Source: Candidatus Tayloriibacteriota bacterium (GTDB taxonomy: Bacteria > Patescibacteriota > Minisyncoccia > Phycocordibacterales > PALSA-1337). From it: a stretch of 64,000 nt of DNA. The first letter of the stretch is position 1; each line of letters begins with the position of its first letter. Positions 1 to 64,000 of the stretch are shown here, one piece after another. Position numbers and translations under genes: made by a program. Location of the stretch: NCBI GenBank assembly GCA_052034805.1, contig JBPOID010000005.1, positions 50,984 through 114,983 of the forward strand. Reading direction: 5' to 3'. The notes below the pieces were generated by a model, which saw nothing but the letters and a program-made list of their open reading frames with translations, did no database searches and was not told the origin of the DNA.

Positions 1-409
1 CTATCTCTGTAACTATAGGTTTGCCATTTTTATTTGAATTATTTATTTCTTCTATCATTTTATCTACTATGACTTTCTGCATGGGATTTGTATAGAAAAC
101 TACAGAGCGATATTGTGTACCAACATCATTATCTTGACGATTAAGTGAAGTCGGATCATGTGAACTAAAGAATACAGTTAATAAACTCTTATAATCAACC
201 AGATCTGGATTGTATTCTATATATATGACTTCTGCATGACCAGTATTACCGGAACTAACTTCTTCAGAAGTGGGATAAGGCTTGTCTCCGCCTGCATAAC
301 CAGGAGAAACGGATATAACGCCTTTTAACATTTTAAAAACTGCTTCTGTACACCAGAAACATCCTCCACCGAAAACAGCTATTTCTTTTTTATTTATATT
401 TTTATCCAT
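1..409 (-). CDS. msrA: peptide methionine sulfoxide reductase MsrA (3' end runs off the window start)
   Basis: Manual minus-strand translation gives MDKNINKKEIAVFGGGCFWCTEAVF...TGHAEVIYIEYNPDLV...HDPTSLNRQDNDVGTQYRSVVFY. It has the GCFWC active-site motif and the MsrA fold signature throughout. It is absent from the ORF track because it is truncated at the window edge. Confidence 0.8.
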   Translation of the reverse strand, partial: MDKNINKKEIAVFGGGCFWCTEAVFKMLKGVISVSPGYAGGDKPYPTSEEVSSGNTGHAEVIYIEYNPDLVDYKSLLTVFFSSHDPTSLNRQDNDVGTQYRSVVFYTNPMQKVIVDKMIEEINNSNKNGKPIVTEI

Positions 410-449
410 ATAAATATTGAATATATTATATCATTTTATTTAATATAAT

Positions 450-1256
450 TTGCGGAATGTTATGAATTGTTATAGTCTATATGGAATGATAACTATAATA
501 GTTTCTTCTTTTATTATAATACTCGCTTCGCTTGTAGGGATTATATCCAAATGGAAAGCAATCGGTGAAATAATAGAGAAAAATATGCATTATCTCATCA
601 GCTTTTCGGCTGGAGTATTTGTAATTATCTCTATAGATTTATCTATGGAATCCATAGAACATACAGAAAATATTTGGAATGGTTTTCTATGGATTTTATC
701 GGGTATTATTATATTTTCAATATTAATAAAATTAATACCAGATTTTCATAATCATGATGAAGAATGTGTTGGAGAACATTCACATCATTCTCATGGGAAA
801 ATAGATGCGAGAAGAATGATTATAGGAAATGCTATGCATAATATAGGAGATGGAATATTGTTGGCGACTTCTTATTCTATAAATTTCACCTTGGGTATAA
901 TAACTACAGCTAGCATATTCGTACATGAAATAATACAAGGTACTTCAAAATTCTTTATATTGAAATATGCCGGAAATAATATAAAAAAATCTCTTATTAT
1001 AAGTTTTCTTTCTTCATCATCTATTCTTATAGGATCTATTGGTGGATATTTCTTATTAGATAAATTCAAAATAATAGAAGGACCGCTTCTAGGTATTACT
1101 GCTGGAGCATTCTTTATTATAGTTATAAACGATCTTATACCTCATTCTATAAAATCGATAAATAGTAAATCTCATATTGTAAAACATATAGTATGGTTTC
1201 TAATAGGAGCAAGTATTATAACAATAGTTGGTGTCATAATTTCTCATAATAATTAA
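450..1256 (+). CDS. ZIP-family (ZupT-like) divalent metal transporter
   Basis: Multi-TM protein with a His-rich loop (HNHDEECVGEHSHHSHG) and GNAMHNIGDG / HEIIQG motifs typical of ZIP transporters. Confidence 0.6.
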   Translation: MRNVMNCYSLYGMITIIVSSFIIILASLVGIISKWKAIGEIIEKNMHYLISFSAGVFVIISIDLSMESIEHTENIWNGFLWILSGIIIFSILIKLIPDFHNHDEECVGEHSHHSHGKIDARRMIIGNAMHNIGDGILLATSYSINFTLGIITTASIFVHEIIQGTSKFFILKYAGNNIKKSLIISFLSSSSILIGSIGGYFLLDKFKIIEGPLLGITAGAFFIIVINDLIPHSIKSINSKSHIVKHIVWFLIGASIITIVGVIISHNN

Positions 1257-1280
1257 AAGTTTCTCATAATAATTAAAACA

Positions 1281-1309
1281 CCCAGAGCGTACGGCTCTGG
1301 GTTGTTTGC
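1281..1309 (+). terminator. stem-loop cccagagcgtacggctctggg followed by a T-rich run
   Basis: Perfect 8 bp inverted repeat directly after the ZIP gene stop; seen directly in the sequence. Confidence 0.45.
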
Positions 1310-2017
1310 TTCAGATCTTTGGTTGAATTCTTAGAGAAAATCTTCCAAAAGATCTTGTTTTGTAACGATAATTTTCGACCTTCTTCTTTCACTCCTAGGT
1401 AATTGGCTTTTATCACTAGGAATGGTGTTGCGCATAATCGCTTTGCGAGGTGATACGATAGTTTTCTTTTTATTCTGCGGAACTATCGTAGCAAGAACAG
1501 AAGTTTCTACAGGCATAGTATTATTGTTTTTTGTCCATAGAAAACTATATCATAATATTATTAATAATAAAATAAAAAAATAGTCACAAGTTTCCTTGTA
1601 ACTATTTATGTCTCATGGGTTTCATTGCTTTTTACAGTATTTTTTATGTTCGTCGATTGATTTGTACTTTTGTGCTTAATCAATTATTTGAGAACACTGC
1701 TACTGATGAAGGTACATTGCTAACCAGTTTTAAAGTTCTGATTAGAACTGTATCTCGAACCGTATCGAGCTTTCCGAAAATTTTATCTCGGATACGCTCG
1801 TTGCGTAATTTACGCCATGAATCCTTGTTTTTAGGGTTCATAGTATATCCTTGGTTTTTGTTATCTTCCTTTGAAGATTATCCAACACCCATTGGATAAT
1901 GGCCGAAGAACTTTGCTCTGTTTATGATAATAACATAATTATCTTTATTAGTAAAATGATAAAATAACTAGAAATAATCAAAATTAAACTTATTTATAGA
2001 GATTATTATTATCTATA

Positions 2018-3382
2018 CTAGATAATAGCCGGAGCTACAGATATTCTTTTTTCTATTATTTTTATAAAAGAATCAGGGAAATATTTCTTTAATTCATTTT
2101 TCCAATCTGATTTACTAATATCTATATCAGGAGAAACTCCTCTTCCTTCTATGGGCTCATTGTCATCACCTAGAGTTATATTATTCACTAGGAATAATGT
2201 ATATTTTTCATTTGTATCTATAACAGTTTCTAATGGATAAGTATTCTCTATAGTTCCCCAACCGGCAGTCCTTGTACCTATTATTTTTGCAATTTTAAGT
2301 CTTTTGAAAATAGCAGAGGTTAATTCGGCTGTAGATTGAGTTCTATTATCAGTAAAAATTACAATATTTTTGAAACGATTCAATGCATCAAATTTAGCTA
2401 GAGTTGTTCTCTGTGGATCATAATTTTCATTTCTATAAAGATCATAAGCATATTGATTGGCTCCGATGAAAAGTCCAGTAATAGAATTAGCGAAAGAGAG
2501 ATCACCACCGATATTCCCTCTCATATCTATAATCAAACTATCGAGATTAGGAGTACTAGAAGCATTCTCTATAGCTATACCGAATTCTTGTAGAGTTATT
2601 GGGGATATTTTAGAAAAATAAAAATAAAAAGTATTATTCATAATATGACCAGAAACTGTTGGTTCTACTTTCGCGGTATCATATAGCTTTTTTGTATTAT
2701 CATCGGTTAATACTTTCTTTGCATATGAGATTTTCTGTAATTCAGTTTTGGCCTCTGTTGTAGTAGCTTTTTCTAGGACTTTTGCTTTTTCTTCATAGAC
2801 TTTTTCTATTTCTTTTTTTGAAGTATCTTTATTTACACCTAAATCTTTATATAAATCTTTAGAAGGATTTATATTACTTACTTCTTGTCTTAGAGCTACT
2901 CTCTGCTTTTCTGAGAAAAGATTACTTCTCATAAACGGCTTTAGACTATTCGTTACCAATCTCACAGTATCTACTATTATTTGTTTTTTCAATTCACTAC
3001 TAGTAGCATTTCTAAGCATGGTGGATAAAATAAATGCTGTATTATCTCTATCTGTGGCTTCTTTATTTTCTTTATTTATAGTTGGTGACTTATCTGTATT
3101 CATAACTTTCATTATAGAAAGTCTGAATAATTCCCCTAATTCTGGTGAACCATATTTTTTATATGAGCCTAATTTCATCCAAAAGTTTTCTCCGATTTTA
3201 TCATAGGCCTCCATAGCAAATCTGGTATATACATCGGATTCATAAACTGTTTTATATTGTTTATTAGGAATATTTATATCCTTTTTATTATAGAAAATAA
3301 TAGGTAAAGAAATAAATGCTAGAAGTATGATAATCGAAAGCTTTTTATTTTTTAATATATTTTTTAAAAGACGCATAAACAT
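2018..3382 (-). CDS. S41-family C-terminal processing peptidase (tail-specific protease-like), membrane anchored
   Basis: N-terminal TM segment; IIDMRGNIGGDLSFANSITGLFIG resembles the S41 D(L/M)RxNxGG motif region. Confidence 0.6.
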   Translation of the reverse strand: MFMRLLKNILKNKKLSIIILLAFISLPIIFYNKKDINIPNKQYKTVYESDVYTRFAMEAYDKIGENFWMKLGSYKKYGSPELGELFRLSIMKVMNTDKSPTINKENKEATDRDNTAFILSTMLRNATSSELKKQIIVDTVRLVTNSLKPFMRSNLFSEKQRVALRQEVSNINPSKDLYKDLGVNKDTSKKEIEKVYEEKAKVLEKATTTEAKTELQKISYAKKVLTDDNTKKLYDTAKVEPTVSGHIMNNTFYFYFSKISPITLQEFGIAIENASSTPNLDSLIIDMRGNIGGDLSFANSITGLFIGANQYAYDLYRNENYDPQRTTLAKFDALNRFKNIVIFTDNRTQSTAELTSAIFKRLKIAKIIGTRTAGWGTIENTYPLETVIDTNEKYTLFLVNNITLGDDNEPIEGRGVSPDIDISKSDWKNELKKYFPDSFIKIIEKRISVAPAII

Positions 3383-3403
3383 ATTTGATATATTTTATCA
3401 TAT

Positions 3404-3448
3404 AAAAAAATTAAACCCCCAAGTCTTGCGGACTTGAGGGTAAAAGTG
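3404..3448 (-). terminator. intrinsic terminator, copy 1 of an identical 45 bp element
   Basis: Minus-strand stem ccctcaagtc/gacttggggg, loop cgcaa, then TTTAATTTTTT. The sequence is identical to 4479..4523. Confidence 0.65.
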
Positions 3449-4291
3449 TTAATTAGTGAAAACTCTAAAGATTCCGGAGTCTCCACTTGAATCTACGGGA
3501 TACATGGTGATATCCCCGTAGATGAAGAATGGCTTTAAAGCCATTTCATTCCATGTTTTGAAATCGTTAGATTTCTCGACATGGATATGTGTGTATTCCC
3601 ATGGGGAATCTACAAAGAGATAGGTACCGTCCGGAATCCCATCAAGATTTTTTATGACCTTGATCTCAAGTGATGTTTTCTTTGCATAGTCCATCACTGC
3701 AAATTCCTCGAATGTATCTATGATAGTACCAACCTCAAAGGAATCAGACCCTTCACCCCAAGTAATAGAGATCGTGGGGTATCTGGTGCTACCATCATAA
3801 GCAATGAAGACATTGAATGTCTCGCTACCGATCTTAAAGCTTCCATAGCTATAAAGATTTTTCATCAACCCTTCAGGGGTCAATGAATAATCATATACGC
3901 TAGTACGATGATCTTCTGTCTTCAGAGCTGGAGAAAATTTTTCCCCAGTCAACACATCGGTAAAGACAGGTGTTGAAACTATCCCATCTAGACCTGTCGG
4001 TATGGGAGATAGTCTGAGGATTCTTCCTCCTGCAAGGGATTTCGTCTTGATAACGAAATAATCGTAATTCCCCTGCTGGGAAGATGCAGAGTTTGACCAA
4101 TCTCCCTCTGTACTAACCCAATGAAGTGGGTAGTTCTGGCTCTGAGCTATCTCCTTATAGTAAAGGATATTGGTTTTGAACGCCTCGCTTACGCGAGGGA
4201 TCCTCACCACCGGCTCAGATGCCTCCGAGAAGATCTGAAACACGAATGATAAGATAACCGACAGAATGACAATGAACTTTGTTGTTTTCAC
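3449..4291 (-). CDS. secreted hypothetical protein (signal peptide), GC-richer than the housekeeping genes
   Basis: Long ORF with an N-terminal signal-like hydrophobic segment and no motif I recognise; its composition differs from the flanking AT-rich genes. Confidence 0.5.
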   Translation of the reverse strand: MKTTKFIVILSVILSFVFQIFSEASEPVVRIPRVSEAFKTNILYYKEIAQSQNYPLHWVSTEGDWSNSASSQQGNYDYFVIKTKSLAGGRILRLSPIPTGLDGIVSTPVFTDVLTGEKFSPALKTEDHRTSVYDYSLTPEGLMKNLYSYGSFKIGSETFNVFIAYDGSTRYPTISITWGEGSDSFEVGTIIDTFEEFAVMDYAKKTSLEIKVIKNLDGIPDGTYLFVDSPWEYTHIHVEKSNDFKTWNEMALKPFFIYGDITMYPVDSSGDSGIFRVFTN

Positions 4292-4478
4292 TTTCTTTCC
4301 TCTTTCTTGTTTTTGTTGTTGTTTACTTATTCACAAAATCTACTCTATATATAGTATCATAATAAATACTATATGTCAATATGACTATGGGCACATTCAA
4401 CCTCTTGGTGCATTTACTTGCTGAACTAGCCATAATACACTAATAACTTTATATCTATTATGTATAAATTTTATTTAT

Positions 4479-4523
4479 AAAAAATTAAACCCCCAAGTCT
4501 TGCGGACTTGAGGGTAAAAGTGG
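4479..4523 (-). terminator. intrinsic terminator, copy 2 of the identical 45 bp element
   Basis: Exact repeat of 3404..3448, lying immediately 3' of the next minus-strand gene. Confidence 0.65.
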
Positions 4524-4540
4524 TTTTGTGATTGTCTCAA

Positions 4541-5203
4541 TCAATGATTGAAATACAACCACGACCATGTCGTGACCATCCATGTGAGCTCATTGCCCGT
4601 CTCACTGATGAATAGTCCGATGTTCTTCTTCGTCCAGCCATCTTGTTTGGCTGTGACTGCGATCTCTATAGCTCTCACAATAACTGTGATATGCCCAATG
4701 ACAAGAGACATTCCAGCCAACCCATCGTTTCGCCCTGCTTTGAATATGCAGTAAGCGATATAGAGTTGTGGAGTGCTCTTAACAATAATGGACATTAAGC
4801 CTCTATTGATCGGCTCGACGAAAGTTTCCATCACAGAACCTTTTGATCTTACAATCATAAGGACAGTGAGAGATGCGATAACCAGAAGTGTTACCAATGT
4901 ATCACTTTTCGTCCAGTATCCCTTTAGAGAAATAATGACGAACATAGTGGCCCATAGTAACAACCAGTTGGCATATACAAGAGTGACTTGCATAGCCTTT
5001 CGACTGCCTGAATCCCAATAAGCACTGAGAGCCAGGAAGAAATTAATTGTGACGAAGATCGAACAGAGCATAGACCATGTGATGGTCATGCCAGTCGTCG
5101 TTGTGAATGATCTGTGTATCTGCGGGATGCTGAAGCACCACGCCATAATGATCTGGAACCAGAAAAGCAGGTCCCCGATCATATTTTTGTTTTTATTAGA
5201 CAA
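4541..5203 (-). CDS. PQ-loop-repeat-like polytopic membrane protein
   Basis: About 7 TM segments; two PQ motifs (SIPQIHRSF and STPQLYIAY) in positions consistent with the two PQ-loop repeats; GC-richer composition. Confidence 0.4.
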   Translation of the reverse strand: MSNKNKNMIGDLLFWFQIIMAWCFSIPQIHRSFTTTTGMTITWSMLCSIFVTINFFLALSAYWDSGSRKAMQVTLVYANWLLLWATMFVIISLKGYWTKSDTLVTLLVIASLTVLMIVRSKGSVMETFVEPINRGLMSIIVKSTPQLYIAYCIFKAGRNDGLAGMSLVIGHITVIVRAIEIAVTAKQDGWTKKNIGLFISETGNELTWMVTTWSWLYFNH

Positions 5204-5354
5204 GGTAAACCTCCCCTTTTTTATCTTTGTTGTTTTACCGAATCAAAATCTGAAATAATTATATACATAAAATGTAACTATGTCAATAGCCATATTTAAT
5301 GCGCATATATTTGTGAATATATTTTATATTTTTTATTAGAGAATTAGAGAATAT

Positions 5355-5771
5355 TTACCAACAAGCTATTATCGTACCCATAAGAGTCATGACTACTAGT
5401 GATGATACGCATTCGAAAAGCCATAATGATAATTTCCTTCCCATCCATATCACCTCTATAGAAGAAGATGCCACGATAAATCCCCATGCGAGTAATGCAC
5501 ATAATACGCCACCTAGAGATCCCATCTCTGCTATTTTTGTAGAATTCAAAGCTATTGTGTATAGAGCAGACAAGAGAATTGCTGTTACTATATTTGTTAC
5601 TAGATTCCATACAAGTTGAGGAAGCATATCGCTTAATTTCTCATTTCCAGTTGGATGTATATCTGCAAGTTTCATCCATAATTTCCCGAATACAGGACCA
5701 TGGAATAAAAATCCCACAATAAAAGCTACAAAAGCCGCTACCAAAACTGCTACGAAATCTATTGATATCAT
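5355..5771 (-). CDS. small polytopic membrane protein (unknown function)
   Basis: ORF-track ORF 5355..5849. I trimmed it to the internal ATG (MISIDF...), because the longer N-terminus lies in AT-rich spacer. Confidence 0.4.
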   Translation of the reverse strand: MISIDFVAVLVAAFVAFIVGFLFHGPVFGKLWMKLADIHPTGNEKLSDMLPQLVWNLVTNIVTAILLSALYTIALNSTKIAEMGSLGGVLCALLAWGFIVASSSIEVIWMGRKLSLWLFECVSSLVVMTLMGTIIACW

Positions 5772-5858
5772 ATAAAATAAATTATTTTTTAATGATTGTA
5801 TTATAACAGATAAAATAATTAAATTAATATTTAAAAAAGAAAACCGCAAAGCAAAGCC

Positions 5859-6410
5859 TTACGGTTTTTTGAAAAGCACTATTATGAGTAGAATGGTGTT
5901 AAAGAAAATACCATTAACTGCATTGATGATTCCTCCCAAGCTCCAATCTGATCCGATCAATGTGAGTAAACACGATAAAGCACTAAATCCCCAAACAGGC
6001 CAAGTGTCTTTTATCGGATTTCTCCATAAATCGATGAAATTGGGAATACCAGCTATATTCATCGCAGTTATACTACCCATAAGACCTATCAATGCACCAT
6101 ATCTAAACCAAATGTATGCACTGATGATAGCCCCGATGGCACAGATAGTCTCTTTATAAGACCAAATCCATTTCCCTCGTACGAACAATGCAATAGCTAC
6201 AGAAGTAGAACCCAAAACCCAAGCCCCTGGCAGATAACCTGGTTCATTATTCGCTATGGTAGTAGCTAGAAGTAGAGAATCAAGCACCACCCACATTACC
6301 CAAGTCGCTCCCGTAGAAGCATGAGCCTTTCGAGTCCATACATTGTAGGCGTACCATAAAAATACACCCAATGCCATTGCACCTCCTGAATATGTAAAGA
6401 ACGTTTTCAA
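5859..6410 (-). CDS. polytopic membrane protein (unknown function)
   Basis: 183 aa ORF with 5-6 hydrophobic segments and clean coding statistics. Confidence 0.45.
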   Translation of the reverse strand: MKTFFTYSGGAMALGVFLWYAYNVWTRKAHASTGATWVMWVVLDSLLLATTIANNEPGYLPGAWVLGSTSVAIALFVRGKWIWSYKETICAIGAIISAYIWFRYGALIGLMGSITAMNIAGIPNFIDLWRNPIKDTWPVWGFSALSCLLTLIGSDWSLGGIINAVNGIFFNTILLIIVLFKKP

Positions 6411-6577
6411 AATCCACCTCCTTTCTGTTTTTTCTGTAATTTTTCTGTGTTTAGAGTATTGTTTACAGTATTTTTTTCCAGTATTTTTTCTATTCAGACA
6501 ATATCATGTGAAAGTGGTTATGTCAATGGAGTGCTAGATACAACTTCTAGAAGACCTCGGTATGATTCATATGGATG

Positions 6578-6648
6578 CTGGGGGACAGGGACTCGAACCC
6601 CGATACTATGCGCCAAAGGCATATGTCCTACCATTAGACGATCCCCCA
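6578..6648 (-). tRNA. tRNA-Gln (anticodon TTG)
   Basis: Cloverleaf folded by eye: acceptor tggggga/tccccca, D-arm TCGTCTAATGGTAGGAC, anticodon stem tatgc/gcata with loop CTTTGGC, T-arm GGGGTTCGAGTCCC. Confidence 0.8.
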
Positions 6649-6705
6649 ATAAAAACAATACTTCTATAAAATACATTAAAAATAGAGAATATTCAAGCAA
6701 AATGA

Positions 6706-7752
6706 CTAATCATTACATATCCCTATCACCGCCATCTCGAGTGGTAAACTCTCTATATAGGCCTTTCCTACTGCATCATATGCTTTTAATAATTCTATAA
6801 GTGCATTTGAATTTATTCTATTCTTTGAATCGGATGAAATGCTTTGTATTATTTTAAAATCATCTTCACTTAATTCTTCTTTTAATCTATCTATGCTTTT
6901 TTTATCTATTATATTTTTTAAAAGTAGGACAATTCTTACTTTTTCTAATATTAAAGCTGTGAAAGTCTTTATGGAAATATTGCCTTCGCGCGCGAGGGAT
7001 ATTGTATTTAATGCTTTTTCTTTTTCTTTATTTGCTATGGCTAATATGAAATCATTTACTATGCTTCCCTTTGGGGCTCCGGTTATATCTTCTACTTCTT
7101 TTATTGAGACTTTCTTATCTTCATTTGTGCTTAATACTTTCTGTAATATTCCTAAAGTGTCTCTGAATGATCCATCTCCGAGTAAAGATATTAGATCTGC
7201 TACTCCATTCTCTAGACTATAACCTTCTTTCTTTGCTATTTTTATTATTAAAGTTTTTAGTATTTCTCTATTTGGTTTTTTGAAAGAAAAGACTTGGCAA
7301 CGGGATACAACGGTTTCTGGTATTTTCTCTGTTTCTGTTGTGGCGAGTATGAATATTGCATGTGCTGGTGGTTCTTCTAGGGTTTTCAATATTGCATTGA
7401 ATGCTTCTTTTGTAAGCATATGCACTTCATCTATTATATAGACTTTATGAGTTGATTCTAAAGGTAATACATTTACCCCATCTCTTATTTCTCTTATATC
7501 ATCTATTCCTCTATTCGAAGCTGCATCTATTTCATAAATATCATTTGGACTAATCCCTAGAGCATTGGCGAATATGCGAGCTATGGAAGTTTTGCCTGTG
7601 CCACGGCTTCCAGAGAAAAGATAGGCATGGGAAATCTTTTTCAATTTTATTGAATTTTCTAAAACATTCACTATATGATCTTGACCGATAACATCTCCCC
7701 AATCATTCGGTCTATACTTTCTATATAAGACTCCGGAAGAATTCTTTTGCAT
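6706..7752 (-). CDS. dnaX: DNA polymerase III subunit gamma/tau, short form
   Basis: YRKYRP...DVIGQ N-terminus, Walker A GSRGTGKTS, and an IIDEVHML box. Confidence 0.8.
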   Translation of the reverse strand: MQKNSSGVLYRKYRPNDWGDVIGQDHIVNVLENSIKLKKISHAYLFSGSRGTGKTSIARIFANALGISPNDIYEIDAASNRGIDDIREIRDGVNVLPLESTHKVYIIDEVHMLTKEAFNAILKTLEEPPAHAIFILATTETEKIPETVVSRCQVFSFKKPNREILKTLIIKIAKKEGYSLENGVADLISLLGDGSFRDTLGILQKVLSTNEDKKVSIKEVEDITGAPKGSIVNDFILAIANKEKEKALNTISLAREGNISIKTFTALILEKVRIVLLLKNIIDKKSIDRLKEELSEDDFKIIQSISSDSKNRINSNALIELLKAYDAVGKAYIESLPLEMAVIGICND

Positions 7753-7759
7753 AATGGTA

Positions 7760-8758
7760 TTATAGCATTTTGATATAGTCCTTCACTATTTTCTCTACTT
7801 CTTTTAATCCATTACTTTCCATAAGCTTTACTCTCAATTCCTTTGCACCATCGAATTCTGATACATAAGCTTTGAAATGCTTTTTCATTATTGCGAAATT
7901 CTTTATCTTTCCTAAATATTTATTAAAAGCTTTTGCATGTTCGAGCATTACGGTTAAACGTTCTTTTATGGTTATATCCTTTATATTTTTATTAGAGAAA
8001 AACCAAGGATTGCCAAATATTCCTCTACCTATCATCACTCCATCGCAACCGGTTTCTTGTATTTTCTTCTTTGCTTCATCTATACTATTTATATCGCCAT
8101 TACCTATTATCAATGTTTCTTTAGAAATTTCATTTCTCATTTTCACTATAATAGGCATTAATTCCCAATGTGCAGGTACATTCGACATTTCCTTTCTGGT
8201 ACGTAGATGTACAGTTAAAACTGGTAATTTCTGTTCTAATAAAGTTCTTATCCAAGTATCTATTTCTATTTTATTGTAACCTATACGAGTCTTCACAGAG
8301 ACGGGTATATTCTTTGCACCTTCTCTTGCTGATTTTATTATTTCTATTGCATGTTCTGAATCCTTTATATGATGAGCTCCTGAACCTTGCTTTTCTATAG
8401 AACGATCTGGACATCCCATATTGAGATCAAGTCCATCGAAACCTAATTCTTCTACTAGACTTGCTGCGGATTTCATCTTTGAAATATTTGATCCGAATAA
8501 TTGTGCCACTATCGGTCGCTCATTTTCATAAAACTCCAAATCCTTTTCGAGATTCTTTCTCCCTTTGGAACATAGTCCATCCGCCGAGACGAATTCTGTC
8601 CACATAACAGTGGGCTTTCCATATTTCGCAAACATAGATCTGAATGCCACATCAGTGACATTGGCCATAGGCGCCATGACGAAAAGAGGCTTTTTCAACC
8701 CTTGCCAGAAATTAGTTTTATTGCCTTTATTTGCCTTTTTATTGCTTATTTTATTCAC
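7760..8758 (-). CDS. dus: tRNA-dihydrouridine synthase
   Basis: FVMAPMANVTDVAFR start and a TIM-barrel Dus signature throughout. Confidence 0.8.
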   Translation of the reverse strand: MNKISNKKANKGNKTNFWQGLKKPLFVMAPMANVTDVAFRSMFAKYGKPTVMWTEFVSADGLCSKGRKNLEKDLEFYENERPIVAQLFGSNISKMKSAASLVEELGFDGLDLNMGCPDRSIEKQGSGAHHIKDSEHAIEIIKSAREGAKNIPVSVKTRIGYNKIEIDTWIRTLLEQKLPVLTVHLRTRKEMSNVPAHWELMPIIVKMRNEISKETLIIGNGDINSIDEAKKKIQETGCDGVMIGRGIFGNPWFFSNKNIKDITIKERLTVMLEHAKAFNKYLGKIKNFAIMKKHFKAYVSEFDGAKELRVKLMESNGLKEVEKIVKDYIKML

Positions 8759-8783
8759 ATAGACATACTACATTATTTTCAGT

Positions 8784-9740
8784 CTATTTCAATGTATTAT
8801 TCAAAATAGATAAAATATCATTTGCCCTATCCATACTACCGAGAATCACTATAGAATAAAGTTTTTTGGGTGATCCAATATCGAATAATTCCAAACCAGT
8901 TAATCCAGATTCTGGTATATATCCATTTTTTCCACCTCTATATGATGAAATATTTAGAAATCTTATAGGATTAGTCCATGTATGAGTTCTTATTATTTTT
9001 GTTTTAGTATTTGTTATATCAAATATTTCTTTTTGATTATTCTGTATCCATTCTGACATTATGGATATATCTCTTGCAGTAGAAACATTCTTTGGAGAAA
9101 GACCTGTAGGATCATAGAAAAATGTATTCTTTGCACCTATTGATTTTGCCCAATCATTCATCTTTTTTATAAATGCCTTCCTACCGTATTCACGCGCGAG
9201 GGCTTCGGCGGAATCATTGCTAGAAGTCATAAGTAATGGATATAATAATTCATCTCTAGTGAATTTCTCCCATAGGAATAATCCTCCAGTATCGCCTTGT
9301 GTCTTCAGCACATCTTCGGTAATCTCTATTTTTTTATCTTTATCTATAAGTCTTTCCGCTATAACAGCAGTAGCGAGTTTAGTGATGGAGGCGATTGGCA
9401 AAACTTTATTTGCATTCTTTGAAGCTATTATTTTCCTATTATCCATATCATATAAAAGATATGAAATAGCAGAAATCTCTGAAGAAGGTTTGATTATAAA
9501 ATAATTAGAAGAATTATCTTTTATACCATTATCGATTTTATCTTTTGATGAATATATCAATACTCTAGAAAAAGCAGAAATAAATGTATTATCCAATTCT
9601 TCGCCTTCTTCATCTTTGAATATAACTTTTTTATCTATAGATGAAGCATTGGTTTTATCTATAATAAAAATAGCAAATAAAATACCTACGAATACAGCAG
9701 ATGCAATAGATAAAAAGAATTTTCCCTTGATTTTCGGCAT
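8784..9740 (-). CDS. serine-type D-Ala-D-Ala carboxypeptidase (PBP5/S11-like), membrane anchored
   Basis: SxxK motif ASITKLATAV, N-terminal TM segment, and a YGRKAF region. Confidence 0.65.
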   Translation of the reverse strand: MPKIKGKFFLSIASAVFVGILFAIFIIDKTNASSIDKKVIFKDEEGEELDNTFISAFSRVLIYSSKDKIDNGIKDNSSNYFIIKPSSEISAISYLLYDMDNRKIIASKNANKVLPIASITKLATAVIAERLIDKDKKIEITEDVLKTQGDTGGLFLWEKFTRDELLYPLLMTSSNDSAEALAREYGRKAFIKKMNDWAKSIGAKNTFFYDPTGLSPKNVSTARDISIMSEWIQNNQKEIFDITNTKTKIIRTHTWTNPIRFLNISSYRGGKNGYIPESGLTGLELFDIGSPKKLYSIVILGSMDRANDILSILNNTLK

Positions 9741-9746
9741 ATTGGA

Positions 9747-10631
9747 TTATTGATTCTGTTTTGAAAAATATACAGTATTACCAAAATGTAAATTTATGGA
9801 ATCAAATATAGGTGCATTGGCGCTTTTTGCTTTTATTAAAGCATCTTTCCAGAAAACTAATAGATTGGATAATGTATCCTTTAAAGATTTTTTATCATCG
9901 AAATATACAGTTATATCGTCCGTAGATGATGCGTTTTTAGAAAATACATTTTTCAAATACATTTCATATTCTCCATTATCACCGATAAGCATACCGAGAG
10001 GTACTAGACCATTGCTTATAGATACAGAGAGAAAATTCTGCAAATCATCGAATTTATTTTTATCTATAAAATAAGATCCAGTAGAAATATCTTCCTTACT
10101 ATTCGGATAATAATATGTATTGTATGAATTATCATTTACATCACTTGTACTAGCTTTATCATATATATAACCTTTATTATCAGATAAGAAACAATTATCA
10201 ACTATATCATCACCACGGAATCCATCGCAGACAATAGCGCTAGGCATTCTTTCTTCTATATTTATAATTATTTTAGAAATACCTGATCTCTTTACTGAAA
10301 TATCATTTATTATTTTATATTTGGAAATGAGATCATTCATTATATATTTCTTCGGAAAGAAAATAATATTCGAACGAGGAATTATTCCAAAATAATTCCC
10401 TTCTAGATCGGACCAAATAACTTCTTTTATATTATCTGTTAATGAATTATTTGTACCTATCACATCTATATCAGATATTTGGAAAACAGATAATCTAGAT
10501 AAAAGTAAAATATTTATAATAATCAATAATGTACAAAAAATAGAGAGCACAGTAGAAGCAATCAATATCTTTCTTCTTTTCTGTACAAATTTTGAAGACT
10601 TTAAAGCATTTTTATGCCTAGAAAAATACAT
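9747..10631 (-). CDS. ftsQ: FtsQ/DivIB-like cell division protein (TM plus POTRA)
   Basis: A cytoplasmic basic N-terminus, one TM segment, then a POTRA-like segment (VFQISDIDVIGTNNSL...). Confidence 0.5.
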   Translation of the reverse strand: MYFSRHKNALKSSKFVQKRRKILIASTVLSIFCTLLIIINILLLSRLSVFQISDIDVIGTNNSLTDNIKEVIWSDLEGNYFGIIPRSNIIFFPKKYIMNDLISKYKIINDISVKRSGISKIIINIEERMPSAIVCDGFRGDDIVDNCFLSDNKGYIYDKASTSDVNDNSYNTYYYPNSKEDISTGSYFIDKNKFDDLQNFLSVSISNGLVPLGMLIGDNGEYEMYLKNVFSKNASSTDDITVYFDDKKSLKDTLSNLLVFWKDALIKAKSANAPIFDSINLHFGNTVYFSKQNQ

Positions 10632-10637
10632 AATTTA

Positions 10638-11903
10638 CTATGATAAAGAAATTTTATCCTTACCCATATATTTTCTCAATACTTCTGGAATAGTTATGGA
10701 ACCATCTGCATTCTGATAATTTTCTATAAGAGATACTAGAATTCTAGGAGTAGGAATAGCTGTAGAGTTTAGAGAGTGGGCATAACGAAGTTTGCCTTCA
10801 TTATCACGATAACGAATATTCAAGCGACGAGTTTGGAAATCATGAAAATATGATGCTGAGGATATTTCGCGGTATTTGTATTCTTTTGGTACCCATAATT
10901 CTATATCGTATTTCTTTACTTGACCCAATCCTAGATCTGCACCGCAGTTTATAACTGTTCTATATGGAATCATAAGTGACTCTATGAATTCTTCTGTATT
11001 TCTATTTATTTCTTCATGCAAAGCGACTGAGGCTTCATGACTGGCTTCACATAGTATCAACTGTTCAAATTTATAAAATTCATGAACACGAATAAGACCC
11101 TTTACATCTCTACTATGAGATCCAGCCTCGCGACGATAACAAGGAGAAAATCCTAAATAACGTTTAGGTAATTCTTTAATATCTAAAACTTCTTCACTAT
11201 GAAATGACATAAGTGGAACTTCTGCTGTTCCTGCTAGAACATCATTGTCTTGTGTCATATAGAAATCTTCTACATCTCCGGGCAAATGTGCTGTACCGTA
11301 TAATGCAATCTTTCTAACAATAGTCGGAGCTATAACTGGCATTAAATTCTTTTTACTGAAAAATTCTAAAGCATATTGCCAAATAGCAAAAGTTAATCTT
11401 GCTCCATCTCCAGTCAGGAAATATCCTCTGAATCCATGCACCTTGGCTCCACGTTCGAAATCAACCATTTTGAGCTTTGTCATAAGCTCTATATGATCCT
11501 TTGCTTCAAAATCAAAATTAGTTTTCTCTCCCCAAGCTTTTATTTCTTTATTGAAATCCTCATTTTCGCCTTCTGGTACAGATATATCTGGAATATTCGG
11601 CACACGCAACATCATATCCTGCCATTTCTTCATTATATCTTTCAATTTCTCTTCTTCATCTTCTAGACCAGCTTTCAAATGCTTCATGGATTCTATAAGC
11701 TTTTCGCGATCTTCTCCATTTGCTCTTATTATTTTCTGACTTGCTAGATTCTGTTCTGTTCTTTTCTTTTCTATAGAAGAAATCAATGCACGACGTTTGT
11801 CATCGAGTTCTATAAGCTCAGCAATGTCTATTTTTACATGCTTTTTCTTTGCACCTAATTCAACTATATCTTTATTTTCCCTTATGAATTTGATATCTAA
11901 CAT
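10638..11903 (-). CDS. serS: seryl-tRNA synthetase
   Basis: Canonical MLDIKFIREN start, a coiled-coil arm and class II motifs. Confidence 0.9.
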   Translation of the reverse strand: MLDIKFIRENKDIVELGAKKKHVKIDIAELIELDDKRRALISSIEKKRTEQNLASQKIIRANGEDREKLIESMKHLKAGLEDEEEKLKDIMKKWQDMMLRVPNIPDISVPEGENEDFNKEIKAWGEKTNFDFEAKDHIELMTKLKMVDFERGAKVHGFRGYFLTGDGARLTFAIWQYALEFFSKKNLMPVIAPTIVRKIALYGTAHLPGDVEDFYMTQDNDVLAGTAEVPLMSFHSEEVLDIKELPKRYLGFSPCYRREAGSHSRDVKGLIRVHEFYKFEQLILCEASHEASVALHEEINRNTEEFIESLMIPYRTVINCGADLGLGQVKKYDIELWVPKEYKYREISSASYFHDFQTRRLNIRYRDNEGKLRYAHSLNSTAIPTPRILVSLIENYQNADGSITIPEVLRKYMGKDKISLS

Positions 11904-11987
11904 GGTTAAATCATAACATATAATGCTATAATTAATCCAGATTTTGCTCTAGCACATAATGTTGGTAAACATAAACCAAATAAAACA

Positions 11988-12653
11988 ATGAAAGATGTGA
12001 TACCCATTGTAATCACGGTTACTGTATTCTTTCTTGCTACAGTGGTGTACTGCTCATTCTTTGAATGGAATTTGCACAAACACTGGATGCATAAACCTTG
12101 GAAAATACCTTTCACAAAATGGAAGGTAGAATATCCCTTCAAAGCACATGCTCTGACTCATCATGTGATCTTTAGAGCAGATGAAACATATCATCTCATA
12201 AAAGATGAAGACAAATGGACTATACCTATGGCCTGGTGGAATGGACCGGTGCTCGTTGCCGTATCCTCCACACCATGGATCATTCCATCTATCATAGTGC
12301 ATTCTGTATTCTCTATATCATTTTGGGTGCCTTATACGGCTTCTACCGTTACCATAGCACTCTATTATGTTATATATGAATACATTCATTGGTGCATGCA
12401 TTTGCCACAACCCAAACATCAGAGACTTTTGGAACGTTCTAGTTTGTTCAGAAAGCTGAACGGCCATCATCTCTTGCATCACTTTTGTCAGCACAAGAAT
12501 TTCAATGTGGTTTTTCCACTTGCTGATTTCTTCATGGGTACCTTGATCACGGTTTCCAAATTTCGTTTCAATCAGCCGGAAGGACCGAGCGTACCCAATG
12601 TTCAACCTGACGGAATATCATTGCCTGATAAGAAATTAGTAGGCAATACTTAA
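11988..12653 (+). CDS. fatty acid hydroxylase / sterol desaturase superfamily membrane protein
   Basis: Three His boxes (HKHWMH, HWCMH, HHLLHH) in TM-flanking positions. GC content is above the housekeeping background. Confidence 0.6.
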   Translation: MKDVIPIVITVTVFFLATVVYCSFFEWNLHKHWMHKPWKIPFTKWKVEYPFKAHALTHHVIFRADETYHLIKDEDKWTIPMAWWNGPVLVAVSSTPWIIPSIIVHSVFSISFWVPYTASTVTIALYYVIYEYIHWCMHLPQPKHQRLLERSSLFRKLNGHHLLHHFCQHKNFNVVFPLADFFMGTLITVSKFRFNQPEGPSVPNVQPDGISLPDKKLVGNT

Positions 12654-12710
12654 TTAAGCCCCCTCGAGAGAAGCCTCTCGTGGGGCTTCTTCTTATTTGG
12701 ATTATCTTTA

Positions 12711-13025
12711 TAGAGAAAATCGGTTCACTGATTATAAAATTGGACTTTATGTATAAGAAAATTGGACTTCATGTCATAGAAAATTGGACTTGGCTACTAA
12801 GAAAATCGGTTCGCCGATCTTGCGGTCGGAAGCTCTTTTTCTTTACTCCGTACACTCGCAAAGAAAAAGACTTCCTCCCCGTCGGCTCACACGATTTTCT
12901 AATACGTAATCTAGAAAATTGAGACTTGGCACGGTGCGGGAGCCTTTCCGTAACGGAAGTGGAGGAAAGGTCTCACGCACGCAAGATGCCAAGTCCAATT
13001 TTCTTAGTTTAGTTAATTTTCTTAT
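12711..13025 (+). repeat. copy 1 of a ~290 bp nested-palindromic repeat family
   Basis: Shares a >200 bp near-identical core with 58796..59090 and 60041..60315. Has terminal inverted motifs gaaaattggacttggc / gccaagtccaattttc and extra tandem aaaattggactt units at its left end. Confidence 0.85.
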
Positions 13026-13084
13026 ATATAAAAATCCACACATAAAAATATATTAAAATAAATAAAAAAACATGTAAGAAAAGT

Positions 13085-13118
13085 AAAGCAAAATAAAAAG
13101 CGGCGCAACATATGTTGC
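13085..13118 (-). terminator. intrinsic terminator on the minus strand
   Basis: Minus strand reads aagcggtgcaacatatgttgcgccgctt (12 bp stem, one G.U pair) followed by TTTTATTTT. Confidence 0.6.
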
Positions 13119-13400
13119 ACCGCTTCGGCCTAAGCCTTATGGTATCACTCGCGCATGCGAGTACGACCGCTACGGTCGCATTTGACCCGATCCTGAAGCT
13201 TCAGATGTTGTCCAGTATTCGCAGGAATGGCAAACCGGTTGAAAAAATCAATCCCCTCTCCAGCCCTACTCTCTTCCTCGTTACCCCTCCTTGCTTGACG
13301 GGCACTGTGTACTGCGATTTGTCCGCCAGTAGTCAGGACGTTCTGATCATTAACTTTACTCAGGTCTTTCGCCATAGTATTGTAGACTCCGATTTTTTAA
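13119..13400 (-). ncRNA. GC-rich (~50%) transcribed element ending at the terminator: candidate structured ncRNA, or a foreign 76 aa ORF
   Basis: Local GC far above the flanks; several local hairpins (ctgaagcttcag, cgaccgtagcggtcg, ctcgcatgcgcgag). It also carries a GGAG-preceded 76 aa ORF (13145..13375). I cannot tell from sequence alone whether it is coding or structural. Confidence 0.3.
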
Positions 13401-13510
13401 CTACCATTTTTACCAGTATATCCACAACAGATATACTACTCCAACAAAGAATAGTACAAGAACGAATAACAAATGTCAAATGAATTATCAACAAAAATAA
13501 TAAATAGAAT

Positions 13511-14398
13511 ATGTATAAAATAATAAATAAAAAAGATAAAGAATTTCCCCCATTATTACTCGAAATAAATGATACACCAGAAAGACTTTTCTATATTGGA
13601 AATATTTCTAAATTACAAGATAAAGAAATGAAAATACTCTGTATAGTAGGATCTAGGAAGTATTCTAATTATGGAAAAGAAGTTACAGAAAAATTAATTT
13701 CAGAAATCAAAGGATACAATATATGTATAGTATCTGGACTTGCTCTCGGTATAGATAGTATTGCACATAGAAGCGCTATAGATAATGGACTCTATACTAT
13801 AGCCTTCCCTGGATCAGGACTTCATAGAGAAGTTATGTATCCCACGACACATAGACAATTAGCAGATGAAATAATAGAGAAAGGAGGAGCATTATTCTCT
13901 GAATTTGAATTAAAACAAAAAGCTCAAGAATGGACTTTTCCACAGAGAAATAGACTTATGGCTGGTATATCTCATGCAACTCTTATAATAGAAGCCGGTG
14001 TGAAAAGTGGCACAATGATCACAGCCAGACGCGCTATGGAATACAATCGCGATGTAGCGATAATACCAGGTGAAATATTTGATCCATTGAGAGAGGGTCC
14101 ACATAGTCTAATGCGTGACGGTGCTGTACCTATAACATGTAGTGATGATTTATTGGAATTATTGGGTTTTAGCAGACGAGAAGGTCAAAGTAGTCTTAAT
14201 TTCAAAGATAATAATATTCTAGAAAATCTAAATGAAAATGAGAGAAAAATATTAGGAATATTACAAATAGAATCTTGTAATAAAAATACATTAATAAATA
14301 GATTAGGAATGGATACAAAAGTTGCAAATATAATTATATCTTCTATGGAATTAGAAGGACTTATAGAGGATATAGATGGGAGAATTAAAATAAAATAA
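13511..14398 (+). CDS. dprA: DNA processing protein DprA/Smf
   Basis: Rossmann-like core GSRKYSNYG...VSGLALGIDSIAHR...TIAFPGSGL and a C-terminal wHTH. Confidence 0.8.
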   Translation: MYKIINKKDKEFPPLLLEINDTPERLFYIGNISKLQDKEMKILCIVGSRKYSNYGKEVTEKLISEIKGYNICIVSGLALGIDSIAHRSAIDNGLYTIAFPGSGLHREVMYPTTHRQLADEIIEKGGALFSEFELKQKAQEWTFPQRNRLMAGISHATLIIEAGVKSGTMITARRAMEYNRDVAIIPGEIFDPLREGPHSLMRDGAVPITCSDDLLELLGFSRREGQSSLNFKDNNILENLNENERKILGILQIESCNKNTLINRLGMDTKVANIIISSMELEGLIEDIDGRIKIK

Positions 14399-14482
14399 TT
14401 TGCAAAAAAAATCATTTCCATGTAATACTTAACCTATTACAAAAAGAGAAAACCTAATTCAAAGCATTTTGTAAATTTAAAA

Positions 14483-16762
14483 ATGAAACTACTAATTGTA
14501 GAATCTCCAGCAAAAGCAAAAACCATTTCCAAATATCTAGATGGAAAATATACTGTAAAAGCTTCTGTTGGACATATAAGAGATTTGCCTAAAAGCAATA
14601 AGAAAGCTATTGATATTCCAAATGGCTTTATTCCGCATTATGAAATATCTCCAGGTAAAGAAAAAGTAGTAGAAGAAATAAAACAATTAGCAAATAAAGC
14701 TGATGAAGTAATACTTGCAACAGATCCAGACCGTGAAGGAGAAGCTATAGCTTGGCATATAGCTGAAGCCGTAGGATTAAAGAAACCGAAGCGTGTAGTA
14801 TTCCACGAAATTACAAAAGAAGCCATACAAGAAGCGATAAAGGAACCCAGAGAAATAGATGAGAATCTACGCACAGCCCAAGAAGCACGTAGAGTTCTAG
14901 ATCGTTTAGTGGGTTATGATCTATCAGGACTTATATGGAAAAAAGTTCGTTATGGATTATCTGCTGGTCGTGTACAATCCCCCGCTCTACGCATCGTGGT
15001 AGAGCGTGAACGCGAAATACGCGCCTTCAAACCAGAAAAGTTTTGGGTCATAACCGCATTGGTCACTACACATTTAGATAAAAAAGGAATACCTCTATTA
15101 CTCACATGTACGAAAGAACCAAGAGATGAAAAAGAAGTAAAAGATATATTAAAGAAAGGAAAAGAAGCCCAAGAAAGAGGTGAATGGGAAATAGTAAGTG
15201 TAGACGAAACAACAGTAAATCGCTCCCCTCGTGCACCTTTTATAACTTCTACCCTACAACAAACAGCGAGTTCAAGATTGGGATTTGCACCTAGTCGTAC
15301 TATGTCTATAGCACAGAAATTATACGAAGCAGGACATATAACATATATGAGAACAGATAGTACAAATCTATCAAAAGTAGCATTAGGCCAAATAGCAGGA
15401 TTAATAGAAAAAGATTATGGAAAGAAATACCTACAATTTCGTACATATTCAGCAAAGAGTAAAAATGCCCAAGAAGCACATGAAGCAATACGTCCAACAC
15501 ATATAAATGTAGAAAAAGCAGGAATGAATGATGAACAGAAAAAACTATATAGATTGATATGGCAAAGAACAATAGCTTCACAAATGGCCGATGCAGAAAT
15601 GCTTCGTACAAAGATAATCGCAAATATTTCTCTAAAAGATAATATTCCAGATTTTTATGCAAATGGTTCGAGACTTCTATTCCCAGGTTGGCTTGCTGTA
15701 GACAAAGAAGCGCGTGGTGAAGATGTAGAATTACCAAAATTAGAAAAAGGTAATAGTCTAGATTTAAAAGAAATAAAAAGTGAAGAAAAAGAAACCGAAC
15801 CACCTAGTAGATATAGTGAAGCAGGACTTGTAAAAGAATTAGAGAAAAGAGGAATAGGTCGTCCTTCAACATATGCATCTATAATAAAGACAATAGAAGA
15901 ACGTGGTTATGTAGAGAAATATCCACCACCAAGCGGAAAAGCATTGAAACCTACAGATACAGGAGAGGTTGTTTCTACATTTCTTGAAGATAATTTCATG
16001 CATTATATAAATGATTCCTTTACAGCAGAGATGGAAGATTCTCTGGATGATATCGCTTTGGGTAAAAAAGAATATGGAAATACATTAAAGAAATTCTATA
16101 TACCTTTCGCAAAAGAAATAAAAGAAAAAGAAAAAACAGCAAAGATAACAACATTAGGCGATGCAGATAGCAGATTCAAATGTCCAAAATGTGGTAGCGA
16201 TATGGTTATTAAGCTTGGTCGTGGTGGCAAATTCATTTCTTGTTCTCGTTATCCAGACTGTGATGGAGCTCTTATGATAGATGGTACAGAAATAAAGAAA
16301 GATGAACCAATAGGAAATGATCCCGAAACTGGATTACCTATATATGTATTAGTAGGAAGATTCGGACCTTATGTGCAATTAGGTGAAAAGGTTATGAAAG
16401 CCAAGAAAACAAGAACAAAGAAAATAAAAAAGAATGAAGAAGGAATAGTAAAAGGAGAAGTAAAAAAAGTTAAACCAAAAATGGCTTCTATACCAAAGGG
16501 TGTAGACATAAGCAAGGTTACAATAAAAGACGCTTTGAAATATCTAAGCTTACCTAGAATATTAGGACTCGATCCGAAAACCGGTAAAGAAATAAAAGCA
16601 AATATAGGAAGATTCGGACCTTATATTATGCTTGATGGAGATTTCCGCTCAATAAAGGAAAAAGATGGTGATAATCCTTATGAAATAACTTTAGAGAGAG
16701 CTTTAGAAATACTTTCAAAGCCTAAAGCCATAAGAAAAGGAAGATTCGCTAAAACGAAATAA
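14483..16762 (+). CDS. topA: DNA topoisomerase I
   Basis: MKLLIVESPAKAKTISKYL start, Toprim and topo IA domains, and a C-terminal Zn ribbon CPKCGSDM...CSRYPDC. Confidence 0.95.
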   Translation: MKLLIVESPAKAKTISKYLDGKYTVKASVGHIRDLPKSNKKAIDIPNGFIPHYEISPGKEKVVEEIKQLANKADEVILATDPDREGEAIAWHIAEAVGLKKPKRVVFHEITKEAIQEAIKEPREIDENLRTAQEARRVLDRLVGYDLSGLIWKKVRYGLSAGRVQSPALRIVVEREREIRAFKPEKFWVITALVTTHLDKKGIPLLLTCTKEPRDEKEVKDILKKGKEAQERGEWEIVSVDETTVNRSPRAPFITSTLQQTASSRLGFAPSRTMSIAQKLYEAGHITYMRTDSTNLSKVALGQIAGLIEKDYGKKYLQFRTYSAKSKNAQEAHEAIRPTHINVEKAGMNDEQKKLYRLIWQRTIASQMADAEMLRTKIIANISLKDNIPDFYANGSRLLFPGWLAVDKEARGEDVELPKLEKGNSLDLKEIKSEEKETEPPSRYSEAGLVKELEKRGIGRPSTYASIIKTIEERGYVEKYPPPSGKALKPTDTGEVVSTFLEDNFMHYINDSFTAEMEDSLDDIALGKKEYGNTLKKFYIPFAKEIKEKEKTAKITTLGDADSRFKCPKCGSDMVIKLGRGGKFISCSRYPDCDGALMIDGTEIKKDEPIGNDPETGLPIYVLVGRFGPYVQLGEKVMKAKKTRTKKIKKNEEGIVKGEVKKVKPKMASIPKGVDISKVTIKDALKYLSLPRILGLDPKTGKEIKANIGRFGPYIMLDGDFRSIKEKDGDNPYEITLERALEILSKPKAIRKGRFAKTK

Positions 16763-16763
16763 A

Positions 16764-17837
16764 CTAAATAGAAAAATCTTTCAAAGAATATATTTCTTGA
16801 TTTTCTTCTTCTTTGACTTCTTCTCTTGATCTATCGTCAACAGGTTTATCGTCTTTTGATTCTCCATTTACAATATCTAATGGTGTAGATTTTGATATTG
16901 AAGATATATTTTCTTGAACATATTGTTCTCTTTCTTTTATATGTAATGCATCTATTTCATCTGCACTCATTGCACTGTTTGTATTGTTTGAATTATTAGA
17001 AACTCTATCAGAAATCTTATCTATTATCTTGTGAACATCACTTGCAGTATAGAAATCAATAGTTATACGTCCACCACGGCCGAGTTTGTTTATACTTACT
17101 TTTGTACCAAGCATTTCTTTGAATTTATTTTCAAGCTCAAGCATATCTGGTTCATTTGACCAATCCTTCTTTCTAACTCTATCTTGGGCTGTACGACGAG
17201 CAATAGACTCTGCTTCGCGTACGCTTATCTTTCTAAACATTATTTCTTTAAAGAGAGTCATTTGCTCTTCTTTATGATCTGTAAGCATAAGCAATGGTCT
17301 AGTATGACCTTCTGCTATTTTGCCTTCAGAAAGAGCATTCAATATTTCTTCTGGCAAAGCGAGAATTCTCATAGTATTGGAAACATATTCCCTACTTTTA
17401 CCAACTTTCTCGGCTACTTGTGCGTGCTTTAGATTGAATTCTTTCACAAGGCGATCGAAAGCACGTGCACGATCCACTGCATTTATATCTTCTCTTTGTA
17501 AGTTTTCTATTATGGCTAATTCTAGTTTTATCCTAGGATCATTTTCTCCACTTCGGATAAGCGCTGGCACCTGAGCAAGTCCCGCTACTTTTGAAGCGCG
17601 TAAACGACGTTCTCCAGATATGAGTTCATATTCAACAGCCATACCACCATCAGGCTTTTCATATTCATGACGAGTAACTATAAGAGGTTGTAGAATACCG
17701 TACATTCTTATAGACTCAGCCAAATCTCTGATTTTATCATCATCGAATTCTCTTCTAGGCTGATATGGGTTTGGTTTTATTTTTTCTATTTCAATCCAAA
17801 AGACTGAATCACCAAAATATTGTGATGTATTAGGCAT
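16764..17837 (-). CDS. parB: chromosome partitioning protein ParB/Spo0J
   Basis: IEKIKPNPYQPRREF N-terminal box, HTH core, and a C-terminal acidic tail. Confidence 0.85.
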   Translation of the reverse strand: MPNTSQYFGDSVFWIEIEKIKPNPYQPRREFDDDKIRDLAESIRMYGILQPLIVTRHEYEKPDGGMAVEYELISGERRLRASKVAGLAQVPALIRSGENDPRIKLELAIIENLQREDINAVDRARAFDRLVKEFNLKHAQVAEKVGKSREYVSNTMRILALPEEILNALSEGKIAEGHTRPLLMLTDHKEEQMTLFKEIMFRKISVREAESIARRTAQDRVRKKDWSNEPDMLELENKFKEMLGTKVSINKLGRGGRITIDFYTASDVHKIIDKISDRVSNNSNNTNSAMSADEIDALHIKEREQYVQENISSISKSTPLDIVNGESKDDKPVDDRSREEVKEEENQEIYSLKDFSI

Positions 17838-17937
17838 GGATATATTTTAACATAGAATCATAACATGCAAAATTTTATTTTAAATAAAATTAATAAAATT
17901 GATTTTTACAAAAATATTGGGTATTCTTGTAGAAGAT

Positions 17938-18018
17938 GCCAGAGTGATGAAATAGAAAACATACTCGACTCAAAATCGAGCGCCGTAAGGCTTGTGGGTG
18001 CAAGTCCCACCTCTGGCA
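17938..18018 (+). tRNA. degenerate class-II tRNA-like sequence (tRNA-Leu CAA-like; probable pseudo-tRNA)
   Basis: 7 bp acceptor gccagag/ctctggc, anticodon stem ctcga/tcgag with loop CTCAAAA, a long variable arm, and a T-stem gtggg/cccac. However the D-loop lacks G18G19 and the T-loop reads TGCAAGT, so U55 is replaced by G. Confidence 0.4.
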
Positions 18019-18193
18019 CAGAATACTATAGGAAATATATAGACCTGAGTCTCACCATGCCCACTATTGACAAATCTATATATGTATATTAATATTTTTA
18101 TAGATTGGATAGTTCCAGTTCTACTGCATAGCTTGTCCATTTATAAAAGGATGCAAAGCAGTAAAAACAAAACAACAAAATAAAGAGGTACGT

Positions 18194-19279
18194 ATGAACC
18201 TAAAACTGATGAGGCCAAGTCTCGATGCTATCACCGTGATAGACAAAGACGGTAAACCCCAAGAAAGATTGGTTTTCCGGGGTGTTATCGATGCAAGTAC
18301 GATTGATTCCATCAAAACAGCTGAATACCAGAGGGAAATTCTCTCTGGAGTAAAGGCTAGCTCACTTACTGTGGCGGCCAAGAATTCTACCCTGCCGGAT
18401 ATTGAGCTCGGTATGCGCGGAGACAGATATCAAACAAGGATAGATAAAGACAGGAATGAAGAATTCTTTATCTTACTTGATGATATCTATGTCATCGACG
18501 GCCTACAGAGAATCAACGCTATCAGAACAGTGATGGCGAGTAAGCCTGAGAATCTTCCGAGGATCGGGGCAATGATTCACACTGATACCGATTTTGATTG
18601 GGAGCGAGAGAGATTTCGTACACTCAATCAAGAAAGATCAAGACTTTCACCAAGCATTCTGCTTAGGAACGCAAGAAAAGATCATCCCGGTCTCGAATTG
18701 CTCTATAACCTGAGCACGACCGACTCCAGCTTTATCTTGAATGGTAAAGTGTCATGGGAACAAAGGCAAAAGAAAACTGAGCTCATACCAGCAATGCGCT
18801 TTTGTCGAACCGTGAGTTATCTGCATTCAAGGTTTATCCCTGGTGGTAGATCAGATGATGTTAGAGAACTCATACCATCTCTTGATAAAAAAAGAGATCT
18901 GGTTGGTCCTAATATCATGAGAGATAATATCAAAGCATTCTTTGACCTCATCGATGAATGCTGGAATATCAGACACATTGTCTACAGAGAGCAACAACCT
19001 CAGATCAAGGCGACATTCCTTGAAGTGGTTGCCGACTTTTTGACGAGACATGAGATTTTCTGGAGTGACAAGCGACTGTTCGTGAAAGCTGATCACAAGA
19101 AAAAGCTTTCGAAATTCGCCATAACCGATCCAGAGGTATCCAGACTCTGCGGTTCTGGTGGACAAGCAAGAAATATTCTGTTCCAAATGCTGATTGAACA
19201 CTTTAACAGTGGCAAAAGGCATGGAAGAATCGGAGTAGAACACACGAATGGAAACAGCGAGGAGAATGGGCATGAATAG
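18194..19279 (+). CDS. DGQHR/DndB-like (ParB-Srx nuclease superfamily, DUF262-like) protein; GC-richer foreign-looking gene
   Basis: YVIDGLQRINAI matches the DG(Q)xR box of the DndB / DUF262 / ParB N-terminal domain. Length is 361 aa. An RBS aaagagg precedes the ATG. GC is about 45% by eye. Confidence 0.5.
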   Translation: MNLKLMRPSLDAITVIDKDGKPQERLVFRGVIDASTIDSIKTAEYQREILSGVKASSLTVAAKNSTLPDIELGMRGDRYQTRIDKDRNEEFFILLDDIYVIDGLQRINAIRTVMASKPENLPRIGAMIHTDTDFDWERERFRTLNQERSRLSPSILLRNARKDHPGLELLYNLSTTDSSFILNGKVSWEQRQKKTELIPAMRFCRTVSYLHSRFIPGGRSDDVRELIPSLDKKRDLVGPNIMRDNIKAFFDLIDECWNIRHIVYREQQPQIKATFLEVVADFLTRHEIFWSDKRLFVKADHKKKLSKFAITDPEVSRLCGSGGQARNILFQMLIEHFNSGKRHGRIGVEHTNGNSEENGHE

Positions 19280-19307
19280 TATCCTCTGTTTCAACTAAAT
19301 ACTATCA

Positions 19308-19340
19308 ACCAGCACCCCTTAAAAGGTGCTGGCTTTTTTA
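19308..19340 (+). terminator. intrinsic terminator
   Basis: Stem ccagcacc/ggtgctgg, loop ccttaaaa, then CTTTTTTAT. Confidence 0.65.
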
Positions 19341-19364
19341 TACAAAAAGCATAATATATTATAA

Positions 19365-20219
19365 ATGAAAACTGAAATCGTAATCATACTCGGCCCAACA
19401 GCTGTAGGAAAAAGTGATTTCGCAGTAGAATACGCCATAAAAAATAATGGTGAAATAATATCTGCAGATTCTAGACAGGTATATAAGAAACTAGATATAG
19501 GTACAGGAAAAATAACAAAAGAAGAAATGAAGGGTATACCCCATTATCTTTTAGATATAGTAGATGCAAAAGAACAATTCAATGTAGATAAATGGAAAAC
19601 ATTAGCAGAAAAAGCTATTGTTGATATTTCGAATAGAGGAAAATTACCCATAATATGTGGCGGTACAGGTTTCTATATAGATGCATTAGTAAATGATATT
19701 TCTTATCCAGATATACCACACAATGAAAAGTTGCGTGAAGAGTTGAAAGATAAAGATAAAAAAGAAATATTAAATATATTAGAAAAATTAGACAAAGATT
19801 ATGTTAATAGATTAAATAATTCAGAAAAAAATAATAAACAAAGATTAATACGAGCCATAGAAATAGTACAATCAAAAGGCAAAATGCAAGAAATTATCCA
19901 TAAAAAAGATAATGATAAATACGATGTAACATGGATCGGACTTAATTGTGATATAGAAATATTGAAAGAAAGAATACATAATCGCCTAATAAAGCGCATA
20001 GAAAAAGGTATGATAGAGGAAGTAGAAGATCTATATAAACAAGGTCTTTCTTGGAATAGAATGGAAGAATTGGGACTTGAATATAGATATATATCTAGAT
20101 ATTTGAGAGGAATGATTACAAAAGAAGAAATGATAAAACAATTAGAATTAGAAATAAATCATTATGCAAAAAGACAAATGGTATGGTTCAAGAGAAATAA
20201 AAAGATAGAATGGGTGTAA
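19365..20219 (+). CDS. miaA: tRNA dimethylallyltransferase
   Basis: P-loop GPTAVGKS near the N-terminus and IPHYLLDI; typical MiaA length. Confidence 0.9.
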   Translation: MKTEIVIILGPTAVGKSDFAVEYAIKNNGEIISADSRQVYKKLDIGTGKITKEEMKGIPHYLLDIVDAKEQFNVDKWKTLAEKAIVDISNRGKLPIICGGTGFYIDALVNDISYPDIPHNEKLREELKDKDKKEILNILEKLDKDYVNRLNNSEKNNKQRLIRAIEIVQSKGKMQEIIHKKDNDKYDVTWIGLNCDIEILKERIHNRLIKRIEKGMIEEVEDLYKQGLSWNRMEELGLEYRYISRYLRGMITKEEMIKQLELEINHYAKRQMVWFKRNKKIEWV

Positions 20220-20287
20220 AGAATGGGTGTAAAAAAGAACCACGCGCTTGCGCACGTGGTTTTGGAAAACTAAAATTCAAGAATTGA

Positions 20288-21220
20288 CTAGAATTGCTTT
20301 GGCAGGAATCCAGATGCAGCACCATAGCCCGCAGAAACACTATAAACATTACTAGCATCAAAAGATAGCATCCCATTCTCTTCATCGAATTCAAAGCAGG
20401 GCGACCTAGAGAAGTTGCCTTCCTCATCAGAGAACCATTCGTCGCCTGCACAATCAATCCACAAATCATCGTAATCTTGAATACGATCAGGATGTGTGAG
20501 AAGCATCGAACCTACAGCGAATACACCAAGGCCGAATTCATATTCCATATCTTCCATGATGACTCTCGAACGATTGGTAGAACGACCACGATGACGAAGG
20601 CCGAACTGAGCAGGAATGATGAGAATATTAGCATCACCTTGTGTTCTAGCTATCTCATTCCAGAATTGCTCGGAACGACTAGACTGACGCAAATACTTAT
20701 CATTCATTTCATCAGCAAGTGACCTGTAGTTACGTATACTCTTGATAGTAGAGATGATTCTCTTTACCGCCTCACAATAGGTAGAACCGAAAACTTCAGG
20801 ATTCTTCTTCCAGTTAGGAATAGCGAACCAACCTTCTGCAAATCTTGGTAGTCCAGCCGAACGAATACTATTAGTATTGACGAGTATTGTCCGACTGCTT
20901 ACAAAGATCTCTGGAAACAATCCACATAGAAGACTTATCTGATGAGATAAATCCAGAAGTTTGTAACCCGATGGATAACCAGATATGGATTCAATCTCTT
21001 GTTCAGCATACTCATCTACATTTTCAAACTTAGCAATCTGACGAGCAACAAGTGACTGAATGGACGTCACGAATTCAGGATTACCTTTGACGCGTTCCGC
21101 ACTCTTCTCGTTCAAAGCATCAAGTGCATTTTGCACAGGATCAGAATCTGCAACATCACTGATCATACGGATAAGTTGCTTCCTTTGATCATCACTTATC
21201 CCTTCTTGAGTAAGTGCCAT
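20288..21220 (-). CDS. hypothetical cytoplasmic protein, GC-richer (foreign-looking)
   Basis: 310 aa ORF with clean coding statistics and no motif I recognise. It lies between miaA and tRNA-Trp. Confidence 0.5.
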   Translation of the reverse strand: MALTQEGISDDQRKQLIRMISDVADSDPVQNALDALNEKSAERVKGNPEFVTSIQSLVARQIAKFENVDEYAEQEIESISGYPSGYKLLDLSHQISLLCGLFPEIFVSSRTILVNTNSIRSAGLPRFAEGWFAIPNWKKNPEVFGSTYCEAVKRIISTIKSIRNYRSLADEMNDKYLRQSSRSEQFWNEIARTQGDANILIIPAQFGLRHRGRSTNRSRVIMEDMEYEFGLGVFAVGSMLLTHPDRIQDYDDLWIDCAGDEWFSDEEGNFSRSPCFEFDEENGMLSFDASNVYSVSAGYGAASGFLPKQF

Positions 21221-21355
21221 AGACGTTAGCTCCTTTCATGTATGCCGGATTCGCCCCAGCGATTGCGGGTAATTTTTGATGTTTCCATGTCAAATTTCCA
21301 GAGAAAACTATACAATATAGTACAGTATAATGCAATGATTTTAAAAACAAAGTTG

Positions 21356-21426
21356 CGGGCGATCGAGGAATCGAACCCCGGACAACGGTTTTGGAGACCG
21401 TAGTTATACCACTTAACTAATCGCCC
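21356..21426 (-). tRNA. tRNA-Trp (anticodon CCA)
   Basis: Acceptor gggcgat/atcgccc, anticodon stem acggt/accgt with loop CTCCAAA, and T-loop TTCGATT. Confidence 0.8.
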
Positions 21427-21448
21427 TAATATACTTTGACAGTATATC

Positions 21449-21604
21449 TTATTTCTTAGCTTCTTTGAAGACTATGTGTTTACGTAGAGATTTACTATAT
21501 TTCTTTAATTCTATTTTCTTCTCTACTGTTTTTCTGTTTTTACGAGTAATATAGATTTCTCCTGTCTCTTTATTACGAAGTGTTATTAGTTTATCTTGTG
21601 ACAT
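21449..21604 (-). CDS. rpmG: 50S ribosomal protein L33
   Basis: Manual translation gives MSQDKLITLRNKETGEIYITRKNRKTVEKKIELKKYSKSLRKHIVFKEAKK (51 aa). This matches the L33 pattern YxTxKNxR...KLELKKY...RKHVxxKE. It is below the ORF-track length cutoff. Confidence 0.75.
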   Translation of the reverse strand: MSQDKLITLRNKETGEIYITRKNRKTVEKKIELKKYSKSLRKHIVFKEAKK

Positions 21605-21773
21605 ATTGTATAAAAATCTTAAATATTGTTTACATACATTAACCTATATTGTATAAAAAAGCAAATGGGTCTTTTTTTATATAAAAAGAAAACCGCCTCA
21701 TGCGAAAGCATAAAGCGGTCTTTTGAAACCAATGTTGAGAGTGTATCTTGTGATCACTCTCGGCTAGTTTGGT

Positions 21774-22829
21774 CTAGCCTTTGCCACCATCGGACGGACC
21801 AGTATAAAGTTTTCCGGGCTTTTGAAAATCAACCCAGTCAAACTTTACACGATATGTTCCATCTGCTGGAAACACAACAGTATATTCACTGTTAAATTTA
21901 CCAGCACCGGTCCAAGGTCCACCGACCTGACTGAAACTAAGAGCAAAAGGATGTTCAATATTAACTTCGGCGCCATCCTGAACTAAACCACTAATGTCAA
22001 ACCTGATGACTTGACCTTTGGTAACTGTGATCAGGACCGTGGGTTTATTGTAAACTTCCACGATTTTCACCAGCGCTACATCCTTCGGTGAAAGTTCGAA
22101 AACATAGTGACCTTCGATCTTCCAAGATCCATTTCTCTCATTGGTGGCGCCAGGGGTATTACCCTTAGCATCCCAAAGATTATAGGTCATAACATTTCCA
22201 TCAGTGAATCTGATAGAGAGAATACCATTAGGTACACCCGCCATCCAAGTATCAAACAAGACTCTATTATTATTCACTGACACGCTCTCTTTCCGAACAG
22301 TGTTACCATCATCGCCGATAACAAGGATTTCGGCTGATTGAACCTGATCCCCAATCGCAACTCTTTGAATCCAGATATTGTACTGAGGAGGTCCATACTT
22401 TCCGATCTCTGAAACGAGATAGGAAGCGTAGCCGTAGAAAACAAGGTTATTGTCCTTGTCGTAAAGCCACACATGACCCTCGATTTTGTCGAGAGGATTT
22501 GCGACTTTGTACTTGAACTCAACAGCGAAAAGCTGATTGAGTACATCTTCTGCTCCGTTACCAGTCTTACTGGCATAGATGACAGAATTGTCATCATAAA
22601 CCATACTCGATGAAGATACCGACCTCGCCCCACGGACAACTTGTCCGAGAGCATAATTCCTGATCGTATCTTTGGACTGAATCGGCATGTCTACCGCCAG
22701 AGCTTTCGTGCTGAAACTGAAACCGATCACCATCATCAAGATAGCAACGATACTACGAATCATGATTTTCATTGTCTTTGTTTCCTTCTTTGGTTTTTCC
22801 TGTGTTTTGTTTTTTGTTGATACTAACAC
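21774..22829 (-). CDS. secreted hypothetical protein (signal peptide, beta-rich), GC-richer
   Basis: Basic N-terminus plus a hydrophobic segment, then a long domain with no motif I recognise. A terminator-like compound hairpin lies at about 21690..21730. Confidence 0.5.
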   Translation of the reverse strand: MLVSTKNKTQEKPKKETKTMKIMIRSIVAILMMVIGFSFSTKALAVDMPIQSKDTIRNYALGQVVRGARSVSSSSMVYDDNSVIYASKTGNGAEDVLNQLFAVEFKYKVANPLDKIEGHVWLYDKDNNLVFYGYASYLVSEIGKYGPPQYNIWIQRVAIGDQVQSAEILVIGDDGNTVRKESVSVNNNRVLFDTWMAGVPNGILSIRFTDGNVMTYNLWDAKGNTPGATNERNGSWKIEGHYVFELSPKDVALVKIVEVYNKPTVLITVTKGQVIRFDISGLVQDGAEVNIEHPFALSFSQVGGPWTGAGKFNSEYTVVFPADGTYRVKFDWVDFQKPGKLYTGPSDGGKG

Positions 22830-22861
22830 CGAAATTGCTTGTTCAATTCATTCTGTCGTTA

Positions 22862-23233
22862 CTACTTCTGTGCCTCTCTCGCAATCTTTTGACGAGCGAG
22901 AATTTCACTTTCGGCCATTGGAATTGGCTGATTTGATGAAGCACCGATCATATTGAAAGATGCACCCTTATCAACCACCTCAATGACTTCCTGCTCCTGA
23001 CCAGCTCGCTTCGCCATGATCTCTGCTTTGGCATCATGACTGCGATTGTTTGCCGGTACTGCATTCTGCAGAACCGGTGTGGTGTCTTTCTTGAACATAG
23101 GCACCATAACGATGGAGACCATGACGAGAATGAGACCCAAACAGAAGAGAACCACAGGGGTTCTCACGACTTTGTTGTCTCGCCTATCGACGATACGATG
23201 ATTGGTTGCCAGAAACTTATGTCCCATAATCAA
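22862..23233 (-). CDS. small membrane-anchored protein co-oriented with 21774..22829
   Basis: One TM segment (VVLFCLGLILVMVSIVMV) and a hydrophilic C-terminus; GC-richer composition. Confidence 0.45.
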   Translation of the reverse strand: MIMGHKFLATNHRIVDRRDNKVVRTPVVLFCLGLILVMVSIVMVPMFKKDTTPVLQNAVPANNRSHDAKAEIMAKRAGQEQEVIEVVDKGASFNMIGASSNQPIPMAESEILARQKIAREAQK

Positions 23234-23422
23234 GTCCTTTCAGAAAATCCGCTCTTCATATAACCAAATCCTCTCACACGAGAGAATCCTTTTTACATTG
23301 GTTTGACAAAGAACAGATTAGGCCTTTACTAGGCCATAATTCGATTTACTGTCAAATATAGTATCATAAAATAGGCGTAGAGTCAATGGGTATAATTAGC
23401 ATAAAAAAGTTACAATATCCCA

Positions 23423-24565
23423 ATGAAAACAAAGATAAAAGATGCATTAAGAAAGATAATAAAGAAAGAAACCTATACACCATCACTTATAAACCTTTAT
23501 ATAAATAAGAAAGCACTTATACATAATCTAAACCAATTCAAGAATATTGCAGGAGACAGAGAAATAGCCCCAGTATTAAAAGGCAATGCTTATGGTCATG
23601 GATTAAAAGAAATAGGAGAAATATTAAAAGATCAAAAAGTTCCCTTCTTTATTATTGATTCATATTTTGAAGCAAAAGCCCTAAGAAATGAAGGAATAAA
23701 GACCCCATTACTCATAATAGGATATTCAAGTACAGATTCTATTATAAAAAATTCATTAAAAAATATAAGTTTTACAATAACTAGCATAGAAGCATTGAGA
23801 GATTTATCTAGGAAAATAAATAAAAAAATATCTATACATATAAAAATAGATACCGGAATGAGAAGACAAGGAATTTTATTAGAAGAAATAAGAGAAGCAA
23901 TAGAAATAATAAAATTCAATCCAAATATCTATCTCGAAGGTGTCTGTTCACATTTCTCTAGTGCAGACGATAATAAAGATTCTTTCACAGAAAGACAAAT
24001 GTATGATTGGAATAATTCCATAAAAATCTTTAAAGATTCAATACAGAATATAAAATATTTCCATATAAGCGCAACGGCAGGATCTGTATATAGAGAAGCC
24101 AATGCAAATATGATAAGACTAGGTATAGGACTTTATGGACTTATGGATATAGAAGGATTAAATCTTATACCAATACTTGAAATGAAAACGATAATATCTG
24201 GAATAAAGAAAATAAAAAAAGGAGAATCAGTAGGATATAGCGGTACATACATAGCTCCAAAAGATATGACAATAGCAACAATACCTGTCGGATATTATGA
24301 GGGCATAGATAGAAGACTTTCCAATAAAGGTTTTGTTAAAATAAAAAATATATTTTGCCCAATAATAGGTAAAGTTAGTATGAATATAACTGTTATAGAT
24401 ATTTCAAGAATTGAAAGTCTAAAAATCGGAGATGAAGTAATAGTTATAAGTAATAAAAAAGAAGATAAAAATTCTATAGAAAATATAGCTCGTGATTGTG
24501 AGACTATCTCATACGAAATAGCTGCAGTGCATATCGGTACACATTTGAAAAGGAATGTGGTTTAG
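23423..24565 (+). CDS. alr: alanine racemase
   Basis: PLP-binding PVLKGNAYGHG motif and a C-terminal beta domain. Confidence 0.85.
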   Translation: MKTKIKDALRKIIKKETYTPSLINLYINKKALIHNLNQFKNIAGDREIAPVLKGNAYGHGLKEIGEILKDQKVPFFIIDSYFEAKALRNEGIKTPLLIIGYSSTDSIIKNSLKNISFTITSIEALRDLSRKINKKISIHIKIDTGMRRQGILLEEIREAIEIIKFNPNIYLEGVCSHFSSADDNKDSFTERQMYDWNNSIKIFKDSIQNIKYFHISATAGSVYREANANMIRLGIGLYGLMDIEGLNLIPILEMKTIISGIKKIKKGESVGYSGTYIAPKDMTIATIPVGYYEGIDRRLSNKGFVKIKNIFCPIIGKVSMNITVIDISRIESLKIGDEVIVISNKKEDKNSIENIARDCETISYEIAAVHIGTHLKRNVV

Positions 24566-24671
24566 GGATAATTGTGATTAAGATCTTTTTAAATAAGAAT
24601 ATCTCCAAATAAAAACAACACCCATTTGAGTGTTGTTTTTATTATTTTATATTTAATACTAAATAAATATA

Positions 24672-25511
24672 TTATTCGGCATAAACTACAGCTGTATTTG
24701 TATAACCTGTATTAGCTGAACCCTTATAAGATCTTACTCTATAATAAGCTGTATTCGGCATATTATAATCTGTATAACTTGTAATATTTGAACTAGCAGT
24801 TCCAATTTGACTGAAAGTTACATTATTTGAACTCCTTTCAATTTTGAAACCATCTTCATTTGAAGAATTATCATTCCATCTCAATATAACTGATGTTGTA
24901 GTAGCTGTTGATGTAGATACTGCTGTTAGATTTGATGGTGCAGGTGTATATGTTATAGATGTATTAATATTACTCATCTTTACACCACCTCCACCGCTTG
25001 TATAAACAGCGCCTATTTCAAGTGTAGATGTAGAAGTTTTTATAAATGTTAAACCACTAAATGTAGTTGTTGATAGTGTAGTAGGAACTGTTCCACTAAG
25101 TTTATAATCACCACTATCAGCACTATTATTTCCAGAAAAACGATAGAAAACATTCATAGTTGTTGTTCCACCAGTTGTATTTATACGAGAAGCACAAGGA
25201 GTTATACTAATATCAGTAATTACTGAACTTGTTGAAATATTAGATAAATTTATCTTGTATGAATCTCTTGAGGTTGTTGCTGAAGTATAGACGTAATCAG
25301 TATTACCATTACATGGAGTTTCGTCAACCATTGTGTAATGTAACGTACTTGTACTCACTGACCAACTCTGATATGTTCCATCTTCAATAGGGACAAGAAC
25401 TGATGTTATATTAGCCAATGCAACAAACTTAAAAAGAAGAATGCCGGCTAACACAAAAAAACCGAATGACAAAAAATACTTATACTTAGAAATACGATCG
25501 ATATATGACAT
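24672..25511 (-). CDS. Ser/Thr-rich surface protein with a C-terminal fibronectin type III-like domain
   Basis: N-terminal TM or signal segment, a T/S-rich low-complexity region, and an FN3-like LRWNDNSSNEDGFKIERS motif. Confidence 0.5.
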   Translation of the reverse strand: MSYIDRISKYKYFLSFGFFVLAGILLFKFVALANITSVLVPIEDGTYQSWSVSTSTLHYTMVDETPCNGNTDYVYTSATTSRDSYKINLSNISTSSVITDISITPCASRINTTGGTTTMNVFYRFSGNNSADSGDYKLSGTVPTTLSTTTFSGLTFIKTSTSTLEIGAVYTSGGGGVKMSNINTSITYTPAPSNLTAVSTSTATTTSVILRWNDNSSNEDGFKIERSSNNVTFSQIGTASSNITSYTDYNMPNTAYYRVRSYKGSANTGYTNTAVVYAE

Positions 25512-25611
25512 ATTATCTTTATTAATTATTAATAACAGTATAAATTATAACATCTTATGGGTATTAATAAAAAAATAAAAAAGTGGGTATATGATTATTT
25601 ATTTATAAAAA

Positions 25612-25697
25612 TGGTGCGCCGGGCTGGACTCGAACCAGCGATGGCCAATGGCCGCTTGATTTACAGTCAAGTGTAATAGCCGCTATACGACCGGCGC
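25612..25697 (-). tRNA. tRNA-Tyr (anticodon GTA), CCA encoded
   Basis: Acceptor gcgccgg/ccggcgc, anticodon loop CTGTAAA, a long variable arm, T-loop TTCGAGT, and a 3' ACCA. Confidence 0.8.
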
Positions 25698-26314
25698 AAA
25701 TATTTACTCCTATATGAGTCTATCATCTTTTTTATTTCTAGCAAGAGTTTCTTATCATGATAACGTATATGTATTAACCCATACTTCATTTTTCTTCCAT
25801 CAGTTTTATAATCTTTTCTTACATATGGTTTAATAAATTGTTTATATGAAATATTTGTACACTTACTCCAAAAATCAATCAATTTATTTATATTCTGATC
25901 AGAATAACAATACAATAATACACGAAATTTACTTTCGTCTAATATGTAATTATTTCTCAAGAATCTAAGAAATAATAAAATCATATCGACATCACTATTA
26001 GCAAAATCAATTAATTTAGCGGGATTTTTATTATCACCTTTATAACCTTCTCCCCAATAAAGCATAGCACCTATAGCTGAAAGTTCATTTGAATTTTTAT
26101 TTAATTTTCTTATAGAAAATGATGGCTTCTTATTCTCAAATCTCATTTTCTGTTCTTCTTTTAATGTTCTTCTAGATAAATTATTCTTTCTCATAAAGTA
26201 TGCAACACAATCTAGAGAAACCTTCAATTCTTTAGCAATAGATTTCATACTATATTTTTTTATATAGTAAAGTTTTTTAACTAACTCAAGTTTTGATTGA
26301 GAAATTTTAGCCAT
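25667..26314 (-). CDS. HTH-containing protein with a LAGLIDADG-like box (homing-endonuclease-like?); paralog of 63583..64000
   Basis: N-terminal HTH-like segment (SMKSIAKELKVSLDCV) and a GAMLYWGEGYKGD box. The last 10 codons are read from the 5' part of tRNA-Tyr. Confidence 0.4.
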   Translation of the reverse strand: MAKISQSKLELVKKLYYIKKYSMKSIAKELKVSLDCVAYFMRKNNLSRRTLKEEQKMRFENKKPSFSIRKLNKNSNELSAIGAMLYWGEGYKGDNKNPAKLIDFANSDVDMILLFLRFLRNNYILDESKFRVLLYCYSDQNINKLIDFWSKCTNISYKQFIKPYVRKDYKTDGRKMKYGLIHIRYHDKKLLLEIKKMIDSYRSKYLRRSYSGYYT

Positions 26315-26392
26315 ATAATAATTATATATACCAAATAATACAAGTCAAAGGACACTGTACAGAAAACACAGTCAATTTACTAAATAACAATT

Positions 26393-29104
26393 CTATTTTT
26401 GTACTTCTATTTCTTTTATGATTATAGGGCTTTCGCTTTTCTTTTTATTCTTTACATCAAATGAGAATTCATCTGTACTACCCTTTTTCATACTAACGAT
26501 TATAGTACCGCCCTTCGATATTCCTTGGGATATCATAAGTCCCGCAACTGGTGTAAGTATTTTGTTCTGTATAAGTCTCTTTAGAGGTCTAGCTCCATAA
26601 TGCGGATTGTATCCTTCTTTAGCGAGATAGGCCATAATATCATTATTTACTATTAGATTTATTTCTTTATCTTTTAATCTTTCTATTACAGTATTCACTT
26701 GTATCTTTACTATTTTTTCTATAGAAGACATATCTAGAATATCGAAAAGTATAATATCATCTAGACGATTTAGAAATTCTGGACGGAAATAATCCTTTAG
26801 AGAATTCATAACCTTTACCTTTGTTTCAGCATAATTCACCTTTTCAACTGTATTTGCATTTGAATTTGTATTTGAATCTATAGCGAAACCTATTTTTTCC
26901 ATTTTCTCTATGAACTGTGCACCGATATTCGAAGTCATTATTATTACTGTATTTTTGAAATTCACTACACGTCCCTTTGAATCTGTTAATCTTCCATTAT
27001 CTAATACTTGCAAAAGTATATTGAACACTTCAGGATGTGCCTTTTCTATTTCATCGAATAGTATTACAGAATATGGTCTATGACGAACAAGCTCTGTTAG
27101 ATTTCCTCCTTCATCATGACCTATATATCCTGGAGGTGCACCTATGAGTTTGGATACTGAATGTTTCTCCATGAACTCTGACATATCTACACGTATAAGA
27201 GCTTTTTCATCATTGAATAGGAATTCAGCAAGAGCTTTCGTAAGTTCTGTTTTTCCAACTCCTGTAGGACCAAGGAAAATAAAAGAACCGATAGGACGAG
27301 ATGGATCTGCTATACCTGCTCTTGAACGTTTTATGGTGTCTGAGATTTTCTTTACTGCTTCGTCTTGGCCTATTATTCTATTCTTTATTTCTTCTTCCAT
27401 ACGAGAAAGCTTTATAGCTTCTTCTTCAAGCATTCTATTTACTGGTATACCAGTCCAACGTGATACTACATCAGCTATATCTTGTTCGGTTATTTCTTCT
27501 TTTAATATTCTTCTTGAACTTTGTAATTTCTTTAATCTTTTATTTTTATTTTCCAAATCTTTCTCTAAAGCAGGGATTTTGCCATAGCGTATCTCTGCCG
27601 CTTTTGCTAGATCAGCTCTGGCTTCTACAGCTTCGGCTTCTATTCTTAGACTTTCTAAATCTTTCTTTATTTTCTTTATATCGGTAATAGTTTCTTTTTC
27701 ATTTTTCCATTTTAATTCTAATTCTGATGTACTTTCTCGAAGATCAGCTATTTCCTTTTCTATTTTCTGAGTACGAGCTTTTGCATTTTTATCTTTTTCA
27801 TTTTCTTTCTTTAATGCTTCTCTTTCTATTTCTAAACGCATTATTTTCCTACGAGTTTCTTCTAATTGCGGTGGCATATTCTCTAGAGAAATCTTTAGGG
27901 CGGAAGCGGCTTCGTCTATAAGATCTACAGTTTTGTCTGGTAAAAATCTATCAGAAATATATCTACTTGATAGATTCACAGCAGAGACTATAGCATCATC
28001 TGTAATTCTTACACCATGATATAGTTCGTATTTTTCTTTCAAACCGCGAAGTATAGCTATAGCATCTTCTATATTTGGTTCCGCCACATATACAGGCTGA
28101 AAACGACGAGTAAGCGCTGGGTCTTTCTCTATATGCTTCTGATATTCTTTGAGTGTCGTTGCTCCTATAGCGCGCAGTTCCCCTCGAGCAAGTGCTGGCT
28201 TTAACATATTGCTTGCGTCCATAGAACCCTCGGATGCTCCAGCTCCTACTAATGTATGTATTTCATCTATAAATAATATTATCTTTCCTTCTGATCTTTC
28301 TATTTCTCTCAAAATATTTTTTAATCTTTCTTCGAATTCTCCACGATATTTAGTACCCGCGATGAGAGATCCCAGATCAAGAGATACTAATTCTTTATCC
28401 TTCAATGATTCTGGCACATCACCTTGCGCCATACGTATAGCCAATCCTTCAACTATAGCAGTTTTACCAACTCCAGCTTCACCTATAAGTATTGGATTAT
28501 TCTTTGTTCTACGAGAAAGTATTTGTATTATACGGAGTATTTCATTATCACGGCCTATAACAGGATCTAATTTATTTTCTTTTGCAAGCTTTGTGAGACT
28601 TCTAGCATATTTCGATAGAGTTCTCATTTTCTTTGGCTTATCGTCTTCACCTTCTTTAGAATCTTTTAATTCCTGTATTATACTCATTACATTTTGTCTA
28701 TCTATTTTGAATCTAAGAAGAATATCTCTAGCTTGATTCTGTATATCGAAACATCCAACGAATAGATGTTCTGTAGAAATAAATTCATCCTTTAGAGATT
28801 GTGCCACCTTGCCCGCATGTTCTATTATCGATGCGAGTTCCGGTGTTAGATATATTTGGTATGAAGGAGAAAGTGTTCTTCCTGATTCTGGTGCTTCTAT
28901 ATTTTCTAATATTACATCAGTAAGAAGCATAGTATCTATTTCCATTTTATCTAGAATAGATGCAACCATACTCTCTTCTTGTAGAATAAGAGCACATAAT
29001 AAATGTACAGGATTAACATGATTCTGGCCTCTTTCTATAGCCAATTCATGTGATCTTCTCAAAGCTTCTTTCGCTTTTGTTGTGAAATTTGTTAATGGTG
29101 GCAT
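26393..29104 (-). CDS. clpB: AAA+ chaperone ClpB
   Basis: Clp N domain, two AAA modules (GEAGVGKT and GPTGVGKT), and a long coiled-coil middle domain. Confidence 0.9.
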
Positions 29105-29155
29105 ATATAATATGAATATGGCTTATAATAATGACAAAAACCAAATATGTCAACG

Positions 29156-29977
29156 TTATCTTGATATAATTGGTATACTAGGTTTCAAAGCATTTATAGG
29201 ATAGAAAATGCTTTTATCTTTTTCTTTATTCTCTTTGAATGTCTTTGTTTCTATTCCTATAATTTCTCCAGAAATAGTAAAGAGTGGACTACCAATATCT
29301 ATATTAGAAGAATCAATAGAAGTAAATATAGGACTAACCAAGGTCAATGCATTATAAGAATTGTTTGATTCATTTACTGTTTTTATTATTCCCTGTTCCA
29401 AAGAGTTTATATTCTTACCATGAAGAGAGAATACTGATTGACCAAGCTTAACAGATGAAGCGAATTTCATAGAACTCAAATGAATAGAATCTTTCTTTTC
29501 TTTTGGAATATCCATAATAGCAAATACAATATCTCCATCTATCTGAGATTGGATAATATGAATAGATAATTCCGTACCATCATATAATCTAGCTACTGGA
29601 TCAGTGATACTATCTATAGAAGATCTATCAGCAAGTATTACACCATCGGAAGAAACTATAATACCTAAACCAGTTATAGAATCAGCATTACTGTCTTTTG
29701 GTTTTATTCTGACTATACTTTCTCCGACAACTTCTGCATTTATTGCTATTTGATCTTTATAATCCAGAACATTGGCAGTATTATCTGTATTTTTAGGATT
29801 TGAATTATCAGAAACAACCCTTTCTATTGTTCTCTCTACAACATTATTTATAGTTTGAGTTACTCCTGTAGGACTTTGATCCATAAGAGATACTGTAACT
29901 ATACCCGTAGCCATAGAAGTTACAAAACTTGTGAAAAGAGTTAGGAGTACTATTTGTTGTTTAGTTAAATGCTCCAT
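29156..29977 (-). CDS. trypsin-like (HtrA-like) protease-fold protein, possibly inactive
   Basis: GLGIIVSSDGVILAD and DIGSPLFTISGEIIGIE resemble the HtrA His- and Ser-containing boxes, but an Arg sits where the catalytic His is expected. It is membrane anchored. Confidence 0.45.
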   Translation of the reverse strand: MEHLTKQQIVLLTLFTSFVTSMATGIVTVSLMDQSPTGVTQTINNVVERTIERVVSDNSNPKNTDNTANVLDYKDQIAINAEVVGESIVRIKPKDSNADSITGLGIIVSSDGVILADRSSIDSITDPVARLYDGTELSIHIIQSQIDGDIVFAIMDIPKEKKDSIHLSSMKFASSVKLGQSVFSLHGKNINSLEQGIIKTVNESNNSYNALTLVSPIFTSIDSSNIDIGSPLFTISGEIIGIETKTFKENKEKDKSIFYPINALKPSIPIISR

Positions 29978-30044
29978 ATATACATATTATATATGTTAGC
30001 AACTACTCTCGCAAATTATACATATATATTTTATAATCATACCT

Positions 30045-30527
30045 ATGAACTTTGCTCTTGGCCCAATAGAGATAGTGATAATAGTACTATTTGTAATAGT
30101 TATAGTACTTTCCTTTTGCCTTGCAAATCTATATTCAAAATTAAAAAAATTACTATTAGGAAATAAAACAGAAAATATAGGTGATTCTATAGAATCAATG
30201 AATAAATCTATAAATGAATTAGGAATATTCCGTAAAGAATTAGAAAGTTATCTTACATTAGTAGAAAAAAGATTAAGAAAAAGCACTCAAGCAATACACA
30301 CCGTTAGATTCAATCCATTCAAAGGCACAGGAAATGGTGGAAATCAGAGTTTCGCCACAGCTTTTATAAATGAAGATGGAGATGGAGTAGTAGTATCTAG
30401 TCTATATTCTCGTGAACATGTAAGTATATTTTCAAAACCAATTAAAAAAGGTAATTCCGAATACGAACTAACCGAAGAAGAAAGAAAAGCAATAGATGAA
30501 GCGGTAAAAATAGTAAAAGTGAATTGA
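30045..30527 (+). CDS. DUF4446-like membrane-anchored protein
   Basis: TM segment, a coiled region, and RFNPFKGTGNGGNQSF, which I recall as the DUF4446 signature. Confidence 0.45.
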   Translation: MNFALGPIEIVIIVLFVIVIVLSFCLANLYSKLKKLLLGNKTENIGDSIESMNKSINELGIFRKELESYLTLVEKRLRKSTQAIHTVRFNPFKGTGNGGNQSFATAFINEDGDGVVVSSLYSREHVSIFSKPIKKGNSEYELTEEERKAIDEAVKIVKVN

Positions 30528-30619
30528 AAATTAATTTTTAATAATTTAATTTAATAAAGAAACCATTAAATAAACGCCCTAGTCAATGGTCGTTTTTTCT
30601 GATACAGTATACTATCAAT

Positions 30620-32137
30620 ATGGAGAAAAAGACCTTAAATACAAATATGACAAAAAGACCCCCCGTTATAGTAGTAATGGGCCATATTGATCATGGAAAA
30701 AGTACTCTTTTGGATTATATAAGAAAATCAAATATAGTAGCCAAAGAAGCCGGTGGTATAACACAACATCTAGGTGCTTATGAATTAAACCATACAACTT
30801 CTGACGGCAAGACAAGTGCCATGACTTTCCTCGACACTCCTGGTCATGAAGCATTCTGTTCCATAAGAGAACGTGGTGCCTCTGCCGCTGATGTAGCCAT
30901 ACTAGTAGTATCAGCAGAAGATGGAGTAAAACCCCAAACAGTAGAAGCATTGAAATGTATAAGAAAAGAAGAAATACCTTTTATAGTTGCAATAAATAAA
31001 ATAGACAAACAAGGTGCAAATATAGAATTAACAAAACAAAGTCTAGCAGAAAATGAAATATATGTAGAAGGATACGGTGGTGATATACCGGTTGTTCCAA
31101 TATCAGCCCTAAATGGTAAAGGCATATCAGAACTATTAGATATGATTACTCTCATCACAGATATGGAAGACTTGAAAGCCAATAAAGGAAATAAAGCAAA
31201 AGGCATAATAGCAGAAGCAACTCTAGATAATAAAAAAGGCATTTCTTCTACAATAATAATAAAAGACGGAACACTAGAAAGCGGAATGTATATAGTTTCA
31301 GGAAATGCATATTCACCAATACGCATAATGGAAGATTGTCATGGCAAATCCATAAAATCTGCAACTTTCTCAAGCCCCGTAAAGGTTATAGGTTGGAATA
31401 AAGTACCAACCGTGGGAGCAGACTTTATATCTCTAGATGATAAAAAAGAAGCAGAATTATTAGCTTCTCAATACAAAGAAGAATTAGATGATGAAATAAT
31501 AAATATAAAAGAAAGCGAAAACTCTGTAATAATTCCTCTTATAATCAAAGCCGATACAACAGGAAGTCTAGATGGTATAAAGCATGAATTAGGCAAAATA
31601 AAGAATGAGAAAGTAAAGATAAAAATAATAAGCGAAGGAATAGGAAATATAAATGAAAGCGATGTAAAGAAAGCTCAAAGTAATGACAAAATCATTATAC
31701 TATCATTCAATGCAAAGCCAGATGCAAAAGCAAAAAGTATATTAGAAAGAGGCACAATACAGATGAAATCATTCGATATTATCTATAACCTTACAGAATT
31801 CGTAAAAAATCTAGTATTATCAAATATACCAAAAGAATATATAGACGAGATAAGCGGTACAGCAAAAATATTAATGGTATTTAGTAAAAATAAAGACAAA
31901 CAAATACTCGGAGGAAAGGTAGAAAAAGGAAGTATACTCATAGGAAGTGAAGTAAAGATATTAAGACGCGAAGGAGAAATAGGCCTAGGCAGAATAAAAG
32001 AATTACAACAACAAAAAGTCAAAGCAAGTGAAGTAAATGAAGGCTATGAATTCGGAGCTCTTATAGAATCAAAAATAGAAATAGCCAAAGGAGATAGAAT
32101 ACAATGTTTCAAAGTAGTAGAAAAGAAAATAATATAA
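30620..32137 (+). CDS. infB: translation initiation factor IF-2 (short form lacking the N-terminal extension)
   Basis: G domain VIVVMGHIDHGKSTLLD...DTPGHEAF...NKID, followed by beta-barrel domains. Confidence 0.85.
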   Translation: MEKKTLNTNMTKRPPVIVVMGHIDHGKSTLLDYIRKSNIVAKEAGGITQHLGAYELNHTTSDGKTSAMTFLDTPGHEAFCSIRERGASAADVAILVVSAEDGVKPQTVEALKCIRKEEIPFIVAINKIDKQGANIELTKQSLAENEIYVEGYGGDIPVVPISALNGKGISELLDMITLITDMEDLKANKGNKAKGIIAEATLDNKKGISSTIIIKDGTLESGMYIVSGNAYSPIRIMEDCHGKSIKSATFSSPVKVIGWNKVPTVGADFISLDDKKEAELLASQYKEELDDEIINIKESENSVIIPLIIKADTTGSLDGIKHELGKIKNEKVKIKIISEGIGNINESDVKKAQSNDKIIILSFNAKPDAKAKSILERGTIQMKSFDIIYNLTEFVKNLVLSNIPKEYIDEISGTAKILMVFSKNKDKQILGGKVEKGSILIGSEVKILRREGEIGLGRIKELQQQKVKASEVNEGYEFGALIESKIEIAKGDRIQCFKVVEKKII

Positions 32138-32141
32138 ACCC

Positions 32142-32465
32142 ATGTCACAGAAAGATGAAATATTAAAAGAATTAATCAGAAAAGCTGCTGGAGAATTCAT
32201 ACAAAAAGAATCAAATTACACTTCTCTTATAACCATAACTGACGTAGCCTTGGCCGAAAGAGGAAAGCGTTCAAAGATATTCTTTACAGTATTACCAGAA
32301 GAAAAAGAAAAAGCCGTATCAGATTTCCTAAAAAGAAAAAGAAGTGAATTCAGAGAATTTTTCAAAGATAAAGCTCGTATGAGAGCTCTTCCCTTTTTTG
32401 ATTTCGAAATAGATAAAGGAGAAAAAAATCGTCAGCATATAGACGAAATCGCTAGGAGTCTGTAG
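32142..32465 (+). CDS. rbfA: ribosome-binding factor A
   Basis: 107 aa KH-like protein; the ITITDVALAERGKRSKIFFTV region is RbfA-like; sits directly downstream of infB, as is commonly conserved. Confidence 0.7.
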   Translation: MSQKDEILKELIRKAAGEFIQKESNYTSLITITDVALAERGKRSKIFFTVLPEEKEKAVSDFLKRKRSEFREFFKDKARMRALPFFDFEIDKGEKNRQHIDEIARSL

Positions 32466-32510
32466 AATGAATATAGAATAAAGTATTATATAAATCAATT
32501 GAAATCAAAT

Positions 32511-32584
32511 GGCGTAGTGGCGAAGTTGGTCAACGCGACAGTCTGCAAAACTGTTATGCGCCGGTTCGATCCCGGCCTACGCCT
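32511..32584 (+). tRNA. tRNA-Cys (anticodon GCA)
   Basis: Acceptor ggcgtag/ctacgcc, anticodon stem acagt/actgt with loop CTGCAAA, and T-loop TTCGATC. Confidence 0.8.
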
Positions 32585-32663
32585 CAAAATAAAGATAATA
32601 ATTCAATAGATTTTACATTTTCTATATATACGTGATAACATGATATAAATAAGAAATATTAAT

Positions 32664-32747
32664 GCCCGGGTGGCGTAATTGGTAGCCGCAGTAGACTTAA
32701 AATCTGCCGACCGTAAGGTCATGTGGGTTCGATTCCCACCCCGGGCA
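32664..32747 (+). tRNA. tRNA-Leu (anticodon TAA)
   Basis: Acceptor gcccggg/cccgggc, anticodon loop CTTAAAA, a long variable arm, and T-loop TTCGATT. Confidence 0.8.
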
Positions 32748-32815
32748 CATTTGATTAGTGTTATATAGAATACCTAACATCCCCCCAACAATCCAAAAGA
32801 TGTTAGAATATAGGC

Positions 32816-33535
32816 ATGTATAGAATAGTACATGGTTTCAGAATAACTAAAAAAAGAAAACATAAGAAAATATTAGGTACACTTTTATTATTATTTATAA
32901 TACTAATATCCAGTATAATATTCTTCTCATCAGGCGATTCTGCAAATATATTATTATCTAATCTATTACTATCATTATTTAGACTTGTTATAGCTTATTT
33001 TATATCTCTAACTTTAGCTATATTGATAGCCATACCGGTAAGCAATACTAGATTTGGAGATTTTATGATACCTGTTTTTGATCTATTACAGAATCTTCCT
33101 TCATTCGCATTAATTCCTATTTTTATATCTTGGCTTGGATATACAAATATTATGACAATAGTATTCGCCGCCACCTCCATCCTTTGGCCAATATTATTTT
33201 ATATATTACATGCCTTAAAGACAGCATCGAAGGATCAAGAAAATGCAGCGAGAATATTCGGTGCAAAAGGTATAAAGAAAGTATTATTTTTTTCTTTACC
33301 TGTATCCTTCCCTGCTATCATCACAGGTTCAATAGTCGGTTTCAGTATTGGCTGGGAAGCTATAATAGGAGTTGAGATTATAGGATTAACGAATGGCATA
33401 GGTTCATTTATAAATAATCCATCACATAATAACAATCTAGTGCTAGGTATATCTGCTTTACTTGTCATAGTATTTCTAATAAACAGATTGGTATGGATGC
33501 CATTATTAAAGAAATCACAATTATATGCAGAATAA
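32816..33535 (+). CDS. ABC transporter permease (SsuC/TauC-like BPD inner membrane component)
   Basis: 6-TM permease with an EAA-like loop; overlaps the downstream ATPase gene. Confidence 0.7.
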   Translation: MYRIVHGFRITKKRKHKKILGTLLLLFIILISSIIFFSSGDSANILLSNLLLSLFRLVIAYFISLTLAILIAIPVSNTRFGDFMIPVFDLLQNLPSFALIPIFISWLGYTNIMTIVFAATSILWPILFYILHALKTASKDQENAARIFGAKGIKKVLFFSLPVSFPAIITGSIVGFSIGWEAIIGVEIIGLTNGIGSFINNPSHNNNLVLGISALLVIVFLINRLVWMPLLKKSQLYAE

Positions 33536-34259
33536 AAATATAGCCGAAATAAAAGATCTTTCTTATTCATATATAAATGAAGAGACTAATGAACATATAA
33601 ATGTAATAAAGGATATATCTTTCCATATAAAAAGTGGAGAATTCTTGTCTATAGTTGGACCATCAGGTTGTGGCAAATCTACATTATTAGAAATAATTGC
33701 AGGATTAATAAAAGCAAAGCATGGAAATATAATTTTGAATACAGATAGAATATCATTTGTATTCCAGAATTTTGCCTTATTCCCTTGGCTTACTGTTAGA
33801 GAAAATATTGAATTTGGTTTAAAGATGAAAAATATTCCAAAAGCAGAGAGAAAAAAGATATCAGAAGAAAAAATAGAAGAAATCGGTTTAAAAGGTTTTG
33901 AAAATAAATATCCAATAGAATTATCAGGAGGAATGAAACAAAGAGTAGGTATTGCAAGAGCATTAGCTATAAATCCAGAATTATTACTTATGGATGAGCC
34001 CTTCTCAAGTCTCGATGTAATCACAGCAGAAAAATTGAGAGCAGAATTACTTGAAATATGGAAAAAATACAAAATGACAATTGTTATGGTTACACATCTA
34101 GTAGATGAGGCGGTAGAATTATCTGATAGAGTATTGATATTCGGTAAAAGACCTACATATATAAAGGAAACTATAACAATAGATTCTGTTAAACCTAGAG
34201 ACAAAAGATCTCATGAGTATTACAAGATAATAGACGATATAACAAATAAAATAGAATAA
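33525..34259 (+). CDS. ABC transporter ATP-binding protein (SsuB/TauB-like)
   Basis: Walker A GPSGCGKST, signature LSGGMKQR, and Walker B LLLMDEP. Confidence 0.85.
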   Translation: MQNKNIAEIKDLSYSYINEETNEHINVIKDISFHIKSGEFLSIVGPSGCGKSTLLEIIAGLIKAKHGNIILNTDRISFVFQNFALFPWLTVRENIEFGLKMKNIPKAERKKISEEKIEEIGLKGFENKYPIELSGGMKQRVGIARALAINPELLLMDEPFSSLDVITAEKLRAELLEIWKKYKMTIVMVTHLVDEAVELSDRVLIFGKRPTYIKETITIDSVKPRDKRSHEYYKIIDDITNKIE

Positions 34260-34367
34260 AGAAGGTGAATAAATGATCACACTTTAAAACTAAATTAAAA
34301 AGTATATACGCCCATAGTCGTCATTGCTAATTATCATTATTTCTGTTATATTTTTTCATGTATCTTT

Positions 34368-34440
34368 GTTTGTAAATGTAATAATGTAAATATGCGCCCA
34401 TAGCTGTTTTGGTAGTTAAAGACAGGATGAGGTGATATGA
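34368..34440 (+). repeat. first unit of a 73 bp tandem duplication carrying the tRNA-Lys upstream region plus a decayed copy of the tRNA 5' half
   Basis: gtttgtaaatgtaataatgtaaatatgcgcccatagct occurs at 34368 and again at 34441. The first copy continues as gttttggtagttaaagacagg, a degenerate version of the D-arm cagttggtagagcagatccc. Confidence 0.75.
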
Positions 34441-34466
34441 GTTTGTAAATGTAATAATGTAAATAT

Positions 34467-34539
34467 GCGCCCATAGCTCAGTTGGTAGAGCAGATCCCTC
34501 TTAAGGATAAGGTCGTAGGTTCGACCCCTACTGGGCGCA
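34467..34539 (+). tRNA. tRNA-Lys (anticodon CTT)
   Basis: Acceptor gcgccca/tgggcgc, D-arm TAGCTCAGTTGGTAGAGC, anticodon loop CTCTTAA, and T-loop TTCGACC. Confidence 0.85.
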
Positions 34540-34594
34540 CAAGTTTCAATAAAATTGAAACGAATATATAATATAATTCAGTTATATATTATAT

Positions 34595-34675
34595 GCCGAG
34601 GTGGCGAAATTGGCAGACGCACTTGCCTTAGGAGCAAGCGGGGTGACCCATGGAGGTTCAAGTCCTCTCCTCGGC
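34595..34675 (+). tRNA. tRNA-Leu (anticodon TAG)
   Basis: Acceptor gccgagg/cctcggc, anticodon loop CTTAGGA, a long variable arm, and T-loop TTCAAGT. Confidence 0.8.
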
Positions 34676-34819
34676 ACAATCTGATATAAAACCCATATAA
34701 ATACCCATTGACAAAAGGGTTATTTGATGTATAATTATATAAGAACAGGCATTTAAACCGAAGCTAAAGCTTAGGTTGAAAGTTGAAATAACAATCAAAA
34801 TAAGGGGAAAGAAAAGTTT

Positions 34820-35989
34820 ATGATTCGATCATGGATGGCTGAAGATGGGAGAACGATCTGGGCGGAAGCTCCGGATAAATACCCTCAATGGATGGTTGGT
34901 GTGGCCAAAATTGGGTTTCTAAATTACCTGAATCCCTTCGGAGAAAGGGTTATGTCAGAGAAAGAAGAGCTGAAGCCCGTCTCCAAGGGAGACAAGGACG
35001 GCGAAGACAATATCGCCAAAGCCGGTAACGTTTGGTACAAGCTCGAGGTCAGCAAGAAACTAGCCCTTAAGAAGGGTAAAAAATATATGGTAGAAATCAT
35101 GCCATATGAGATGCCCCCCGTCCCTGGACCAGGAACTACATCACCCACTCCAGTCCCAACAAAAGACTTGTACAGAGTGGACCTCTCGAGGGTGAACAAG
35201 GGAAAGAAAGGGTTTTGGCTTTTTCTATTCATTCTTGCAACCATCATTGTACTCGGAACAATCGGCTACAAGACCTTTCAGTGGTATAAAAACCACAAAA
35301 AAGAATCCGTGCCGATCATGGGTACAAACAGTGTAGGAAATGGCGTAGAACAATTGATCCAGAAAAACCTGGAAATGTCGGGAAAGATTGAGGAGTTGGA
35401 GAAGAAATTGGAAGAGCAAAGGAAGAAAAGCTCTACCAACTCATCGACTTCTTCTATTTATCCCACCCCACCGACGAATTCGACACCAACGAATCTGCCC
35501 ACGAGTGTTTCCCTCACCCACACTACAAATCAAATTGTAGTGACCAATATCAGTCAGGAAAGAGAAAGTCGGGAAAGGATTGATTCTGGCGGGCAAGTTG
35601 TTGTAGTGAACGGAGGTGGAAATAAATTCACCTTCCATAACTATAACGGTAGAAGTAACGGGGACACATACAACACATCACCAAAAGTGATGTGGCCGGA
35701 CGATAGCAGGCCAAATCGTCACTACCCTATTATGGGCGAAAAGGTGGATTTGCCACCTGGTGAAGATTACTGCTATTGTTACCCTACTACTGGAAAGTGG
35801 AGGGTGGACGTATATACTGATGCGGAATCAGTGAAAAGTGCCTACAATGTAGGCACCGAGCAAGAACCTAAATGGGTTCTAACGCGGGATTTCAATCCCA
35901 CTCAAACAGCAGTTGGGCTCAGACTCAAAAATCTGAGTCAAACAAAGATAAGTGTCACATTTGTTCTTACAAGGAAAGCAGGTCCTTGA
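34820..35989 (+). CDS. single-pass membrane protein with a coiled-coil and a Pro/Thr-rich linker (unknown function), GC-rich
   Basis: Central TM segment (FWLFLFILATIIVLGTIGY), then an EELEKKLEEQRKK coiled region and a low-complexity TPPTNSTPTN linker; about 48% GC by eye. Confidence 0.5.
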   Translation: MIRSWMAEDGRTIWAEAPDKYPQWMVGVAKIGFLNYLNPFGERVMSEKEELKPVSKGDKDGEDNIAKAGNVWYKLEVSKKLALKKGKKYMVEIMPYEMPPVPGPGTTSPTPVPTKDLYRVDLSRVNKGKKGFWLFLFILATIIVLGTIGYKTFQWYKNHKKESVPIMGTNSVGNGVEQLIQKNLEMSGKIEELEKKLEEQRKKSSTNSSTSSIYPTPPTNSTPTNLPTSVSLTHTTNQIVVTNISQERESRERIDSGGQVVVVNGGGNKFTFHNYNGRSNGDTYNTSPKVMWPDDSRPNRHYPIMGEKVDLPPGEDYCYCYPTTGKWRVDVYTDAESVKSAYNVGTEQEPKWVLTRDFNPTQTAVGLRLKNLSQTKISVTFVLTRKAGP

Positions 35990-36015
35990 GGAGCGAACTA
36001 CACTAGGGCATGGCG

Positions 36016-36049
36016 CAAGCCATGCCCTTTATTATTTTTATATATGATA
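36016..36049 (+). terminator. intrinsic terminator
   Basis: gggcatggcgcaagccatgccc followed by TTTATTATTTTT. Confidence 0.65.
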
Positions 36050-36201
36050 CTCCAAGCATTAAAAACGCCATTTTAGCTAATAATTTAAGGATATAAATGA
36101 TATTGACTTTATGTCTTATTTATGTTAATATAATAAGAGAAACAAAGAGATCGGTGTTAATAAACAAAAACACTTTTGACAACAAAAAACAGGAGACAAA
36201 A

Positions 36202-37161
36202 ATGAAAATGGTAGAAGAAAATAAGGTACCGAATGGACCGATGGTCCTCGGTATCACAGTGTTTCTGGCTATAATAAGCCTGACACTATTTGTAACAGGG
36301 GTACTCATAGAGATTCCTATGGAATTCTCTATCCCCCTTTCACTAGCCCTTGCAAGTAGCATCTTTTACAAAAAAGTGCTCGGCAATTTCCTAGTCATCG
36401 TACCGGAAAACAAAGCATGGATCATATCCAATGCTTTCAAAGACGAAGAAGTTTCTGAAAATAGTCTCACAGAGACTGGCTATAGAAATATCAAGGCTCA
36501 GAGAGAACTTCAAGCGGGAATACATTTCATATACCCTTGGGAAAGTAAAGCTGAGGAAATCGATATGAAATGGTTCAATTCCATCGGTTCCAAAGAAGAA
36601 GATGGTGGAAACTCTTACACTCTCAAGAACGGACGCACTGTAAAAATTGCGTGGCAAGTCAGAGTAGTACCACTTCCAGGGTTCTTGGTCAACTTCAATC
36701 GAAGCGACAAGAAAGACATCGAGAGAAAGGTAAGAGCTCGAGCCGAAGCCTTCTTCCAAGGATATATCGGTAATCTAGAACTTGTTCAATTTGGAAATGA
36801 ACAAAAGAAAGACATCGAAAAAGCCTTCGAAAATCTATGGGGTGGAGAATCTACTAAAGACGATCAAGAAAAAGAGCTTGGAGTCTGGACTGGTACACCC
36901 GAAGTATTTGATATCAGCAATCCTAAAGATGTTGAGATTCAAATGAACTGGGAAGCCATAATGTTGTCTACCACAACAATTGCAAAGAGAATGGTAGAGG
37001 AATCTGGAAACAAGATGTCCTTCCAAGATGCTATGAGATTGGCTCTAATAGGCCAAGGCAAAGCAAAAATGGAAATGGTGGATGTTGTGGGCCTCCTCGG
37101 AGGAGGAGGTAAAAAAGATCAACAGCAACAACAAAGACAGCCTAAAAAAGGAGGTAAGTGA
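36202..37161 (+). CDS. SPFH/Band-7 (stomatin/HflK-like) domain membrane protein
   Basis: Start moved to the ATG preceded by aggaga (MKMVEEN...). N-terminal TM, then IVPENKAWIISNAF...AGIHFIYPW...RVVPLPGFLVNF, resembling the SPFH core, and a C-terminal coiled/Gly-Gln-rich tail. Confidence 0.45.
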   Translation: MKMVEENKVPNGPMVLGITVFLAIISLTLFVTGVLIEIPMEFSIPLSLALASSIFYKKVLGNFLVIVPENKAWIISNAFKDEEVSENSLTETGYRNIKAQRELQAGIHFIYPWESKAEEIDMKWFNSIGSKEEDGGNSYTLKNGRTVKIAWQVRVVPLPGFLVNFNRSDKKDIERKVRARAEAFFQGYIGNLELVQFGNEQKKDIEKAFENLWGGESTKDDQEKELGVWTGTPEVFDISNPKDVEIQMNWEAIMLSTTTIAKRMVEESGNKMSFQDAMRLALIGQGKAKMEMVDVVGLLGGGGKKDQQQQQRQPKKGGK

Positions 37162-37574
37162 TGGGTACAACAACAAAAGAAGGTGTAATAAAGACCCTGT
37201 CTTTCATTACACTAATTCTCATCATAATAGGGACTGCAACCTATTTTAAATTCAAATACCACTCTAGCGGTGGCATCATGCAGTACATCGTCGGAGATGA
37301 TACGAAACCTCGTCATTCTCTAGTCATCACCGAAGATTGGTCCAAGTCAATCCCCATCAACGTCAACAGTTACCTAAGGGAAGACGAAACCTGGGTAGAA
37401 GTATGCGTGGTGGGAGGCGGTACAAACGGTGACTTCATCTATGATGTTCCTCCGAAAAGCATGAGGGGGAACGACTGGAGGCCACCAGAGCTCAAAGGTA
37501 TATCTCTACGATACCGACTGGCTCCTGGAAAGAACAAAGTTAAGTCAGCAGAAATATTCTATGTTATGAAGTAG
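37158..37574 (+). CDS. small membrane-anchored protein, possibly the NfeD-like partner of the SPFH protein
   Basis: Overlaps the SPFH gene stop (ATGA), has an N-terminal TM and a beta-rich C-terminal domain. The pairing with SPFH is an inference from the known SPFH-NfeD operon arrangement. Confidence 0.3.
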   Translation: MMGTTTKEGVIKTLSFITLILIIIGTATYFKFKYHSSGGIMQYIVGDDTKPRHSLVITEDWSKSIPINVNSYLREDETWVEVCVVGGGTNGDFIYDVPPKSMRGNDWRPPELKGISLRYRLAPGKNKVKSAEIFYVMK

Positions 37575-37591
37575 GGAAACATAGAATGCAA

Positions 37592-37629
37592 AAAGGGCGC
37601 CACATTAGTGAACGCCCTTTCTTTTTATC
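37592..37629 (+). terminator. intrinsic terminator
   Basis: aagggcgccacattagtgaacgccctt followed by TCTTTTTAT. Confidence 0.6.
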
Positions 37630-37640
37630 TATAAAATATT

Positions 37641-37958
37641 CTAGAAAAATGGATCTGGTACTCCTATAGTATTTGCTATAACTCTTATTATTCCATAAGC
37701 ACATACCATAATAAACATACCGACAACACCCCATAATATATGCTTTTGACCTTCTTGTCTTGCACTAGGATCATCACCGCTTCTTATGAGTTTGAATACT
37801 CCTAAAATAAACATAAATACAGTAAATACAAATAAAAGAGTAATAAGAGGTAATACTATAACATTTACTATGTTTGTTATAAGAGGTCCAGCTACAGGAT
37901 TATTTGCGACTTTAGAGAAAGTCTGTGCATAAGCTATATTTGCCATTAAAGCTAACAT
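37641..37958 (-). CDS. small TM-loop-TM protein, VirB2/TrbC-pilin-like architecture (paralog 4, short pre-sequence)
   Basis: AYA|QTF junction, then two hydrophobic helices separated by a charged loop (RSGDDPSARQEGQKHILW). Paralogous to the next three genes. Confidence 0.45.
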   Translation of the reverse strand: MLALMANIAYAQTFSKVANNPVAGPLITNIVNVIVLPLITLLFVFTVFMFILGVFKLIRSGDDPSARQEGQKHILWGVVGMFIMVCAYGIIRVIANTIGVPDPFF

Positions 37959-37967
37959 AGTTATGTA

Positions 37968-38333
37968 TTATATTCCTACTGGATTTGGAAGAGTTGCTGT
38001 TTCGTTTATTTTCTGTGTAGGTGTACGATCTTGTGTTGCAAATGAAGTCTTTAATATATTTACAAGTCCCCAAATAGATAATATAAGGAAAAGTCCTAAT
38101 ACTCCGTAGAATACTGCCCAACCTCCCTTCTTTCTATCGTCTTCGCCACCAGCTATAAGATATCTAACAATACTTATAATAATCCATAGAACAGCAAGAG
38201 ATATGGCTAAAGCAATTATAAGATTTCCTATATTTGTACCCTTTTGTGCTACATCATTTATATTATTTAATTGACTCTGAGCAAAGGCCAAAGATGGCAT
38301 AAAAGCTAAAACAAATGCAATGATTTTTTTCAT
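37968..38333 (-). CDS. small secreted TM-loop-TM protein, VirB2/TrbC-pilin-like architecture (paralog 3)
   Basis: Signal peptide ending AFA|QSQ, then TM1, loop AGGEDDRKKGGW, and TM2. Confidence 0.5.
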   Translation of the reverse strand: MKKIIAFVLAFMPSLAFAQSQLNNINDVAQKGTNIGNLIIALAISLAVLWIIISIVRYLIAGGEDDRKKGGWAVFYGVLGLFLILSIWGLVNILKTSFATQDRTPTQKINETATLPNPVGI

Positions 38334-38420
38334 AAAATAAAAAATAATTAATAAACTTTTCTATATTGTATCAATATACTATGTATAATACAAATACTAT
38401 TGTGGATACAAATGACGATA

Positions 38421-38837
38421 TTATGGCGTACTAGCACTAGGTATAACATTACCTGGATTCAAACTACTATTATTCGATGAACTACCATTAAAAGGCCATG
38501 ATGGTCTACTATTAGGCAAATTAAGAGAATTACCCAGTAAAGCTACCAATCCCCAGAAAGATAATATAACGAAAAATCCTATAGTACTGTATAGAACATA
38601 CATACCAGCTTCCTTTTTATCCTTTTCTGTAAAGAAATATCTATATACATTCCAAATAAAAGTAACTATTGCAAAAGATATAATAAGTTTTATACCTATG
38701 GTCAAATATTCAGTAACCAAAACAGCCACGCATTTCAATGTATAAGGTGTACATGAACTAGATGTTTGCGCTTCACTTATAAATGGCAATGCTAATAATA
38801 GTGATAATAATGCTATTTTGATTATATTCTTTTTCAT
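38421..38837 (-). CDS. small secreted TM-loop-TM protein, VirB2/TrbC-pilin-like architecture (paralog 2)
   Basis: Signal peptide ending SEA|QTSS, then TM1, loop TEKDKKEAGMY, TM2, and a Ser/Asn-rich tail. Confidence 0.5.
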   Translation of the reverse strand: MKKNIIKIALLSLLLALPFISEAQTSSSCTPYTLKCVAVLVTEYLTIGIKLIISFAIVTFIWNVYRYFFTEKDKKEAGMYVLYSTIGFFVILSFWGLVALLGNSLNLPNSRPSWPFNGSSSNNSSLNPGNVIPSASTP

Positions 38838-38854
38838 ATTTTTTATATTATAAT

Positions 38855-39301
38855 TTATTTCTTAAGCAAACTCTCATTTACCAAACCACTAGAAGTAAGA
38901 GTATTCTGTACAACAGAGACTATCAATTTTGCACTTATAAGCACTGCAGTACCTATAACTGCATATAGAAACCATGATTTGGCTTCACTCAATGCTTTAT
39001 CATTACCTTGAGCCATAACGAATTTGAAACCAATCCATATAAACATAAGTACAGCCACTATCATACCGATAAACATAGCCATATCTACTACAGAGAATAA
39101 TAATTCAGTCACACTATTGGCTTTAAGAGGATTACTAAGTGTTGGAAAAACAGAATTATTTATAGGTGAAGTATTATTCAATGATTGTTTAGAACTTGTA
39201 TCATTCAAAGGTTGTTGACTTCCAGATTGAGCAAATACAGGAACAGAACTTATTATGAATAATGTAATTATGATTAATGAGGAAATTAGAAATTTTTTCA
39301 T
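38855..39301 (-). CDS. small secreted TM-loop-TM protein, VirB2/TrbC-pilin-like architecture (paralog 1)
   Basis: Signal peptide ending VFA|QSGS, then TM1, loop AQGNDKALSEAKSW, and TM2. Confidence 0.5.
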   Translation of the reverse strand: MKKFLISSLIIITLFIISSVPVFAQSGSQQPLNDTSSKQSLNNTSPINNSVFPTLSNPLKANSVTELLFSVVDMAMFIGMIVAVLMFIWIGFKFVMAQGNDKALSEAKSWFLYAVIGTAVLISAKLIVSVVQNTLTSSGLVNESLLKK

Positions 39302-39306
39302 ATTTT

Positions 39307-40989
39307 TTATTTTATAAAGGTAGTTACTCCAGAATCACTTTTTGCAATATAATCTACTATAGTTCTCACTCCTATCCACGCTACAAGCATTATTATAAAC
39401 CCAATTGCCGTAGTTACAAATATGGATTTAGCTTTTGATATATTTTTTGATATACCTGTCATATATAGAAGTCCAGCCCAAGCAAACATAGCAGTAGCAA
39501 TAGGAATAGATATTAGGAACATCCATGTTATAAGACCTAATATTGTATCTATAAGAGCTTTGAAATCGCATACTTTATCTCTATATGTCTCTCCCTTTTT
39601 CAATACTCCATCGCATTTTACGAAACCACTATAGTCCAATACAGAAGCCATCATATTGCTTATTGCTGAATGTTTCTTTATCTCTACAGATAAAGGATTT
39701 TGTAATGATAGATCTAATTCCCCACTTGCAGTTTGTATAGCATCATAAACATTAGTTCTACCACTTGTTATTGATTCGATCATTTTCTGGAATATTTGAT
39801 TTGTTCTAGAAGAATTCATATCTAACCAAGATTTAGATATTAGAGCAGCATCATAGAAAATAGATTGATAAGGATCGGATGAACCAGTAGCTATCATATC
39901 TCTTCTTACTGGTGGCAAATATGTGATTTGATTCAAAGATGCCAAAGCACTTGGATCCGTAAGTATTTTGAATATTGTATATACAGAACTTTGATTCTTT
40001 GAAGCTTTCACTATTGATAATCCATACATAGAACCATAATTAACGGAATTTTTTGCATCTCTTATTTGTGGTAATGTTGTTACATCGAAACTAATATTCA
40101 CATTTTTTTGTTTTATATCAAAAAGTTCTGAAGCAAAGCCGAAATAAGTAGCTAATGAGCCAGACAAAAATGCACTTTTTGAATTCGGCAATGATCTATT
40201 CCATGAATAATCTGCATTATTAGGATCAGAAAACTTTGTGAATAATTCTACAGCAGAAGTAGTCAATCTCGAACCAGAATATTGACCATCGCCTAGAGAA
40301 CTTACTAATGCATCACCTTTATTTGAAACAACAGGATTTCCGTATTGAAGAATAAGAGAACCTAATATTTCTTTTGCATTATTTATATTTGCAAATTCAC
40401 CCATAGCTATCGCTGTTCTACGTATATTAGAATTAGAATCTTTTGTATTTATTTTTGATATTAAATTATCAAATTCATCCCAATATTTCGGAGGAAGGGC
40501 TATCCTTGCATTTGTAAATATATCTTTATTCCAATACATTACTAGAGGATCAATAGTAAAAGGTATAGCCAAAGCTCCATCATTCGATAAATAAAGTTCG
40601 GCTTGAGCTATATATGTATTTTTGAAATCTCTTTCGGAGAGAATACTATAAGGTATAGGTAAAACCTTATCTCTATGTCTCAATATCATATTCTGAGGTA
40701 TAAGTATTGCATCAGGACCAGCACCACGAGCCAAAGCTTCTATAAAATCTTGATCGAATTTATCTTTTGATTTCTGTGTATAGTTTATAGATATTTGGAA
40801 ATTACTTGTGCTGTTTATTTTCTGCATTAGATTATTCACCGATTCAGCTGGAAAAGTTCCCCATATCGATATAACTGGTAATTCTGTATTTGTACTTTCT
40901 GATTTGTAAGTAGCGAAAAGCGCAACACCAACTATTATACAAATAACGAAAATTGCTATTGTTATGATTTGAAATTTACTAGTATTCAT
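39307..40989 (-). CDS. membrane-tethered extracellular solute-binding-protein-like domain fused to a C-terminal TM-loop-TM module homologous to the four small proteins
   Basis: N-terminal TM; a large domain with SBP family-1-like AIPFTIDPLVMYWNKDIF; C-terminus MFAWAGLLYMTGISKNISKAKSIFVTTAIGFIIMLVAWIG aligns with MFIWIGFKFVMAQGNDKALSEAKSWFLYAVIGTAVLISAKLIV of ORF 38855..39301. Confidence 0.55.
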   Translation of the reverse strand: MNTSKFQIITIAIFVICIIVGVALFATYKSESTNTELPVISIWGTFPAESVNNLMQKINSTSNFQISINYTQKSKDKFDQDFIEALARGAGPDAILIPQNMILRHRDKVLPIPYSILSERDFKNTYIAQAELYLSNDGALAIPFTIDPLVMYWNKDIFTNARIALPPKYWDEFDNLISKINTKDSNSNIRRTAIAMGEFANINNAKEILGSLILQYGNPVVSNKGDALVSSLGDGQYSGSRLTTSAVELFTKFSDPNNADYSWNRSLPNSKSAFLSGSLATYFGFASELFDIKQKNVNISFDVTTLPQIRDAKNSVNYGSMYGLSIVKASKNQSSVYTIFKILTDPSALASLNQITYLPPVRRDMIATGSSDPYQSIFYDAALISKSWLDMNSSRTNQIFQKMIESITSGRTNVYDAIQTASGELDLSLQNPLSVEIKKHSAISNMMASVLDYSGFVKCDGVLKKGETYRDKVCDFKALIDTILGLITWMFLISIPIATAMFAWAGLLYMTGISKNISKAKSIFVTTAIGFIIMLVAWIGVRTIVDYIAKSDSGVTTFIK

Positions 40990-41510
40990 GATTTTTTAAA
41001 AATAATACCATAATGATGATCACCTGCATCGAATTTCTTTTCAATAGAAAATCCTGCTTTTTCGAATATTCCTTCGGCAAACATTTGGGGTACTAGAGAT
41101 TTCGGACTCAAAGGACTACCAGAATCCCAATCTATGACCAATAATTTTCCTCCTGGTTTTATTATTCTTTTTATTTCTAAAGCGAGATTATCTCTATTTT
41201 CTGGAGATATTTGGAATAGAATATTAGAAAGTATAACCCTATCAGCTATAGCTTCACGAACCTTTGTGCCTCCTATTTTCTCTATATTCCCCCAGATAAT
41301 CTCTATATTATATAAATTAAGATTATTTGCTGTTCTTTTTATTTTATCTAGTAATTCTTGTTGAACATCTATAGCATAAACTCTGCCACTAGGGCCAACA
41401 GCCTTGGCGACTTCTATAGTATAAAATCCAGATCCAGCACCGAGATCAACAACTTTCATACCAGGCATAAGTCCCAGTTCTAAAATATTCTTTTTTGGAT
41501 CAGAGAACAT
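40986..41510 (-). CDS. class I SAM-dependent methyltransferase
   Basis: Motif I VVDLGAGSGFYT and motif II-like VYAIDV. Its stop overlaps the start of the downstream SBP-fusion gene (ATGA). Confidence 0.75.
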   Translation of the reverse strand: MFSDPKKNILELGLMPGMKVVDLGAGSGFYTIEVAKAVGPSGRVYAIDVQQELLDKIKRTANNLNLYNIEIIWGNIEKIGGTKVREAIADRVILSNILFQISPENRDNLALEIKRIIKPGGKLLVIDWDSGSPLSPKSLVPQMFAEGIFEKAGFSIEKKFDAGDHHYGIIFKKS

Positions 41511-41601
41511 GAGTTTATTATACCCTTTTGTGTATTATTGAGCTATAAAGATTTGTGTATAAACTTGAACAATATCTCTTTTTAGGGTATTTTAATAGTA
41601 T

Positions 41602-41672
41602 TGCCGGCTCGTCTAATGGTAGGACACATCCCTCTGGAGGATGTTATTGGGGTTCGAGTCCCTGGCCGGCAG
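41602..41672 (+). tRNA. tRNA-Gln (anticodon CTG)
   Basis: Acceptor tgccggc/gccggca, D-arm TCGTCTAATGGTAGGAC, anticodon stem catcc/ggatg with loop CTCTGGA, and T-loop TTCGAGT. Confidence 0.8.
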
Positions 41673-41746
41673 CAATGGAAATTTGGAACGACTAACGAAA
41701 GAGCGAGAGACGATTATATATGATATAATTTAATCTATAAATATAT

Positions 41747-42307
41747 ATGAACAAAAAAATAATTTGGGGGATTATTATTGTGGTTATATTAATTCTAGGA
41801 ATAGTGACGGTGCAGAGAGGATATTTGAAACACTTAAATCGCCCAGACTTGGATAATAAGACTGTAACCGCTCCAGTAAGTAACTGGAAAATTTATTCAT
41901 ACCCTAATAAATACCAATTTAGCTATCCTGCAAATACACAGATTGAAGAAACGAAAGAGAGTGGGATTTCAGAAATCACTGTAATATTTACTGAAGACTG
42001 GATGAATTCATTCGATGTCACAATTCCACCTGAAGTTGCGTATTGTTCCTCCAATCCTTATAAAAATTATATAACCTTAAAAGGTTCGACTGTTACAGAA
42101 AATAAAGTGACTATTAATGGAAACGAGTATCGACACTTGCAACATGTTGATACATCGCTTAAAACGGTCACTTATAACGAAGATAAATATTATCTAGTTA
42201 AAGATAATACCTGTTATATGCTTACTGTTAAGACCAATAATAAAGTCGACCCCATCATCAAAACAAATATTGAAAAAATACTTTCGACATTTACATTAGT
42301 GAATTAG
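41747..42307 (+). CDS. membrane-anchored hypothetical protein
   Basis: N-terminal TM followed by a beta-rich domain; no motif I recognise. Confidence 0.45.
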   Translation: MNKKIIWGIIIVVILILGIVTVQRGYLKHLNRPDLDNKTVTAPVSNWKIYSYPNKYQFSYPANTQIEETKESGISEITVIFTEDWMNSFDVTIPPEVAYCSSNPYKNYITLKGSTVTENKVTINGNEYRHLQHVDTSLKTVTYNEDKYYLVKDNTCYMLTVKTNNKVDPIIKTNIEKILSTFTLVN

Positions 42308-42316
42308 AAAAAATCA

Positions 42317-42745
42317 ATGAATAAAGGCATCAACATAGGGATCGTATTTTTTTCAGTCGGAATCTTATTGACGTCCTACATCCTAATCAAAAATATTCCT
42401 TTGAGTAAAAATGGAGTTGTCACTGAGGGAACAGTTATTCAGCTTATTACAAAAAGAAATCCCAATTATCGTAACACTCGCTGGATTACCCAGAATATAC
42501 CCATTATTAGCTTCAGGACTGCGGATAATCATGAATTTAGGACTCAAGGATGTTCTGATTGTTATTATATAGGCGAGAAAGTGTCTATTGTTTATGATCC
42601 AAAAAATCCTACAAATGCAGAGGTTAACTCGAAGCGGTTATTTATTGAGTCGATTTATTATTTAGTGGGTTTTATTATTTTCCTTATTATTTTTATAAGG
42701 CTAAAAACCAAAATACGCCACAACCCAAAATATTCTATAATATAA
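42317..42745 (+). CDS. DUF3592-like protein (TM, small beta domain, TM)
   Basis: Architecture and the GTVIQL...KVSIVYDPKNP segment resemble DUF3592. Confidence 0.45.
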   Translation: MNKGINIGIVFFSVGILLTSYILIKNIPLSKNGVVTEGTVIQLITKRNPNYRNTRWITQNIPIISFRTADNHEFRTQGCSDCYYIGEKVSIVYDPKNPTNAEVNSKRLFIESIYYLVGFIIFLIIFIRLKTKIRHNPKYSII

Positions 42746-42748
42746 CCC

Positions 42749-43195
42749 ATGAAAGAAATCACTCTTCACAATCAATGGATTATCGAAGCTCCTATAGATA
42801 ATGTATTCAAAATAATGACTGATTTTGAAAAATTCCCAGAACATTTTCCTAAAGTAGCTGAATCAATACGTATAGAAAAACGTGATGAGAATTATCTAGA
42901 AATAGAAGCAATTGCGAAATCATTTGGTAAGAAATTCAAAGTAAAAATGAAAACCCAAATTCTTCCTAATAGAGGTTTTATATCAGATAATAATAGCCAT
43001 GAATTCGGAACTTCTGGACATGAGGAATTATTACTTTCTCCACATGAAAAAGGAACTCTAATAGACTATACATATAAAGTTACAATTCATAAAAGATGGT
43101 TAAGTATTTTAGCTACACCACTTATACGTTGGTATTCTATGAAATATTGGGAGAAAGCAGTTATTGATGAGTTGAAGAAAATTTTGAAGAAATAA
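42749..43195 (+). CDS. SRPBCC (START/Bet v1-like, polyketide cyclase-like) family protein
   Basis: 148 aa with the alternating beta pattern and a C-terminal helix typical of SRPBCC (...WIIEAPIDNVFKIMTDFEKFPEHFP...). Confidence 0.5.
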   Translation: MKEITLHNQWIIEAPIDNVFKIMTDFEKFPEHFPKVAESIRIEKRDENYLEIEAIAKSFGKKFKVKMKTQILPNRGFISDNNSHEFGTSGHEELLLSPHEKGTLIDYTYKVTIHKRWLSILATPLIRWYSMKYWEKAVIDELKKILKK

Positions 43196-43241
43196 TACTT
43201 ACCCACAATGCACAATATATAACATACTATATAATATACTG

Positions 43242-44129
43242 ATGAATTTTAGAGGGTTACATTTTCACCACTTAAAAGATAAGAACTTTCATAGATTATT
43301 ATTTATAACTATTGCTATTCTAGGTTCTATAAATATTTATTATACATATAACTATGTTGTCTATGATCCACTACGAGAAGATTTTAATAAAAATATAGGT
43401 AAGAAATATAATTTAGAATTAGATTTACAGAAAAAAGAAGAGGAGGTAAAAACTGGGTCCATAAAGATACCCATACTTATATATCATAGTGTTAGAGATC
43501 ATATAAATGGTGAAGATAATATGCTCAAATATTATACAGTTTCGCCAGAATCCTTTACCAAGCAAATGCAATATCTAAAAGATAATAATTATTCTGTATT
43601 AAGTTTGGATTTTATAGCTGATGCATTAGAAGAAAATATACCAGTTCCAGAAAAAAGTGTTGCTATAACATTTGATGATGGATGGAGAAATCAATACGTG
43701 AACGCATATCCTATACTTAGAAGATTCGGCTATACAGCTACTTTCTTTATAATCACTAATACTATAGACAAACCCCATTTCTTCTCTTGGGATCAAGTTA
43801 GACTGATGAATAATAACGGAATGACAATAGGTAGCCATACTGTATTTCATCCTTTCTTACCAGAAATAGAAAATCCAAAAGAATTACAAAAAGAATTAGT
43901 AAATAGTAAAAAAGTTATAGAAGAAAAACTAGGACATACTGTAGATATATTCGCATATCCTTATGGACATTATAATGATGAAGTGGTAAATGCAGTAAAA
44001 TCTGCCGGATACAAACTAGCTCGTTCTACACATAAAGGTATATATCATACAAAATCAGATCTATTCACAATGAAAGGTATAGAAGTTACAGATGATATGA
44101 AAAGATTTGCGATTGATATAAATAATTAG
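43242..44129 (+). CDS. polysaccharide deacetylase (NodB homology domain), membrane anchored
   Basis: TFDDGW motif, a HTVFHP His box and the following NodB motifs. Confidence 0.8.
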   Translation: MNFRGLHFHHLKDKNFHRLLFITIAILGSINIYYTYNYVVYDPLREDFNKNIGKKYNLELDLQKKEEEVKTGSIKIPILIYHSVRDHINGEDNMLKYYTVSPESFTKQMQYLKDNNYSVLSLDFIADALEENIPVPEKSVAITFDDGWRNQYVNAYPILRRFGYTATFFIITNTIDKPHFFSWDQVRLMNNNGMTIGSHTVFHPFLPEIENPKELQKELVNSKKVIEEKLGHTVDIFAYPYGHYNDEVVNAVKSAGYKLARSTHKGIYHTKSDLFTMKGIEVTDDMKRFAIDINN

Positions 44130-44164
44130 ATTGATAAAAATAATTAGAAAATCAAGACGATATA

Positions 44165-44836
44165 CTAAGATGAAACTGATATTTCATAATCTCTATGGAA
44201 AATTATTTGGGATATTCTGTATATTCCATGAACAATAAAGAATGCAGACAGAACATCTATAGTGTAATGCACATGTGCTAATAGAACTACTATTCCGAAC
44301 ATTATAGATAATAATATAAAAATAGTTCTTATCCATTTTTTATCCCAATACAGAAGCGCCATGAGAAATGGCAATCCAGTATGACCAGAGAAAAATGAAT
44401 CATTACCCAAAAACAATGATTCATATAGATTAGTACCTATAATATCTTGTATGAAATTCTGTGAACTAGGATTGATTATCATATGTTCAGGGAAAGCTCC
44501 TATATGTGTAAGAACTATAAATAAAGATCTTATAATAATGAAAAGTGCTATTGTCTTTACGGTGAAAGGAATCCTTTTTGGATCATATAGACAAACAAAA
44601 GCAATAAATAAAGTCATGAGCATTGCCCCATTTACGAATATCCCATCCACATCATAAACTCTTATATTACTTAGAATAAGATCAGTTACAGGACTACTAG
44701 CGCTTCTGGTAGCGTATTCTACTGCATAGATATTTATTATAAAACCAGCAGCTAATATAACGAGAGATATTATTAGAGATAATAAATAATGTTTATCTTT
44801 AAAGTGTATTTTATATTGTCTTATAGAGTTCTTCAT
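44165..44836 (-). CDS. PAP2-like (acid phosphatase/phosphotransferase superfamily) membrane protein
   Basis: Trimmed to the ATG preceded by gaagagg (MKNSIRQY...). FSGHTGL (PSGH-like) and LLAHVHYTIDV (H...D box) motifs on a polytopic scaffold. Confidence 0.45.
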   Translation of the reverse strand: MKNSIRQYKIHFKDKHYLLSLIISLVILAAGFIINIYAVEYATRSASSPVTDLILSNIRVYDVDGIFVNGAMLMTLFIAFVCLYDPKRIPFTVKTIALFIIIRSLFIVLTHIGAFPEHMIINPSSQNFIQDIIGTNLYESLFLGNDSFFSGHTGLPFLMALLYWDKKWIRTIFILLSIMFGIVVLLAHVHYTIDVLSAFFIVHGIYRISQIIFHRDYEISVSS

Positions 44837-44895
44837 TGCCTCTTCGTTTACAATAAAAGATTGACCTATTATATAATAAAAGATACAATTATTCA

Positions 44896-45480
44896 ATGTT
44901 ATCTTGGTTTATTTCTCTTATACTGACTTACAAATATCCATTACTTTTGATTATTGCTATACCAGAAGGTCCAGTTATAATGCTTTTATCTGGAGCATTG
45001 CTCAAACTTGGTTTTCTTTCTTTTTGGCCAGCATATATTTGTTTAATGATCGGCGATATGATAGCCGATATTATGTGGTATTGGATAGGATACTTCGGTG
45101 GAATGAAATTCGTTGATAGATTCGGTAAATATTTTGGAATAACTAGACATAGAATAGAAATCGTCAGTTTGTTCTATCACAAATATCATGAAAGAATATT
45201 ATTTATATCAAAGATAACTACAGGTTTCGGTTTTGCACTTATCACTCTTATTACAGCTGGATTGGTAAAGATACCATTCAAGAAATATTTTATATTGAAT
45301 TTCCTAGGTGGATTTATATGGGCAGGATTGCTCATGTCTCTGGGTTATACTTTCCAACATCTTTATGTGACTATAGACAATATACTAGGACGTATTACTA
45401 TTATAGGTGTAAGTGCCTTACTTATTATCTTGATAATAAATATTGGAATTAGAATACGTAATAAAATAGAGAAAACATAA
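44896..45480 (+). CDS. DedA/VTT-domain membrane protein
   Basis: PEGPVIMLLSGALL...GDMIADIMWYWIGYFGG is characteristic of the DedA family. Confidence 0.7.
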   Translation: MLSWFISLILTYKYPLLLIIAIPEGPVIMLLSGALLKLGFLSFWPAYICLMIGDMIADIMWYWIGYFGGMKFVDRFGKYFGITRHRIEIVSLFYHKYHERILFISKITTGFGFALITLITAGLVKIPFKKYFILNFLGGFIWAGLLMSLGYTFQHLYVTIDNILGRITIIGVSALLIILIINIGIRIRNKIEKT

Positions 45481-45493
45481 TAAAATAAAAAAT

Positions 45494-46210
45494 ATGAAAA
45501 AAGTAAGTGTGATAATACCAGCTCATAATGAAGAAAATGATATAGGAAAAACATTAGAAGCTTTGCTTGTTCAAGATTATAAAGATATAGAAATAATAGT
45601 AATAGATAATGCTAGTACAGACAAAACTTCTGAAGTAGCTAGAAGATATAAAAGTGTAACTGTTCTAAACGAAAGCAGAAAGGGTACTAATTTTGCCCTA
45701 GAATGTGGAAGAAAGCAGACAACTGGAGAAATAATAGCTAGACTAGATGCGGATTGTCTACCAGAGAAGAATTGGATAAGTCAGGGTGTCAAAAACTTTG
45801 AAGATAACAATGTCGTCGGACTTACTGGACCTTATGATTATTATGATGCTGATAATTTCTTTAGATATACTTCCCTATTTTTCCAAAAATATATATACAG
45901 ATTCACAAGTTGGCTATTCCAATTGCTTCATATAGGAGCAATAATGACTGGTGGTAATAGTATGATGAAAGCCAAAGAATTAGATCTTATGGGTGGCTTT
46001 GATACATCTTTTACATTTTATGGAGATGATACAGATGTTGCAAAAAGATTGTCGAAATATGGACGTGTAGCATTTGACCCTAATTTCGTATTGAAAACTT
46101 CAGCCAGAAGATTCAAAAAACAAGGTGAATTCAAGATATTCTTCCTTTATTTCTATTATTTCTTAAAAACAACATTCTATAGACCCAAGAAAAATCTAAA
46201 AAATAATTAG
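45494..46210 (+). CDS. family 2 glycosyltransferase
   Basis: VSVIIPAHNEE...IIVIDNASTDKT and a DAD/DxD box. Confidence 0.8.
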   Translation: MKKVSVIIPAHNEENDIGKTLEALLVQDYKDIEIIVIDNASTDKTSEVARRYKSVTVLNESRKGTNFALECGRKQTTGEIIARLDADCLPEKNWISQGVKNFEDNNVVGLTGPYDYYDADNFFRYTSLFFQKYIYRFTSWLFQLLHIGAIMTGGNSMMKAKELDLMGGFDTSFTFYGDDTDVAKRLSKYGRVAFDPNFVLKTSARRFKKQGEFKIFFLYFYYFLKTTFYRPKKNLKNN

Positions 46211-46231
46211 GAGAATAGTTAGAAAAATAAA

Positions 46232-46774
46232 ATGGATGAGATAAAAAACAATACAGCAGAACAATCTCCACATTTGATAAAGTTATTTATAGCAATAGGA
46301 GCTACTCTTTATTTTTTATATTATATTAGAACTTCTACTGATTGGCATTTTATTGATAATGTAAATCTCATAATACATGAAGCCGGACATACTCTATGCT
46401 TTTTCTTTGGTCAATTTATACAAATACTAGCCGGATCAGCATTGCAAATATTATTTCCTACTACATTTTCATTATATTTTTATATAAAAGGAGATTATTA
46501 TTCTAGTTCATTATTACTTTTCTGGATTGGGCAAAATATAATAAATGTATCTATATATGTATCAGATTCTATAATTATGCAATTGCCATTATTAGGTGGT
46601 GACAATGTTATTCATGATTGGAATTATATATTAAGCAGACTTGGAATATTACAATACGCCAATAGTATTGGATCATTTATGTTTCTATTAGGAATTATTA
46701 CTATAATAATAGCTTCTTATTTTTCTATAACTACATCACAGAGAGAAAAAGAAAAAGTTAATAACTTAATATAA
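46232..46774 (+). CDS. small polytopic membrane protein with an HExxH motif (putative membrane metallopeptidase)
   Basis: IIHEAGHTLCF sits within or near a TM segment. Family not recognised. Confidence 0.35.
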   Translation: MDEIKNNTAEQSPHLIKLFIAIGATLYFLYYIRTSTDWHFIDNVNLIIHEAGHTLCFFFGQFIQILAGSALQILFPTTFSLYFYIKGDYYSSSLLLFWIGQNIINVSIYVSDSIIMQLPLLGGDNVIHDWNYILSRLGILQYANSIGSFMFLLGIITIIIASYFSITTSQREKEKVNNLI

Positions 46775-46802
46775 TTTTTATTAATTAGGATGATATAATT
46801 GT

Positions 46803-47246
46803 TTGATTATGAATACACAAAAAACAACATTAAGTATATTACGCTATGCAATGTCATTTATTTTCTTATGGGCATTCATAGATAAATTATTCGGTTTGGG
46901 ATTTGCAACATTGGGTAAAGATGCTTGGATAAATGGTGGTTCTCCAACATATGGTTTCTTGATGTTTGCTACAAAGGGACCTTTGGCCCCATTTTTCAAA
47001 AGTCTAGCAGGCATGCCTGTTATAGATTGGATATTCATGCTTGGACTTCTAGGAATCGGTTTATCTTTATTATTAAATAGAGCTTTAATATGGGGAGCAT
47101 TATCAGCTGTAGTAATGCTTAGTCTTATGTGGTTTGCAGTTTTACCACCAGCAAATAATCCTATAATAGATGAGCATACAATATATATTCTAGTTATGAT
47201 TATTCTAGCTATTTATCATAAAGAAGAGAAAAAATTGGATAAATAA
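46803..47246 (+). CDS. DoxX-family membrane protein
   Basis: About 4 TM segments with a LRYAMSFIFLWAFIDKLFG start, typical of DoxX. Confidence 0.5.
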   Translation: MIMNTQKTTLSILRYAMSFIFLWAFIDKLFGLGFATLGKDAWINGGSPTYGFLMFATKGPLAPFFKSLAGMPVIDWIFMLGLLGIGLSLLLNRALIWGALSAVVMLSLMWFAVLPPANNPIIDEHTIYILVMIILAIYHKEEKKLDK

Positions 47247-47471
47247 TGCATATAGTGTATATTAGATTGATATAAATTATATATAATAAATAAAAAATAT
47301 GGCAAAAAGAGCAAGTGCAAGTACAAATAGAAAAACCTCTCGTTCAAAGAAGACAAAGAAGCGTTTAGCAATAAAATACGCTCGTCTATTGGCAAAGAAG
47401 AAGAGATAAATAGAAGAGATAGAAAAAGTTAATAAAATAAAGAGGAGCTAATAAATAAAAGCTAATGATGT

Positions 47472-47500
47472 AAAACCCCGCAAGAACTGCGGGGTTTTAT
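47472..47500. terminator. bidirectional intrinsic terminator hairpin
   Basis: aaaaccccgcaagaactgcggggtttt, lying between the convergent ends. Confidence 0.6.
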
Positions 47501-47532
47501 AATAAAAGCGTATTCTAACTGAAGAAGACCAA

Positions 47533-48453
47533 TCAAAATACTGAAATCAAATATTCATCTATATTTCTCTGATCAAGATCATAGAAATTTTTGCCTTGAT
47601 TATGCAAATCTGTTGCTAGTTTTACACCGACGAAACGCCAATGCCAAGGTTCAAATACATAGAATTTATTATCTTTAGGATAAGAAAGTATAAAGCCATA
47701 TTTATAAGCATTAGCTAAAAGCCAATTATAAGCTGTGGTTTTGTCGAAGCCATCTAATTCCCCACCAAGTCCTACAGTTATAAAATCTACTGCTGTACCT
47801 AGCTGATGTTCACTGTAACCCTGATCTGCTGAGAATTGATTGGCTGTTCCAGCTCCATATACAACTTTATATTTACTTTTCAAAGCTTGTTGTTCACTGA
47901 ATGATCTATATCCAGATTCTACAAATATAGTTACACCATTTACCCTAGCATCATCTATGAGATGTTTGAGATATGGCCATGTATCTGCTTGTATCTTCAC
48001 AACTTTTGTATCACTGTATTTATAATCAGAAGTAACTTCTTCTAATCTCGCTGGTGCATAATATTCATTCAAGAAAAAGACTTTTGAATATTTCTGTAGA
48101 AGTTGTTTATCTGTTTTACTTAATTTCTGCAAAGTATCTACTGTACCTGTTATGGAACCGACTTGTTGTTCATAAGAACCTATTTTCTGAGCTATAAAAC
48201 CTACATTCTGTCTTTCCTCATTTATAGCATTGGTAAGAGTGTTATGAGTTTTTGCTAAATTTTCTTTTATTATATTTGTTGTAGATGATACATTGCTTTC
48301 AAGTACTACAAGATCTGATGAAAGAGAATCTATTTTATTTGTTAGATTTTTGATTTTATAAGAATCATAAGCAAAAGCGATAAATACTACTATAGTAAAT
48401 ATAGAGATTATCAAATCTTTTTTATCTATAGGTTTTATATCTTTATTTTTCAT
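47533..48453 (-). CDS. M15B/VanY-like D-Ala-D-Ala carboxypeptidase, membrane anchored
   Basis: SGYRSFSEQ, SEHQLGTAVDF and EPWHWRFVG Zn-binding boxes. Confidence 0.75.
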   Translation of the reverse strand: MKNKDIKPIDKKDLIISIFTIVVFIAFAYDSYKIKNLTNKIDSLSSDLVVLESNVSSTTNIIKENLAKTHNTLTNAINEERQNVGFIAQKIGSYEQQVGSITGTVDTLQKLSKTDKQLLQKYSKVFFLNEYYAPARLEEVTSDYKYSDTKVVKIQADTWPYLKHLIDDARVNGVTIFVESGYRSFSEQQALKSKYKVVYGAGTANQFSADQGYSEHQLGTAVDFITVGLGGELDGFDKTTAYNWLLANAYKYGFILSYPKDNKFYVFEPWHWRFVGVKLATDLHNQGKNFYDLDQRNIDEYLISVF

Positions 48454-48487
48454 TTTTATAAATCAAACAATGCGAGAAAAAAGAAAA

Positions 48488-50938
48488 TTATAGACAAATG
48501 AGACTAGCTAGAGTATCTCCATCGCGAAGTTTCATAACACGCACGCCTTGAGTTGATCTTCCTAGAGTAGGTATCTCTTTTATATCTATTCTTATAACCT
48601 GACTTTTCTTTGACATTGCAACTATTTCTTCATCTAGATCTGTAACGACTTTTGCTGCCATCAGTGGACCAGTCTTACTAGTAATATTCATTGTTAATAT
48701 TCCTGAGCCACCACGATTCTGAGTTTTGTATTCTGCTAATTTTGTTTTCTTTCCATAACCATTTGATCCCATTACGAATAGTGTTGGATTCTTTGCATCT
48801 TTTGATACTATATCGGCACTTATAACTTCATCATCTTTACCAAGCTTTATCACTCTAACTCCAGCTGCATTTCTACCCATTTCTCTAACATCACTTTCTT
48901 CGAATCTTATGGATTGTCCATCCTTTGTTGCTATAACGATATCATCACCCTTGGATACGAATGATGCTGACATGAGTTCGTCTTTATCATCTAGAGTAAT
49001 AGCGATAAGTCCTGAACGACGAACATCTTTGAAATGTTCTGCTGAACTTTTCTTTCCTGTACCGCCTTTGGTAACCATCATAAGAGAAAGTCCTGCTGAT
49101 TCCTTTTTATTCTTTGGCATTGGCAAAATAGAAGTAACTTTTTCTCCATCCGAAAGTGAAAGGAAATTCATAATCGACTTTCCTTTTGTGGCACGTCTGC
49201 CTTCTGGTAAATCATACATCTTTATTTGATATGCTTTGCCTTTATCGGTAAAGAATAATAAATCACTATGTGCTGTAGCATATATAAGATGTGATATGAA
49301 GTCTTCTTCTTTTGTATCTAAATCTACAACTCCTATACCACCGCGCTTTTGCTTTCTGTATTCATCAGGATTTGTACGCTTTATATAACCACCCTTGGTC
49401 AATACTAATACACTTTCTTCATCAGGTATTAGATCTTCTGGATTAAAGTCTTTTAGATTATGCTTTATGAGTTTTGTTCTACGTTCATCGCCGTATTTCT
49501 CTTTTATATCAGATAATTCTCTCTTTATTATATCTTTAACCTTTTTCTCACTTGCTAATATTTCTTTTAATTCGGCTATAAGATCTTGAACTTCTTTTAA
49601 TTCATCTAATACTTTCTTTCTTTCAAGTCCTGCAAGTTTCTGCAAACGCATTTCTAGAATAGCAGTAGCTTGTCTATCTGAGAATTTGAATTTCTTCATA
49701 AGATTGGCATGTGCCTCTATTGCATCTTTTGAAGCTCTTATAAGAGTAATGATTTCATCTATATGATCTAGAGCTTTCTTCAAACCGATAAGTATATGCT
49801 CTCTATCCTCTGCTTTATTCAAATCAAACTTTGTTCTTCTTCTTACAACTTCTATACGATGAGAAATGAATTCTTGTAGAATAGACTTTATGGATAGAGT
49901 TTGTGGAACTCCATTTACAAGTGCAACAGAGTTTACATGGAATGTATCTTCGAGTTGAGTATGTTGATATAGGAAATTAAGAACTTTCTCTGGATATGCT
50001 CCTTGTTTCAAATCTATAGCGATACGAAGTTCTTTGTCTGACTCATCACGAAGACCCTTTATACCTTCTAATACTTTGTCTCTGATAAGATCTGCTATAC
50101 GCATTATAAGATCACTCTTATTAACACGATAAGGTATAGAAGTAATGATAATTTGGAATTGGCCTTTTTTATCTTCTACTATTTCTGCTTCACCGCGTAC
50201 CACTATTCCACCGCGACCTGTAGAATACGCATGATGTATATCTTTCTCACCATACATAACAGCACCAGTTGGGAAATCTGGACCCTTTATATAAGTGAAT
50301 AAATCATCCATTGTCGCATCTTTATTATCTATAAGATGTACAGTAGCATCTATAACTTCACCTAGATTATGAGGTGCTATATTTGTTGCCATACCGACAG
50401 CAATACCCAATGTTCCATTAAGTAAAAGATTAGGAACAGCAGTAGGGAGAACTATTGGTTCTTTCCTAGTACCATCATAGTTTGGTCTAAACTCTACAGT
50501 ATCTTTTTCTATATCTCTCAATAATTCAGAAGATAGTCTAGACATCTTCGCCTCTGTATAACGCATAGCTGCGGCACCATCTCCATCTATATTTCCGAAG
50601 TTTCCCTGACCAGTGATGAGAGGATAACGCATCTTGAAATCCTGTGCCATCACAACCATAGAATCATAAACAGCAACATCACCATGTGGATGATAATTAC
50701 CTAGTACATCTCCTACAACAACGGCACTTTTTCTGAATTTGCTAGAGAAAGTTAAATTCTTTTCATGCATAGCATAGAGTATTCTCCTATGCACAGGCTT
50801 CAATCCATCACGAACATCAGGTAAAGCACGTGAAGTAATAACAGACATAGCATAGTCTAGATAAGACTCACGCATTTCTGTAGTTATATTTCTCGCAACA
50901 ATTCCCTTTTGATTTTCTGGTTTTTTATCTTCAGCCAT
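48488..50938 (-). CDS. gyrA: DNA gyrase subunit A
   Basis: YAMSVI...[16 protein letters not shown] active-site region, GyrA-box-like C-terminal beta-pinwheel repeats, 816 aa. Confidence 0.95.
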
Positions 50939-50957
50939 AATTATGTCTTTCTATTTC

Positions 50958-51248
50958 TTATTGTTTTGGTAATGCTTCTATACTATCATCCGCCTTATAA
51001 TCTATTTTATTACCTCCAGTGAAAATGTCTTTAATATATACAAATATATCACCAACACTAGCAGTAAGTGAAGATATAGGTGACTTCGCCTCCTTCGCCA
51101 AATTAATTTTATTATCTGTTGACATTACACCGCGCGAAGTAATCCAAAATACAAAAATAATCACCGTTATCCCCATAGATGTAAAGAAGGCAATATTTTT
51201 CTTTGCACCATCTGATTTAGAACGAAGTTTTTCTAAAAAATCAAGCAT
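50958..51248 (-). CDS. small membrane protein (unknown function)
   Basis: 96 aa with one TM segment; co-oriented and immediately downstream of gyrA. Confidence 0.4.
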   Translation of the reverse strand: MLDFLEKLRSKSDGAKKNIAFFTSMGITVIIFVFWITSRGVMSTDNKINLAKEAKSPISSLTASVGDIFVYIKDIFTGGNKIDYKADDSIEALPKQ

Positions 51249-51288
51249 ATTTTTATATTTTAATAATAATTTTATATTTTAATAACAA

Positions 51289-51915
51289 TTATTCCTTTGA
51301 TGAATCAAGCAATACAATATCACCTTCTTTTCCATCCAAATCTTTTCTCTTTAATGTAAGTTTTGCTTCTGGTTTTGGATTTTCTCCTGCCTCTTTTAAG
51401 AAAGTTTTCAGAACGTCTTTACCTGAGACTTCATTATAATACATAGGTATGATTATTTTTGGTTCTAGTGATACGGCTAATTTATATGCCTTTACAGGAT
51501 CCAATACATTATCACCACCAATAGGTACAAATAGTATATCTATACCATCCAATGCTTCTTCTGCTTCATTGCTTAATTCACCAGTATTTATTGCTCCTAG
51601 GAAACATATATTCATATTTTCTAGAGATACAGTATATATAGTATTTATTCCAAAACCTGACTTTGATGGCAAACCTTTTATAAATACTCCTTTGACTTCG
51701 TATTCTCCAGGACCATTTATAATAAAAGGTTTCTTTTCTCCATGAGTAACTTGATCTATACCATTGAAATCCTGATGATTAGTACTAACGAATACTATAT
51801 CTGCCCCGAAACGACTTGGTTTTAACTTTGAATCCTTGGAAATAGGGTTAAAAGCAAGCGTAATATCGCCGAATTGTACCTTAAAGAATTCTCCTCCAAA
51901 ATATGTAATTATCAT
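51289..51915 (-). CDS. metallo-beta-lactamase-fold hydrolase (UPF0173-like)
   Basis: MBL-like beta-strand/His-Asp pattern (ADIVFVSTNHQDF...ILFVPIGG). Confidence 0.55.
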   Translation of the reverse strand: MIITYFGGEFFKVQFGDITLAFNPISKDSKLKPSRFGADIVFVSTNHQDFNGIDQVTHGEKKPFIINGPGEYEVKGVFIKGLPSKSGFGINTIYTVSLENMNICFLGAINTGELSNEAEEALDGIDILFVPIGGDNVLDPVKAYKLAVSLEPKIIIPMYYNEVSGKDVLKTFLKEAGENPKPEAKLTLKRKDLDGKEGDIVLLDSSKE

Positions 51916-52027
51916 AATAAATTTGCTCTTATTATAGCAAAAATAGACAAAAAGGCAATTTTCCTTTATAGTGGCTAAAGCGTGACAATTCGCAAGTTAT
52001 CATTATTAATTAAAAAGCGAACCATGC

Positions 52028-53113
52028 TTGAATAAAATGTTAAAAGAAGCCTCAGTTTTAATGGAAAAGCTCTTAAATGAGACAAAAAATCCACCAATTA
52101 TAGGGGATTTGGTAGAAGGACCAGTTATAAATATAGAGAAAAGTGCTGTATATGTAGACTTGGCACCATTCGGTACAGGTATTATATATGGTAGAGAGTT
52201 CATAACAGCTCGCGATATTATAAAGAAAATAAATATCGGAGACGTTATAGCAGCCAAGGTTGTAGATACAAATAATAAAGAAGGTTATATAGAACTTTCT
52301 CTAAAGGAAGCTAGACAAGCTCTAATCTGGAGTGAAGCCGAAGAAGCGATAAAGAATAAGACAATATTAGAATTACCTATAATAGAAGCCAATAAAGGTG
52401 GTCTTATAATACAATGGCAAGGCATAGCAGGATTCCTACCAGCTTCTCAATTAAAAACAGAACATTATCCTAGAGTTACAGATGGAGATAAGGATAAAAT
52501 ATTAGAAGAATTAAAGAAATTAGTAGGACAACATATATCTGTTTCTATTATTTCTGTATTACCAAAGGAAGGAAAACTAATATTCTCAGAAAAGAGTCCT
52601 GAACAAAAAGATAAAGAGAAAACAATAGCAAAATACAAAGTAGATGATGAAGTTACAGGAACAGTAACAGGTATAGTAGATTTCGGAATATTCGTAAAGA
52701 TAGAAGAAGGCCTAGAAGGACTAGTACATATATCAGAAATAGATTGGTCTCTAGTAGATGATCCACGTGCATTATTCAAAGTTGGTCAAAAAGTAAAGGT
52801 AAAGATAATAGAAATAAAAGAAGGAAAAATATCTCTATCTATAAAAGCTTTGAAAGAAAATCCTTGGACAGAAGCATCAAAGAAATACAAGAAAGATATG
52901 CAAGTAAAGGGTGTAGTTATAAAATTCAATAAACACGGTGCATTGGCTTCAATAGAAGAAGGCATAGCAGGATTAGTTCATATATCAGAATTCGGTGGAG
53001 AAGAAAAACTACGCAAAACACTAGAACTTGGCAAGAGTTATGATTTCAAAATTACATTATTTGATGTAAAGGAGCAAAAGATGGCATTATCTTTTGTAGG
53101 TGAGAAGAAATAA
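52028..53113 (+). CDS. rpsA: 30S ribosomal protein S1 (four S1 domains)
   Basis: Repeated S1 OB-fold units (GDLVEGPV, GDVIAAKV, GTVTGIVDFGIFV, GVVIKFNKHGALA). Confidence 0.8.
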   Translation: MNKMLKEASVLMEKLLNETKNPPIIGDLVEGPVINIEKSAVYVDLAPFGTGIIYGREFITARDIIKKINIGDVIAAKVVDTNNKEGYIELSLKEARQALIWSEAEEAIKNKTILELPIIEANKGGLIIQWQGIAGFLPASQLKTEHYPRVTDGDKDKILEELKKLVGQHISVSIISVLPKEGKLIFSEKSPEQKDKEKTIAKYKVDDEVTGTVTGIVDFGIFVKIEEGLEGLVHISEIDWSLVDDPRALFKVGQKVKVKIIEIKEGKISLSIKALKENPWTEASKKYKKDMQVKGVVIKFNKHGALASIEEGIAGLVHISEFGGEEKLRKTLELGKSYDFKITLFDVKEQKMALSFVGEKK

Positions 53114-53153
53114 AAAAAGAGAATTTTAAAAGACTGTAAGTGAAAGTAACAGC

Positions 53154-53738
53154 TTATGAAGCATTATATATGCTCATTGCCTTTTCTCTTCCCTCTTTAA
53201 CTATTACTTCTATAGACTCTTTAACGATTTTGGAGATTTTCTTTATTATCTTCATTTCATCGTCTTTATATTTTCCTAAAATAAATTTCTCTATTTTATC
53301 CTCACCATGAGGAACTTTTGCATTGCCTTTTGCATTCTCAGGGGCTACACCTATTCTTATACGTATAAAGGCTTCTGTTTTTATTGATTTTATAATTGAT
53401 TCTAAACCATTATGTCCTCCGGAGCTTCTATTATATGAAATTCTTATCTTTCCTAATGGCAAATTGAAATCATCGTATATTACTATCAATTTTTCTGCTG
53501 ATTTTATATTCTTTACTATTTGAGAAATAGATTTACCAGAATTATTCATAAAAGTTTCTGGTTCTATTAGTTTTATTTTCTCTTTTCCTATTTTTAATTC
53601 AGATATTCTAGCATTTATTTTTTTATCAAAAGAAAATTCATCATCTGTTAATGATTCTAATACTATTCTTCCAGTATTGTGACGAGTATTCACATATTCT
53701 TCACCTGGATTTCCTAAACCTGCTATTATATATGGCAT
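53154..53738 (-). CDS. pth: peptidyl-tRNA hydrolase
   Basis: MPYIIAGLGNPGEEYVNTRHNTG N-terminus. Confidence 0.9.
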   Translation of the reverse strand: MPYIIAGLGNPGEEYVNTRHNTGRIVLESLTDDEFSFDKKINARISELKIGKEKIKLIEPETFMNNSGKSISQIVKNIKSAEKLIVIYDDFNLPLGKIRISYNRSSGGHNGLESIIKSIKTEAFIRIRIGVAPENAKGNAKVPHGEDKIEKFILGKYKDDEMKIIKKISKIVKESIEVIVKEGREKAMSIYNAS

Positions 53739-53797
53739 AACAGTAGTATATTATATTAAATAGAAGTTGCAAAAGCTCTGCAACACAGAAGAAAATC

Positions 53798-54418
53798 TTG
53801 TGTCAAACGATTAATCATAATACAATTGGCATAATGGACCCTGAAATTTTACCTAAAACAAAAAAAGAAAATTATTTTAAAGAATTTTTTAAAATCGCAA
53901 TCATTGCGATTGTGATAGTGATTCCATTCAGAATGTTTATCGCTGAACCATTCATGGTAAATGGTGAATCCATGGATCCAACATTTGATTCTGGACATTA
54001 TCTCATAGTAGATAGAATCACATATCGTTTCAAAGCCCCAGAAAGATTGGATATAATAGTATTCGATTATCCAAAAGAAGCTGTGAAATACACCGAGAAT
54101 ACAAATATATATCTCATAAAACGTATAATAGGCTTACCAGGAGAAACATTAAATATAAAGGATGGCAAAGTCACAGTAATAAACAAAGAACATCCAGAAG
54201 GAATAATCATCCCTGATAATTTCGTCATAGATTCACATAGAACCAATGAAAATCTAGATATAACTCTAGGTCCAACAGAATATTATGTTATGGGTGATAA
54301 TAGAGCGAATAGTCTTGATTCTAGAAAATGGGGACCTTTGGAAGAAAAATATATAGTAGGTAGACCGATACTGCGCCTACTACCCTTTTCCAAAATAGGC
54401 ATTTTACCAGGAAAATAA
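53798..54418 (+). CDS. lepB: signal peptidase I
   Basis: GESMDPT (box B), GDNRANSLDSRKWG (box E), and an N-terminal TM. Confidence 0.85.
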   Translation: MCQTINHNTIGIMDPEILPKTKKENYFKEFFKIAIIAIVIVIPFRMFIAEPFMVNGESMDPTFDSGHYLIVDRITYRFKAPERLDIIVFDYPKEAVKYTENTNIYLIKRIIGLPGETLNIKDGKVTVINKEHPEGIIIPDNFVIDSHRTNENLDITLGPTEYYVMGDNRANSLDSRKWGPLEEKYIVGRPILRLLPFSKIGILPGK

Positions 54419-54438
54419 AATGAAAAGAAAAATATAAT

Positions 54439-55677
54439 ATGGCAAAAAAAATAAAGAGTGACGGAAAGAGTGAAGCAAAATATATAAATCACAAAAACCT
54501 AGACAGAATAGGTGAAATAGCTGTGTATTATGGATTCACTTCCAAAGAAAGTCCAACAATAAACAAAAATGATATAAATCAAGCAAAAAGTTTATTAGAT
54601 AGTGATTATATAAATAGCGAAGATGATAGCAAGGATCATCTTGCATTACATGTAGAAGAGAAAATCGCCATACTTCGAATGTATCAAGAAGAAAATCTAT
54701 CTTCACAACCACAACCAGTAACTCTATATTTCAAAGAACCCTTTAATGGATCATTAAAAAAGAATGATGACTATAATAGATATTGTGATTTAGAAATAAT
54801 AGGAAATTCTAAAGGTATATCAGAAGCAATCTTAATACAAACAGCGAGAATGATGCTAAAAGAAGAAGGTTATGAGAATGTATGCGTAGAGATAAACAGC
54901 GTAGGTGATAAAGAATCAATGAATAAGTTTACCAAGGAACTTATTAATTACTATAGAAAACATATAGACAGTATGCATGTAGAATGTAGACAATTATTCA
55001 AGAAAGATCCTTTCGAACTCCTACATTGTGAAAATGAAAAATGTAAAAAGATAAATGAAAATGCTCCACATATAATGAATTATCTCGGAGAATCTAGTAG
55101 AAATCATTTCCAAGAAGTATTGGAATACCTCGAGGCATTGGATATACCATACAAAATAAATCATAATCTAATAGGAAATAGAAAATACTGTACAGAAACT
55201 GTATTTGCAATAATAAATCTAGATCATGATAAGAAAAGTAAAGATCATAAAATATTAGCTATGGGTATAAGATATGATGGATTGTCAAAGAAATTAGGAA
55301 TGAAAAAAGAAATTCAAGGAGTCGGAATATCTATACTTATAAAAGGAAGTAAAGCTGAATTAAGAAAAGAAATAAAGAAAACAAAAAGACCTTTTGCTTC
55401 ATTTGTACAATTAGGTTTTGAATCAAAATTACTTTCATTATCTGTTGTAGAAAGTCTCCGAAAAGTCAAAATACCTTTATATTTATCATTAGCAAAGGAT
55501 AGATTAGGAGCTCAAGTCTCTATGGTTGAGAAAAATCATATACCGTATTCTATAATAATGGGTAAAAAAGAAGCCATAGAAAAATCAGTAATAGTTAGAA
55601 ATCTAAATACTCATGCCCAAGACACGGTATCTCTAGATGATTTGCCAAAATATATGAAAAAATTGGAGCCAAAATAG
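54439..55677 (+). CDS. histidyl-tRNA synthetase-like protein with degenerate class II motifs 1 and 2 but retained motif 3 and anticodon-binding domain
   Basis: GIRYDGL aligns with the HisRS motif 3 GGRYDGL. The C-terminal alpha/beta anticodon-binding-like domain is present. The motif 2 region reads LYFKEPFNGSLKKNDDYNRYCD where FRYERPQxGRxRQF is expected. Confidence 0.55.
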   Translation: MAKKIKSDGKSEAKYINHKNLDRIGEIAVYYGFTSKESPTINKNDINQAKSLLDSDYINSEDDSKDHLALHVEEKIAILRMYQEENLSSQPQPVTLYFKEPFNGSLKKNDDYNRYCDLEIIGNSKGISEAILIQTARMMLKEEGYENVCVEINSVGDKESMNKFTKELINYYRKHIDSMHVECRQLFKKDPFELLHCENEKCKKINENAPHIMNYLGESSRNHFQEVLEYLEALDIPYKINHNLIGNRKYCTETVFAIINLDHDKKSKDHKILAMGIRYDGLSKKLGMKKEIQGVGISILIKGSKAELRKEIKKTKRPFASFVQLGFESKLLSLSVVESLRKVKIPLYLSLAKDRLGAQVSMVEKNHIPYSIIMGKKEAIEKSVIVRNLNTHAQDTVSLDDLPKYMKKLEPK

Positions 55678-55720
55678 AAGAGCTTGCTCATATAGACCTT
55701 TTGTGATAATATCCTCCCAT

Positions 55721-55966
55721 ATGATAAATGTAGAAGTTACAAAACACGGCACAGAAAATAGCTTGGGTGTGCTTCGTCGTTTTACAAAGAAAGTCCAAGG
55801 ATCAGGTGTGCTACCTCGCGTTAGAAGCAAGAGATACAATGAACGCTCTCTATCTTCATACAAAACAAAGATGAAGACATTGAAATCTATAAAGAGAAAA
55901 GCAGAAATACAAGAACTTATAAAAATGGGTAAAATGCCAGAAAAGACATCTCGTTTTTCAAGATAA
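55721..55966 (+). CDS. rpsU: 30S ribosomal protein S21
   Basis: MINVEVTKHGTENSLGVLRRFTKKVQGSGVL matches the S21 N-terminal pattern. The ORF track starts at an upstream GTG; I chose the ATG. Confidence 0.8.
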   Translation: MINVEVTKHGTENSLGVLRRFTKKVQGSGVLPRVRSKRYNERSLSSYKTKMKTLKSIKRKAEIQELIKMGKMPEKTSRFSR

Positions 55967-55995
55967 TCTCTGTATTATTCTCTGTATTTTAGATA

Positions 55996-56331
55996 ATGCA
56001 TCAAATAGAATCTATTAAAAATGAAATTCTAGGAAAAGATTATGATCTTTCCTTTTCTTTCATTACTCCAAAAGAAATTCAGAGACTAAATAAGCAATAT
56101 AGAAACATAGACAAGCCAACAGATATACTTTCTTTCCCATTAAGTGATAAAGAAGGAGAAATTTTTATTTGTAAAAGTGAAGCAAGGAAAGAATCAAAAA
56201 AATTTGATAGAGATTATGAAAATTTTCTAAATTTTCTACTTATACACGGCATGGTGCATTTGAAAGGATTCGATCATAGTAGTACAATGGAGAGTATAGA
56301 ATCAAAATTCAGAAAGAAATTTGGTGTCTAA
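55996..56331 (+). CDS. ybeY: rRNA maturation endoribonuclease YbeY
   Basis: TDILSFP and HGMVHLKGFDH metal-binding motifs. Confidence 0.8.
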   Translation: MHQIESIKNEILGKDYDLSFSFITPKEIQRLNKQYRNIDKPTDILSFPLSDKEGEIFICKSEARKESKKFDRDYENFLNFLLIHGMVHLKGFDHSSTMESIESKFRKKFGV

Positions 56332-56343
56332 ATCTTTCTCCAC

Positions 56344-57528
56344 ATGTCGCGTTCAACAATAACTGGTATTGATATTGGAACATACCACGTAAAGGTGGTT
56401 ATTACTCATGGAACAGAAGTAAATGAAAAAGGATTTCCGAAAATACTCGGAACAGGTATAGCAGATTCTAGAGGATTGAGACATGGATATATAGTAAATC
56501 CAAATGATATATCACAAAGTATAAAAAAGGCATTAAGTGATGCAGAAAAAAGAGCAGGAATAAAAGTCAAAAAAGCTTTTGTATCAATAGGTGGTATAGG
56601 ATTGGGTAGTGTAGTATCTAGTAGTTCAATAATAATATCAAAAGCAGATCTAGAAATAACAAATCTAGATATAAAGAAAATACAAGAACAATGCGAGAAA
56701 GATATTCCATCTGGACTTATTTTGAATAAAAAAATAATAAATAGCATTCCCCTTCAATACAAAATAGATGGAAAAGTAATACTAGGAAAGCCAGAAGGCA
56801 TGAAAGGCAGTAAATTCGAAATAAAGACTTTGTATATAACATGCCTAGAACATCATCTAAATGACATTATTCAGTCCGTAGAAGAAGCTGGAGTGAGTGT
56901 AGAGGATGTAGTGGCCTCACCTATCGCTGCAAGCCTTATAACCCTCACCAAGGCACAGAAAATAGCAGGATGCGTACTTGCAAATATCGGTGCCGAAACT
57001 GTATCAATAGCTGTATTTGAGAATAATATGCCAGTATCCCTAGAAATATTCCCCATAGGTTCTACAGATATTACAAATGATATTGCTTTAGGATTAAAAG
57101 TTCCACTAGAAGAAGCCGAGCAGATTAAAATAGGTGCAATAACAGGTAGTTCATATCCTAGGAAAAAGCTAGAGGAAATAATATTCGCTAGACTTTCTGA
57201 TATTTTTGAATTGATAGAATCTCATTTAAAGAAAATAGGTAGAAATGGATTATTACCTGCTGGAATAGTTATAACAGGTGGAGGATCAGGACTTTCTAAT
57301 ATAGAAGAAATGGCAAAGGCTTATCTTAGACTGCCTTCACGTATTGGCTTTATAAATATAGGTAATGGAGAAAAACAGAATTTCAGAGATTCTACATGGG
57401 CTGTGGCTTATGGATTATGTATCCTAGGCACTCATTCTGATGAAGAAGAAGTAATAAATACCAATAGTCAATTCTTGGTAAAAATATGGAAAGGTATAGT
57501 TTCTTGGTTAAAACAATTTCTACCATAA
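56344..57528 (+). CDS. ftsA: cell division protein FtsA
   Basis: Actin-like ATPase (ITGIDIGTYHVKVV) located upstream of ftsZ. Confidence 0.85.
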   Translation: MSRSTITGIDIGTYHVKVVITHGTEVNEKGFPKILGTGIADSRGLRHGYIVNPNDISQSIKKALSDAEKRAGIKVKKAFVSIGGIGLGSVVSSSSIIISKADLEITNLDIKKIQEQCEKDIPSGLILNKKIINSIPLQYKIDGKVILGKPEGMKGSKFEIKTLYITCLEHHLNDIIQSVEEAGVSVEDVVASPIAASLITLTKAQKIAGCVLANIGAETVSIAVFENNMPVSLEIFPIGSTDITNDIALGLKVPLEEAEQIKIGAITGSSYPRKKLEEIIFARLSDIFELIESHLKKIGRNGLLPAGIVITGGGSGLSNIEEMAKAYLRLPSRIGFINIGNGEKQNFRDSTWAVAYGLCILGTHSDEEEVINTNSQFLVKIWKGIVSWLKQFLP

Positions 57529-57606
57529 TTTAAAGAAAACTAGAAGTTGCACGCTAAAATGAGGGTGGTATGATGTAGATACTATCCCTTTTTTAATACA
57601 CTATTC

Positions 57607-58791
57607 ATGCCAAACATAACACCAGATATAGAAGCATTCGCTAGAATAAAAGTTATCGGAGTTGGAGGTTCAGGAAAGAACGCTGTGAATCATATGATCA
57701 ATTCCAAAGTAAAAGGTGTTGATTTTATCGCGGTAAACACTGATGCTCAAGACTTGCATCATTCATTAGCAAAAAAGCGTATTCATATAGGGAAAAATCT
57801 AACAAGAGGTCTGGGTACAGGCATGAATCCAGAAATGGGTAAAAGAGCAGTAGAAGAAAGCAAAGAAGAAGTACAAGAAGCTATAAAGGGTGCGGATATG
57901 GTATTTGTGGCTGGAGGATTGGGCGGAGGCACATGTAGTGGAGCAAGTCCTGTTATAGCGAGAACAGCCAAGGAACTCGGTGCTCTTACAGTAGCTGTTG
58001 TAACTAGACCATTTTTCTTCGAAGGACAACAAAGATCAAAAATAGCAGAATCAGCATTAGAAGATTTAAGAAAAGAAGTTGACGCTATTATAGTTATACC
58101 TAATGATAGACTTCTATCTACAATAGACAAAAACACTACAGTAAAGAATGCTTTCGCAATATGTGATGAAATATTACGCCAAGCAGTAGAAGGCATATCT
58201 GATCTTATAACAACTCCTGGAATCATAAATATAGACTTTGCAGATATAAGAACTGTTATGGAAAATGCTGGTTCAGCTCTCATGGGTATAGGTTCAGCAT
58301 CAGGAGAAAATCGTGCAATAGAGGCAGCAAAGCTCGCTATAAACTCCCCATTATTAGATATATCTATACATGGAGCAAAAGGAGTTCTATTCTCAATAGC
58401 TGGTGGTGAAGATCTAACAATGTTCGAAATACAAGACGCAGCGAAAGTTATTACAGAATCCATAGATCCTCAAGCAAAAGTTATATTCGGTACAGTTAGA
58501 GATGATAAGCTAAAGAAAAATGAAGTAAAAGTAACCGTTATAGCTGCGGGTTTCCTAGGTAATACAAAAGAAGGCGTTACAAAAGAATCACCAAATACAA
58601 AGATAGAAAATATATCAATACAAGCAGATATTACAGCAAAAGAAGAAAAGAAAGGTAAAATCTTTAATAACATATCAACACCAATAAAAGAGAAAGTATT
58701 GGTTGAAGAAAAGAAAGAAATCAAAAATAGTGATGATGACGATGATTGGGGTGCGGTACCGGCTTTCTTGAGGAGATCAAAATTGAAATAA
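57607..58791 (+). CDS. ftsZ: cell division GTPase FtsZ
   Basis: GVGGSGKNAVNHM, tubulin signature GGGTCSGASPVIA, and an acidic C-terminal tail. Confidence 0.95.
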   Translation: MPNITPDIEAFARIKVIGVGGSGKNAVNHMINSKVKGVDFIAVNTDAQDLHHSLAKKRIHIGKNLTRGLGTGMNPEMGKRAVEESKEEVQEAIKGADMVFVAGGLGGGTCSGASPVIARTAKELGALTVAVVTRPFFFEGQQRSKIAESALEDLRKEVDAIIVIPNDRLLSTIDKNTTVKNAFAICDEILRQAVEGISDLITTPGIINIDFADIRTVMENAGSALMGIGSASGENRAIEAAKLAINSPLLDISIHGAKGVLFSIAGGEDLTMFEIQDAAKVITESIDPQAKVIFGTVRDDKLKKNEVKVTVIAAGFLGNTKEGVTKESPNTKIENISIQADITAKEEKKGKIFNNISTPIKEKVLVEEKKEIKNSDDDDDWGAVPAFLRRSKLK

Positions 58792-58795
58792 TCTT

Positions 58796-59090
58796 TAGAA
58801 AATTGGACTTGGCATACAAGAAAATCGGTTCGCCGATCTTGCGGTCGGAAGCTCTTTTTCTTTACTCCGTACACTCGTAAAGAAAAAGACTTCCTCCCCG
58901 TCGGCTCACACGATTTTCTAGTTTACAATATTACATACTAGAAAATTGAGACTTGGCACGGTGCGCAGAACTTTCTTTTTAGTCGCTTGTCGATAAAAAG
59001 AAAGTTTACTGCGCACGCAAGTAGCCAAGTCCAATTTTCTCGTATACGAACCGATTTTCTTAGATACGGACCAATTTTCTACAGACTATG
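58796..59090 (+). repeat. copy 2 of the ~290 bp nested-palindromic repeat family (variant central hairpin)
   Basis: Shares left and right arms with copies 1 and 3. The centre is cagaactttctttttagtcgcttgtcgataaaaagaaagtttactg, itself a palindrome. Confidence 0.85.
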
Positions 59091-59106
59091 CTAAAATACT
59101 ATCATT

Positions 59107-60030
59107 ATGATATATGATCTTATAATAATAGGTGGCGGACCAGCAGGAGTTGGAGCAGGTGTATACGCCGCTAGAAAGGAATTAAAAACTTTATTTATAA
59201 CAAAGGATTGGAATAGCCAAAGTACAGTTTCAACTGGAATAGAAAATTGGATAGGAACCATAAAGATATCCGGAGAAGATTTCGCAAAAAGCCTAGAAAA
59301 TCATCTAAGAGCTTATGCAAAAGAATTCGTAGATATACATACAGGTGAAAGCTGTGAAAATATAGAAAGAAACGATAATTTATTTAATATAAAAACATCC
59401 AAAGGCAATTATTCAGCAAAAACAGTACTAATAACCATAGGAAGCTTCCGTAAGAAATTAGAAATAAAAGGAGCAGATGTATTCGAACATAAAGGACTTA
59501 CATATTGCGCATCATGTGATGGACCATTATTCAGAGATCAAGATGTAATAGTAGTAGGTGGCGGTAATGCAGCATTCGAAAGTGCATCTCAACTATTAGC
59601 ATATTGCAAAAGCGTGACTCTGATAAATCGTAGTGACAAATTCCGTGCAGATCCCATAACCATAGATACCGTTTCGAAAAATTCTCATTTCAAAATAATT
59701 ACAAATGCAATACCGAAAGAAGTTAAGGGTGACAAATTCGTAAAGTCTTTTGTATATACAGATTCAAGTAATGGTAAGGATGTAGAAATACCAGCTACAG
59801 GCATTTTCGTAGAAATAGGTTCATTACCTACAACATATTTCGCAAAAGATTTGGTAAAACTAGATCAATGGAATCATATAGTAGTGGATCCTAGGGATCA
59901 GAGAACATCTGTAGAAGGTATATGGTCTGCTGGAGATTGTACTGATGGTCTTTATCATCAGAATAATATAGCTACAGGAGATGGTGTAAAAGCTCTAGAG
60001 GATATATATCTTTTCTTAAAAACAAAGTAA
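59107..60030 (+). CDS. trxB: thioredoxin-disulfide reductase-like flavoprotein
   Basis: FAD motif IIGGGPAGVGAG, redox CASCDG, and NAD(P)H motif VVGGGNAAFE. Confidence 0.8.
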   Translation: MIYDLIIIGGGPAGVGAGVYAARKELKTLFITKDWNSQSTVSTGIENWIGTIKISGEDFAKSLENHLRAYAKEFVDIHTGESCENIERNDNLFNIKTSKGNYSAKTVLITIGSFRKKLEIKGADVFEHKGLTYCASCDGPLFRDQDVIVVGGGNAAFESASQLLAYCKSVTLINRSDKFRADPITIDTVSKNSHFKIITNAIPKEVKGDKFVKSFVYTDSSNGKDVEIPATGIFVEIGSLPTTYFAKDLVKLDQWNHIVVDPRDQRTSVEGIWSAGDCTDGLYHQNNIATGDGVKALEDIYLFLKTK

Positions 60031-60040
60031 TTTGTTAGAA

Positions 60041-60315
60041 AATTGGTTCGCCTATTAGAAAATTGGACTTGGTATACAAGAAAATCGGCTCGCCGATCTT
60101 GCGGTCGGAAGCTCTTTTTCTTTACTCCGTACACTCGTAAAGAAAAAGACTTCCTCCCCGTCGGCTCACACAATTTTCTAGTTTGTAATATTCCATACTA
60201 GAAAATTGAGACTTAGCACGGTGCGGGAGCCTTTCCGTAACGGAAGTGGAGGAAAGGTCTCACGCACGCAAGATGCCAAGTTCAATTTTCTAATAGGCGA
60301 ACCGATTTTCTATTT
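60041..60315 (+). repeat. copy 3 of the ~290 bp nested-palindromic repeat family
   Basis: Near-identical to copy 1, including the central ggagcctttccgtaacggaagtggaggaaaggtctc hairpin. It is in the same orientation as copy 2, on the other side of trxB. Confidence 0.85.
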
Positions 60316-60334
60316 TACAATATAGGAAAATTTA

Positions 60335-60904
60335 TTAAATGCACTTCTTCCACAGTCCTTTCTTTGTCTTTTTTGCTATTGCTTCTGCTTCTTTGAATTC
60401 TTTTTGATATTTATATTTTTCTTTATTGAAAGTATATTCATAAGCAAAGCCATTTTCTATCATATATTGATTATAGAATAATCCATTAGACAATCTCGCA
60501 TAGGCCAATACTCTTCCATATTTATCATAATCTCCGGAAGTATTACTTTTATTTATATCTCTTTCTAGGAAGACATAATTATGCAAAAGAATGCTTTTTG
60601 CTTTATCTGAAGCTTCCCTACCATAACATTGAACTGTCTTTCTGGGATCTAAAGTTTCTGGAGTATCTATACCTAAAAGTCTTATAGTAATATCTTTATT
60701 ATCTATATTAATAACAAATGTATCACCGTCTAATACTTCTTTAATATTATATGATTTATCTTTATCTATAAAATTAGCTTTATTATGTGATTTATTATAA
60801 TTAGATTTTTCAAAGAATAGGATAATGAAAATTATTAGAAAAATAAAAAAAGCCAATAAAATATATCCTATAAATAATTTTATTTTCTCTATATTTATAT
60901 TCAT
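60335..60904 (-). CDS. thermonuclease (staphylococcal nuclease, SNase-like), membrane anchored
   Basis: Trimmed to the internal ATG (MNINIEKIK...). DGDTFVINI...IRLLGIDTPE...GRVLAYA is an SNase signature. Confidence 0.75.
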   Translation of the reverse strand: MNINIEKIKLFIGYILLAFFIFLIIFIILFFEKSNYNKSHNKANFIDKDKSYNIKEVLDGDTFVINIDNKDITIRLLGIDTPETLDPRKTVQCYGREASDKAKSILLHNYVFLERDINKSNTSGDYDKYGRVLAYARLSNGLFYNQYMIENGFAYEYTFNKEKYKYQKEFKEAEAIAKKTKKGLWKKCI

Positions 60905-61210
60905 AAAAAATAGTAAATAAAAATAATAATGAATAAAAAAACCGGCTAGGACATTGTCCAAACCAGTTATGTAATAGAGGGGAACGCATCGCACGAGCAA
61001 AGAAGGTGCAATCGACTAGGATTATCCAGCAACAATCTGGATAGATCTGCCAGAGTAGCAGATCATCACCACTTTCAGTGGGAAAGAGGAAACAAAACCC
61101 ACATAATTAAGACGTACAATGCGCCCCCTCTCCTATAATAATAACAAGAATACAATATAGGGAGCAATGAAAAGATATCCCCATTTATTCCACAAGTTAT
61201 TAGATTTCGC
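60905..61210 (-). promoter_or_regulatory. GC-richer structured 5' leader with a terminator-like hairpin immediately upstream of the nuclease start (candidate riboswitch/attenuator or sRNA)
   Basis: No ORF of 60 aa or more on either strand. Minus-strand hairpin aactggtttggacaatgtcctagccggtt followed by TTTTTTTATT ends about 25 nt before the ATG. Internal hairpins include atccagattgttgctggat. Confidence 0.3.
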
Positions 61211-61660
61211 CTATTGACTATCTACCTTTGAAAGAATACCTATTTTTAGACTTGAAAGCTCATTTGCTGGTCTTCTCTCCCCACCATGTTGATCTCCAAA
61301 GAGTGTTGAACCATCTATTCCACATACCTTTACTATATTATCTACACCACCGGGATGTTTGTTAACGAAAGATGTCAAATCATATACCCCACCATTAACA
61401 GTAGTCCAACAATCGGAAGAAGTTTTGTGTTTCGCTATATCTGCTAAAGTATATTTCTTCTCTGTTGTTGATGTATTATTTGTTGTGGAAGTATCATTCT
61501 TTGTATCAGAAGGATTTGTAGAAACTGAACTATTATCAGTTGAAGTATTTGTATTATCTATTACTTTATTCTCTGTTGATGAAGAATTCTTCATTCCTAT
61601 AACTAAAGCTCCAATAACTATTAATATAATTAATACTATCCAAATTATTTTTTTATTCAT
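61211..61660 (-). CDS. membrane-anchored cytochrome b5-like heme-binding domain protein
   Basis: N-terminal TM, a Ser/Thr/Asn-rich linker, then YTLADIAKHKTSSDCWTTVNGGVYDLTSFVNKHPGG, a cyt b5 HPGG signature. Confidence 0.6.
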   Translation of the reverse strand: MNKKIIWIVLIILIVIGALVIGMKNSSSTENKVIDNTNTSTDNSSVSTNPSDTKNDTSTTNNTSTTEKKYTLADIAKHKTSSDCWTTVNGGVYDLTSFVNKHPGGVDNIVKVCGIDGSTLFGDQHGGERRPANELSSLKIGILSKVDSQ

Positions 61661-61724
61661 ATGGAAAGTATTATATCACAATCATTTTTTATTTTACTAA
61701 AAAGTTTTACTATAAAAAGAGTAG

Positions 61725-62876
61725 TTATTTTGAAAGGATTTTCTTTAGACTGAGTATTCTATAAACGCTATTATTTATATTATCCATAGAAATCTGGCCA
61801 TTATTCACTGAATCTATAATCTCATTATATGCTTCATTTATTATCTTTTCATTTGCAACATAGAGTAATATATCATTGCCCGCGAGAACAGCTTGTTTCG
61901 CGGCTTCCTTTATTCCAAATTTTGTAGTTATAGCACCCATATTCATATCATCAGTGATAATAACACCATTATAAAGAAGATCATTTCTCAATACACTGAT
62001 TATCTTTGGCGATAGAGTTGCTGGGTATTTTGCATCTATTTTAGGAAATAAAACATGACTAGTCATAACCATATATGGTTTAGACTCTTTTATAACATTT
62101 CTAAAAACTTCTATGTATTCCAATAAATCATTTTCTTTAATAGAAGATACCGGTAGAGATCTATGAGAATCAACAGAATTATTATCATGACCAGGGAAAT
62201 GTTTAACCGTAGCAGATATGCCATTATCTTGATAACCCTTTACCATAGCTATACCGAGAGATGAAACTTGTTCTTTTGTACCACGAAAAACTCTATTATA
62301 TAGAAAAGAAGATGGATTATTAATATAATCCAAAACCGGAGAAAAGTTTACATTTATACCCAATAAAGATAATTCTTTGGCTCTCTTGGAAGAAACTTCA
62401 TAAGCTTGATTATAGTCCTTTATTTTTGTCTGTGATGTCAGATCGAGATTCGGATTATTTATCCTAGAAACAATACCACCTTCCTGATCTATAGTTATAA
62501 GCAAATTCTGCTGAGAAGAACTAGTGGCTAATCCTTGCAATGAATTTATCAGAGCATGAACATCTTTCCCTTTTATATTTGAATTCATTAAAATAATAGA
62601 ACCAATTTTCTTTTCTTTTATCAATTTCTTCAATACTTCATCACTATCATTTGTATATATACCAGCAAGAAACATTTGACCAACCTTTTCTTCTAGGGAC
62701 ATTTTATCCAAAATAATACGTATATTATCTATAGGTTTTTCTATAATTTTATCTTGAACAATAGATTCTTTAGATATATATTCTGTTTTATTATTTGGAG
62801 AAAACTTTATAAATAAAAAACAAGACAGAAGGATTATCGGTATAGAAATATATAGTATTATCTTAGATAAGGGCAT
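61725..62876 (-). CDS. nagZ: glycoside hydrolase family 3 beta-N-acetylhexosaminidase (NagZ-like), membrane anchored
   Basis: KVGQMFLAGI and a KHFPGHG catalytic region. Confidence 0.8.
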   Translation of the reverse strand: MPLSKIILYISIPIILLSCFLFIKFSPNNKTEYISKESIVQDKIIEKPIDNIRIILDKMSLEEKVGQMFLAGIYTNDSDEVLKKLIKEKKIGSIILMNSNIKGKDVHALINSLQGLATSSSQQNLLITIDQEGGIVSRINNPNLDLTSQTKIKDYNQAYEVSSKRAKELSLLGINVNFSPVLDYINNPSSFLYNRVFRGTKEQVSSLGIAMVKGYQDNGISATVKHFPGHDNNSVDSHRSLPVSSIKENDLLEYIEVFRNVIKESKPYMVMTSHVLFPKIDAKYPATLSPKIISVLRNDLLYNGVIITDDMNMGAITTKFGIKEAAKQAVLAGNDILLYVANEKIINEAYNEIIDSVNNGQISMDNINNSVYRILSLKKILSK

Positions 62877-62885
62877 GTAAATATA

Positions 62886-63425
62886 CTAGTTACATTTTAT
62901 ATCTTCAACATTTTGACTTTCTATTGAAGCAAACTCATCTGGTTTGTTACTAAGATTAATAATACCTTTAGTTTCAACTAATGAACAAGTATTATTATAA
63001 TTCTTATAAGAATACTTAAAATTATATGGATATTTTATAGATTTATTTGGAGTAATCCTTTCATCATAATCCAAAGAGATATTACTTTGCATTCCAGGAC
63101 CAAATATCATATTCAGATAAGGTTTTTGAGTATCAATAGGTATATTATTTATATAGAAATCTTTAATAGTAAAATCTTTAGCTGGTGTTTGTCCACTATT
63201 CTTAATATTTATATAAAATAAAACTCTATCTTTAATTACCACACCCTCCATTCTTCCTATGTATAAATAAGCTCTCAATCTAATAAATTCTTCACTTCTT
63301 TGTTGATTAATGATTGAGTAAGTTTGGCATATTGCTATTATCGCAAAGATAGCCATCACAATTGAAACAAATAGTTGAATTAACTCAATTGGAAGTTTTT
63401 TTGAAAAATCAATAAAAGCATTCAT
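62886..63425 (-). CDS. membrane-anchored hypothetical protein
   Basis: The ORF-track N-terminus overlaps tRNA-Glu, so I trimmed it to the internal ATG (MNAFIDFSKK...). One TM, then a beta-rich domain. Confidence 0.4.
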   Translation of the reverse strand: MNAFIDFSKKLPIELIQLFVSIVMAIFAIIAICQTYSIINQQRSEEFIRLRAYLYIGRMEGVVIKDRVLFYINIKNSGQTPAKDFTIKDFYINNIPIDTQKPYLNMIFGPGMQSNISLDYDERITPNKSIKYPYNFKYSYKNYNNTCSLVETKGIINLSNKPDEFASIESQNVEDIKCN

Positions 63426-63428
63426 TTG

Positions 63429-63500
63429 TGACCCTACAGAGAATCGAACTCTGATTAATTGATTGAAAACCAATTGTCCTAACCATTAGACGATAGGGCC
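63429..63500 (-). tRNA. tRNA-Glu (anticodon TTC)
   Basis: Acceptor ggcccta/tagggtc (one G.U pair), D-arm TCGTCTAATGGTTAGGAC, anticodon loop TTTTCAA, and T-loop TTCGATT. Confidence 0.75.
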
Positions 63501-63582
63501 TCAGTAAATACTATAGCATTCCTTATTAAAAAAATAAAGTCTCTATATTGAACCTAATATATTAATAGTGTACCATATACCT

Positions 63583-64000
63583 ATGGGTTCAAATATACAC
63601 TTAAAAAAGAAAGCTATATCTCTACGTAAGAAAGGTATGAGTTATAATAATATAAGAAAATCCTTAGGAATAAAATCAAAAGGCACTCTTAGTTATTGGT
63701 TTAAAAATATAGAATTTTCTAAGAAAACTAAAGAATTATTAGAAAAGAATAATAGAATCGCACATGAGAAGGGTTTGTTTAATGCTAATAGAGATAGAAA
63801 AATAAAAATAGATAGAGAGAATAATGATGCATATATTAATGGGATAAAACTTATAAATTCAATCTCTAAAAATGAATTACTCTTAATAGGTACATCATTA
63901 TATTGGGCAGAAGGAACAAAATCAGAAAAAATTAATCCGGCACTTAATTTCAGTAATTCTGATCCATTAATGGTTTCAGTGTATATGAAATTTTTACGTG
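63583..64000 (+). CDS. HTH/LAGLIDADG-like protein, paralog of 25667..26314 (3' end runs off the window)
   Basis: Manual translation gives MGSNIHLKKKAISLRKKGMSYNNIRKSLGIKSKGTLSYWFKN...LIGTSLYWAEGTKSEKINPALNFSNSDPLMVSVYMKFLR. This parallels ...AMLYWGEGYKGDNKNPAKLIDFANSDVDMILLFLRFLR of the paralog. Confidence 0.4.
   Translation, partial: MGSNIHLKKKAISLRKKGMSYNNIRKSLGIKSKGTLSYWFKNIEFSKKTKELLEKNNRIAHEKGLFNANRDRKIKIDRENNDAYINGIKLINSISKNELLLIGTSLYWAEGTKSEKINPALNFSNSDPLMVSVYMKFLR

Follow-up and report, generated by a model that had tools for sequence, protein, structure and literature searches.

The tRNA-Lys gene of the window, by which we mean the whole 64,000-nucleotide stretch of DNA analyzed here, is preceded by a short imitation of its own 5′ end. 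This 22-mer, GCGCCCATAGCTGTTTTGGTAG, occurs in many Paceibacteria, 36–146 nt upstream of tRNA-Lys(CTT or TTT) genes and in one to four tandem copies. Sequence comparison identifies a family of such 22-base tRNA-Lys 5′ imitations, located between the predicted promoter and the gene and almost unchanged among species. The 22-mer is unrelated to the GC-rich genes nearby, and it is not the scar of an attachment site. From its conservation we infer that the 22-mer is under purifying selection, and we think it rather probable that it serves as a cis-acting recognition element of the tRNA-Lys precursor, mimicking the 5′ acceptor strand and the D-loop. A more specific proposal, which we make tentatively and with somewhat less than even confidence, is that GCGCCCAUAGCUGUUUUGGUAG may act in the tRNA-Lys operons throughout Paceibacteria as a functional element not described before, read by a factor that recognizes tRNA-Lys and setting the level or maturation of this tRNA. 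In the literature we found no leader element of this kind described for bacteria of the candidate phyla radiation and, to our knowledge, tRNA processing and regulation have been little studied in this lineage.

Repeat Structure of the tRNA-Lys Upstream Region

A repeat search of the window returned a direct repeat of 48 nt (34368–34415 and 34441–34488; 94% identity) with a start-to-start distance of 73 nt. The opening 38 nt of this repeat do not differ between the two copies, which confirms the 38-bp block at 34368 and 34441 and the period of 73 that had been reported in an earlier note made from the sequence of the window. Copy 2 extends into the tRNA-Lys(CTT) gene. After the 38 identical nucleotides, copy 1 reads GTTTTGGTAG and the gene reads CAGTTGGTAG. 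The additional fragment that the earlier note had placed near 34308 is also real; it reads ATATACGCCCATAG and lies 86 nt ahead of copy 1 (Table 1). With up to two mismatches, the 14-mer ATATGCGCCCATAG occurs three times in 64 kb, always in the upstream region of tRNA-Lys and always on the + strand. Three occurrences were reached in none of 100 dinucleotide shuffles (mean: 0.24).

Neither ARAGORN nor Rfam calls a tRNA at 34394–34466. The upstream block is a head-to-tail partial copy of the tRNA-Lys gene and not itself a tRNA, as is characteristic of a tandem partial duplication or tRNA pseudogene fragment, and it had been correctly described as a partial, nonfunctional copy of the tRNA-Lys 5′ end. 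Two independent assemblies from different sequencing runs (L003 and L005) are identical to the window sequence until their contigs end, both inside copy 1. Since contig ends at this point are expected for a repeat that exceeds the assembler word length, an artifact of the window assembly is unlikely. The repeat breaks short-read assemblies at tRNA-Lys, and several public contigs begin or end there.

Table 1. Features of the tRNA-Lys upstream region (window coordinates)
Feature	Position	Strand	Remarks
Third, truncated copy ATATACGCCCATAG	34304–34317	+	unit positions 2–10; upstream of the promoter; at the right edge of the ABC-transporter insertion, which is lineage-specific
Predicted sigma-70-type promoter of the tRNA-Lys/tRNA-Leu transcript	34324–34352	+	consensus prediction
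Block X1, identical to X2	34368–34393	+	26 nt directly 5′ of the pseudo-copy; 5′ flank of the repeat unit, not the conserved promoter
Conserved 22-mer GCGCCCATAGCTGTTTTGGTAG	34394–34415	+	equals tRNA-Lys positions 1–22 with CAG to GTT at 13–15; defines leader family A
Unit tail TTAAAGACAGGATGAGGTGATATGA	34416–34440	+	predicted to fold together with the 22-mer
25-nt segment ATGAGTTTGTAAATGTAATAATGTA	34437–34461	+	in the window strain; missing in the sister strain (L001, L002, L004)
Block X2, second copy of the 26-nt flank	34441–34466	+	directly 5′ of the functional tRNA-Lys
Functional tRNA-Lys(CTT)	34467–34540	+	ARAGORN; Rfam, 68.9 bits; CCA not encoded
tRNA-Leu(TAG)	34595–34677	+	conserved partner downstream of tRNA-Lys in the lineage; ARAGORN, Rfam

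The predicted promoter combines a −35 element (TTGCTA, 34324–34329), a 17-nt spacer, a TG (34344–34345), and a −10 element (TATATT, 34347–34352), and transcription would be expected to start near 34358–34360. In at least 42 of 62 species, the pattern TTGnnn-17-TAnAnT with TG recurs ahead of either the first copy or the tRNA. Since this conserved promoter lies upstream of the first copy, the pseudo-copy is probably situated in the pre-tRNA leader. The promoter is not part of the duplication, contrary to what the earlier note had assumed: the duplicated 26-bp X block, GTTTGTAAATGTAATAATGTAAATAT, contains no promoter-like consensus match and was rejected as a promoter.

Distribution among Paceibacteria

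To survey other genomes, we collected 66 species of Patescibacteria (Paceibacteria) by a search with the exact tRNA-Lys(CTT) sequence, a set that covers only species whose tRNA-Lys(CTT) fits this one exact pattern. Ten of these species, found by way of the tRNA alone, contain the 22-mer (L015, L016, L017, L019, L034, L042, L045, L050, L057, and L068). A search with the 22-mer as an exact pattern returned 33 metagenome contigs; because these were chosen for containing the 22-mer, only the 11 genome-derived species allow conservation to be measured without bias. On 29 of the 33 contigs a tRNA-Lys follows within 36–146 nt (18 CTT, 10 TTT, and one odd). Among the four contigs without a downstream tRNA, three end 47–75 nt past the last unit, and the fourth (L089) extends 241 nt further and includes a degenerate unit. 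Of the 62 copies in the examined sequence, each either stands in tandem directly upstream of tRNA-Lys or is cut by a contig end. More generally, a partial 5′ copy within 200 nt upstream was found for 20 of 63 tRNA-Lys genes versus 2 of 106 other tRNAs. One species (L019) has partial 5′ copies also ahead of tRNA-Cys and tRNA-Leu, and in another (L075) the copy is gene-like and retains CAG. These two cases indicate that such copies can arise by mutation alone.

Conservation of the 22-mer

In the 11 species ascertained through the tRNA, the mean pairwise identity is 0.34 at positions −20 to −1, 0.90 at positions 1–12, 0.96 at 13–22, 0.32 at 23–32, and 0.31 at 33–41. The 22-mer is thus conserved beyond its flanks across species, as is typical of a conserved cis-regulatory or structured leader. 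The 22-mer copies always contain GTT in place of CAG at positions 13–15. At 25 of 32 loci the D-loop of the adjoining tRNA reads CAGCTGG, CAGTCGG, CAAGCTGG, or CAGCTGGAG and not CAGTTGGTAG, yet the unit still reads GTTTTGGTAG. Within subfamilies the unit tails have diverged by substitution, but the 22-mer has not. In IF-2, the species that carry units are 39–69% identical to the window organism; no unit is present in L043, which at 83% is the closest species. Because a unit can be deleted in a single recombination event and cannot be regained with its GTT from the gene, retention of the 22-mer across this range of IF-2 identity implies purifying selection.

Homology to the tRNA is not established beyond position 22, and the resemblance appears confined to positions 1–22. 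We considered and rejected a decayed longer copy, as might be suggested by eye from the similarity of AGGATGAGGT in the unit to AGGATAAGGT at tRNA positions 38–47 (shuffle p about 0.05 in the window). When unit tails were compared with tRNA positions 23–73 by shuffling, p was below 0.05 in one of 41 tails, that of the sister strain, and the other species gave no signal.

Could the block be a neutral pseudogene or minisatellite, which only looks conserved because slippage, unequal crossing-over, or gene conversion homogenizes units within arrays or between the two tRNA-Lys loci of a genome? Several observations are consistent with this idea. Arrays of identical units exist (L034, L091, and L100), flanks are homogenized within several species, and units have been lost in the close relative L043 or have decayed (L048, L052, and L064). 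The partial 5′ copies at other tRNAs in L019 and the gene-like copy in L075 would be independent events of the same kind, and the support for a common RNA fold is weak (see below). However, most species have a single unit, for which the gene is the only homogenizing partner, and conversion from the gene would restore CAG together with the local D-loop variant. This is not what we see at 25 of the 32 loci. The fall in identity at either edge, from 0.96 to 0.32 across a single base, among species with only 39–69% IF-2 identity to the window organism, and the divergence of subfamily tails next to an unchanged 22-mer are also difficult to reconcile with neutral homogenization. We therefore regard a neutral array as unlikely, albeit as an explanation that deserves to be taken seriously.

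Possible Origin and Function of the Leader Element

The family would trace back to a single ancient event in which part of a tRNA-Lys gene, its 5′ end, was duplicated. Units would then have been gained, lost, and homogenized by unequal recombination or slippage over the 12–19 nt that unit and gene have in common. The 10–26 nt on the 5′ side of the unit match those on the 5′ side of the gene in the window and in L015, L016, L019, L034, L096, and L110; the two flanks do not match in L017 and L045, and flanks differ between species. Unequal recombination or slippage would explain the match of flanks within species, the perfect 38-bp repeat in the window, and the patchy presence among species. As the unit lies downstream of the predicted promoter, its transcript would belong to the pre-tRNA leader and would be cut off by RNase P at 34467. 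The 22-mer most likely acts as RNA and may influence processing or stability of pre-tRNA-Lys. Candidate readers of GCGCCCAUAGCUGUUUUGGUAG include a processing nuclease, a modification or aminoacylation enzyme, and a tRNA-Lys-directed toxin or endonuclease, for which the 22-mer might be a decoy.

In the window, positions 34394–34434 are predicted to fold into an outer stem (CGCCCAU with AUG-A-GGUG) around a hairpin (CUGUUUU with AAGACAG) with a folding energy of −14.5 kcal/mol and a z-score of −1.9. The corresponding z-score for the sister strain L001 is −4.0, and its sole substitution, T34408C, turns a U·G pair into a C–G pair. Across family A the z-scores are mixed (mean: −0.48) and stem enrichment is weak (outer stem: 3/300 shuffles; inner stem: 31/300), so that a common RNA fold for this family is not supported overall. 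The minimal units of 36–40 nt have no obvious fold. A second leader family, family B, keeps only the start GCGCCCATA, where it forms the base of a hairpin with compensatory changes. This start is present in about 13 further species of the 66, and four of the nine pairs in the first hairpin show compensatory changes, a sign of constraint on the RNA in this sister family. No Rfam family, RtT included, matches within 34260–34466 at E values up to 10; searches of 34260–34820 at E up to 10, and of the window and 18 related loci at gathering thresholds, returned only tRNAs.

If the conservation reflects function, the 22-mer would be a cis element of a new kind for the expression of tRNAs. Its 22 nt provide a concrete target for pull-down, cleavage, and reporter experiments.

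The conserved block might instead be read as double-stranded DNA, either as the operator of a regulator of tRNA-Lys transcription or as a target, possibly a disabled one, of free-standing LAGLIDADG homing endonucleases, in which case the units would be footprints of break repair or amplification. The block is indeed conserved in sequence rather than in structure and has sharp edges, and LAGLIDADG sites measure about 18–22 bp. Genes for such enzymes (PF14528, above the Pfam cutoff) are found in the tRNA cluster of L001, L050, L096, L107 (two copies), and L111, in three different spacers, and all four of these loci with a visible tRNA-Lys upstream region carry units. A precedent is phage T4 SegB, which is encoded in a tRNA cluster (PMC2330249, PMC13096335). 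Against this stands the fact that the window contains no LAGLIDADG gene and that, of the ten species with units in the unbiased set, a single one has such a gene. The numbers are too small for an association to be shown and are partly biased, as two of the four LAGLIDADG loci with units were found by way of the unit itself. Moreover, it is not obvious why a nonessential pseudo-site should be conserved for recognition by an endonuclease. We consider a role of the block as a DNA site to be quite improbable.

Comparison with Known Systems

SegB sites include a conserved tRNA motif, and their cleavage drives local co-conversion and tandem segmental amplification (PMC2330249, PMC13096335). As with SegB, the tRNA cluster of relatives of the window organism has endonuclease genes, here of the LAGLIDADG type, between its tRNA genes. 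The differences are that SegB is a GIY-YIG enzyme, that it recognizes the T arm and not the 5′ end, and that it amplifies whole tRNA genes.

Tandem units in a tRNA operon that contain a short piece of tRNA are also known from E. coli tyrT, where each repeat of 178 bp contains some 19 nt from the 3′ end of tRNA-Tyr. RtT RNA is released from tRNA operon transcripts (Bosl and Kersten 1991, as cited in PMC4986893). In Pasteurellaceae, RtT homologues are reported to precede genes for tRNA-Asn and tRNA-Lys. The tyrT/RtT repeats share a transcript with the tRNA, from which processing frees them. The units described here differ in that they stand 5′ of the gene, copy the 5′ and not the 3′ end of the tRNA, are much shorter, occur in a different phylum, and have no match to the Rfam RtT family.

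The thrS operator and T-box leaders are examples of tRNA mimics in leaders. Likewise, the Bacillus cereus "tRNA-Other" is a functional pseudo-tRNA (PMC3399842). What these systems share with the 22-mer is a tRNA-derived or tRNA-like sequence that is retained outside translation; in these systems it has a regulatory role. They consist of complete tRNA-like folds, or of mimics of the anticodon arm or acceptor end in an mRNA leader. In contrast, the 22-mer corresponds to only the 5′ acceptor strand and D-loop and is located in the leader of the tRNA's own gene.

The GC-Rich Genes and the Integration Hypothesis

Partial copies of tRNAs are routinely taken to indicate the integration of mobile elements, and the earlier note had interpreted the repeat as a scar of integration or excision linked to the GC-rich island downstream. 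The copies would then be attL/attR-type scars at tRNA-Lys, and the GC-rich genes would be the integrated island. Partial copies are a common product of integration, where they flank elements of 9–121 kb, vary between cases, and usually represent the 3′ part of the tRNA (van der Gulik et al. 2023, PMC9897764). Like those fragments, the copy in the window is partial and nonfunctional and is found near the intact gene on the same strand. The spacers of the tRNA cluster are hot spots for insertion: genes for an ABC permease and ATPase (32816–34259) lie between tRNA-Leu(TAA) and tRNA-Lys only in the window species, and L001, L043, and L111 have insertions of other genes at this place. Finally, the GC-rich ORFs are compositionally atypical. 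The GC-rich stretch itself was confirmed, with about 44% GC at 34800–37600 compared to about 30%, and a third-codon-position GC of 0.38–0.48 compared to 0.14–0.24 in neighboring genes.

Nevertheless, the integration hypothesis fails on several counts. Integration leaves the partial copy at one end of an element of kilobase size and the complete copy at the other (PMC9897764). In the window, spacings of 73 and 86 nt separate the copies, no ORF intervenes, and the units at more than 40 other loci all lie within 146 nt of the gene. Neither the far end of the GC-rich block (around 37600), where a search for a matching partial tRNA-Lys or direct repeat had been suggested as a check, nor the left end of the ABC insertion (32750–32815) contains such a sequence; the only other 12-nt match (35430–35441, minus strand, E 0.33) is attributable to chance. 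The ABC insertion is not bounded by tRNA-Lys copies. Searches of the ten ORFs at 32816–40989 against Pfam and NCBIfam returned ABC transporter parts, pilins, and a solute-binding protein, left three without a match, and revealed no recombinase. Against PHROGs, ORF1–3 gave only weak membrane or coiled-coil matches and no phage family, and the diagnostic 22-mer has no match in 2.9 million viral contigs. As to the features expected of att duplicates, we found neither a nearby recombinase nor absence of the element from relatives with an intact site.

The proposed link to the island does not hold either: by the test set out in the earlier note, the duplication is unrelated to it. The three GC-rich ORFs occupy the same place in L006–L008, L010, L011, and L111. 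In relatives at 37–48% identity they likewise have tRNA-Leu(TAG) on one side and the pilin genes on the other, and one of these relatives (L006) has no pseudo-copy. In a relative at 80% identity, which also has a low-GC background, the GC content of these genes is equally high. Conversely, the pseudo-copy is also present in species with a quite different neighborhood, for example with an apparent rpmF gene (read by eye) on the opposite strand. Taken together, these results make integration a very improbable origin of the repeat.

The 22-mer family represents a class of partial tRNA copies that are not marks of mobile elements. Its members differ from the integrative fragments (PMC9897764) by comprising the 5′ 22 nt, by their distance of 36–146 nt from the gene, by the lack of cargo, by the same three substitutions in dozens of species, and by their absence from the viral contigs. 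The class is short, imitates a 5′ end, occupies the interval between predicted promoter and gene, is tied to one tRNA identity, is conserved about as strongly as the tRNA, and belongs to a large group of uncultivated bacteria with small genomes. Such repeats could mislead island-finding tools that use tRNA fragments as boundaries.

Two further candidates at the ABC insertion were examined. The sequence TTTGATT after tRNA-Leu(TAA), considered as the start of the −35 region in a reconstruction of the left junction of the insertion, is ordinary spacer by comparison with L050. As to whether the ABC genes had brought the third fragment, two homologues of these genes (70–73% identity) are found in unrelated contexts with no tRNA or unit nearby.

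Comparison with the Sister Strain

The period of the repeat is 73 nt in the window strain versus 48 nt in the sister strain. Both the perfect 38-bp repeat and the 73-nt period arise because the window strain contains the 25 nt ATGAGTTTGTAAATGTAATAATGTA, which are absent from the sister strain. The perfect repeat is therefore a strain-level feature. The 43-nt core of the unit contains a single, pairing-compatible substitution between the strains, within DNA that is 98.2% identical. The third fragment differs by five substitutions; in the sister strain it reads AAACCCATAGCTGTC and retains the GT of the pseudo-type at positions 13–14. Block X1 differs from that of L001 at 6 of 26 positions. This cluster of strain differences is not unique, and others are located at 35800–35999 and 39100–39299.

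A Partial Copy of tRNA-Lys in Front of the Gene

A repeat search confirmed that the 5′ part of tRNA-Lys(CTT) is duplicated as the earlier note had described: a direct repeat of 48 nt (94% identity, period 73), identical over its initial 38 nt, is accompanied by a third, truncated fragment (Table). Past the common GCGCCCATAGCT, copy 1 reads GTTTTGGTAG and the gene CAGTTGGTAG. In the following, 22-mer denotes an upstream copy of tRNA-Lys positions 1–22 with GTT instead of CAG at positions 13–15, a unit is the 22-mer with its 3′ tail, and L001–L111 are related loci. With up to two mismatches allowed, a 14-mer occurs three times in 64 kb, always at this locus and on one strand, and none of 100 shuffles reached three occurrences. 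Copy 1 is also the exact stopping point of two other public assemblies of the same organism, as is typical of short-read assemblers at repeats. From the repeat search, the shuffle test and the assembly breaks inside copy 1, we conclude that the repeat is real and not due to chance. Contigs start (L010, L011/L072, L024, L067, L111) or end (L003, L005) at or inside tRNA-Lys or its upstream repeat in many assemblies; the site thus regularly breaks short-read assemblies by way of the repeat or of population-level variation.

Coordinates of features in the window and in related loci
Feature	Locus	Positions (strand)	Remark
Direct repeat	window	34368–34415 / 34441–34488	copies 1 and 2
26-nt flanking (X) blocks	window	34368–34393 (X1); 34441–34466 (X2)	5′ of unit; 5′ of gene
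tRNA-Lys(CTT)	window	34467–34540	second repeat copy extends into gene
tRNA-Leu(TAG)	window	34595–34677	next gene after tRNA-Lys(CTT)
Third fragment, ATATACGCCCATAG	window	34304–34317	upstream of predicted promoter
Predicted promoter	window	34324–34352	between third fragment and X1
High-GC3 ORFs	window	3449–4291, 4541–5203, 5859–6410, 20288–21220, 21774–22829, 22862–23233 (−)
High-GC3 ORFs	window	11988–12653, 13112–13483, 18194–19279, 34820–37574 (+)	last entry: ORF1–ORF3
tRNAs beside high-GC3 patches	window	tRNA-Gln 6577–6648; tRNA-Leu 17938–18019; tRNA-Trp 21355–21426; tRNA-Lys/Leu 34467–34677
Free-standing LAGLIDADG genes	L001	2213–2968
	L111	50–700
	L107	~961–1563, ~1990–2673
	L096	~7956–8549
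	L050	~1705–2271
tRNA-Cys / tRNA-Leu 5′ copies	L019	5573–5593 / ~6300–6320, oriented	reverse strand of stored locus
Family B leaders	L021, L022, L032, L037, L040, L051, L054, L055, L065, L071, L059, L036, L031

Contrary to the earlier proposal, the duplication does not include the predicted promoter. A promoter scan gave no match in the duplicated 26-nt block, and the predicted promoter (TTGCTA-17-TATATT with TG before it) lies upstream of copy 1. Matches to the consensus TTG(C/T)nn-17-TAnAnT with TG were found in at least 42 of 62 species, and the spacer is always 17 nt. The predicted promoter is situated 8–40 nt before the tRNA in species without units and precedes the first unit in species with units, at a distance of 9–10 nt in L016, L022, L045 and L050 and of 41 nt in the window. 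Since these consensus matches lie upstream of the first unit, the units most likely belong to the primary transcript and are cut off together with the leader. Most tRNA genes of the window have an A/T-rich sequence resembling a −10 box within a few nucleotides of the 5′ end, which suggests that very short leaders are their default state. Only one of the 10 tRNA genes in the window, tRNA-Tyr (25612–25697), encodes its 3′ CCA.

A sister strain of the same species (L001, L002, L004; DNA identity 98.2–99.95%) also contains the pseudo-copy, so that the partial copy predates the strain split. This strain lacks 25 nt (34437–34461) and consequently has a period of 48 nt and no second X block; the perfect 38-bp repeat is a recent, strain-level state. 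The single X block of the sister strain differs from that of the window at 6 of 26 positions and the third fragment at 5 positions; the only difference in the 43-nt unit core, T34408C, converts a predicted U·G pair to C–G. Clusters of differences elsewhere between these strains indicate that recombination patches are common in this region. Strain identity is 99.95% on the left of a hypervariable zone (window 32469–32769, L001 2175–5246) and 98.2% on its right. It is only ~87% near tRNA-Cys and near tRNA-Leu(TAA), although the gene of the latter is identical. The extra ~3 kb of L001 in this zone comprises a LAGLIDADG ORF and three ORFs of unknown function.

Two Leader Families Upstream of tRNA-Lys

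A search for the exact tRNA-Lys(CTT) sequence with one genome per species returned 66 loci, all from Patescibacteria/CPR metagenome-assembled genomes with the finer labels Taylor-, Zambryski-, Nomurabacteria or Paceibacterota, or in some cases only "uncultured Candidatus Saccharibacteria" or "uncultured bacterium". Within this scope of species sharing one exact tRNA-Lys(CTT) sequence, 20 of 63 tRNA-Lys genes (window included) are preceded by a 5′ copy, as compared to 2 of 106 other tRNAs, both in a single species (same-strand match to the first 10 nt with at most one mismatch, no more than 200 nt upstream; the 63 are genes with sufficient upstream sequence).

The copies before tRNA-Lys are of two types. 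Family A (10 species and the window) starts with GCGCCCATAGCTGTTTTGGTAG, always has GTT for CAG, and continues with 14–58 unalignable nucleotides; the number of tandem units ranges from one to three or more. In family B (~13 species), all that is retained is GCGCCCATA, which serves as the base of a GGCGC-closed hairpin. This start hairpin, GCGCCCA-loop-(T)GGGCGC, resembles an acceptor-stem minihelix, often with a TTCG loop, and has 9 pairs in the RNAalifold prediction, with compensatory changes at 4; in L071 (GCGTCCCGAT...ATCGGGACGC) two of nine pairs carry double changes. Further hairpins follow, including a long second one, and the leader ends in CCTCGCTT or CTCACTC after a total of 71–82 nt before tRNA-Lys. 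No Rfam family matched the family B leader. A relation between the two families would be based on position and the first nine bases.

The 22-mer retrieved 33 contigs from metagenomes, a set biased by its own query, and none from a viral collection. In 29 of the 33, tRNA-Lys follows 36–146 nt downstream, in 10 cases as tRNA-Lys(TTT) with a different body. Three of the other four contigs, which have no downstream tRNA, end 47–75 nt past the last unit, and L089 runs on for 241 nt with a degenerate unit. All 62 collected unit copies are located directly upstream of tRNA-Lys or at a contig end. Partial 5′ copies as such are not strictly confined to tRNA-Lys: in L019 (Zambryskibacteria RIFCSPHIGHO2_12_FULL_43_12b), which has three units before tRNA-Lys, the 5′ end of tRNA-Cys is perfectly repeated over 21 nt at a distance of 108 nt upstream of that gene, and a decayed copy lies 103 nt upstream of tRNA-Leu(TAG). 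L075 contains a gene-like copy before tRNA-Lys. Such copies are in line with a purely neutral repeat, which is a possible explanation for the units.

Conservation and Possible Role of the 22-mer

Conservation was measured in 11 species ascertained via the tRNA and not via the 22-mer. Mean pairwise identity, by position from the unit start, is 0.34 at −20 to −1, 0.90 at 1–12, 0.96 at 13–22, 0.32 at 23–32 and 0.31 at 33–41, which delimits a conserved block with sharp edges. The tails of subfamilies have diverged by substitution with the 22-mer unchanged, and were not significantly similar to the remainder of the tRNA. In 25 of 32 loci the D-loop of the neighbouring tRNA is not CAGTTGGTAG (CAGCTGG, CAGTCGG, CAAGCTGG or CAGCTGGAG instead), and the unit still reads GTTTTGG. 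Since this part of the unit is independent of the adjacent tRNA, we can eliminate gene conversion from the gene as the process that maintains the unit. The IF-2 proteins of unit-bearing species are only 39–69% identical to that of the window organism, and the closest species (83%) has no unit.

Unit presence varies among close relatives, the two strains differ by 25 nt, and identical units form tandem arrays in L034, L091 and L100. The flank of the unit equals that of the gene within the window, L015, L016, L019, L034, L096 and L110, and these flanks differ between species; in L017 and L045 the unit and gene flanks differ. We infer that units multiply, shrink and vanish by unequal recombination or slippage over the 12–19 nt shared with the 5′ end of the gene, and that flanks are homogenised in these events. 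One crossover between unit and gene would remove a unit, and the gene could not supply the GTT signature again. That the 22-mer has been retained for so long under these circumstances argues for purifying selection.

We commit to reading the 22-mer as a cis element in the pre-tRNA-Lys leader, an imitation of the tRNA's 5′ strand and D-loop that would affect processing or stability of this tRNA. An acceptor-like stem around a hairpin is predicted for the window unit and several others; the data do not support a fold shared by family A, which speaks for recognition by sequence. Among the alternatives, the principal one that offers a mechanism operates on DNA: the block could be a site for LAGLIDADG endonucleases that reside in the cluster. 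In related strains and species, free-standing LAGLIDADG genes (PF14528, above Pfam's cut-off for the two tested) are spread over three spacers of the Cys-Leu-Lys-Leu tRNA cluster, and in L001 and L111 the reading frame extends into the next tRNA gene. The alternative is modelled on segB in the phage T4 tRNA cluster, which these genes resemble: its product, SegB, binds to a tRNA motif and causes segmental amplification (PMC2330249, PMC13096335).

As a leader element, the unit has its nearest architectural analogue among repeats in tRNA operons, which are a known kind of tRNA-derived sequence. Those of the E. coli tyrT operon carry a tRNA piece and give rise to RtT RNA. The tRNA-Lys units differ from them in side, tRNA part, size and phylum, and no Rfam model, RtT included, matched the tRNA-Lys upstream region. 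The literature searched contained no description of this tRNA-Lys leader element, and there is a realistic chance that the unit is a new functional element.

Gene Setting and the GC-Rich Block

The flanking genes identify the source of the window as a Patescibacteria genome from the Paceibacteria group (candidate phyla radiation). Upstream lie IF-2, rbfA, tRNA-Cys, tRNA-Leu(TAA) and an ABC permease/ATPase pair (32816–34259); this pair is the lineage-specific component, being absent from this position in all other species of the set. In L006, all four tRNAs sit close together in a single cluster. The minus strand encodes four PF18895 pilins and a solute-binding protein of 560 aa with a C-terminal T4SS-pilin domain (39307–40989). 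In L006, L010 and L011 the corresponding protein measures 425–431 aa and the pilin is encoded by a separate neighbouring gene, which suggests that the two genes fused in the window lineage. Spacers of the tRNA cluster gather insertions, namely the LAGLIDADG genes of L001, L050, L096, L107 and L111 and other ORFs in L001 and L043.

The earlier note had interpreted the repeat as an integration scar next to a GC-rich island (ORF1–ORF3). Such scars place partial and complete copies at opposite ends of a gene-carrying element (PMC9897764). The copies at the tRNA-Lys locus are not arranged in this way, and no insertion in the tRNA cluster is bounded by tRNA-Lys copies. None of the three ORFs matched a family, and ORF2 has only seven homologues among 5.8 billion proteins. 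The gene order in every readable context of these homologues is tRNA-Lys, tRNA-Leu(TAG), (one extra ORF), ORF1, ORF2, ORF3, pilin genes, solute-binding protein, methyltransferase, tRNA-Gln. Since relatives at 37–48% identity share this order, the block was inherited in place and not inserted; it lacks any associated recombinase, phage family or terminal repeat.

Third-position GC of the block is 0.38–0.48, as compared to 0.14–0.24 in neighbouring genes, and the contrast recurs in a relative at 80% identity, whose own background is likewise low in GC. At least four other patches of family-less ORFs in the window have a similar atypical composition. Across the window this value is bimodal, with ~12 ORFs at 0.34–0.53 and all others at 0.14–0.25. 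The 12 ORFs are not mutual paralogues, none of ten scanned matched Pfam, and four of the five patches adjoin a same-strand tRNA gene, mostly directly downstream of it. The supposed island exemplifies a genome-wide pattern. Directly past tRNA-Leu(TAG) and before ORF1 lies a sequence identical to the sigma-70 consensus (TTGACA-16-TATAAT, 34708–34735), and L111 has a similarly strong predicted promoter in this position; this suggests that ORF1–ORF3 are very highly expressed. Between ORF3 and the first pilin gene, the sister strain has ~100–155 nt extra (window 37575–37582, L001 ~10094–10195), which in L001 contain a terminator-like hairpin (AAAAAGGGCG...CGCCCTTTCTTTTT).

Follow-up and report, generated by a model that had tools for sequence, protein, structure and literature searches.

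The operon described here, in which a SAM-dependent methyltransferase gene precedes the gene of a predicted MalE-like oligosaccharide-binding protein and a row of VirB2-like pilin genes, is a core chromosomal and vertically inherited feature of Paceibacteria-type Patescibacteria, a single class among these ultrasmall bacteria. The same order, with two to seven pilin genes, is present in 23 of the 24 GTDB Paceibacteria-type loci and in two metagenome loci, five-gene pilin arrays being the most frequent form (11 of 24 loci). The data point to the binding protein and the pilins belonging to one physical complex. The reading that we favour, with somewhat more belief than doubt, is a surface complex made of a MalE-like binding protein, anchored in the membrane, and a hetero-oligomer of five hairpin proteins, P1 to P5, to which it would be physically coupled.

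The operon was studied in a window of 64 kb, the whole stretch of DNA analysed, which comprises forward-strand positions 50,984–114,983 of contig JBPOID010000005.1 (Candidatus Tayloriibacteriota bacterium, GCA_052034805.1). The six co-oriented minus-strand genes of the original prediction were all recovered (174, 560, 148, 138, 121 and 105 aa), as was the ATGA overlap between the methyltransferase stop and the start of the 560-aa gene. The remaining intergenic gaps measure, in operon order, 5, 17, 87 and 9 nt. The features, in window coordinates, are the following:

40986..41510, minus strand: class I SAM-dependent methyltransferase, 174 aa, assigned as cytoplasmic; first gene of the operon
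39307..40989, minus strand: fusion protein, 560 aa, binding protein plus P1 pilin
39310..39627, minus strand: P1 pilin module inside the fusion, residues 455–560, from alignment with first-position pilins
38855..39301, minus strand: P2 pilin, 148 aa (PF18895, PF04956, AlphaFold2)
38421..38837, minus strand: P3 pilin, 138 aa (PF18895 near the cut-off, hydropathy, positional orthologs)
37968..38333, minus strand: P4 pilin, 121 aa (PF18895)
37641..37958, minus strand: P5 pilin, 105 aa (PF18895; two-TM hairpin)
37593..37622, no strand assigned: GC-rich hairpin AGGGCG...CGCCCT followed by a T-run, read from the sequence

The GC-rich hairpin is located between the P5 gene and a converging 138-aa gene, and its sequence is that of a probable bidirectional intrinsic terminator, closing the operon. 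It was overlooked by the consensus scan because its loop is longer than 8 nt.

Pfam profiles uphold the assignment of the small proteins to the VirB2/TrbC pilins. Three of the four exceed the gathering cut-off of PF18895 (T4SS_pilin; 26.6 bits), with 45.6 bits for P2, 34.4 for P4 and 32.2 for P5; P3 (25.7 bits) falls 0.9 short, and the P1 module (22.4 bits, fusion residues 481–539) also scores below it. The PF04956 (TrbC/VirB2) cut-off of 27.9 bits is reached exactly by P2, with 19.9 bits for P4 and around 13.5 for P3 and P5. Furthermore, P5 scores 35.7 bits against NF045849, the Mbov_0395 pilin-like conjugal transfer protein (cut-off 40). Precomputed PF18895 matches exist for P1 and P2 orthologs, and many P2 orthologs also match PF04956. 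The Pfam E-values (1e-5 to 7e-12), combined with the recurrence of the operon in 23 of the 24 loci, exclude chance. The basis of the putative VirB2 homology of the operon pilins is a set of profile matches near their thresholds. The suggestion of an orphan or new family had to be abandoned, as PF18895 already exists and tandem VirB2-like arrays have been described in Patescibacteria (PMC12102498).

To describe the small proteins as paralogs of one module was an understatement, since five anciently diverged types are present in a fixed order. Pairwise identity among the array pilins is 20–36%, except for one 17-residue local match at 41%. The P1 module consists of a mature N-terminal Cys-loop (LDYSGFVKCDG...CDF), TM1, a Lys-rich loop and TM2; it has 51 stand-alone homologs (125–185 aa, 40–65% identity), most of them with PF18895. 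P2, made with a signal peptide (VFA↓Q), contains an NPL motif and a disordered stretch rich in Ser, Thr and Asn in addition to its helical hairpin, and its homologs are annotated as 'pilin' or 'VirB2 component' (NCBI, JGI). P3, also with a signal peptide (SEA↓Q), contains two Cys, carries RYF...WGLV motifs in its hairpin and ends in a tail rich in Ser, Asn and Pro. P4, which is nearest to P3 (36% identity), carries RYL...WGLVNIL motifs in its hairpin, with AFA↓Q as the cleavage site of its signal peptide.

The build of signal peptide, two TM helices and short basic loop is present in P2, P3 and P4, whose N-termini display MKK, then a hydrophobic region and then the cleavage site before Gln. 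Hydropathy analysis of the P5 N-terminus detected neither a charged n-region nor a hydrophobic h-region, and in P5 orthologs from other genomes TM1 lies nearly at the start. A signal peptide, proposed for all four small proteins, is therefore retained for P2, P3 and P4 and not for P5. Similarly, the proposed AxA cleavage site occurs in two small proteins, with SxA in P3, and the N-terminal Gln regarded as a shared trait is absent from the orthologs as a conserved feature.

The 560-aa fusion protein begins with a TM helix (residues ~5–30), followed by a MalE/CUT1-type oligosaccharide-binding ectodomain (~40–430), a flexible linker (~431–475) and the P1 hairpin (476–548). It matches SBP_bac_1 and SBP_bac_8 with 60 bits each (Pfam cut-offs 26 and 27). 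The AlphaFold2 model has a mean pLDDT of 89.5, with values above 90 over residues 40–430 and a low-confidence linker. For the binding-protein fold, Foldseek ranks the mannooligosaccharide binding protein 4r9f first (E 2e-22), and MalE proteins follow at about 1e-19; as modelled, the ectodomain encoded within 39307..40989 is a MalE-like, oligosaccharide-type binding protein fold.

AlphaFold2 also gives helical hairpins for the C-terminus of the fusion (helices 476–510 and 514–548) and for P2 (64–96 and 101–137, pLDDT >90). The hairpins are predicted at pLDDT 80–97, with TM helices as expected and Lys/Arg-rich loops, a topology consistent with the ectodomain being outside and the hairpin loop inside. 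The relationship claimed between the C-terminal module of the 560-aa protein and the small proteins is borne out: the module is PF18895-like and orthologous to stand-alone PF18895 pilins, existing both free and joined to a binding-protein ectodomain.

Comparison among relatives indicates that the operon components diverge in step with one another. The cross-genome best-match matrix is diagonal at positions 1, 2 and 5, pilin types 1, 2 and 5 being distinct and types 3 and 4 interchangeable. For as many as 111 of 123 pilins, the nearest relative is a pilin of another genome and not a paralog of the same array, and the alignment of positional orthologs reveals separate motifs for each type. After P2, the best-conserved positional type is P5, with 108 of 132 best matches at position 5. 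The five types would represent different subunits of one assembly rather than antigenic variants.

Among the best 150 cluster representatives, no more than two are of the fused form, and the unfused form is therefore the norm. On a tree rooted with an outgroup, the root is unfused and fused proteins appear in three to four separate lineages; the fusion of binding protein and P1 arose independently, at least twice. In the fusion, the P1 signal peptide is replaced by a linker and the join lies exactly at the P1 mature N-terminus, with linkers that are unrelated between fused lineages. The fused form of this 560-aa protein is present in several independent assemblies, and two fused lineages recur in this manner; one other, P0251, comes from a single 1.9 kb contig.

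Binding protein and pilins could in principle be unrelated neighbours, the former serving an ABC importer encoded elsewhere and the latter a T4SS, with adjacency and fusions as accidents of a compact genome. Patescibacteria genomes are gene-dense, an ATGA-type overlap makes read-through fusion easy, and the P0251 lineage is known from that one short contig. However, the adjacency of methyltransferase, binding protein and pilins persists in 23 of the 24 loci although the flanks are rearranged, at least two fusion lineages have been maintained in many independent assemblies through 35–50% sequence divergence, and every fusion matches the topology and uses the same exact junction. Such a coincidence is considered very improbable.

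In the surface complex that we favour, the binding protein would be kept at the membrane by its conserved N-terminal TM helix. This helix is as conserved as the domain (top-residue fraction of 0.73 vs 0.69), and its conserved residues cluster on one helical face; in contrast, the pilin signal peptides have no consensus. Because of this conservation, the ectodomain of the fusion is probably anchored in the membrane from both its ends, and between a filament and a scaffold we lean towards a membrane-tethered complex. The assembly would be a receptor or base module close to the membrane, and not a long free pilus with the binding protein at its tip.

The alternative of an extended conjugative-type pilus, with P2–P5 as the filament and P1 displaying the binding protein outside as a lectin for host glycans in epibiotic attachment, draws on the VirB2/TrbC family membership of the proteins. 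In the solved F- and T-pili, both pilin termini face the outer surface, so that an N-terminal fusion could be tolerable, and one abundant plus several specialised subunits would resemble major/minor pilin sets. Reviews also credit Patescibacteria T4SSs with pilus-making potential (PMC12857230). Nevertheless, the strongly conserved TM helix of the fusion would need to be extracted from the membrane along with the hairpin, and the conservation of the binding protein (42–61% identity among the six five-gene loci compared, about housekeeping level) is unusual for an adhesin under host-variation pressure. Moreover, no filament has been observed. The N-terminal helix may be cleaved after a conserved FA↓T motif, in which case pilus display becomes possible. 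Overall, an extended pilus is judged unlikely.

No gene for a CUT1/MalF/MalG-type permease or ATPase neighbours that of the binding protein, either in the window or at any of the 24 loci; the ABC pair closest to it in the window (32816–34259) is of the NitT/TauT type. This leaves room for an uptake device, in which the TM helix and five hairpins (11 TM helices) would form an ABC-independent conduit for a host oligosaccharide or glycolipid and the methyltransferase would modify the import. That the conserved residues of the TM helix share one face suggests helix–helix packing within the membrane, and import has precedents among T4SS relatives, namely the ComB system of H. pylori and the archaeal Ced system. 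The best NCBIfam matches of the methyltransferase, all below cut-offs, are small-molecule enzymes (e.g., ArsM and UbiE-like), which would also fit. Against uptake, the operon lacks an energy-coupling component, and solute channels are not known to be made by VirB2-like hairpins; this possibility appears quite improbable.

The 174-aa methyltransferase itself scores above the Pfam cut-offs of Methyltransf_31 (61.3 bits), Methyltransf_25 (54.3) and Methyltransf_11 (47.1), and reaches no specific family cut-off in NCBIfam. Among solved structures, its closest relative (E 8e-20) is the uncharacterised SAM methyltransferase 3dh0. In 23 of the 24 related loci the gene (44–74% identity) immediately precedes that of the binding protein, and it remains next to it through rearrangements. 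The proposal that the enzyme is dedicated to the operon products finds its only basis in this synteny, with no pointer to a substrate, and the methyltransferase could be co-transcribed without a common function. In the favoured complex, it would be part of the module, with the pilin loop or the ligand as candidate targets.

As anticipated, VirB4-, VirD4- and VirB6-like genes are absent from the window, in which every ORF of at least 350 aa is either housekeeping or without a family match, and none of the 24 loci has a gene for a T4SS ATPase or channel closer than ~8 kb to the operon. The link with T4SSs is therefore by family only. VirB4 has been reported in 2417 of 3035 Patescibacteria genomes, where pilin genes are often distant; only 1135 of the 1948 assemblies having both carry a pilin gene near virB4, so that a pilin gene far from virB4 is nothing unusual (PMC12102498). 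Tandem VirB2-like arrays of 2–11 genes occur in 383 Patescibacteria assemblies (PMC12102498). Among the unknown genes of cultured Paceibacterales, those of T4SS pilins rank with the most highly expressed (PMC10936435), and a pilin array is essential in the Saccharibacterium Southlakia epibionticum (Wang et al. 2023, PMC10633639). The assembly proposed here would be built by, or work with, the T4SS (VirB4 and partners) encoded elsewhere in most Patescibacteria. The binding protein would dock on P1 in unfused systems as well, and the whole would capture a conserved host-derived glycan or oligosaccharide at host-cell contact.

A fixed gene order of distinct small subunits, one of them bearing a binding module, is also a trait of the minor-pilin and tip-adhesin sets of type II secretion pseudopili and type IV pili. 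The operon resembles these sets by analogy and not homology: the family is unrelated (no class III signal peptide, no PilD site) and the assembly machinery is another. With the substrate-binding proteins of CUT1 ABC systems (MalE; CpMnBP1, PDB 4r9f), the operon's binding protein shares fold and Pfam families, at only 15–19% sequence identity to the solved ones. N-terminal membrane anchoring of binding proteins is common in monoderms. However, this gene lies inside a pilin operon without adjacent cognate permease or ATPase genes, and the C-terminus of its product is sometimes fused to a two-TM pilin hairpin.

The pilins share with the VirB2/TrbC pilins of diderm T4SSs (PF04956) the signal peptide, two hydrophobic helices and short basic loop, P2 attaining the gathering score exactly. 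Unlike them, they belong to a monoderm host, their mature forms have disordered extracellular extensions, and P5 has no signal peptide; neither TraF/TraX-like cyclisation or acetylation genes nor a VirB5-type tip protein were detected. Solved pilins were matched neither in fold nor in sequence: the P2 hairpin gave nothing at E ≤0.001 in Foldseek against the PDB, and a profile search of PDB sequences did not match one either.

The closest comparison is with the VirB2-like arrays of Patescibacteria (Quinonero-Coronel et al. 2025, PMC12102498; PMC10633639), which belong to the same protein family (PF18895). Both are chromosomal tandem sets of divergent pilins, without relaxase or conjugation context, with 20–36% identity here vs a reported mean of 25% (PMC12102498). 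The preceding methyltransferase and binding protein, the positional types, the fusion and the location outside the T4SS cluster are absent from both papers, 'solute-binding' occurring 0 times in PMC12102498, and the searchable literature yielded no description of this conserved operon, its positional pilin order, the repeated P1 fusion or the TM-helix conservation. In contrast to those arrays, the one described here lies outside a T4SS cluster, follows methyltransferase and MalE-like binding-protein genes in a conserved operon, and consists of positional orthologs of five types, the first of them fused in this genome to the binding protein. A sugar-binding protein that is always paired with the pilins, and fused to one in this genome, hints at a partner of these enigmatic proteins.

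All six co-oriented minus-strand genes of the original prediction were recovered as open reading frames (ORFs). They encode a methyltransferase, a MalE-like binding protein fused to the first of five positional pilin types (P1), and the four remaining pilins (P2 to P5):

40986-41510, minus strand: methyltransferase gene, 174 aa
39307-40989, minus strand: binding protein/P1 fusion gene, 560 aa
38855-39301, minus strand: P2 gene, 148 aa
38421-38837, minus strand: P3 gene, 138 aa
37968-38333, minus strand: P4 gene, 121 aa
37641-37958, minus strand: P5 gene, 105 aa

The first two genes overlap by ATGA, and the later gaps are 5, 17, 87 and 9 nt. Next to the P5 gene, on its 3´ side, is a GC-rich hairpin with a T-run. 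A consensus scan for promoters and terminators gave background level only. The window has a G+C content of ~30% and carries ten tRNA genes and the housekeeping genes for ClpB, GyrA, TopA, IF-2, SerRS, HisRS, FtsA, FtsZ and ParB. Homologs of the operon proteins are labelled Patescibacteria, Paceibacterota, Parcubacteria, Taylorbacteria or Kaiserbacteria, and the operon is chromosomal, in a Paceibacteria-type organism of the Candidate Phyla Radiation. Several operon-bearing metagenome-assembled genomes are titled ‘Candidatus Saccharibacteria’, with genes that match Paceibacteria-type genomes.

The order methyltransferase, binding protein and 2–7 pilin genes on one strand is conserved in 23 of 24 related loci that belong to GTDB species representatives; two loci from metagenomes show it as well. 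In 19 loci gyrA lies directly upstream; it is separated in the window and in the related loci L001 and L003, where the methyltransferase gene still adjoins that of the binding protein. The downstream side is variable, with MurJ, or IF-2 with RbfA. Across the six five-gene loci compared, identity to the window is 44–74% for the methyltransferase, 37–61% for the binding protein and 26–58% for the pilins; all of the components diverge in step. The five-subunit VirB2-family set and the MalE-like binding protein are inherited as one unit, and they are probably expressed as one.

Some features of the flanks are worth recording. The stretch 41600-48450 of the window holds ~7 kb of plus-strand genes between gyrA (48488-50938) and the methyltransferase gene, including tRNA-Gln, a polysaccharide deacetylase and three small proteins without a family match (41747-43195); given the position of gyrA in the 19 relatives, a lineage-specific insertion is probable. 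In three related loci (L007, 12041-13720; L010, 11865-13544; L026, 8601-10271) the pilin array is followed, on its own strand, by the lipid II flippase gene murJ; this arrangement may reflect a link to cell-envelope biogenesis or a coincidence. Two others (L016, 8-1747; L022, 1070-3067) carry CHASE2-adenylate/guanylate cyclase genes, at a distance of a few kb upstream from the gyrA–methyltransferase–binding-protein block.

The 560-aa protein matches SBP_bac_1 and SBP_bac_8 in Pfam (60 bits each) and, below the threshold, T4SS_pilin over residues 481-539. Its AlphaFold2 model, built from a 110-sequence alignment (mean pLDDT 89.5), shows an N-terminal helix (5-30), a confident two-lobe domain (~40-430) and, after a linker of low confidence (431-475), a helical hairpin (476-510 and 514-548). 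The closest structures are oligosaccharide-binding proteins, the best being the mannooligosaccharide-binding CpMnBP1 (4r9f, E 2e-22), and include Atu4361 with sucrose or maltotriose and MalE proteins.

Most homologs of the binding protein are ~430 aa long and stop where the linker of the window protein starts. In these unfused systems the P1 pilin is encoded by the next gene, frequently with an ATGA overlap, and has a normal signal peptide. In the window, the P1 signal peptide is replaced by a non-hydrophobic stretch of 22 residues, NPLSVEIKKHSAISNMMASV, and the joint coincides precisely with the N-terminus of mature P1, LDYSGFVKCDG. Fusions occur in separate lineages with unrelated linkers: proteins P0001, P0002 and P0004; P0071, P0075, the one in locus L003 and perhaps P0247; and P0251. 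The first two lineages are found in many independent assemblies, and the third on one short contig (the contigs of P0251 and of the homolog P0357 are <2 kb). At 50% identity and E ≤1e-30, the family comprises 1067 clusters, and 2 of the 150 best cluster representatives are fused. In neighbour-joining trees of one domain, the outgroup-rooted version, built on a smaller set, places the root in the unfused state and requires at least 3–4 state changes.

The binding protein and the pilin set have been welded together repeatedly, each time at P1, and in a consistent topology: the ectodomain and the N-terminus of P1 face outwards, the Lys/Arg-rich loop inwards. Fusions that arose independently, persist and agree in topology are classic evidence of physical partnership, and they argue that the binding protein and P1 are likely partners. 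That the two are functionally unrelated neighbours is improbable in view of their conserved adjacency and recurrent fusion.

The transmembrane (TM) helix of the binding protein (residues 4-27) is conserved like the domain itself, with a top-residue fraction of 0.73 vs. 0.69. Its near-invariant residues (K5 F6 Q7, F14, I18, G21 V22, F25 A26 T27 and K29) are mostly on the same face of the helix. By this pattern the helix looks functional, packing against partners rather than serving as a disposable signal, and the ectodomain of the fusion would therefore have a membrane tether at each end. A rival explanation, that of a long pilus with the binding protein along it or at its tip, would account for the pilin family; it is weakened by the conserved helix and by the double tether, and we regard it as unlikely.

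The original prediction assigned the small proteins to a VirB2/TrbC-like pilin class. The core of that assignment is right, and the family and its arrays were already known. Against PF18895 (T4SS_pilin, cut-off 26.6), P2 scores 45.6, P4 34.4 and P5 32.2 bits, with P3 below the threshold at 25.7; P2 also scores exactly the cut-off of PF04956 (TrbC/VirB2). The putative homology to classical VirB2 rests on Pfam profiles close to their thresholds. The P2 model has a signal helix, a disordered segment (24-50) and a hairpin (64-96 and 101-137, pLDDT >90). Foldseek against the PDB returned only helical-hairpin matches, none significant, and a profile from 61 P2 homologs found no pilin among PDB sequences. 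A holin or an immunity protein, the families named beforehand as the alternative, was rejected: the pilins match no such PHROGs family, nor spanins, and no unrelated Pfam family above cut-off. Some P2 homologs are publicly annotated as ‘pilin’ or ‘VirB2 component’. One homolog, P0183 (86% identical to the product of 38855-39301), carries the JGI name ‘Sec-independent protein secretion pathway component TatC’, an evident misannotation.

Of the signal peptides proposed for all four small proteins, those of the 148-, 138- and 121-aa proteins are supported as cleavable by simple hydropathy and the (-3,-1) rule, whereas the 105-aa P5 has neither a charged n-region nor an h-region, and its orthologs start nearly at TM1. 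The N-terminal Gln expected as a common trait after cleavage varies among orthologs, and the pilin signal peptides have no consensus whatever. Each type has its own signature: a signal peptide and a Cys...Cys loop in P1; a signal peptide, a low-complexity stretch and an NPL motif in P2; RYF...WGLVNIL motifs with variable tails in P3/P4; and HILWG...GMFIM without a signal peptide in P5. The mature extracellular N-terminus of P1 (39310-39627, minus strand) has a conserved Cys pair (C...CDF), and the window P3 (38421-38837, minus strand) also has two Cys (SSSCTPYTLKC). These pairs may form disulfide loops, which would be notable in a monoderm surface protein.

In twelve five-gene arrays, the best cross-genome match falls at the pilin's own position in 88/132 comparisons for P1, 110/132 for P2 and 108/132 for P5, with positions 3 and 4 interchanging. 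Moreover, 111 of 123 pilins are nearer to a pilin of another genome than to a paralog in their own array. Positional orthology, together with the type signatures, is therefore more readily explained by distinct subunits of a single assembly than by antigenic or host-range variation, the proposal found in the literature, at least for this class.

As anticipated from the sequence, no gene for a type IV secretion system (T4SS) ATPase or channel was found in the 64 kb window, nor, in the 24 loci, at distances of up to ~8 kb from the operon. No CUT1-type permease adjoins the operon in the window or in these loci. Two other groups of neighbours were considered:

32816-34259, plus strand: ABC permease and ATPase, NitT/TauT type (SaoP/SaoA-like), matches below curated cut-offs
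34820-37574, plus strand: three ORFs (389, 354 and 138 aa) converging on the pilin operon

The ABC pair has tRNA genes on both flanks and no adjacent binding-protein gene. It was rejected as the partner of the binding protein, being of NitT/TauT type and not syntenic in relatives; in L001 it is missing from that place. The three converging genes lie just after tRNA-Lys and tRNA-Leu, with a G+C content of 0.39–0.40 against ~0.30 around them, and have no Pfam, NCBIfam or meaningful PHROGs match. They had been considered as part of the system, since the array is followed by similarly sized genes in L001 and L003. They were placed outside the conserved module because none of the loci compared encodes a homolog of the 354-aa protein and because the 389- and 138-aa proteins are found again in the closest relative (L001/L002) only.

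The reading that we favour, with confidence a little above even, is that the binding protein would dock on P1, that P1–P5 would form one hetero-oligomeric, membrane-proximal assembly working with a T4SS encoded elsewhere (not seen in this genome's window), and that this assembly would capture a conserved glycan or oligosaccharide at host contact. Within this composite, the functional part is far less secure than the coupling between binding protein and pilins. The hairpins could instead be a new binding-protein-dependent conduit, for which the lack of an evident ABC partner speaks and against which the lack of an evident energy source weighs; we consider it quite improbable. An unrecognised type of binding-protein-dependent membrane machine, built from the binding protein and the five VirB2-like hairpins and capturing a host-derived glycan either as receptor and entry port on the T4SS-like apparatus of Patescibacteria or as a stand-alone conduit, is rather unlikely. 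If real, it would for the first time offer concrete access from the substrate side to the function of Patescibacteria T4SS and pilins, with host-derived glycan being captured through it by metabolically dependent cells.

The methyltransferase is a generic class I SAM enzyme, whose best solved relative (3dh0) is an uncharacterised structural-genomics protein. Synteny suggests that it belongs to the module, and a pilin loop and the ligand are both candidate targets.

The fusion names, Rosetta-stone style, a likely direct partner of the pilins, supported by a conserved operon with fixed subunit order. Both yield testable hypotheses on the ligand of the binding protein, its contact with P1 and the role of the methyltransferase, and the operon offers a concrete experimental handle on Patescibacteria T4SS pilin function. 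In the one genetically tractable Patescibacterium, the T4SS and the pilin array are essential (PMC10633639, PMC12857230).

Tandem PF18895 arrays in Patescibacteria have already been described, and neither the pilin family nor such arrays are new. VirB4 was found in 2417 of 3035 genomes, and VirB2-like pilins in 1948 assemblies also containing VirB4, with a pilin gene near virB4 in only 1135 of these; 441 arrays of 2–11 pilin genes had a mean within-array identity of 25% (Quinonero-Coronel et al., PMC12102498). In Southlakia epibionticum, the essential pilin array lies within the T4SS cluster (PMC10633639; PMC12857230), and in cultured Paceibacterales T4SS pilins rank among the unknown genes with the highest expression (PMC10936435). 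No fusion or link of a binding protein with VirB2 was found in the searchable literature, and neither the conserved operon nor the recurrent fusion is described in the searchable library. The original observation was largely correct, and what is new in comparison with these systems is twofold: methyltransferase, binding protein and a pilin array of five types form a conserved operon, and the binding protein has recurrently been fused to P1.

Follow-up and report, generated by a model that had tools for sequence, protein, structure and literature searches.

The HisRS-like domain of Gcn2/GCN2 is a pseudoenzyme that senses uncharged tRNA. It keeps the HisB box, a GGRYD-type motif, and the anticodon-binding domain (ABD), and its motif 2 is partly conserved, while the HisA arginine and the tandem tyrosines of histidyl-tRNA synthetase (HisRS) are lost (PMC11363354). 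The unit belongs to a eukaryotic kinase with several domains, and anticodon specificity has been lost from its ABD. HisZ (TIGR00443) is a bacterial, HisRS-derived protein that likewise lacks aminoacylation activity; by family definition it has a catalytic-like domain and works with HisG. In CPR bacteria, archaeal TyrRS and TrpRS were gained laterally (Mukai et al. 2017, PMC5370408), a precedent for the exchange of a native synthetase against one of foreign origin.

Here we analysed a 64 kb stretch of DNA (hereafter, the window) encoding a HisRS-like protein with extensive losses in its catalytic motifs. As in Gcn2, catalytic-like and anticodon-binding-like domains form a full unit, a HisB box is kept, the HisA arginine and the tandem tyrosines are lost, and adenylate-forming residues are missing. 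The likeness to the non-catalytic unit of Gcn2 would be functional only, the two having independent origins. Unlike Gcn2, the window protein is stand-alone, bacterial and derived from CPR HisRS, carries no kinase, CTD or effector domain, and keeps the canonical ABD signatures. It also differs from HisZ, in that its most conserved part is the ABD. In the published CPR cases the native gene was replaced, whereas here it persists in place, conserved and apparently non-catalytic. The literature that we searched contained no description of this degenerate family.

A HisRS-like gene in the slot downstream of lepB

The degenerate gene runs from an ATG start to a TAG stop within a conserved gene block.

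52028–53738: S1-domain protein (+ strand) and pth, peptidyl-tRNA hydrolase (− strand); conserved upstream block (domain searches)
53798–54418, + strand: lepB, signal peptidase I (TIGR02227, 134 bits)
54439–55677, + strand: degenerate gene for a HisRS-like protein of 412 aa; positional hisS ortholog (open reading frame, HisRS homology, slot common to canonical hisS)
55703–55966, + strand: divergent small ORF resembling bS21; GTG start at 55703 or ATG start at 55721 (weak PDB matches)
55996–58791, + strand: ybeY, ftsA and ftsZ; conserved downstream block (domain searches)

The preliminary description had presented this gene as a full-length HisRS relative of 412 residues, flanked by lepB and rpsU. 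The open reading frame is real: the alignment to the HisRS structure 1qe0 spans the whole protein (E=2.8e-31), and the top Foldseek matches are all full-length HisRS. The resemblance to HisRS is far beyond chance. The score for TIGR00442 (hisS, class IIa), 166.7 bits where the cutoff is 286.75, identifies the protein as a HisRS homolog but, unlike bacterial HisRS equivalogs, not as an equivalog, and Pfam tRNA-synt_His gave just 28.5 bits. The AF2 model is of moderate confidence (pLDDT 65.5), with values of ~30 at residues 1–30. Both flanks also proved correct in outline. The stop codon of lepB, the conserved upstream neighbour of canonical and degenerate genes alike, lies 20 nt before the start of the degenerate gene. 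The downstream ORF is divergent and matched no Pfam or NCBIfam model; its 24 weak PDB matches were all bS21. No terminator-like site was found on the + strand before 57563, and promoter and terminator scans of the sequence gave background levels. The Rfam scan returned tRNAs only, and neither the 64 kb window nor any fetched locus contained a tRNA-His gene.

Canonical HisRS of the CPR/Paceibacteria type (for example, P0190 and P0323) has the same fold and domain order, comprising core, helical insertion domain and HGTP anticodon-binding domain, and shares 36–40% overall identity with the degenerate protein. Its gene likewise occupies the slot that follows lepB, and that of P0323 shares the block Lactamase_B/S1/Pth/LepB/[HisRS]/S21/YbeY/FtsA/FtsZ with the window. 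We scanned species-representative genomes with a DNA pattern matching both kinds of gene, which misses ~12% of canonical genes in a coverage test; after this test it had replaced an earlier pattern, based on FxQLGFExKL, that missed the canonical gene of locus L002. Of the 120 matches, 34 were degenerate and 86 canonical. LepB was adjacent in 25/25 evaluable degenerate loci and in 70/71 evaluable canonical loci. In a metagenome scan with the canonical alignment as query, the same adjacency was observed in all 62 evaluable loci among the best 80 matches, so that in these two independent scans 132 of 133 evaluable canonical CPR-type hisS genes immediately follow lepB. The sole canonical match outside the slot (L017) is not CPR; it lies on a contig of 59% GC in a bin labelled Dehalococcoidia. 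The degenerate gene is thus the positional ortholog of hisS.

A second HisRS-like ORF was found neither in the window nor in the ~5 kb past its right edge (which encodes TsaD and others), and the 34 degenerate-bearing loci of 8 kb likewise contained no second HisRS. No fetched locus carried a degenerate and a canonical gene together, and no assembly had two pattern matches among the 120. Had the degenerate-bearing genomes kept a relocated CPR-type hisS, ~30 such genes would have been expected in the genome-collection scan; none was seen. Comparison of the degenerate list with two canonical protein lists gave no sign of a common contig among the matches listed, a result that is uninformative alone. 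All of these scans covered HisRS types that carry CPR-type motifs. One candidate for a second HisRS type, P0246, is simply the usual HisRS found in Terrybacteria and other Parcubacteria.

In a neighbour-joining tree, all 31 degenerate tips fell into one group with no canonical sequence inside, and this group was placed within CPR HisRS. The identities of neighbouring proteins also set the degenerate-bearing and canonical-bearing genomes apart. The degenerate genes therefore form a single clade in Paceibacteria (Patescibacteria/CPR), including metagenome-assembled genomes labelled Taylorbacteria. The family comprises >1600 protein clusters with an intact ORF and >400 clusters at 50% identity; at least 120 clusters share 67–88% identity. 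The degenerate proteins (HisX) have a median identity of 57% to their counterpart in the window; the corresponding medians are 61% (YbeY), 64% (Pth) and 50.5% (LepB). The gene evolves about as slowly as its housekeeping neighbours, which reveals purifying selection. A scan of viral contigs for misfiled CPR contigs returned no relatives.

Catalytic motifs and predicted tRNA-binding domains

Within the gene, the following segments were delimited, all on the + strand.

54439–54498, + strand: N-terminal tail, residues 1–20, Lys-rich, variable and of low confidence (alignments; pLDDT)
54520–54564, + strand: motif 1 region, AVYYGFTSKESPTIN, with YYGF and the motif 1 proline kept
54640–54678, + strand: LALHVEEKIAILR, remnant of LxxRPEGTAxxxR, the histidine-pocket helix (alignment)
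54718–54804, + strand: degenerate motif 2, residues 94–122 (structure and consensus alignments)
54910–55146, + strand: helical insertion domain, ~residues 158–236, including INSxGD...YYRKH (consensus alignment, conservation)
54976–55044, + strand: invariant H180, C183, C197 and C202 cluster, canonical CxxC...C....C (alignments)
55168–55194, + strand: HisA remnant LIGNRKYCT, canonical LVRGLDYYT (alignment)
55258–55284, + strand: HisB box AMGIRYDGL, canonical GGGRYDxL (alignment)
55318–55350, + strand: motif 3 remnant GVGISILIKGS, canonical GxGxxIGVDRV, class II GxGxxxGxER (alignment)
55399–55674, + strand: anticodon-binding domain, residues 321–412 (PF03129, consensus alignment, conservation)

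The degenerate protein and canonical CPR HisRS have the signatures YYGF, INSxGD...YYRKH, RYD and GxKEA in common. Absent from the degenerate protein are the N-terminal GMRD box, RPEGT, the motif 2 arginine and glutamate together with seven residues of the motif 2 loop, the HisA arginine and the motif 3 arginine. At the N-terminus, the Lys-rich tail occupies the place of canonical PKGMRD, and the alignments bear out the absence of the N-terminal box, (P)KGMRD in canonical CPR HisRS, that had been claimed. The preliminary description had further called both motifs 1 and 2 degenerate. For motif 1 this does not hold clearly: Y30, Y31, G32, F33, S38 and P39 do not vary among family members and also occur in the canonical AxYYGFrPIETPILE, with YYGF and P39 both kept. 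For motif 2 it does, as the HisRS alignments place LYFKEPFNGSLKKNDDYNRYCD where the arginine-rich box would be. In the histidine-pocket helix, the glutamate is retained and the arginine, proline, glycine and threonine are substituted, so that RPEGT reads HVEEK.

The losses in motif 2 can be followed residue by residue. R112, E114, R115, R120 and R122 of TtHisRS align with N103, S105, L106, D111 and N113 of the window protein. In TtHisRS, E114 is reported to be essential, R115 and R122 bind G-1, and R120 reads C74 (PMC4357726). The loop that reads G-1, C74 and A76 is deleted or substituted in the window protein, being seven residues shorter than its canonical CPR counterpart. Where the motif 2 arginine would stand, the clade itself is variable (N, K, R, P or S). 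Most members carry a lysine there (FKGS), so that residual nucleotide binding may persist in the family; the window protein has an asparagine.

In the HisA box, the catalytic arginine is replaced by glycine and the second tyrosine by cysteine. The HisB box, MGIRYDGL, keeps R278, Y279 and D280 and has lost two of its three glycines; R278 reaches 98% conservation in the divergent clade. The segment GIRYDGL had been taken for motif 3, but the alignment assigns it to this HisRS-specific box (GGGRYDGL). In motif 3 proper, the invariant arginine is lost, with a glycine or a gap in its place. The histidine-pocket residues E73, E119, Y250 and R278-Y279-D280 are retained. The catalytic lesions are present in the window protein, in at least 120 close relatives and in almost every one of 150 divergent representatives; they also occur in genes from long or complete contigs. 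Judged by alignment, the active site is more degenerate than had been described. All residue classes for adenylate formation and acceptor-end recognition are substituted or deleted, so aminoacylation is unlikely, as already proposed.

Conservation in the family differs by domain, being highest in the ABD and the insertion domain and lowest in the former active site. The insertion domain shows 47% consensus identity to canonical CPR HisRS and a mean conservation of 0.54 among 136 divergent members. It contains the H180/C183/C197/C202 cluster, which is probably a retained metal site. The ABD, matched by HGTP_anticodon (PF03129) at residues 334–408 (E=7.5e-11), is the best conserved region, with 49% consensus identity and a mean conservation of 0.60 among the same number of divergent members. 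Its signatures FxQLGxExKLxSL, LR, D, Q, GxKEA, VR and Q are common to canonical CPR HisRS. The retention of an ABD, unlike in HisZ, was thus correctly recognized from the outset, and the non-catalytic, tRNA-binding role proposed on that basis would fit this pattern. The conservation of the ABD and the insertion domain is at most suggestive of binding of uncharged tRNA.

Alternative explanations for the degenerate gene

The protein could be the only HisRS-family member encoded in its genome, charging tRNA-His through a radically remodelled site, possibly with a partner, or His-tRNA-His could be made by another route. The degenerate gene does sit in the hisS slot, it is conserved as strongly as its housekeeping neighbours, and it keeps the pocket residues listed above. 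No other HisRS-like gene was present in any sequence examined, which amounts to less than ~10% of any one genome, and relocated CPR-type copies are missing where about thirty were expected. Against this, the motif 2, motif 3 and HisA arginines are all gone, the motif 2 loop is deleted, and clade members differ at the lost positions. Conservation is lowest in the former active site, the opposite of what is expected of a working enzyme. We know of no class II synthetase that functions when these arginines are missing. We therefore consider this explanation unlikely. The broader proposition that a major Paceibacteria clade lives without any conventional HisRS, relying on a rebuilt active site, perhaps aided by a partner, or on some other route, appears a shade less likely again; no less than a quarter of HisRS-type matches among species-representative genomes come from the degenerate clade. 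The preliminary description had favoured an extra paralog, with canonical CPR-type hisS elsewhere in the genome. Duplication followed by catalytic loss is the usual origin of proteins resembling aminoacyl-tRNA synthetases, such as HisZ, and a relocated copy might have escaped, since the DNA pattern misses some canonical genes, the motif could have been lost from such a copy clade-wide, and the metagenome scan consisted of its best 80 matches. However, the degenerate gene holds the hisS slot itself and never stands beside a canonical CPR-type copy in the loci examined. The near-invariant slot of the canonical gene, the lack of any assembly with two matches and the absence of a common contig among the matches listed also argue against a paralog, which we regard as still more doubtful.

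A regulatory subunit of ATP phosphoribosyltransferase in histidine biosynthesis, similar to HisZ, would also be a HisRS homolog without catalysis, and the protein does match TIGR00443 weakly. Yet this score, 34.9 bits, is negligible against the cutoff of 271.65 and lies far below the hisS score; HisZ is further contradicted by the ABD and by the placement of the family inside CPR HisRS. Neither hisG nor any other histidine-biosynthesis gene was detected among the ~50 window ORFs scanned, and amino-acid biosynthesis is generally missing in CPR bacteria. We rejected this reading as very improbable. Pseudogene decay or faulty annotation could explain the loss of catalytic motifs and the split ORFs seen at a few loci (L020, L032, L066 and L113). 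The number of clusters with intact ORFs, the many close relatives, and a conservation that equals that of the neighbours and is structured by domain effectively refute it.

A proposed repurposing of hisS and its significance

We favour a reading in which the hisS ortholog has become a non-catalytic tRNA-His-binding protein, with true HisRS activity supplied by another gene that is not of the CPR type; we assign it a probability of roughly 60%. The native CPR-type HisRS of this clade would have lost its aminoacylation chemistry through substitution or deletion of the motif 2 arginine and glutamate, the loop reading the acceptor end, the HisA and motif 3 arginines and the N-terminal GMRD. Other parts remain under purifying selection, namely the fold of HisRS, motif 1 and the HisB box, together with the ABD and the insertion domain that clamps the acceptor stem. 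The product would most likely be a dimeric pseudo-synthetase, predicted to bind tRNA-His through its ABD without charging it, with the insertion domain perhaps contacting the acceptor-stem backbone. It could act as a tRNA-His sensor, as a sequestering factor or as a hand-off factor. Charging would fall to a different and probably foreign HisRS elsewhere in the genome, which we infer purely, because the scans were restricted to CPR-type motifs. The route may have been xenologous displacement followed by repurposing of the native gene.

These observations bear on how CPR genomes are read. JGI annotates the degenerate proteins as "histidyl-tRNA synthetase", whereas PGAP gives a domain name only. 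Under the former label a dead enzyme may be counted as HisRS, and metabolic reconstructions and completeness estimates from single-copy markers may be affected for many CPR genomes. If the clade truly had no recognisable HisRS, this would seriously challenge what is known of class II synthetases. If, on the other hand, a foreign HisRS displaced the native one clade-wide, this would add to the known synthetase transfers into CPR. A native synthetase gene has apparently been kept in place, under selection, after catalytic loss. With an ABD that still looks specific for tRNA-His, its product would parallel the HisRS-like tRNA sensor of Gcn2, but as a stand-alone bacterial protein.

Domain architecture and catalytic motifs

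The HisRS-like gene and its small downstream neighbor lie at:

54439-55677 (+), ORF with an ATG start and a TAG stop, encoding the 412-aa HisRS-like protein
54976-55044, segment of this ORF encoding residues 180–202, a putative metal site
55703-55966, small ORF with weak PDB matches to ribosomal protein bS21

The HisRS-like ORF reads as the preliminary description had placed it and starts 20 nt beyond the upstream gene's stop codon. Its product is a true full-length HisRS homolog, since it can be aligned over its whole length with solved HisRS structures (best, S. aureus 1qe0, E=2.8e-31) and since the top PDB matches of its AlphaFold model, which is of moderate confidence (pLDDT 65.5, pTM 0.60), are all full-length HisRS. 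The anticodon-binding-like C-terminal domain described earlier is present as a Pfam HGTP anticodon-binding domain (ABD; residues 334–408, E=7.5e-11). The Pfam tRNA-synt_His match is weak (28.5 bits), the full-length match to the NCBIfam hisS equivalog reaches 166.7 bits, far short of the cutoff of 286.75, and the NCBIfam HisZ models reach at most 35 bits.

The motif 2 arginine box and the N-terminal GMRD-type box, both previously reported as absent, are indeed gone in our alignments. The assignment of GIRYDGL to motif 3 was mistaken, as this is the HisRS-specific HisB box (GGGRYDGL); class II motif 3 (GxGxxxGxER) aligns with GVGISILIKG, in which the invariant arginine is gone, and the true degeneracy exceeds that described. 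We compared the consensus of 120 members of the degenerate family with that of 120 canonical CPR HisRS sequences. The degenerate family lacks the N-terminal PKGMRD box, has HVEEK in place of RPEGT, and has a motif 2 loop shortened by 7 residues (FRHENPQRGRLRE versus FKGS.KK); its HisA reads LIGN[RK]KYCT instead of LVRGLDYYT, and its motif 3 is without the Arg. In an alignment with TtHisRS, the enzyme of a solved tRNA-His complex, R112, E114, R115, R120 and R122 are replaced by N103, S105, L106, D111 and N113 in the window protein; R112 is the class II motif 2 arginine. In TtHisRS, E114 contacts A76 and is reported to be absolutely essential for aminoacylation, R115 and R122 bind G-1, and R120 reads C74 (PMC4357726).

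Retained features comprise YYGF, the motif 1 proline, E73 (the Glu of RPEGT), E119 (the Glu at the end of motif 2), Y250, and R278-Y279-D280 of HisB. Six cysteines are conserved in canonical CPR HisRS, lying within the insertion domain and beyond it (CxxC...C....C followed by a second CxxC). In the degenerate family the second CxxC is lost and H180, C183, C197 and C202 are invariant; judged from this pattern, these four residues may form a retained Zn site.

The hisS slot

The canonical HisRS P0323 is encoded on a 583 kb contig within a block reading Lactamase_B / S1 / Pth / LepB / HisRS / 82-aa ORF / YbeY / FtsA / FtsZ. The window carries an identical block in which the degenerate gene takes the place of HisRS. 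The small ORF that follows has diverged too far for a Pfam or NCBIfam S21 match, and all 24 of its weak PDB matches (E 0.014–1.1) are to bS21.

Using a DNA pattern for a motif common to both kinds of gene ([IV]NS[IVL]GD-x13-[YHF]Y[RK]K[HN]), we scanned one genome per species across 185,579 species. At the protein level the pattern covers 116/120 degenerate and 106/120 canonical sequences; it gave one match per test gene and zero chance matches in the window. The scan returned at least 120 loci, and the matches listed come from 120 different assemblies, 86 of them canonical and 34 degenerate. Among these 120, LepB lies directly upstream in 70 of the 71 evaluable canonical loci and in all 25 evaluable degenerate ones. 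An independent scan of a metagenome collection, with a canonical alignment as query and the peptide patterns AxYYGF[RK]PI and [LIM]KKPK[VI][YC]F, found LepB adjacent in 62/62 evaluable matches among the best 80. No fetched locus of the genome scan contained both kinds. The degenerate gene is thus the gene of the hisS slot, a positional ortholog, and the earlier term "paralog" is not supported.

The sole out-of-slot canonical match among the 120 listed, L017 (CAZEDC010000137.1), belongs to a contig of 59% GC in a bin labelled Dehalococcoidia; it carries the motif as INSxGD-x13-YYRKH and does not adjoin lepB. Within the fetched loci (L004–L123), the S21-YbeY-FtsA-FtsZ block comes immediately after the HisRS-type gene in 26/32 degenerate versus 13/69 canonical loci, and the downstream neighborhood differs in most canonical-bearing Paceibacteria. 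The gene is truncated, or broken into two neighboring ORFs, in two canonical (L020, L032) and two degenerate loci (L066, L113), which may reflect frameshifts, assembly errors or real pseudogenisation. Dozens of these MAGs are titled "uncultured Candidatus Saccharibacteria" and show Pth-LepB-HisRS in the Paceibacteria-type order, with proteins of that type; these seem to be Patescibacteria under a generic or mistaken title.

Family origin and selection

A search of the protein database at E<1e-5 gave 1622 relatives, the best 120 clusters of which are 67–88% identical and come from Patescibacteria/Paceibacteria MAGs; JGI names these "histidyl-tRNA synthetase", and their PGAP label is just the name of a domain. 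Among 1.84 billion cluster representatives searched exhaustively with HMMER, 441 clusters at the 50% identity level match at E<1e-30. Among the best 150, which are 33–62% identical, RPEGT occurs in 2, GRxR[EQ]F in 2 and RGxDYY in 4. The few catalytic-looking entries (P0190, P0226, P0246) are canonical CPR HisRS. Two further entries, P0232 and P0235, are intermediates with partial degeneracy. In P0235, GMTD, FHRH, EFRQFGIE and GGRFD remain, and RPEGT is gone along with the Arg of HisA and that of motif 3; P0232 has no motif 2 left and retains RGLDFY and GGRYD. These two sequences suggest a stepwise decay of the catalytic motifs. Because a distinctive C-terminal half (FIQLGFEAKLKSL...GQKEA...VIVR) is common to canonical CPR HisRS and the degenerate family, the latter derives from the CPR enzyme itself.

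In a neighbor-joining tree, 31 full-length degenerate genes from the genome scan and the window protein form one group with zero canonical members, a grouping that long-branch attraction could inflate. The branches of this group are longer (root-to-tip 0.84 versus 0.67), and its sister is P0232. Neighboring genes independently agree with a single clade: identity to the window is at most 65% for FtsZ and 71% for S1 in canonical-bearing genomes, and at least 66% and 70%, respectively, in degenerate-bearing ones. Across the latter, median identity to the window is 57% for the HisRS-like protein, 61% for YbeY, 57% for S21, 64% for Pth, 50.5% for LepB, 67.5% for FtsA and 73.5% for FtsZ. The degenerate protein evolves like an ordinary housekeeping protein, which rules out a pseudogene.

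Consensus identity to canonical CPR HisRS peaks in the insertion domain (47%) and the ABD (49%) and falls to its lowest, 21–29%, in the N-terminal and RPEGT regions. Mean conservation among 136 divergent members of the degenerate clade is 0.60 in the ABD and 0.54 in the insertion domain, against 0.33–0.39 in the former active-site segments. Near-invariant ABD residues, the same as in canonical CPR HisRS, are Q324, G326, K330, L340-R341, D354, Q359, G375/K377/E378, R387 and Q394. HisRS uses its C-terminal domain to read the GUG anticodon and its insertion domain as a clamp on the acceptor stem (PMC4357726); it is thus the modules in contact with tRNA, and not the catalytic center, that are under selection.

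Proposed role and the source of His-tRNA-His

The sequence pattern makes a non-catalytic, tRNA-binding role likely. The protein would no longer activate histidine or charge tRNA, would still bind tRNA-His through its ABD and possibly its insertion domain, and is probably still a dimer, as motif 1 is retained. Its role would be to sense, sequester or hand off tRNA-His. The operon context (lepB-X-S21-ybeY-ftsA, with no terminator-like site before 57563 in a site scan) says little about a new role, because it was inherited from hisS.

Since cells need His-tRNA-His, another HisRS, of a type invisible to CPR-specific patterns, would be encoded elsewhere in the genome. Had degenerate-bearing genomes kept a relocated CPR-type hisS that matches the pattern at the usual rate, ~30 out-of-slot canonical matches would be expected among the 120 listed loci, and at most one was seen. 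A phmmer search found no second HisRS-like ORF in the 64-kb window, and ~5 kb beyond its right edge added nothing. That the degenerate gene is the sole HisRS homolog in these genomes is unlikely. The low conservation of the former active site speaks against a working enzyme. Lateral synthetase replacement has precedent in CPR, with archaeal-type TyrRS and TrpRS (PMC5370408). The ORFs scanned in the window include no HisG or HisZ partner, and the window has no tRNA-His gene. It also contains:

10638-11903 (-), normal seryl-tRNA synthetase (Seryl_tRNA_N and class II core)
18194-19279, 20288-21220, 21774-22829, 34820-35989 and 36097-37161, five ORFs of 310–389 aa without a Pfam match at E<=1e-4, as is typical of CPR "dark" proteins
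32511-34677, region with an ABC transporter permease/ATPase pair, tRNA-Cys and tRNA-Leu(taa) upstream of the pair and tRNA-Lys and tRNA-Leu(tag) downstream of it

The normal seryl-tRNA synthetase implies that degeneration is specific to the HisRS gene and not general for the synthetases of this genome.

The closest functional analogue of the proposed tRNA-binding protein is the HisRS-like pseudoenzyme of Gcn2, in which HisB and an anticodon-binding-like domain are likewise kept and, as in the degenerate family, the Arg of HisA and the tandem Tyr are missing (PMC11363354). Targeted full-text literature searches turned up no account of HisRS anomalies in CPR or of a non-catalytic bacterial HisRS homolog that stands alone and bears an ABD, and the curated libraries Pfam and NCBIfam hold no model for the family. 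The degenerate family would belong among the synthetase-derived pseudoenzymes, where it is unusual in being a positional ortholog instead of a duplicate.

Follow-up and report, generated by a model that had tools for sequence, protein, structure and literature searches.

The window, by which we mean the whole 64-kb stretch of DNA analysed here, carries three direct copies of one repeat, at 12711-13022, 58796-59080 and 60036-60312 (Table 1). They lie essentially where described previously; two of them bracket trxB, and the gene neighbours of the three copies are ftsZ, trxB, SNase and dprA. The copies are 90-95% identical to one another (94-97.5% when a swapped hairpin is excluded), span 230-247 bp with their outer inverted ends included, and align three ways over more than 200 bp, in an almost invariant block of about 230 bp. 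In a direct-repeat search they emerged as a family of 171 nt (12776, 58795 and 60055), with sub-families on the flanks. The nested inverted motifs of the preliminary description are also present. The window contains AGAAAATYGR 20 times, where 1.9 occurrences are expected and none of 100 shuffles has as many, and 18 of the 20 sites fall within the three copies, spaced 20-22 bp apart, forward at the left and reversed at the right. The outer inverted repeat has 17 bp; its arms match perfectly in copies 1 and 3 and differ at one position in copy 2, whose inverted symmetry reaches 36 bp. All three copies fold far better than shuffled sequences (z = -13.1, -14.8 and -7.6). The strain is also represented by two other, independent assemblies (Logan L001 and ENA L002), both identical to the window across the region. 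Three of four of their contig ends lie inside repeats, as expected of multi-copy DNA, the far end of L002 being outside any unit.

Table 1. Positions of the repeat components and of trxB in the window.
Feature	Position	Strand	Remarks
Copy 1, solo end-motif fragment TAGAAAATTGGACTTGGCA	58796..58814	+	Forms the left arm of the outer 17-bp inverted repeat; repeats, inverted, the 5' end of the unit on the minus strand
Copy 1, unit m1	58817..58922 (signature core 58820-58918)	+	Covariance model, 125 bits
Copy 1, unit m2	58936..59044 (core 58941-59039)	-	Covariance model, 86 bits
Copy 1, two inward-pointing end-motif fragments cgaaccgattttct, ggaccaattttct	59047..59080	-	20 bp apart
trxB (thioredoxin reductase family, 307 aa)	59107..60030	+	Resident gene outside the element
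Copy 2, two solo end-motif fragments TAGAAAATTGGTTCGCC, TAGAAAATTGGACTTGG	60036..60072	+	20 bp apart; 36-bp inverted repeat with 60277-60312
Copy 2, unit m1	60077..60182 (core 60080-60178)	+	119 bits
Copy 2, unit m2	60196..60295 (core 60201-60290)	-	89 bits
Copy 2, inward-pointing end-motif fragment ggcgaaccgattttcta	60296..60312	-	
Copy 3, four direct end-motif fragments (starts 12714, 12735, 12756, 12778)	12714..12794	+	21-22 bp spacing, upstream of the first unit
Copy 3, unit m1	12798..12903 (core 12801-12899)	+	122 bits
Copy 3, unit m2	12909..13008 (core 12914-13003)	-	95 bits
Copy 3, degenerate end fragment, after m2	to ~13022		

The repeat of about 290 bp is a composite of two hairpin units of about 100 nt, belonging to one family and lying on opposite strands. 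The minus strand of its second half can be aligned with the first half over the full length, and each unit folds on itself and not on its partner. A covariance model built from the units gave three matches on the plus strand and three on the minus strand of the window (86-125 bits), and the signature GAAAATYGR-N9-CTTGCG-N35-65-CCGT-N11-ATTTTC matched six times in the window and never in 100 shuffles. A large structured RNA of about 290 nt, one of the readings first offered, is at odds with this division into two opposed units, and the repeat has no match in Rfam. In Rfam 15 only tRNAs reached the gathering score, the best matches at E<=10 in the region being chance ones to plant microRNA precursor models. 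The units contain only spurious ORFs, which yield in every copy the near-identical peptides noticed earlier (KKKSFRPQDRR[AT]DFL).

Within a unit, the ends (T)AGAAAATYGG and CRATTTTCT(A) pair together, giving inverted ends of 8-11 bp. The interior is formed by three helices, which differ in sequence among units and retain complementarity, and by an asymmetric internal loop that is invariant, with CTTGCG on the 5' arm and CCGT on the 3' arm. The apical loop is variable overall and conserved in the m1 subtype (CTSCGTAYACTCG; TTGCGTATACTCA in two units of the metagenomic contig L048, described below). In copy 1, for example, m1 is a hairpin of about 100 nt with the apical loop CTCCGTACACTCG and the internal loop ATCTTGCG / CCGT, and m2 bears the swapped apical hairpin cagaactttctttttagtcgcttgtcgataaaaagaaagtttactg. 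A small terminator-like hairpin in m1 (CCGATC-TTGC-GGTCGG) is not conserved in the other units. The composites of the window share the layout end fragment(s) ->, unit ->, 16-27-nt spacer, <- unit, <- end fragment(s). The fragments correspond to the first 14-19 nt of a unit, number one to four at the left and one or two at the right, and all point inward. The composite has been duplicated as a block.

Further units allowed the conservation of the fold to be measured. Thirteen units are known from five sources, those outside the window being found in L003, L046, L047, L048 and L049. Over the 35 base pairs of these 13 units, 95.3% of the cells form standard pairs, against 44-53% in controls with slid alignments. 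Changes on both sides affect 21 of the 35 pairs (76 cells), against 5-8 pairs in the slid controls, and no shuffle reaches the observed values of pairing or covariation. The earlier proposal that the fold is kept while the sequence is swapped is thus strongly supported, with two amendments. The divergent central hairpin belongs to the copy at 58796-59090 and not to the one named, the hairpin gagcctttcc...ggaaaggtctc being common to the copies at 60041 and 12711; moreover, the swapped segment is a strong hairpin but an imperfect one, and not a perfect palindrome.

Selection on RNA structure, one form of the conclusion previously drawn from the swap, is not secure, because the changes are nearly all from one Watson-Crick pair to another and both strands fold equally. 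One-sided changes of the G-U type amount to at most two cells, G-U intermediates are almost absent, and the folding strength of a unit is about equal on its two strands. This pattern fits a constraint that acts on both strands, or on the complementarity of the DNA, better than one on a single RNA strand. A swap of a contiguous arm-loop-arm segment between units by recombination would by itself preserve the pairing. A mosaic unit in L003 and the hairpin swapped in copy 1 look like such replacements. Palindromes can also be 'corrected' by template switching from arm to arm. Neither segment swap nor template switching accounts for the invariant asymmetric loop and the conserved ends, which are kept in genomes of 33% to 51% GC and look like recognition features.

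Comparison with other genomes indicates how the repeats came to surround trxB. TrxB homologues place the organism in Patescibacteria/Paceibacterota, and the gene order ftsA-ftsZ-trxB-SNase is kept in nine of nine relatives, with or without units. In eight of them (TrxB 80-82% identical), where SNase is convergent, the ftsZ-trxB spacer measures only 4-22 bp, against about 315 bp in the window, the ends of trxB and SNase overlap by 0-21 bp or leave a 13-bp gap, and neither a unit nor an end motif was found at the trxB locus. The closest relative, L003 (GCA_964507375.1; TrxB 89% identical), has a single unit downstream of trxB and a ftsZ-trxB spacer of 73 bp of unrelated sequence. The covariance model with filters off found no unit in this spacer and gave no support to a decayed unit that had been suspected there. 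Contig L048, from the JGI metagenome Ga0208375 (TrxB 81% identical to that of the window), carries one solo unit between ftsZ and trxB and, according to the covariance model, an inverted pair <- -> downstream of trxB, opposite to the arrangement in the window. The ftsZ-trxB and trxB-SNase spacers are thus filled, half-filled or empty across the window, L003, L048 and the eight relatives. Since relatives keep a packed ftsZ-trxB-SNase arrangement without units, the units are insertions around an old resident gene. As to the check proposed earlier, of whether trxB plus both repeats is absent from relatives, the eight relatives lack the repeats, and trxB itself is present.

These comparisons bear directly on whether trxB and its flanking repeats form a mobile or recombination cassette, resembling an integron, a Xer module or a composite transposon. 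Two direct copies of an imperfect palindrome around a single gene, with structure conserved above sequence, do give the sites a superficial likeness to attC. Nevertheless, the bracketed gene is syntenic and ancestral, its position is constant among relatives, and the ftsA-ftsZ-trxB-SNase order is conserved in every relative examined, eight of the nine being without repeats. The flanking units differ in number and orientation in other genomes, units also occur singly elsewhere, and the third copy flanks no cassette. In addition, Pfam revealed no integrase or recombinase in the window and no R''/R' core sites were seen by eye. The recombination cassette boundary suggested around trxB is accordingly contradicted, and we consider a cassette hardly credible.

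Outside the trxB locus, the family signature retrieved true members in JGI metagenomes. Two of them come, like L048, from Ga0208375: L047 has its unit in the rplJ-rplL spacer, and L049 just upstream of tRNA-Lys. In L046 (Ga0265314, 51% GC) a unit lies within topA itself, antisense, in frame and without a stop codon, adding a net 36 aa; the protein reads ...KIIANI[ELENRASGRGEENFSDSTHAREGKVSAPASSASRFSEVS]SSIPDFEANGSR, where TopA of the window reads ...KIIANISLKDNIPDFYANGSR. Most other aligned TopA sequences have no insert, including one that is 81% identical in the region. Among the remaining TopA sequences, P0123 carries at this loop an insert of unrelated sequence and P0121 begins beyond the loop. 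A unit is thus tolerated in frame inside an essential gene, in this one case, and intragenic units account for one of the 13. dprA lies beside both copy 3 and the L046 unit because the latter sits in topA, the neighbour of dprA. Units of one genome are more alike than units occupying the same site in different genomes.

In the literature searched, we found no palindromic or MITE-type repeat family described from Patescibacteria/CPR. The exact core GCGGTCGGAAG-N25-50-CTTCCTCCCCGTC had no match in GTDB species representatives or JGI metagenomes. A looser three-block pattern gave none in viral contigs and, in GTDB species representatives, two chance matches (Desulfosarcina and a Selenomonadales MAG) that were coding-like and without hairpin. 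A motif-pair pattern hit 31 loci in viral contigs, the clustered ones being unrelated 10-bp GAGAAAATCG tandem arrays of gut phages, and blastn against plasmid and phage collections returned no match. At the stringency used, the family was therefore not found in GTDB species representatives, IMG/VR, phage or plasmid collections. Peptides encoded by the units were sought in other proteins with a chimeric 422-aa query (no match at E<=1) and with a +2-frame peptide profile against 1.84 billion representatives (only the spurious ORF of the window), both searches being insensitive for 35-aa matches. The family is previously undescribed, but its kind is well known, namely that of MITE, RPE, REP/BIME and BOX-like repeats.

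Among these, in-frame location is the hallmark of Rickettsia palindromic elements (RPEs; Ogata et al. 2000, as summarised in PMC10969869). As far as such a summary describes them, the present family works like RPEs: it consists of dispersed palindromic repeats of about 100-150 bp in the small genome of a host-dependent bacterium, occurs between genes and, in the one case of topA, in frame within a conserved protein gene, is read through by ORFs and has no known transposase. The likeness is one of behaviour and not of membership, since the phylum differs and no sequence relationship is expected. According to the same summary nearly half of RPEs are intragenic, against one of 13 units here, and the Patescibacteria family further differs in forming inverted dimers with arrays of end fragments. 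Correia/NEMIS, ERIC, RUP, BOX and SPRITE elements, bacterial MITEs that form hairpins and nest in one another, resemble it in that they are small, encode nothing, end in inverted repeats and give a transcript that folds strongly. They also share its intergenic location, often at gene ends, and possible side effects as terminators or RNase sites, and BOX, RUP and SPRITE its modular clusters, with copies inserting into one another. As in MITEs, the copies are shorter than about 500 bp, non-coding, dispersed and bounded by terminal inverted repeats, and their insertions are polymorphic among relatives. However, neither a target-site duplication of fixed length nor an insertion sequence that shares the ends and could be the parent was found, and complementarity is kept over the whole 100 nt and not at the ends only. 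Covarying hairpin stems, inverted pairs copied as a block, the lack of target duplication and a single-strand hairpin as the likely substrate recall REP/BIME/REPIN sequences; REPs, however, are imperfect palindromes of 20-40 nt with a conserved 5' GTAG head, against about 100 nt and AGAAAATYGG ends here, and no gene for a RAYT (Y1/HUH transposase) was found by Pfam in the window. A TIGR array of the Tas-associated type (alternating 8-12-nt repeats and 9-nt variable spacers, 5-15 units, beside a Nop-domain tas gene; PMC12045711) was also considered and rejected on its anatomy, since the copies here are scattered, lack variable spacers and lie beside ftsZ, trxB, SNase and dprA.

Gain and loss at the same sites in relatives, occupation of unrelated sites elsewhere, nesting, dimers, the likeness of units within a genome and the intragenic unit in topA argue together for non-autonomous selfish DNA, as in the MITE-like option of the preliminary description. 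We put at roughly 0.68 the probability that the units form a family of short non-coding palindromic selfish repeats of Patescibacteria (Paceibacteria-like, 33% GC), MITE-like in kind and RPE-like in behaviour. The filled-versus-empty evidence consists of one clean comparison per site, and no strain-level polymorphism of the units was seen. No target-site duplication is consistent across the units, and the three composites show none at their outer ends, whether of 5 bp or of another length. TA abuts most unit ends; its absence in L046 and L049 rules out a TA duplication of the IS630/Tc1 type. TGT...ACA termini and 5-bp duplications of the Tn7 type were likewise rejected, the ends being asymmetric and these features not present. 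In about 60 ORFs of the window, Pfam detected no domain of a transposase, an integrase, an HUH enzyme or a reverse transcriptase; as 18 of these ORFs match no Pfam family, one may encode an unrecognised enzyme.

A different account would have the units retained as functional cis-acting RNA or transcription signals of their neighbours (bidirectional intrinsic terminators, RNase III/E sites or mRNA stabilisers), a role compatible with a mobile origin, as in SPRITE, ERIC and Correia elements. The order A-tract, GC-rich hairpin, U-tract (AGAAAAT...ATTTTCT) is present on both strands, and units begin 5-8 nt past the stop codons of ftsZ, trxB and rplJ or sit between convergent genes. Furthermore, four of the five solo units have the orientation of the upstream or flanking gene, and, in contrast to the variable stems, the internal loop is invariant and the apical loop conserved within m1. 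MITEs are on record as acting as terminators or RNase sites (PMC10969869), which we count in favour of this account. However, copy 3 sits between two canonical terminators of the neighbouring genes, where a further one is needless, one unit lies within the topA reading frame, and a consensus terminator scan found only a small, non-conserved inner hairpin. Pairing almost free of G-U intermediates and equal folding of the strands do not suit an RNA signal either, nor does the fact that one unit of each composite is always antisense, in an order of orientations that L048 reverses behind trxB. On balance we regard retention as cis-acting signals as rather unlikely.

The AGAAAATYGG arrays might instead be sites for a host DNA-binding protein (iteron-like, nucleoid-associated or regulatory), the hairpin units being incidental. 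The motif is enriched about tenfold and confined to the elements. Its spacing is close to two turns of the helix, and as many as five of the motifs follow one another in direct order in copy 3. Transposons of the Tn7/Mu type have multi-site ends that point inward, and the fragments, which always point inward, can be likened to them. Against this, solo units in other genomes have the two terminal motifs only, without arrays, and wherever the motif occurs it forms an end, either of a complete unit or of a truncated one. No candidate binding protein was found, and similar arrays in gut phage contigs are unrelated, plain 10-bp tandem repeats. We therefore find the binding-site explanation improbable.

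If the units are selfish DNA, as we favour, they would spread by means of a trans-acting enzyme recognising the conserved ends or the internal loop. Its substrate is probably the folded single strand, as in IS200/IS605 and REP/RAYT systems, in view of the strict Watson-Crick covariation and the lack of duplication. The inward-pointing arrays of end fragments may correspond to multi-site transposon ends or to repeated abortive insertions. As for consequences at the locus, the insertions would probably separate transcription of ftsZ from that of trxB, and the hairpins may act as terminators or processing sites just behind stop codons. Such effects on expression are plausible given the distance of 5-8 nt from stop codons, the A-tract/hairpin/U-tract layout and the split between ftsZ and trxB. 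trxB itself retains a promoter-like region of its own. Recombination between the direct repeats could also delete trxB. It is tempting to propose, tentatively, that each unit is the folded-single-strand substrate of an unrecognised mobilisation system of Patescibacteria, with the CTTGCG/CCGT loop and the AGAAAATYGG ends as protein recognition sites. A system reading the folded strand would explain why the three helices are strictly Watson-Crick across 33-51% GC. Alternatively, and within the same tentative proposal, the units may have been domesticated and re-wire operons such as ftsAZ-trxB, acting as mobile processing sites or mobile bidirectional terminators.

The repeats are of practical consequence, in that they fragment short-read assemblies of these organisms, and the covariance model together with the sequence signature provides the means for a census of the family. 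The question worth following is which factor recognises the loop and ends that are conserved. For the organisms themselves, the units break up conserved operons, as in the widened ftsZ-trxB spacer, a unit can add 36 residues to the essential enzyme TopA, as happens in Rickettsia, and 230-bp direct repeats around trxB could mediate its deletion. In summary, our results indicate that selfish palindromic DNA persists in the small, streamlined genomes of Patescibacteria.

Repeat copy 3 directly adjoins a GC-rich island on the minus strand, with a GC content of 50-58% compared with 33% genome-wide. The island folds with z = -3.5, contains a 76-aa ORF and is closed by a strong intrinsic terminator. 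The island has no match in Rfam. It probably encodes a non-coding RNA that annotation has missed, or else is a small gene that was acquired.

Other repeats and duplications were observed in the window. A terminator-like 67-nt repeat, whose two copies are 84% identical and contain the hairpin CCCCCAAGTC-TTGC-GGACTTGAGGG, sits after each of two neighbouring minus-strand genes with no match in Pfam. A 48-nt tandem duplication (94%) spans the upstream region of tRNA-Lys(ctt) and the first 22 nt of the gene, leaving a truncated pseudo-tRNA start 73 bp ahead of the real one. Elsewhere, three small genes in succession all match PF18895 (T4SS_pilin), a type IV secretion pilin family, and the last of them also matches TrbC/VirB2.

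Features by position, in the window unless a contig is named
Feature	Position	Strand
67-nt repeat, two copies	3382-3448; 4456-4522	
Genes preceding the 67-nt repeats	3449-4291; 4541-5203	-
GC-rich island	13095-13445	-
Intrinsic terminator	13126-13097	-
76-aa ORF	13145-13375	-
48-nt tandem duplication	34368-34415; 34441-34488	
Three pilin-family genes	37968-39301	-
End-motif look-alike in ftsZ	58779-58791	
Unit pair behind trxB, L048	3965-4188	
10-bp tandem arrays, L026	10180-10300	

The last codons of ftsZ (TCAAAATTGAAATAA) are similar to the end motif of the element and lie 20 bp ahead of the first true occurrence of that motif. This likeness could be due to chance, or it could hint at a target preference; the ftsZ of the closest relative (L003) has an identical ending and no unit there. 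In gut-phage contigs, a 10-bp unit, GAGAAAATCG, is repeated in tandem, as in L026 and at similar IMG/VR loci (L018, L019, L021, L036 and L037). These arrays fitted the motif-pair search pattern by chance; they are iteron-like and not related to the element.

Behind trxB in the metagenome contig L048, two palindromic units point apart (<- ->), the reverse of the order in the window composite (-> <-), and one of them has variant ends, CAAAATCG...CGATTTTG.

P0123, a TopA fragment from JGI data, carries an insertion of ~38 aa, SPPNLGGVAVGRGGIGNANTTSPSQGSGTPPLKGGE, which is unrelated to the palindromic unit. In the TopA alignment it falls at the exact loop that holds the unit in the TopA of metagenome contig L046. 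The loop may be a permissive site at which insertions recur.
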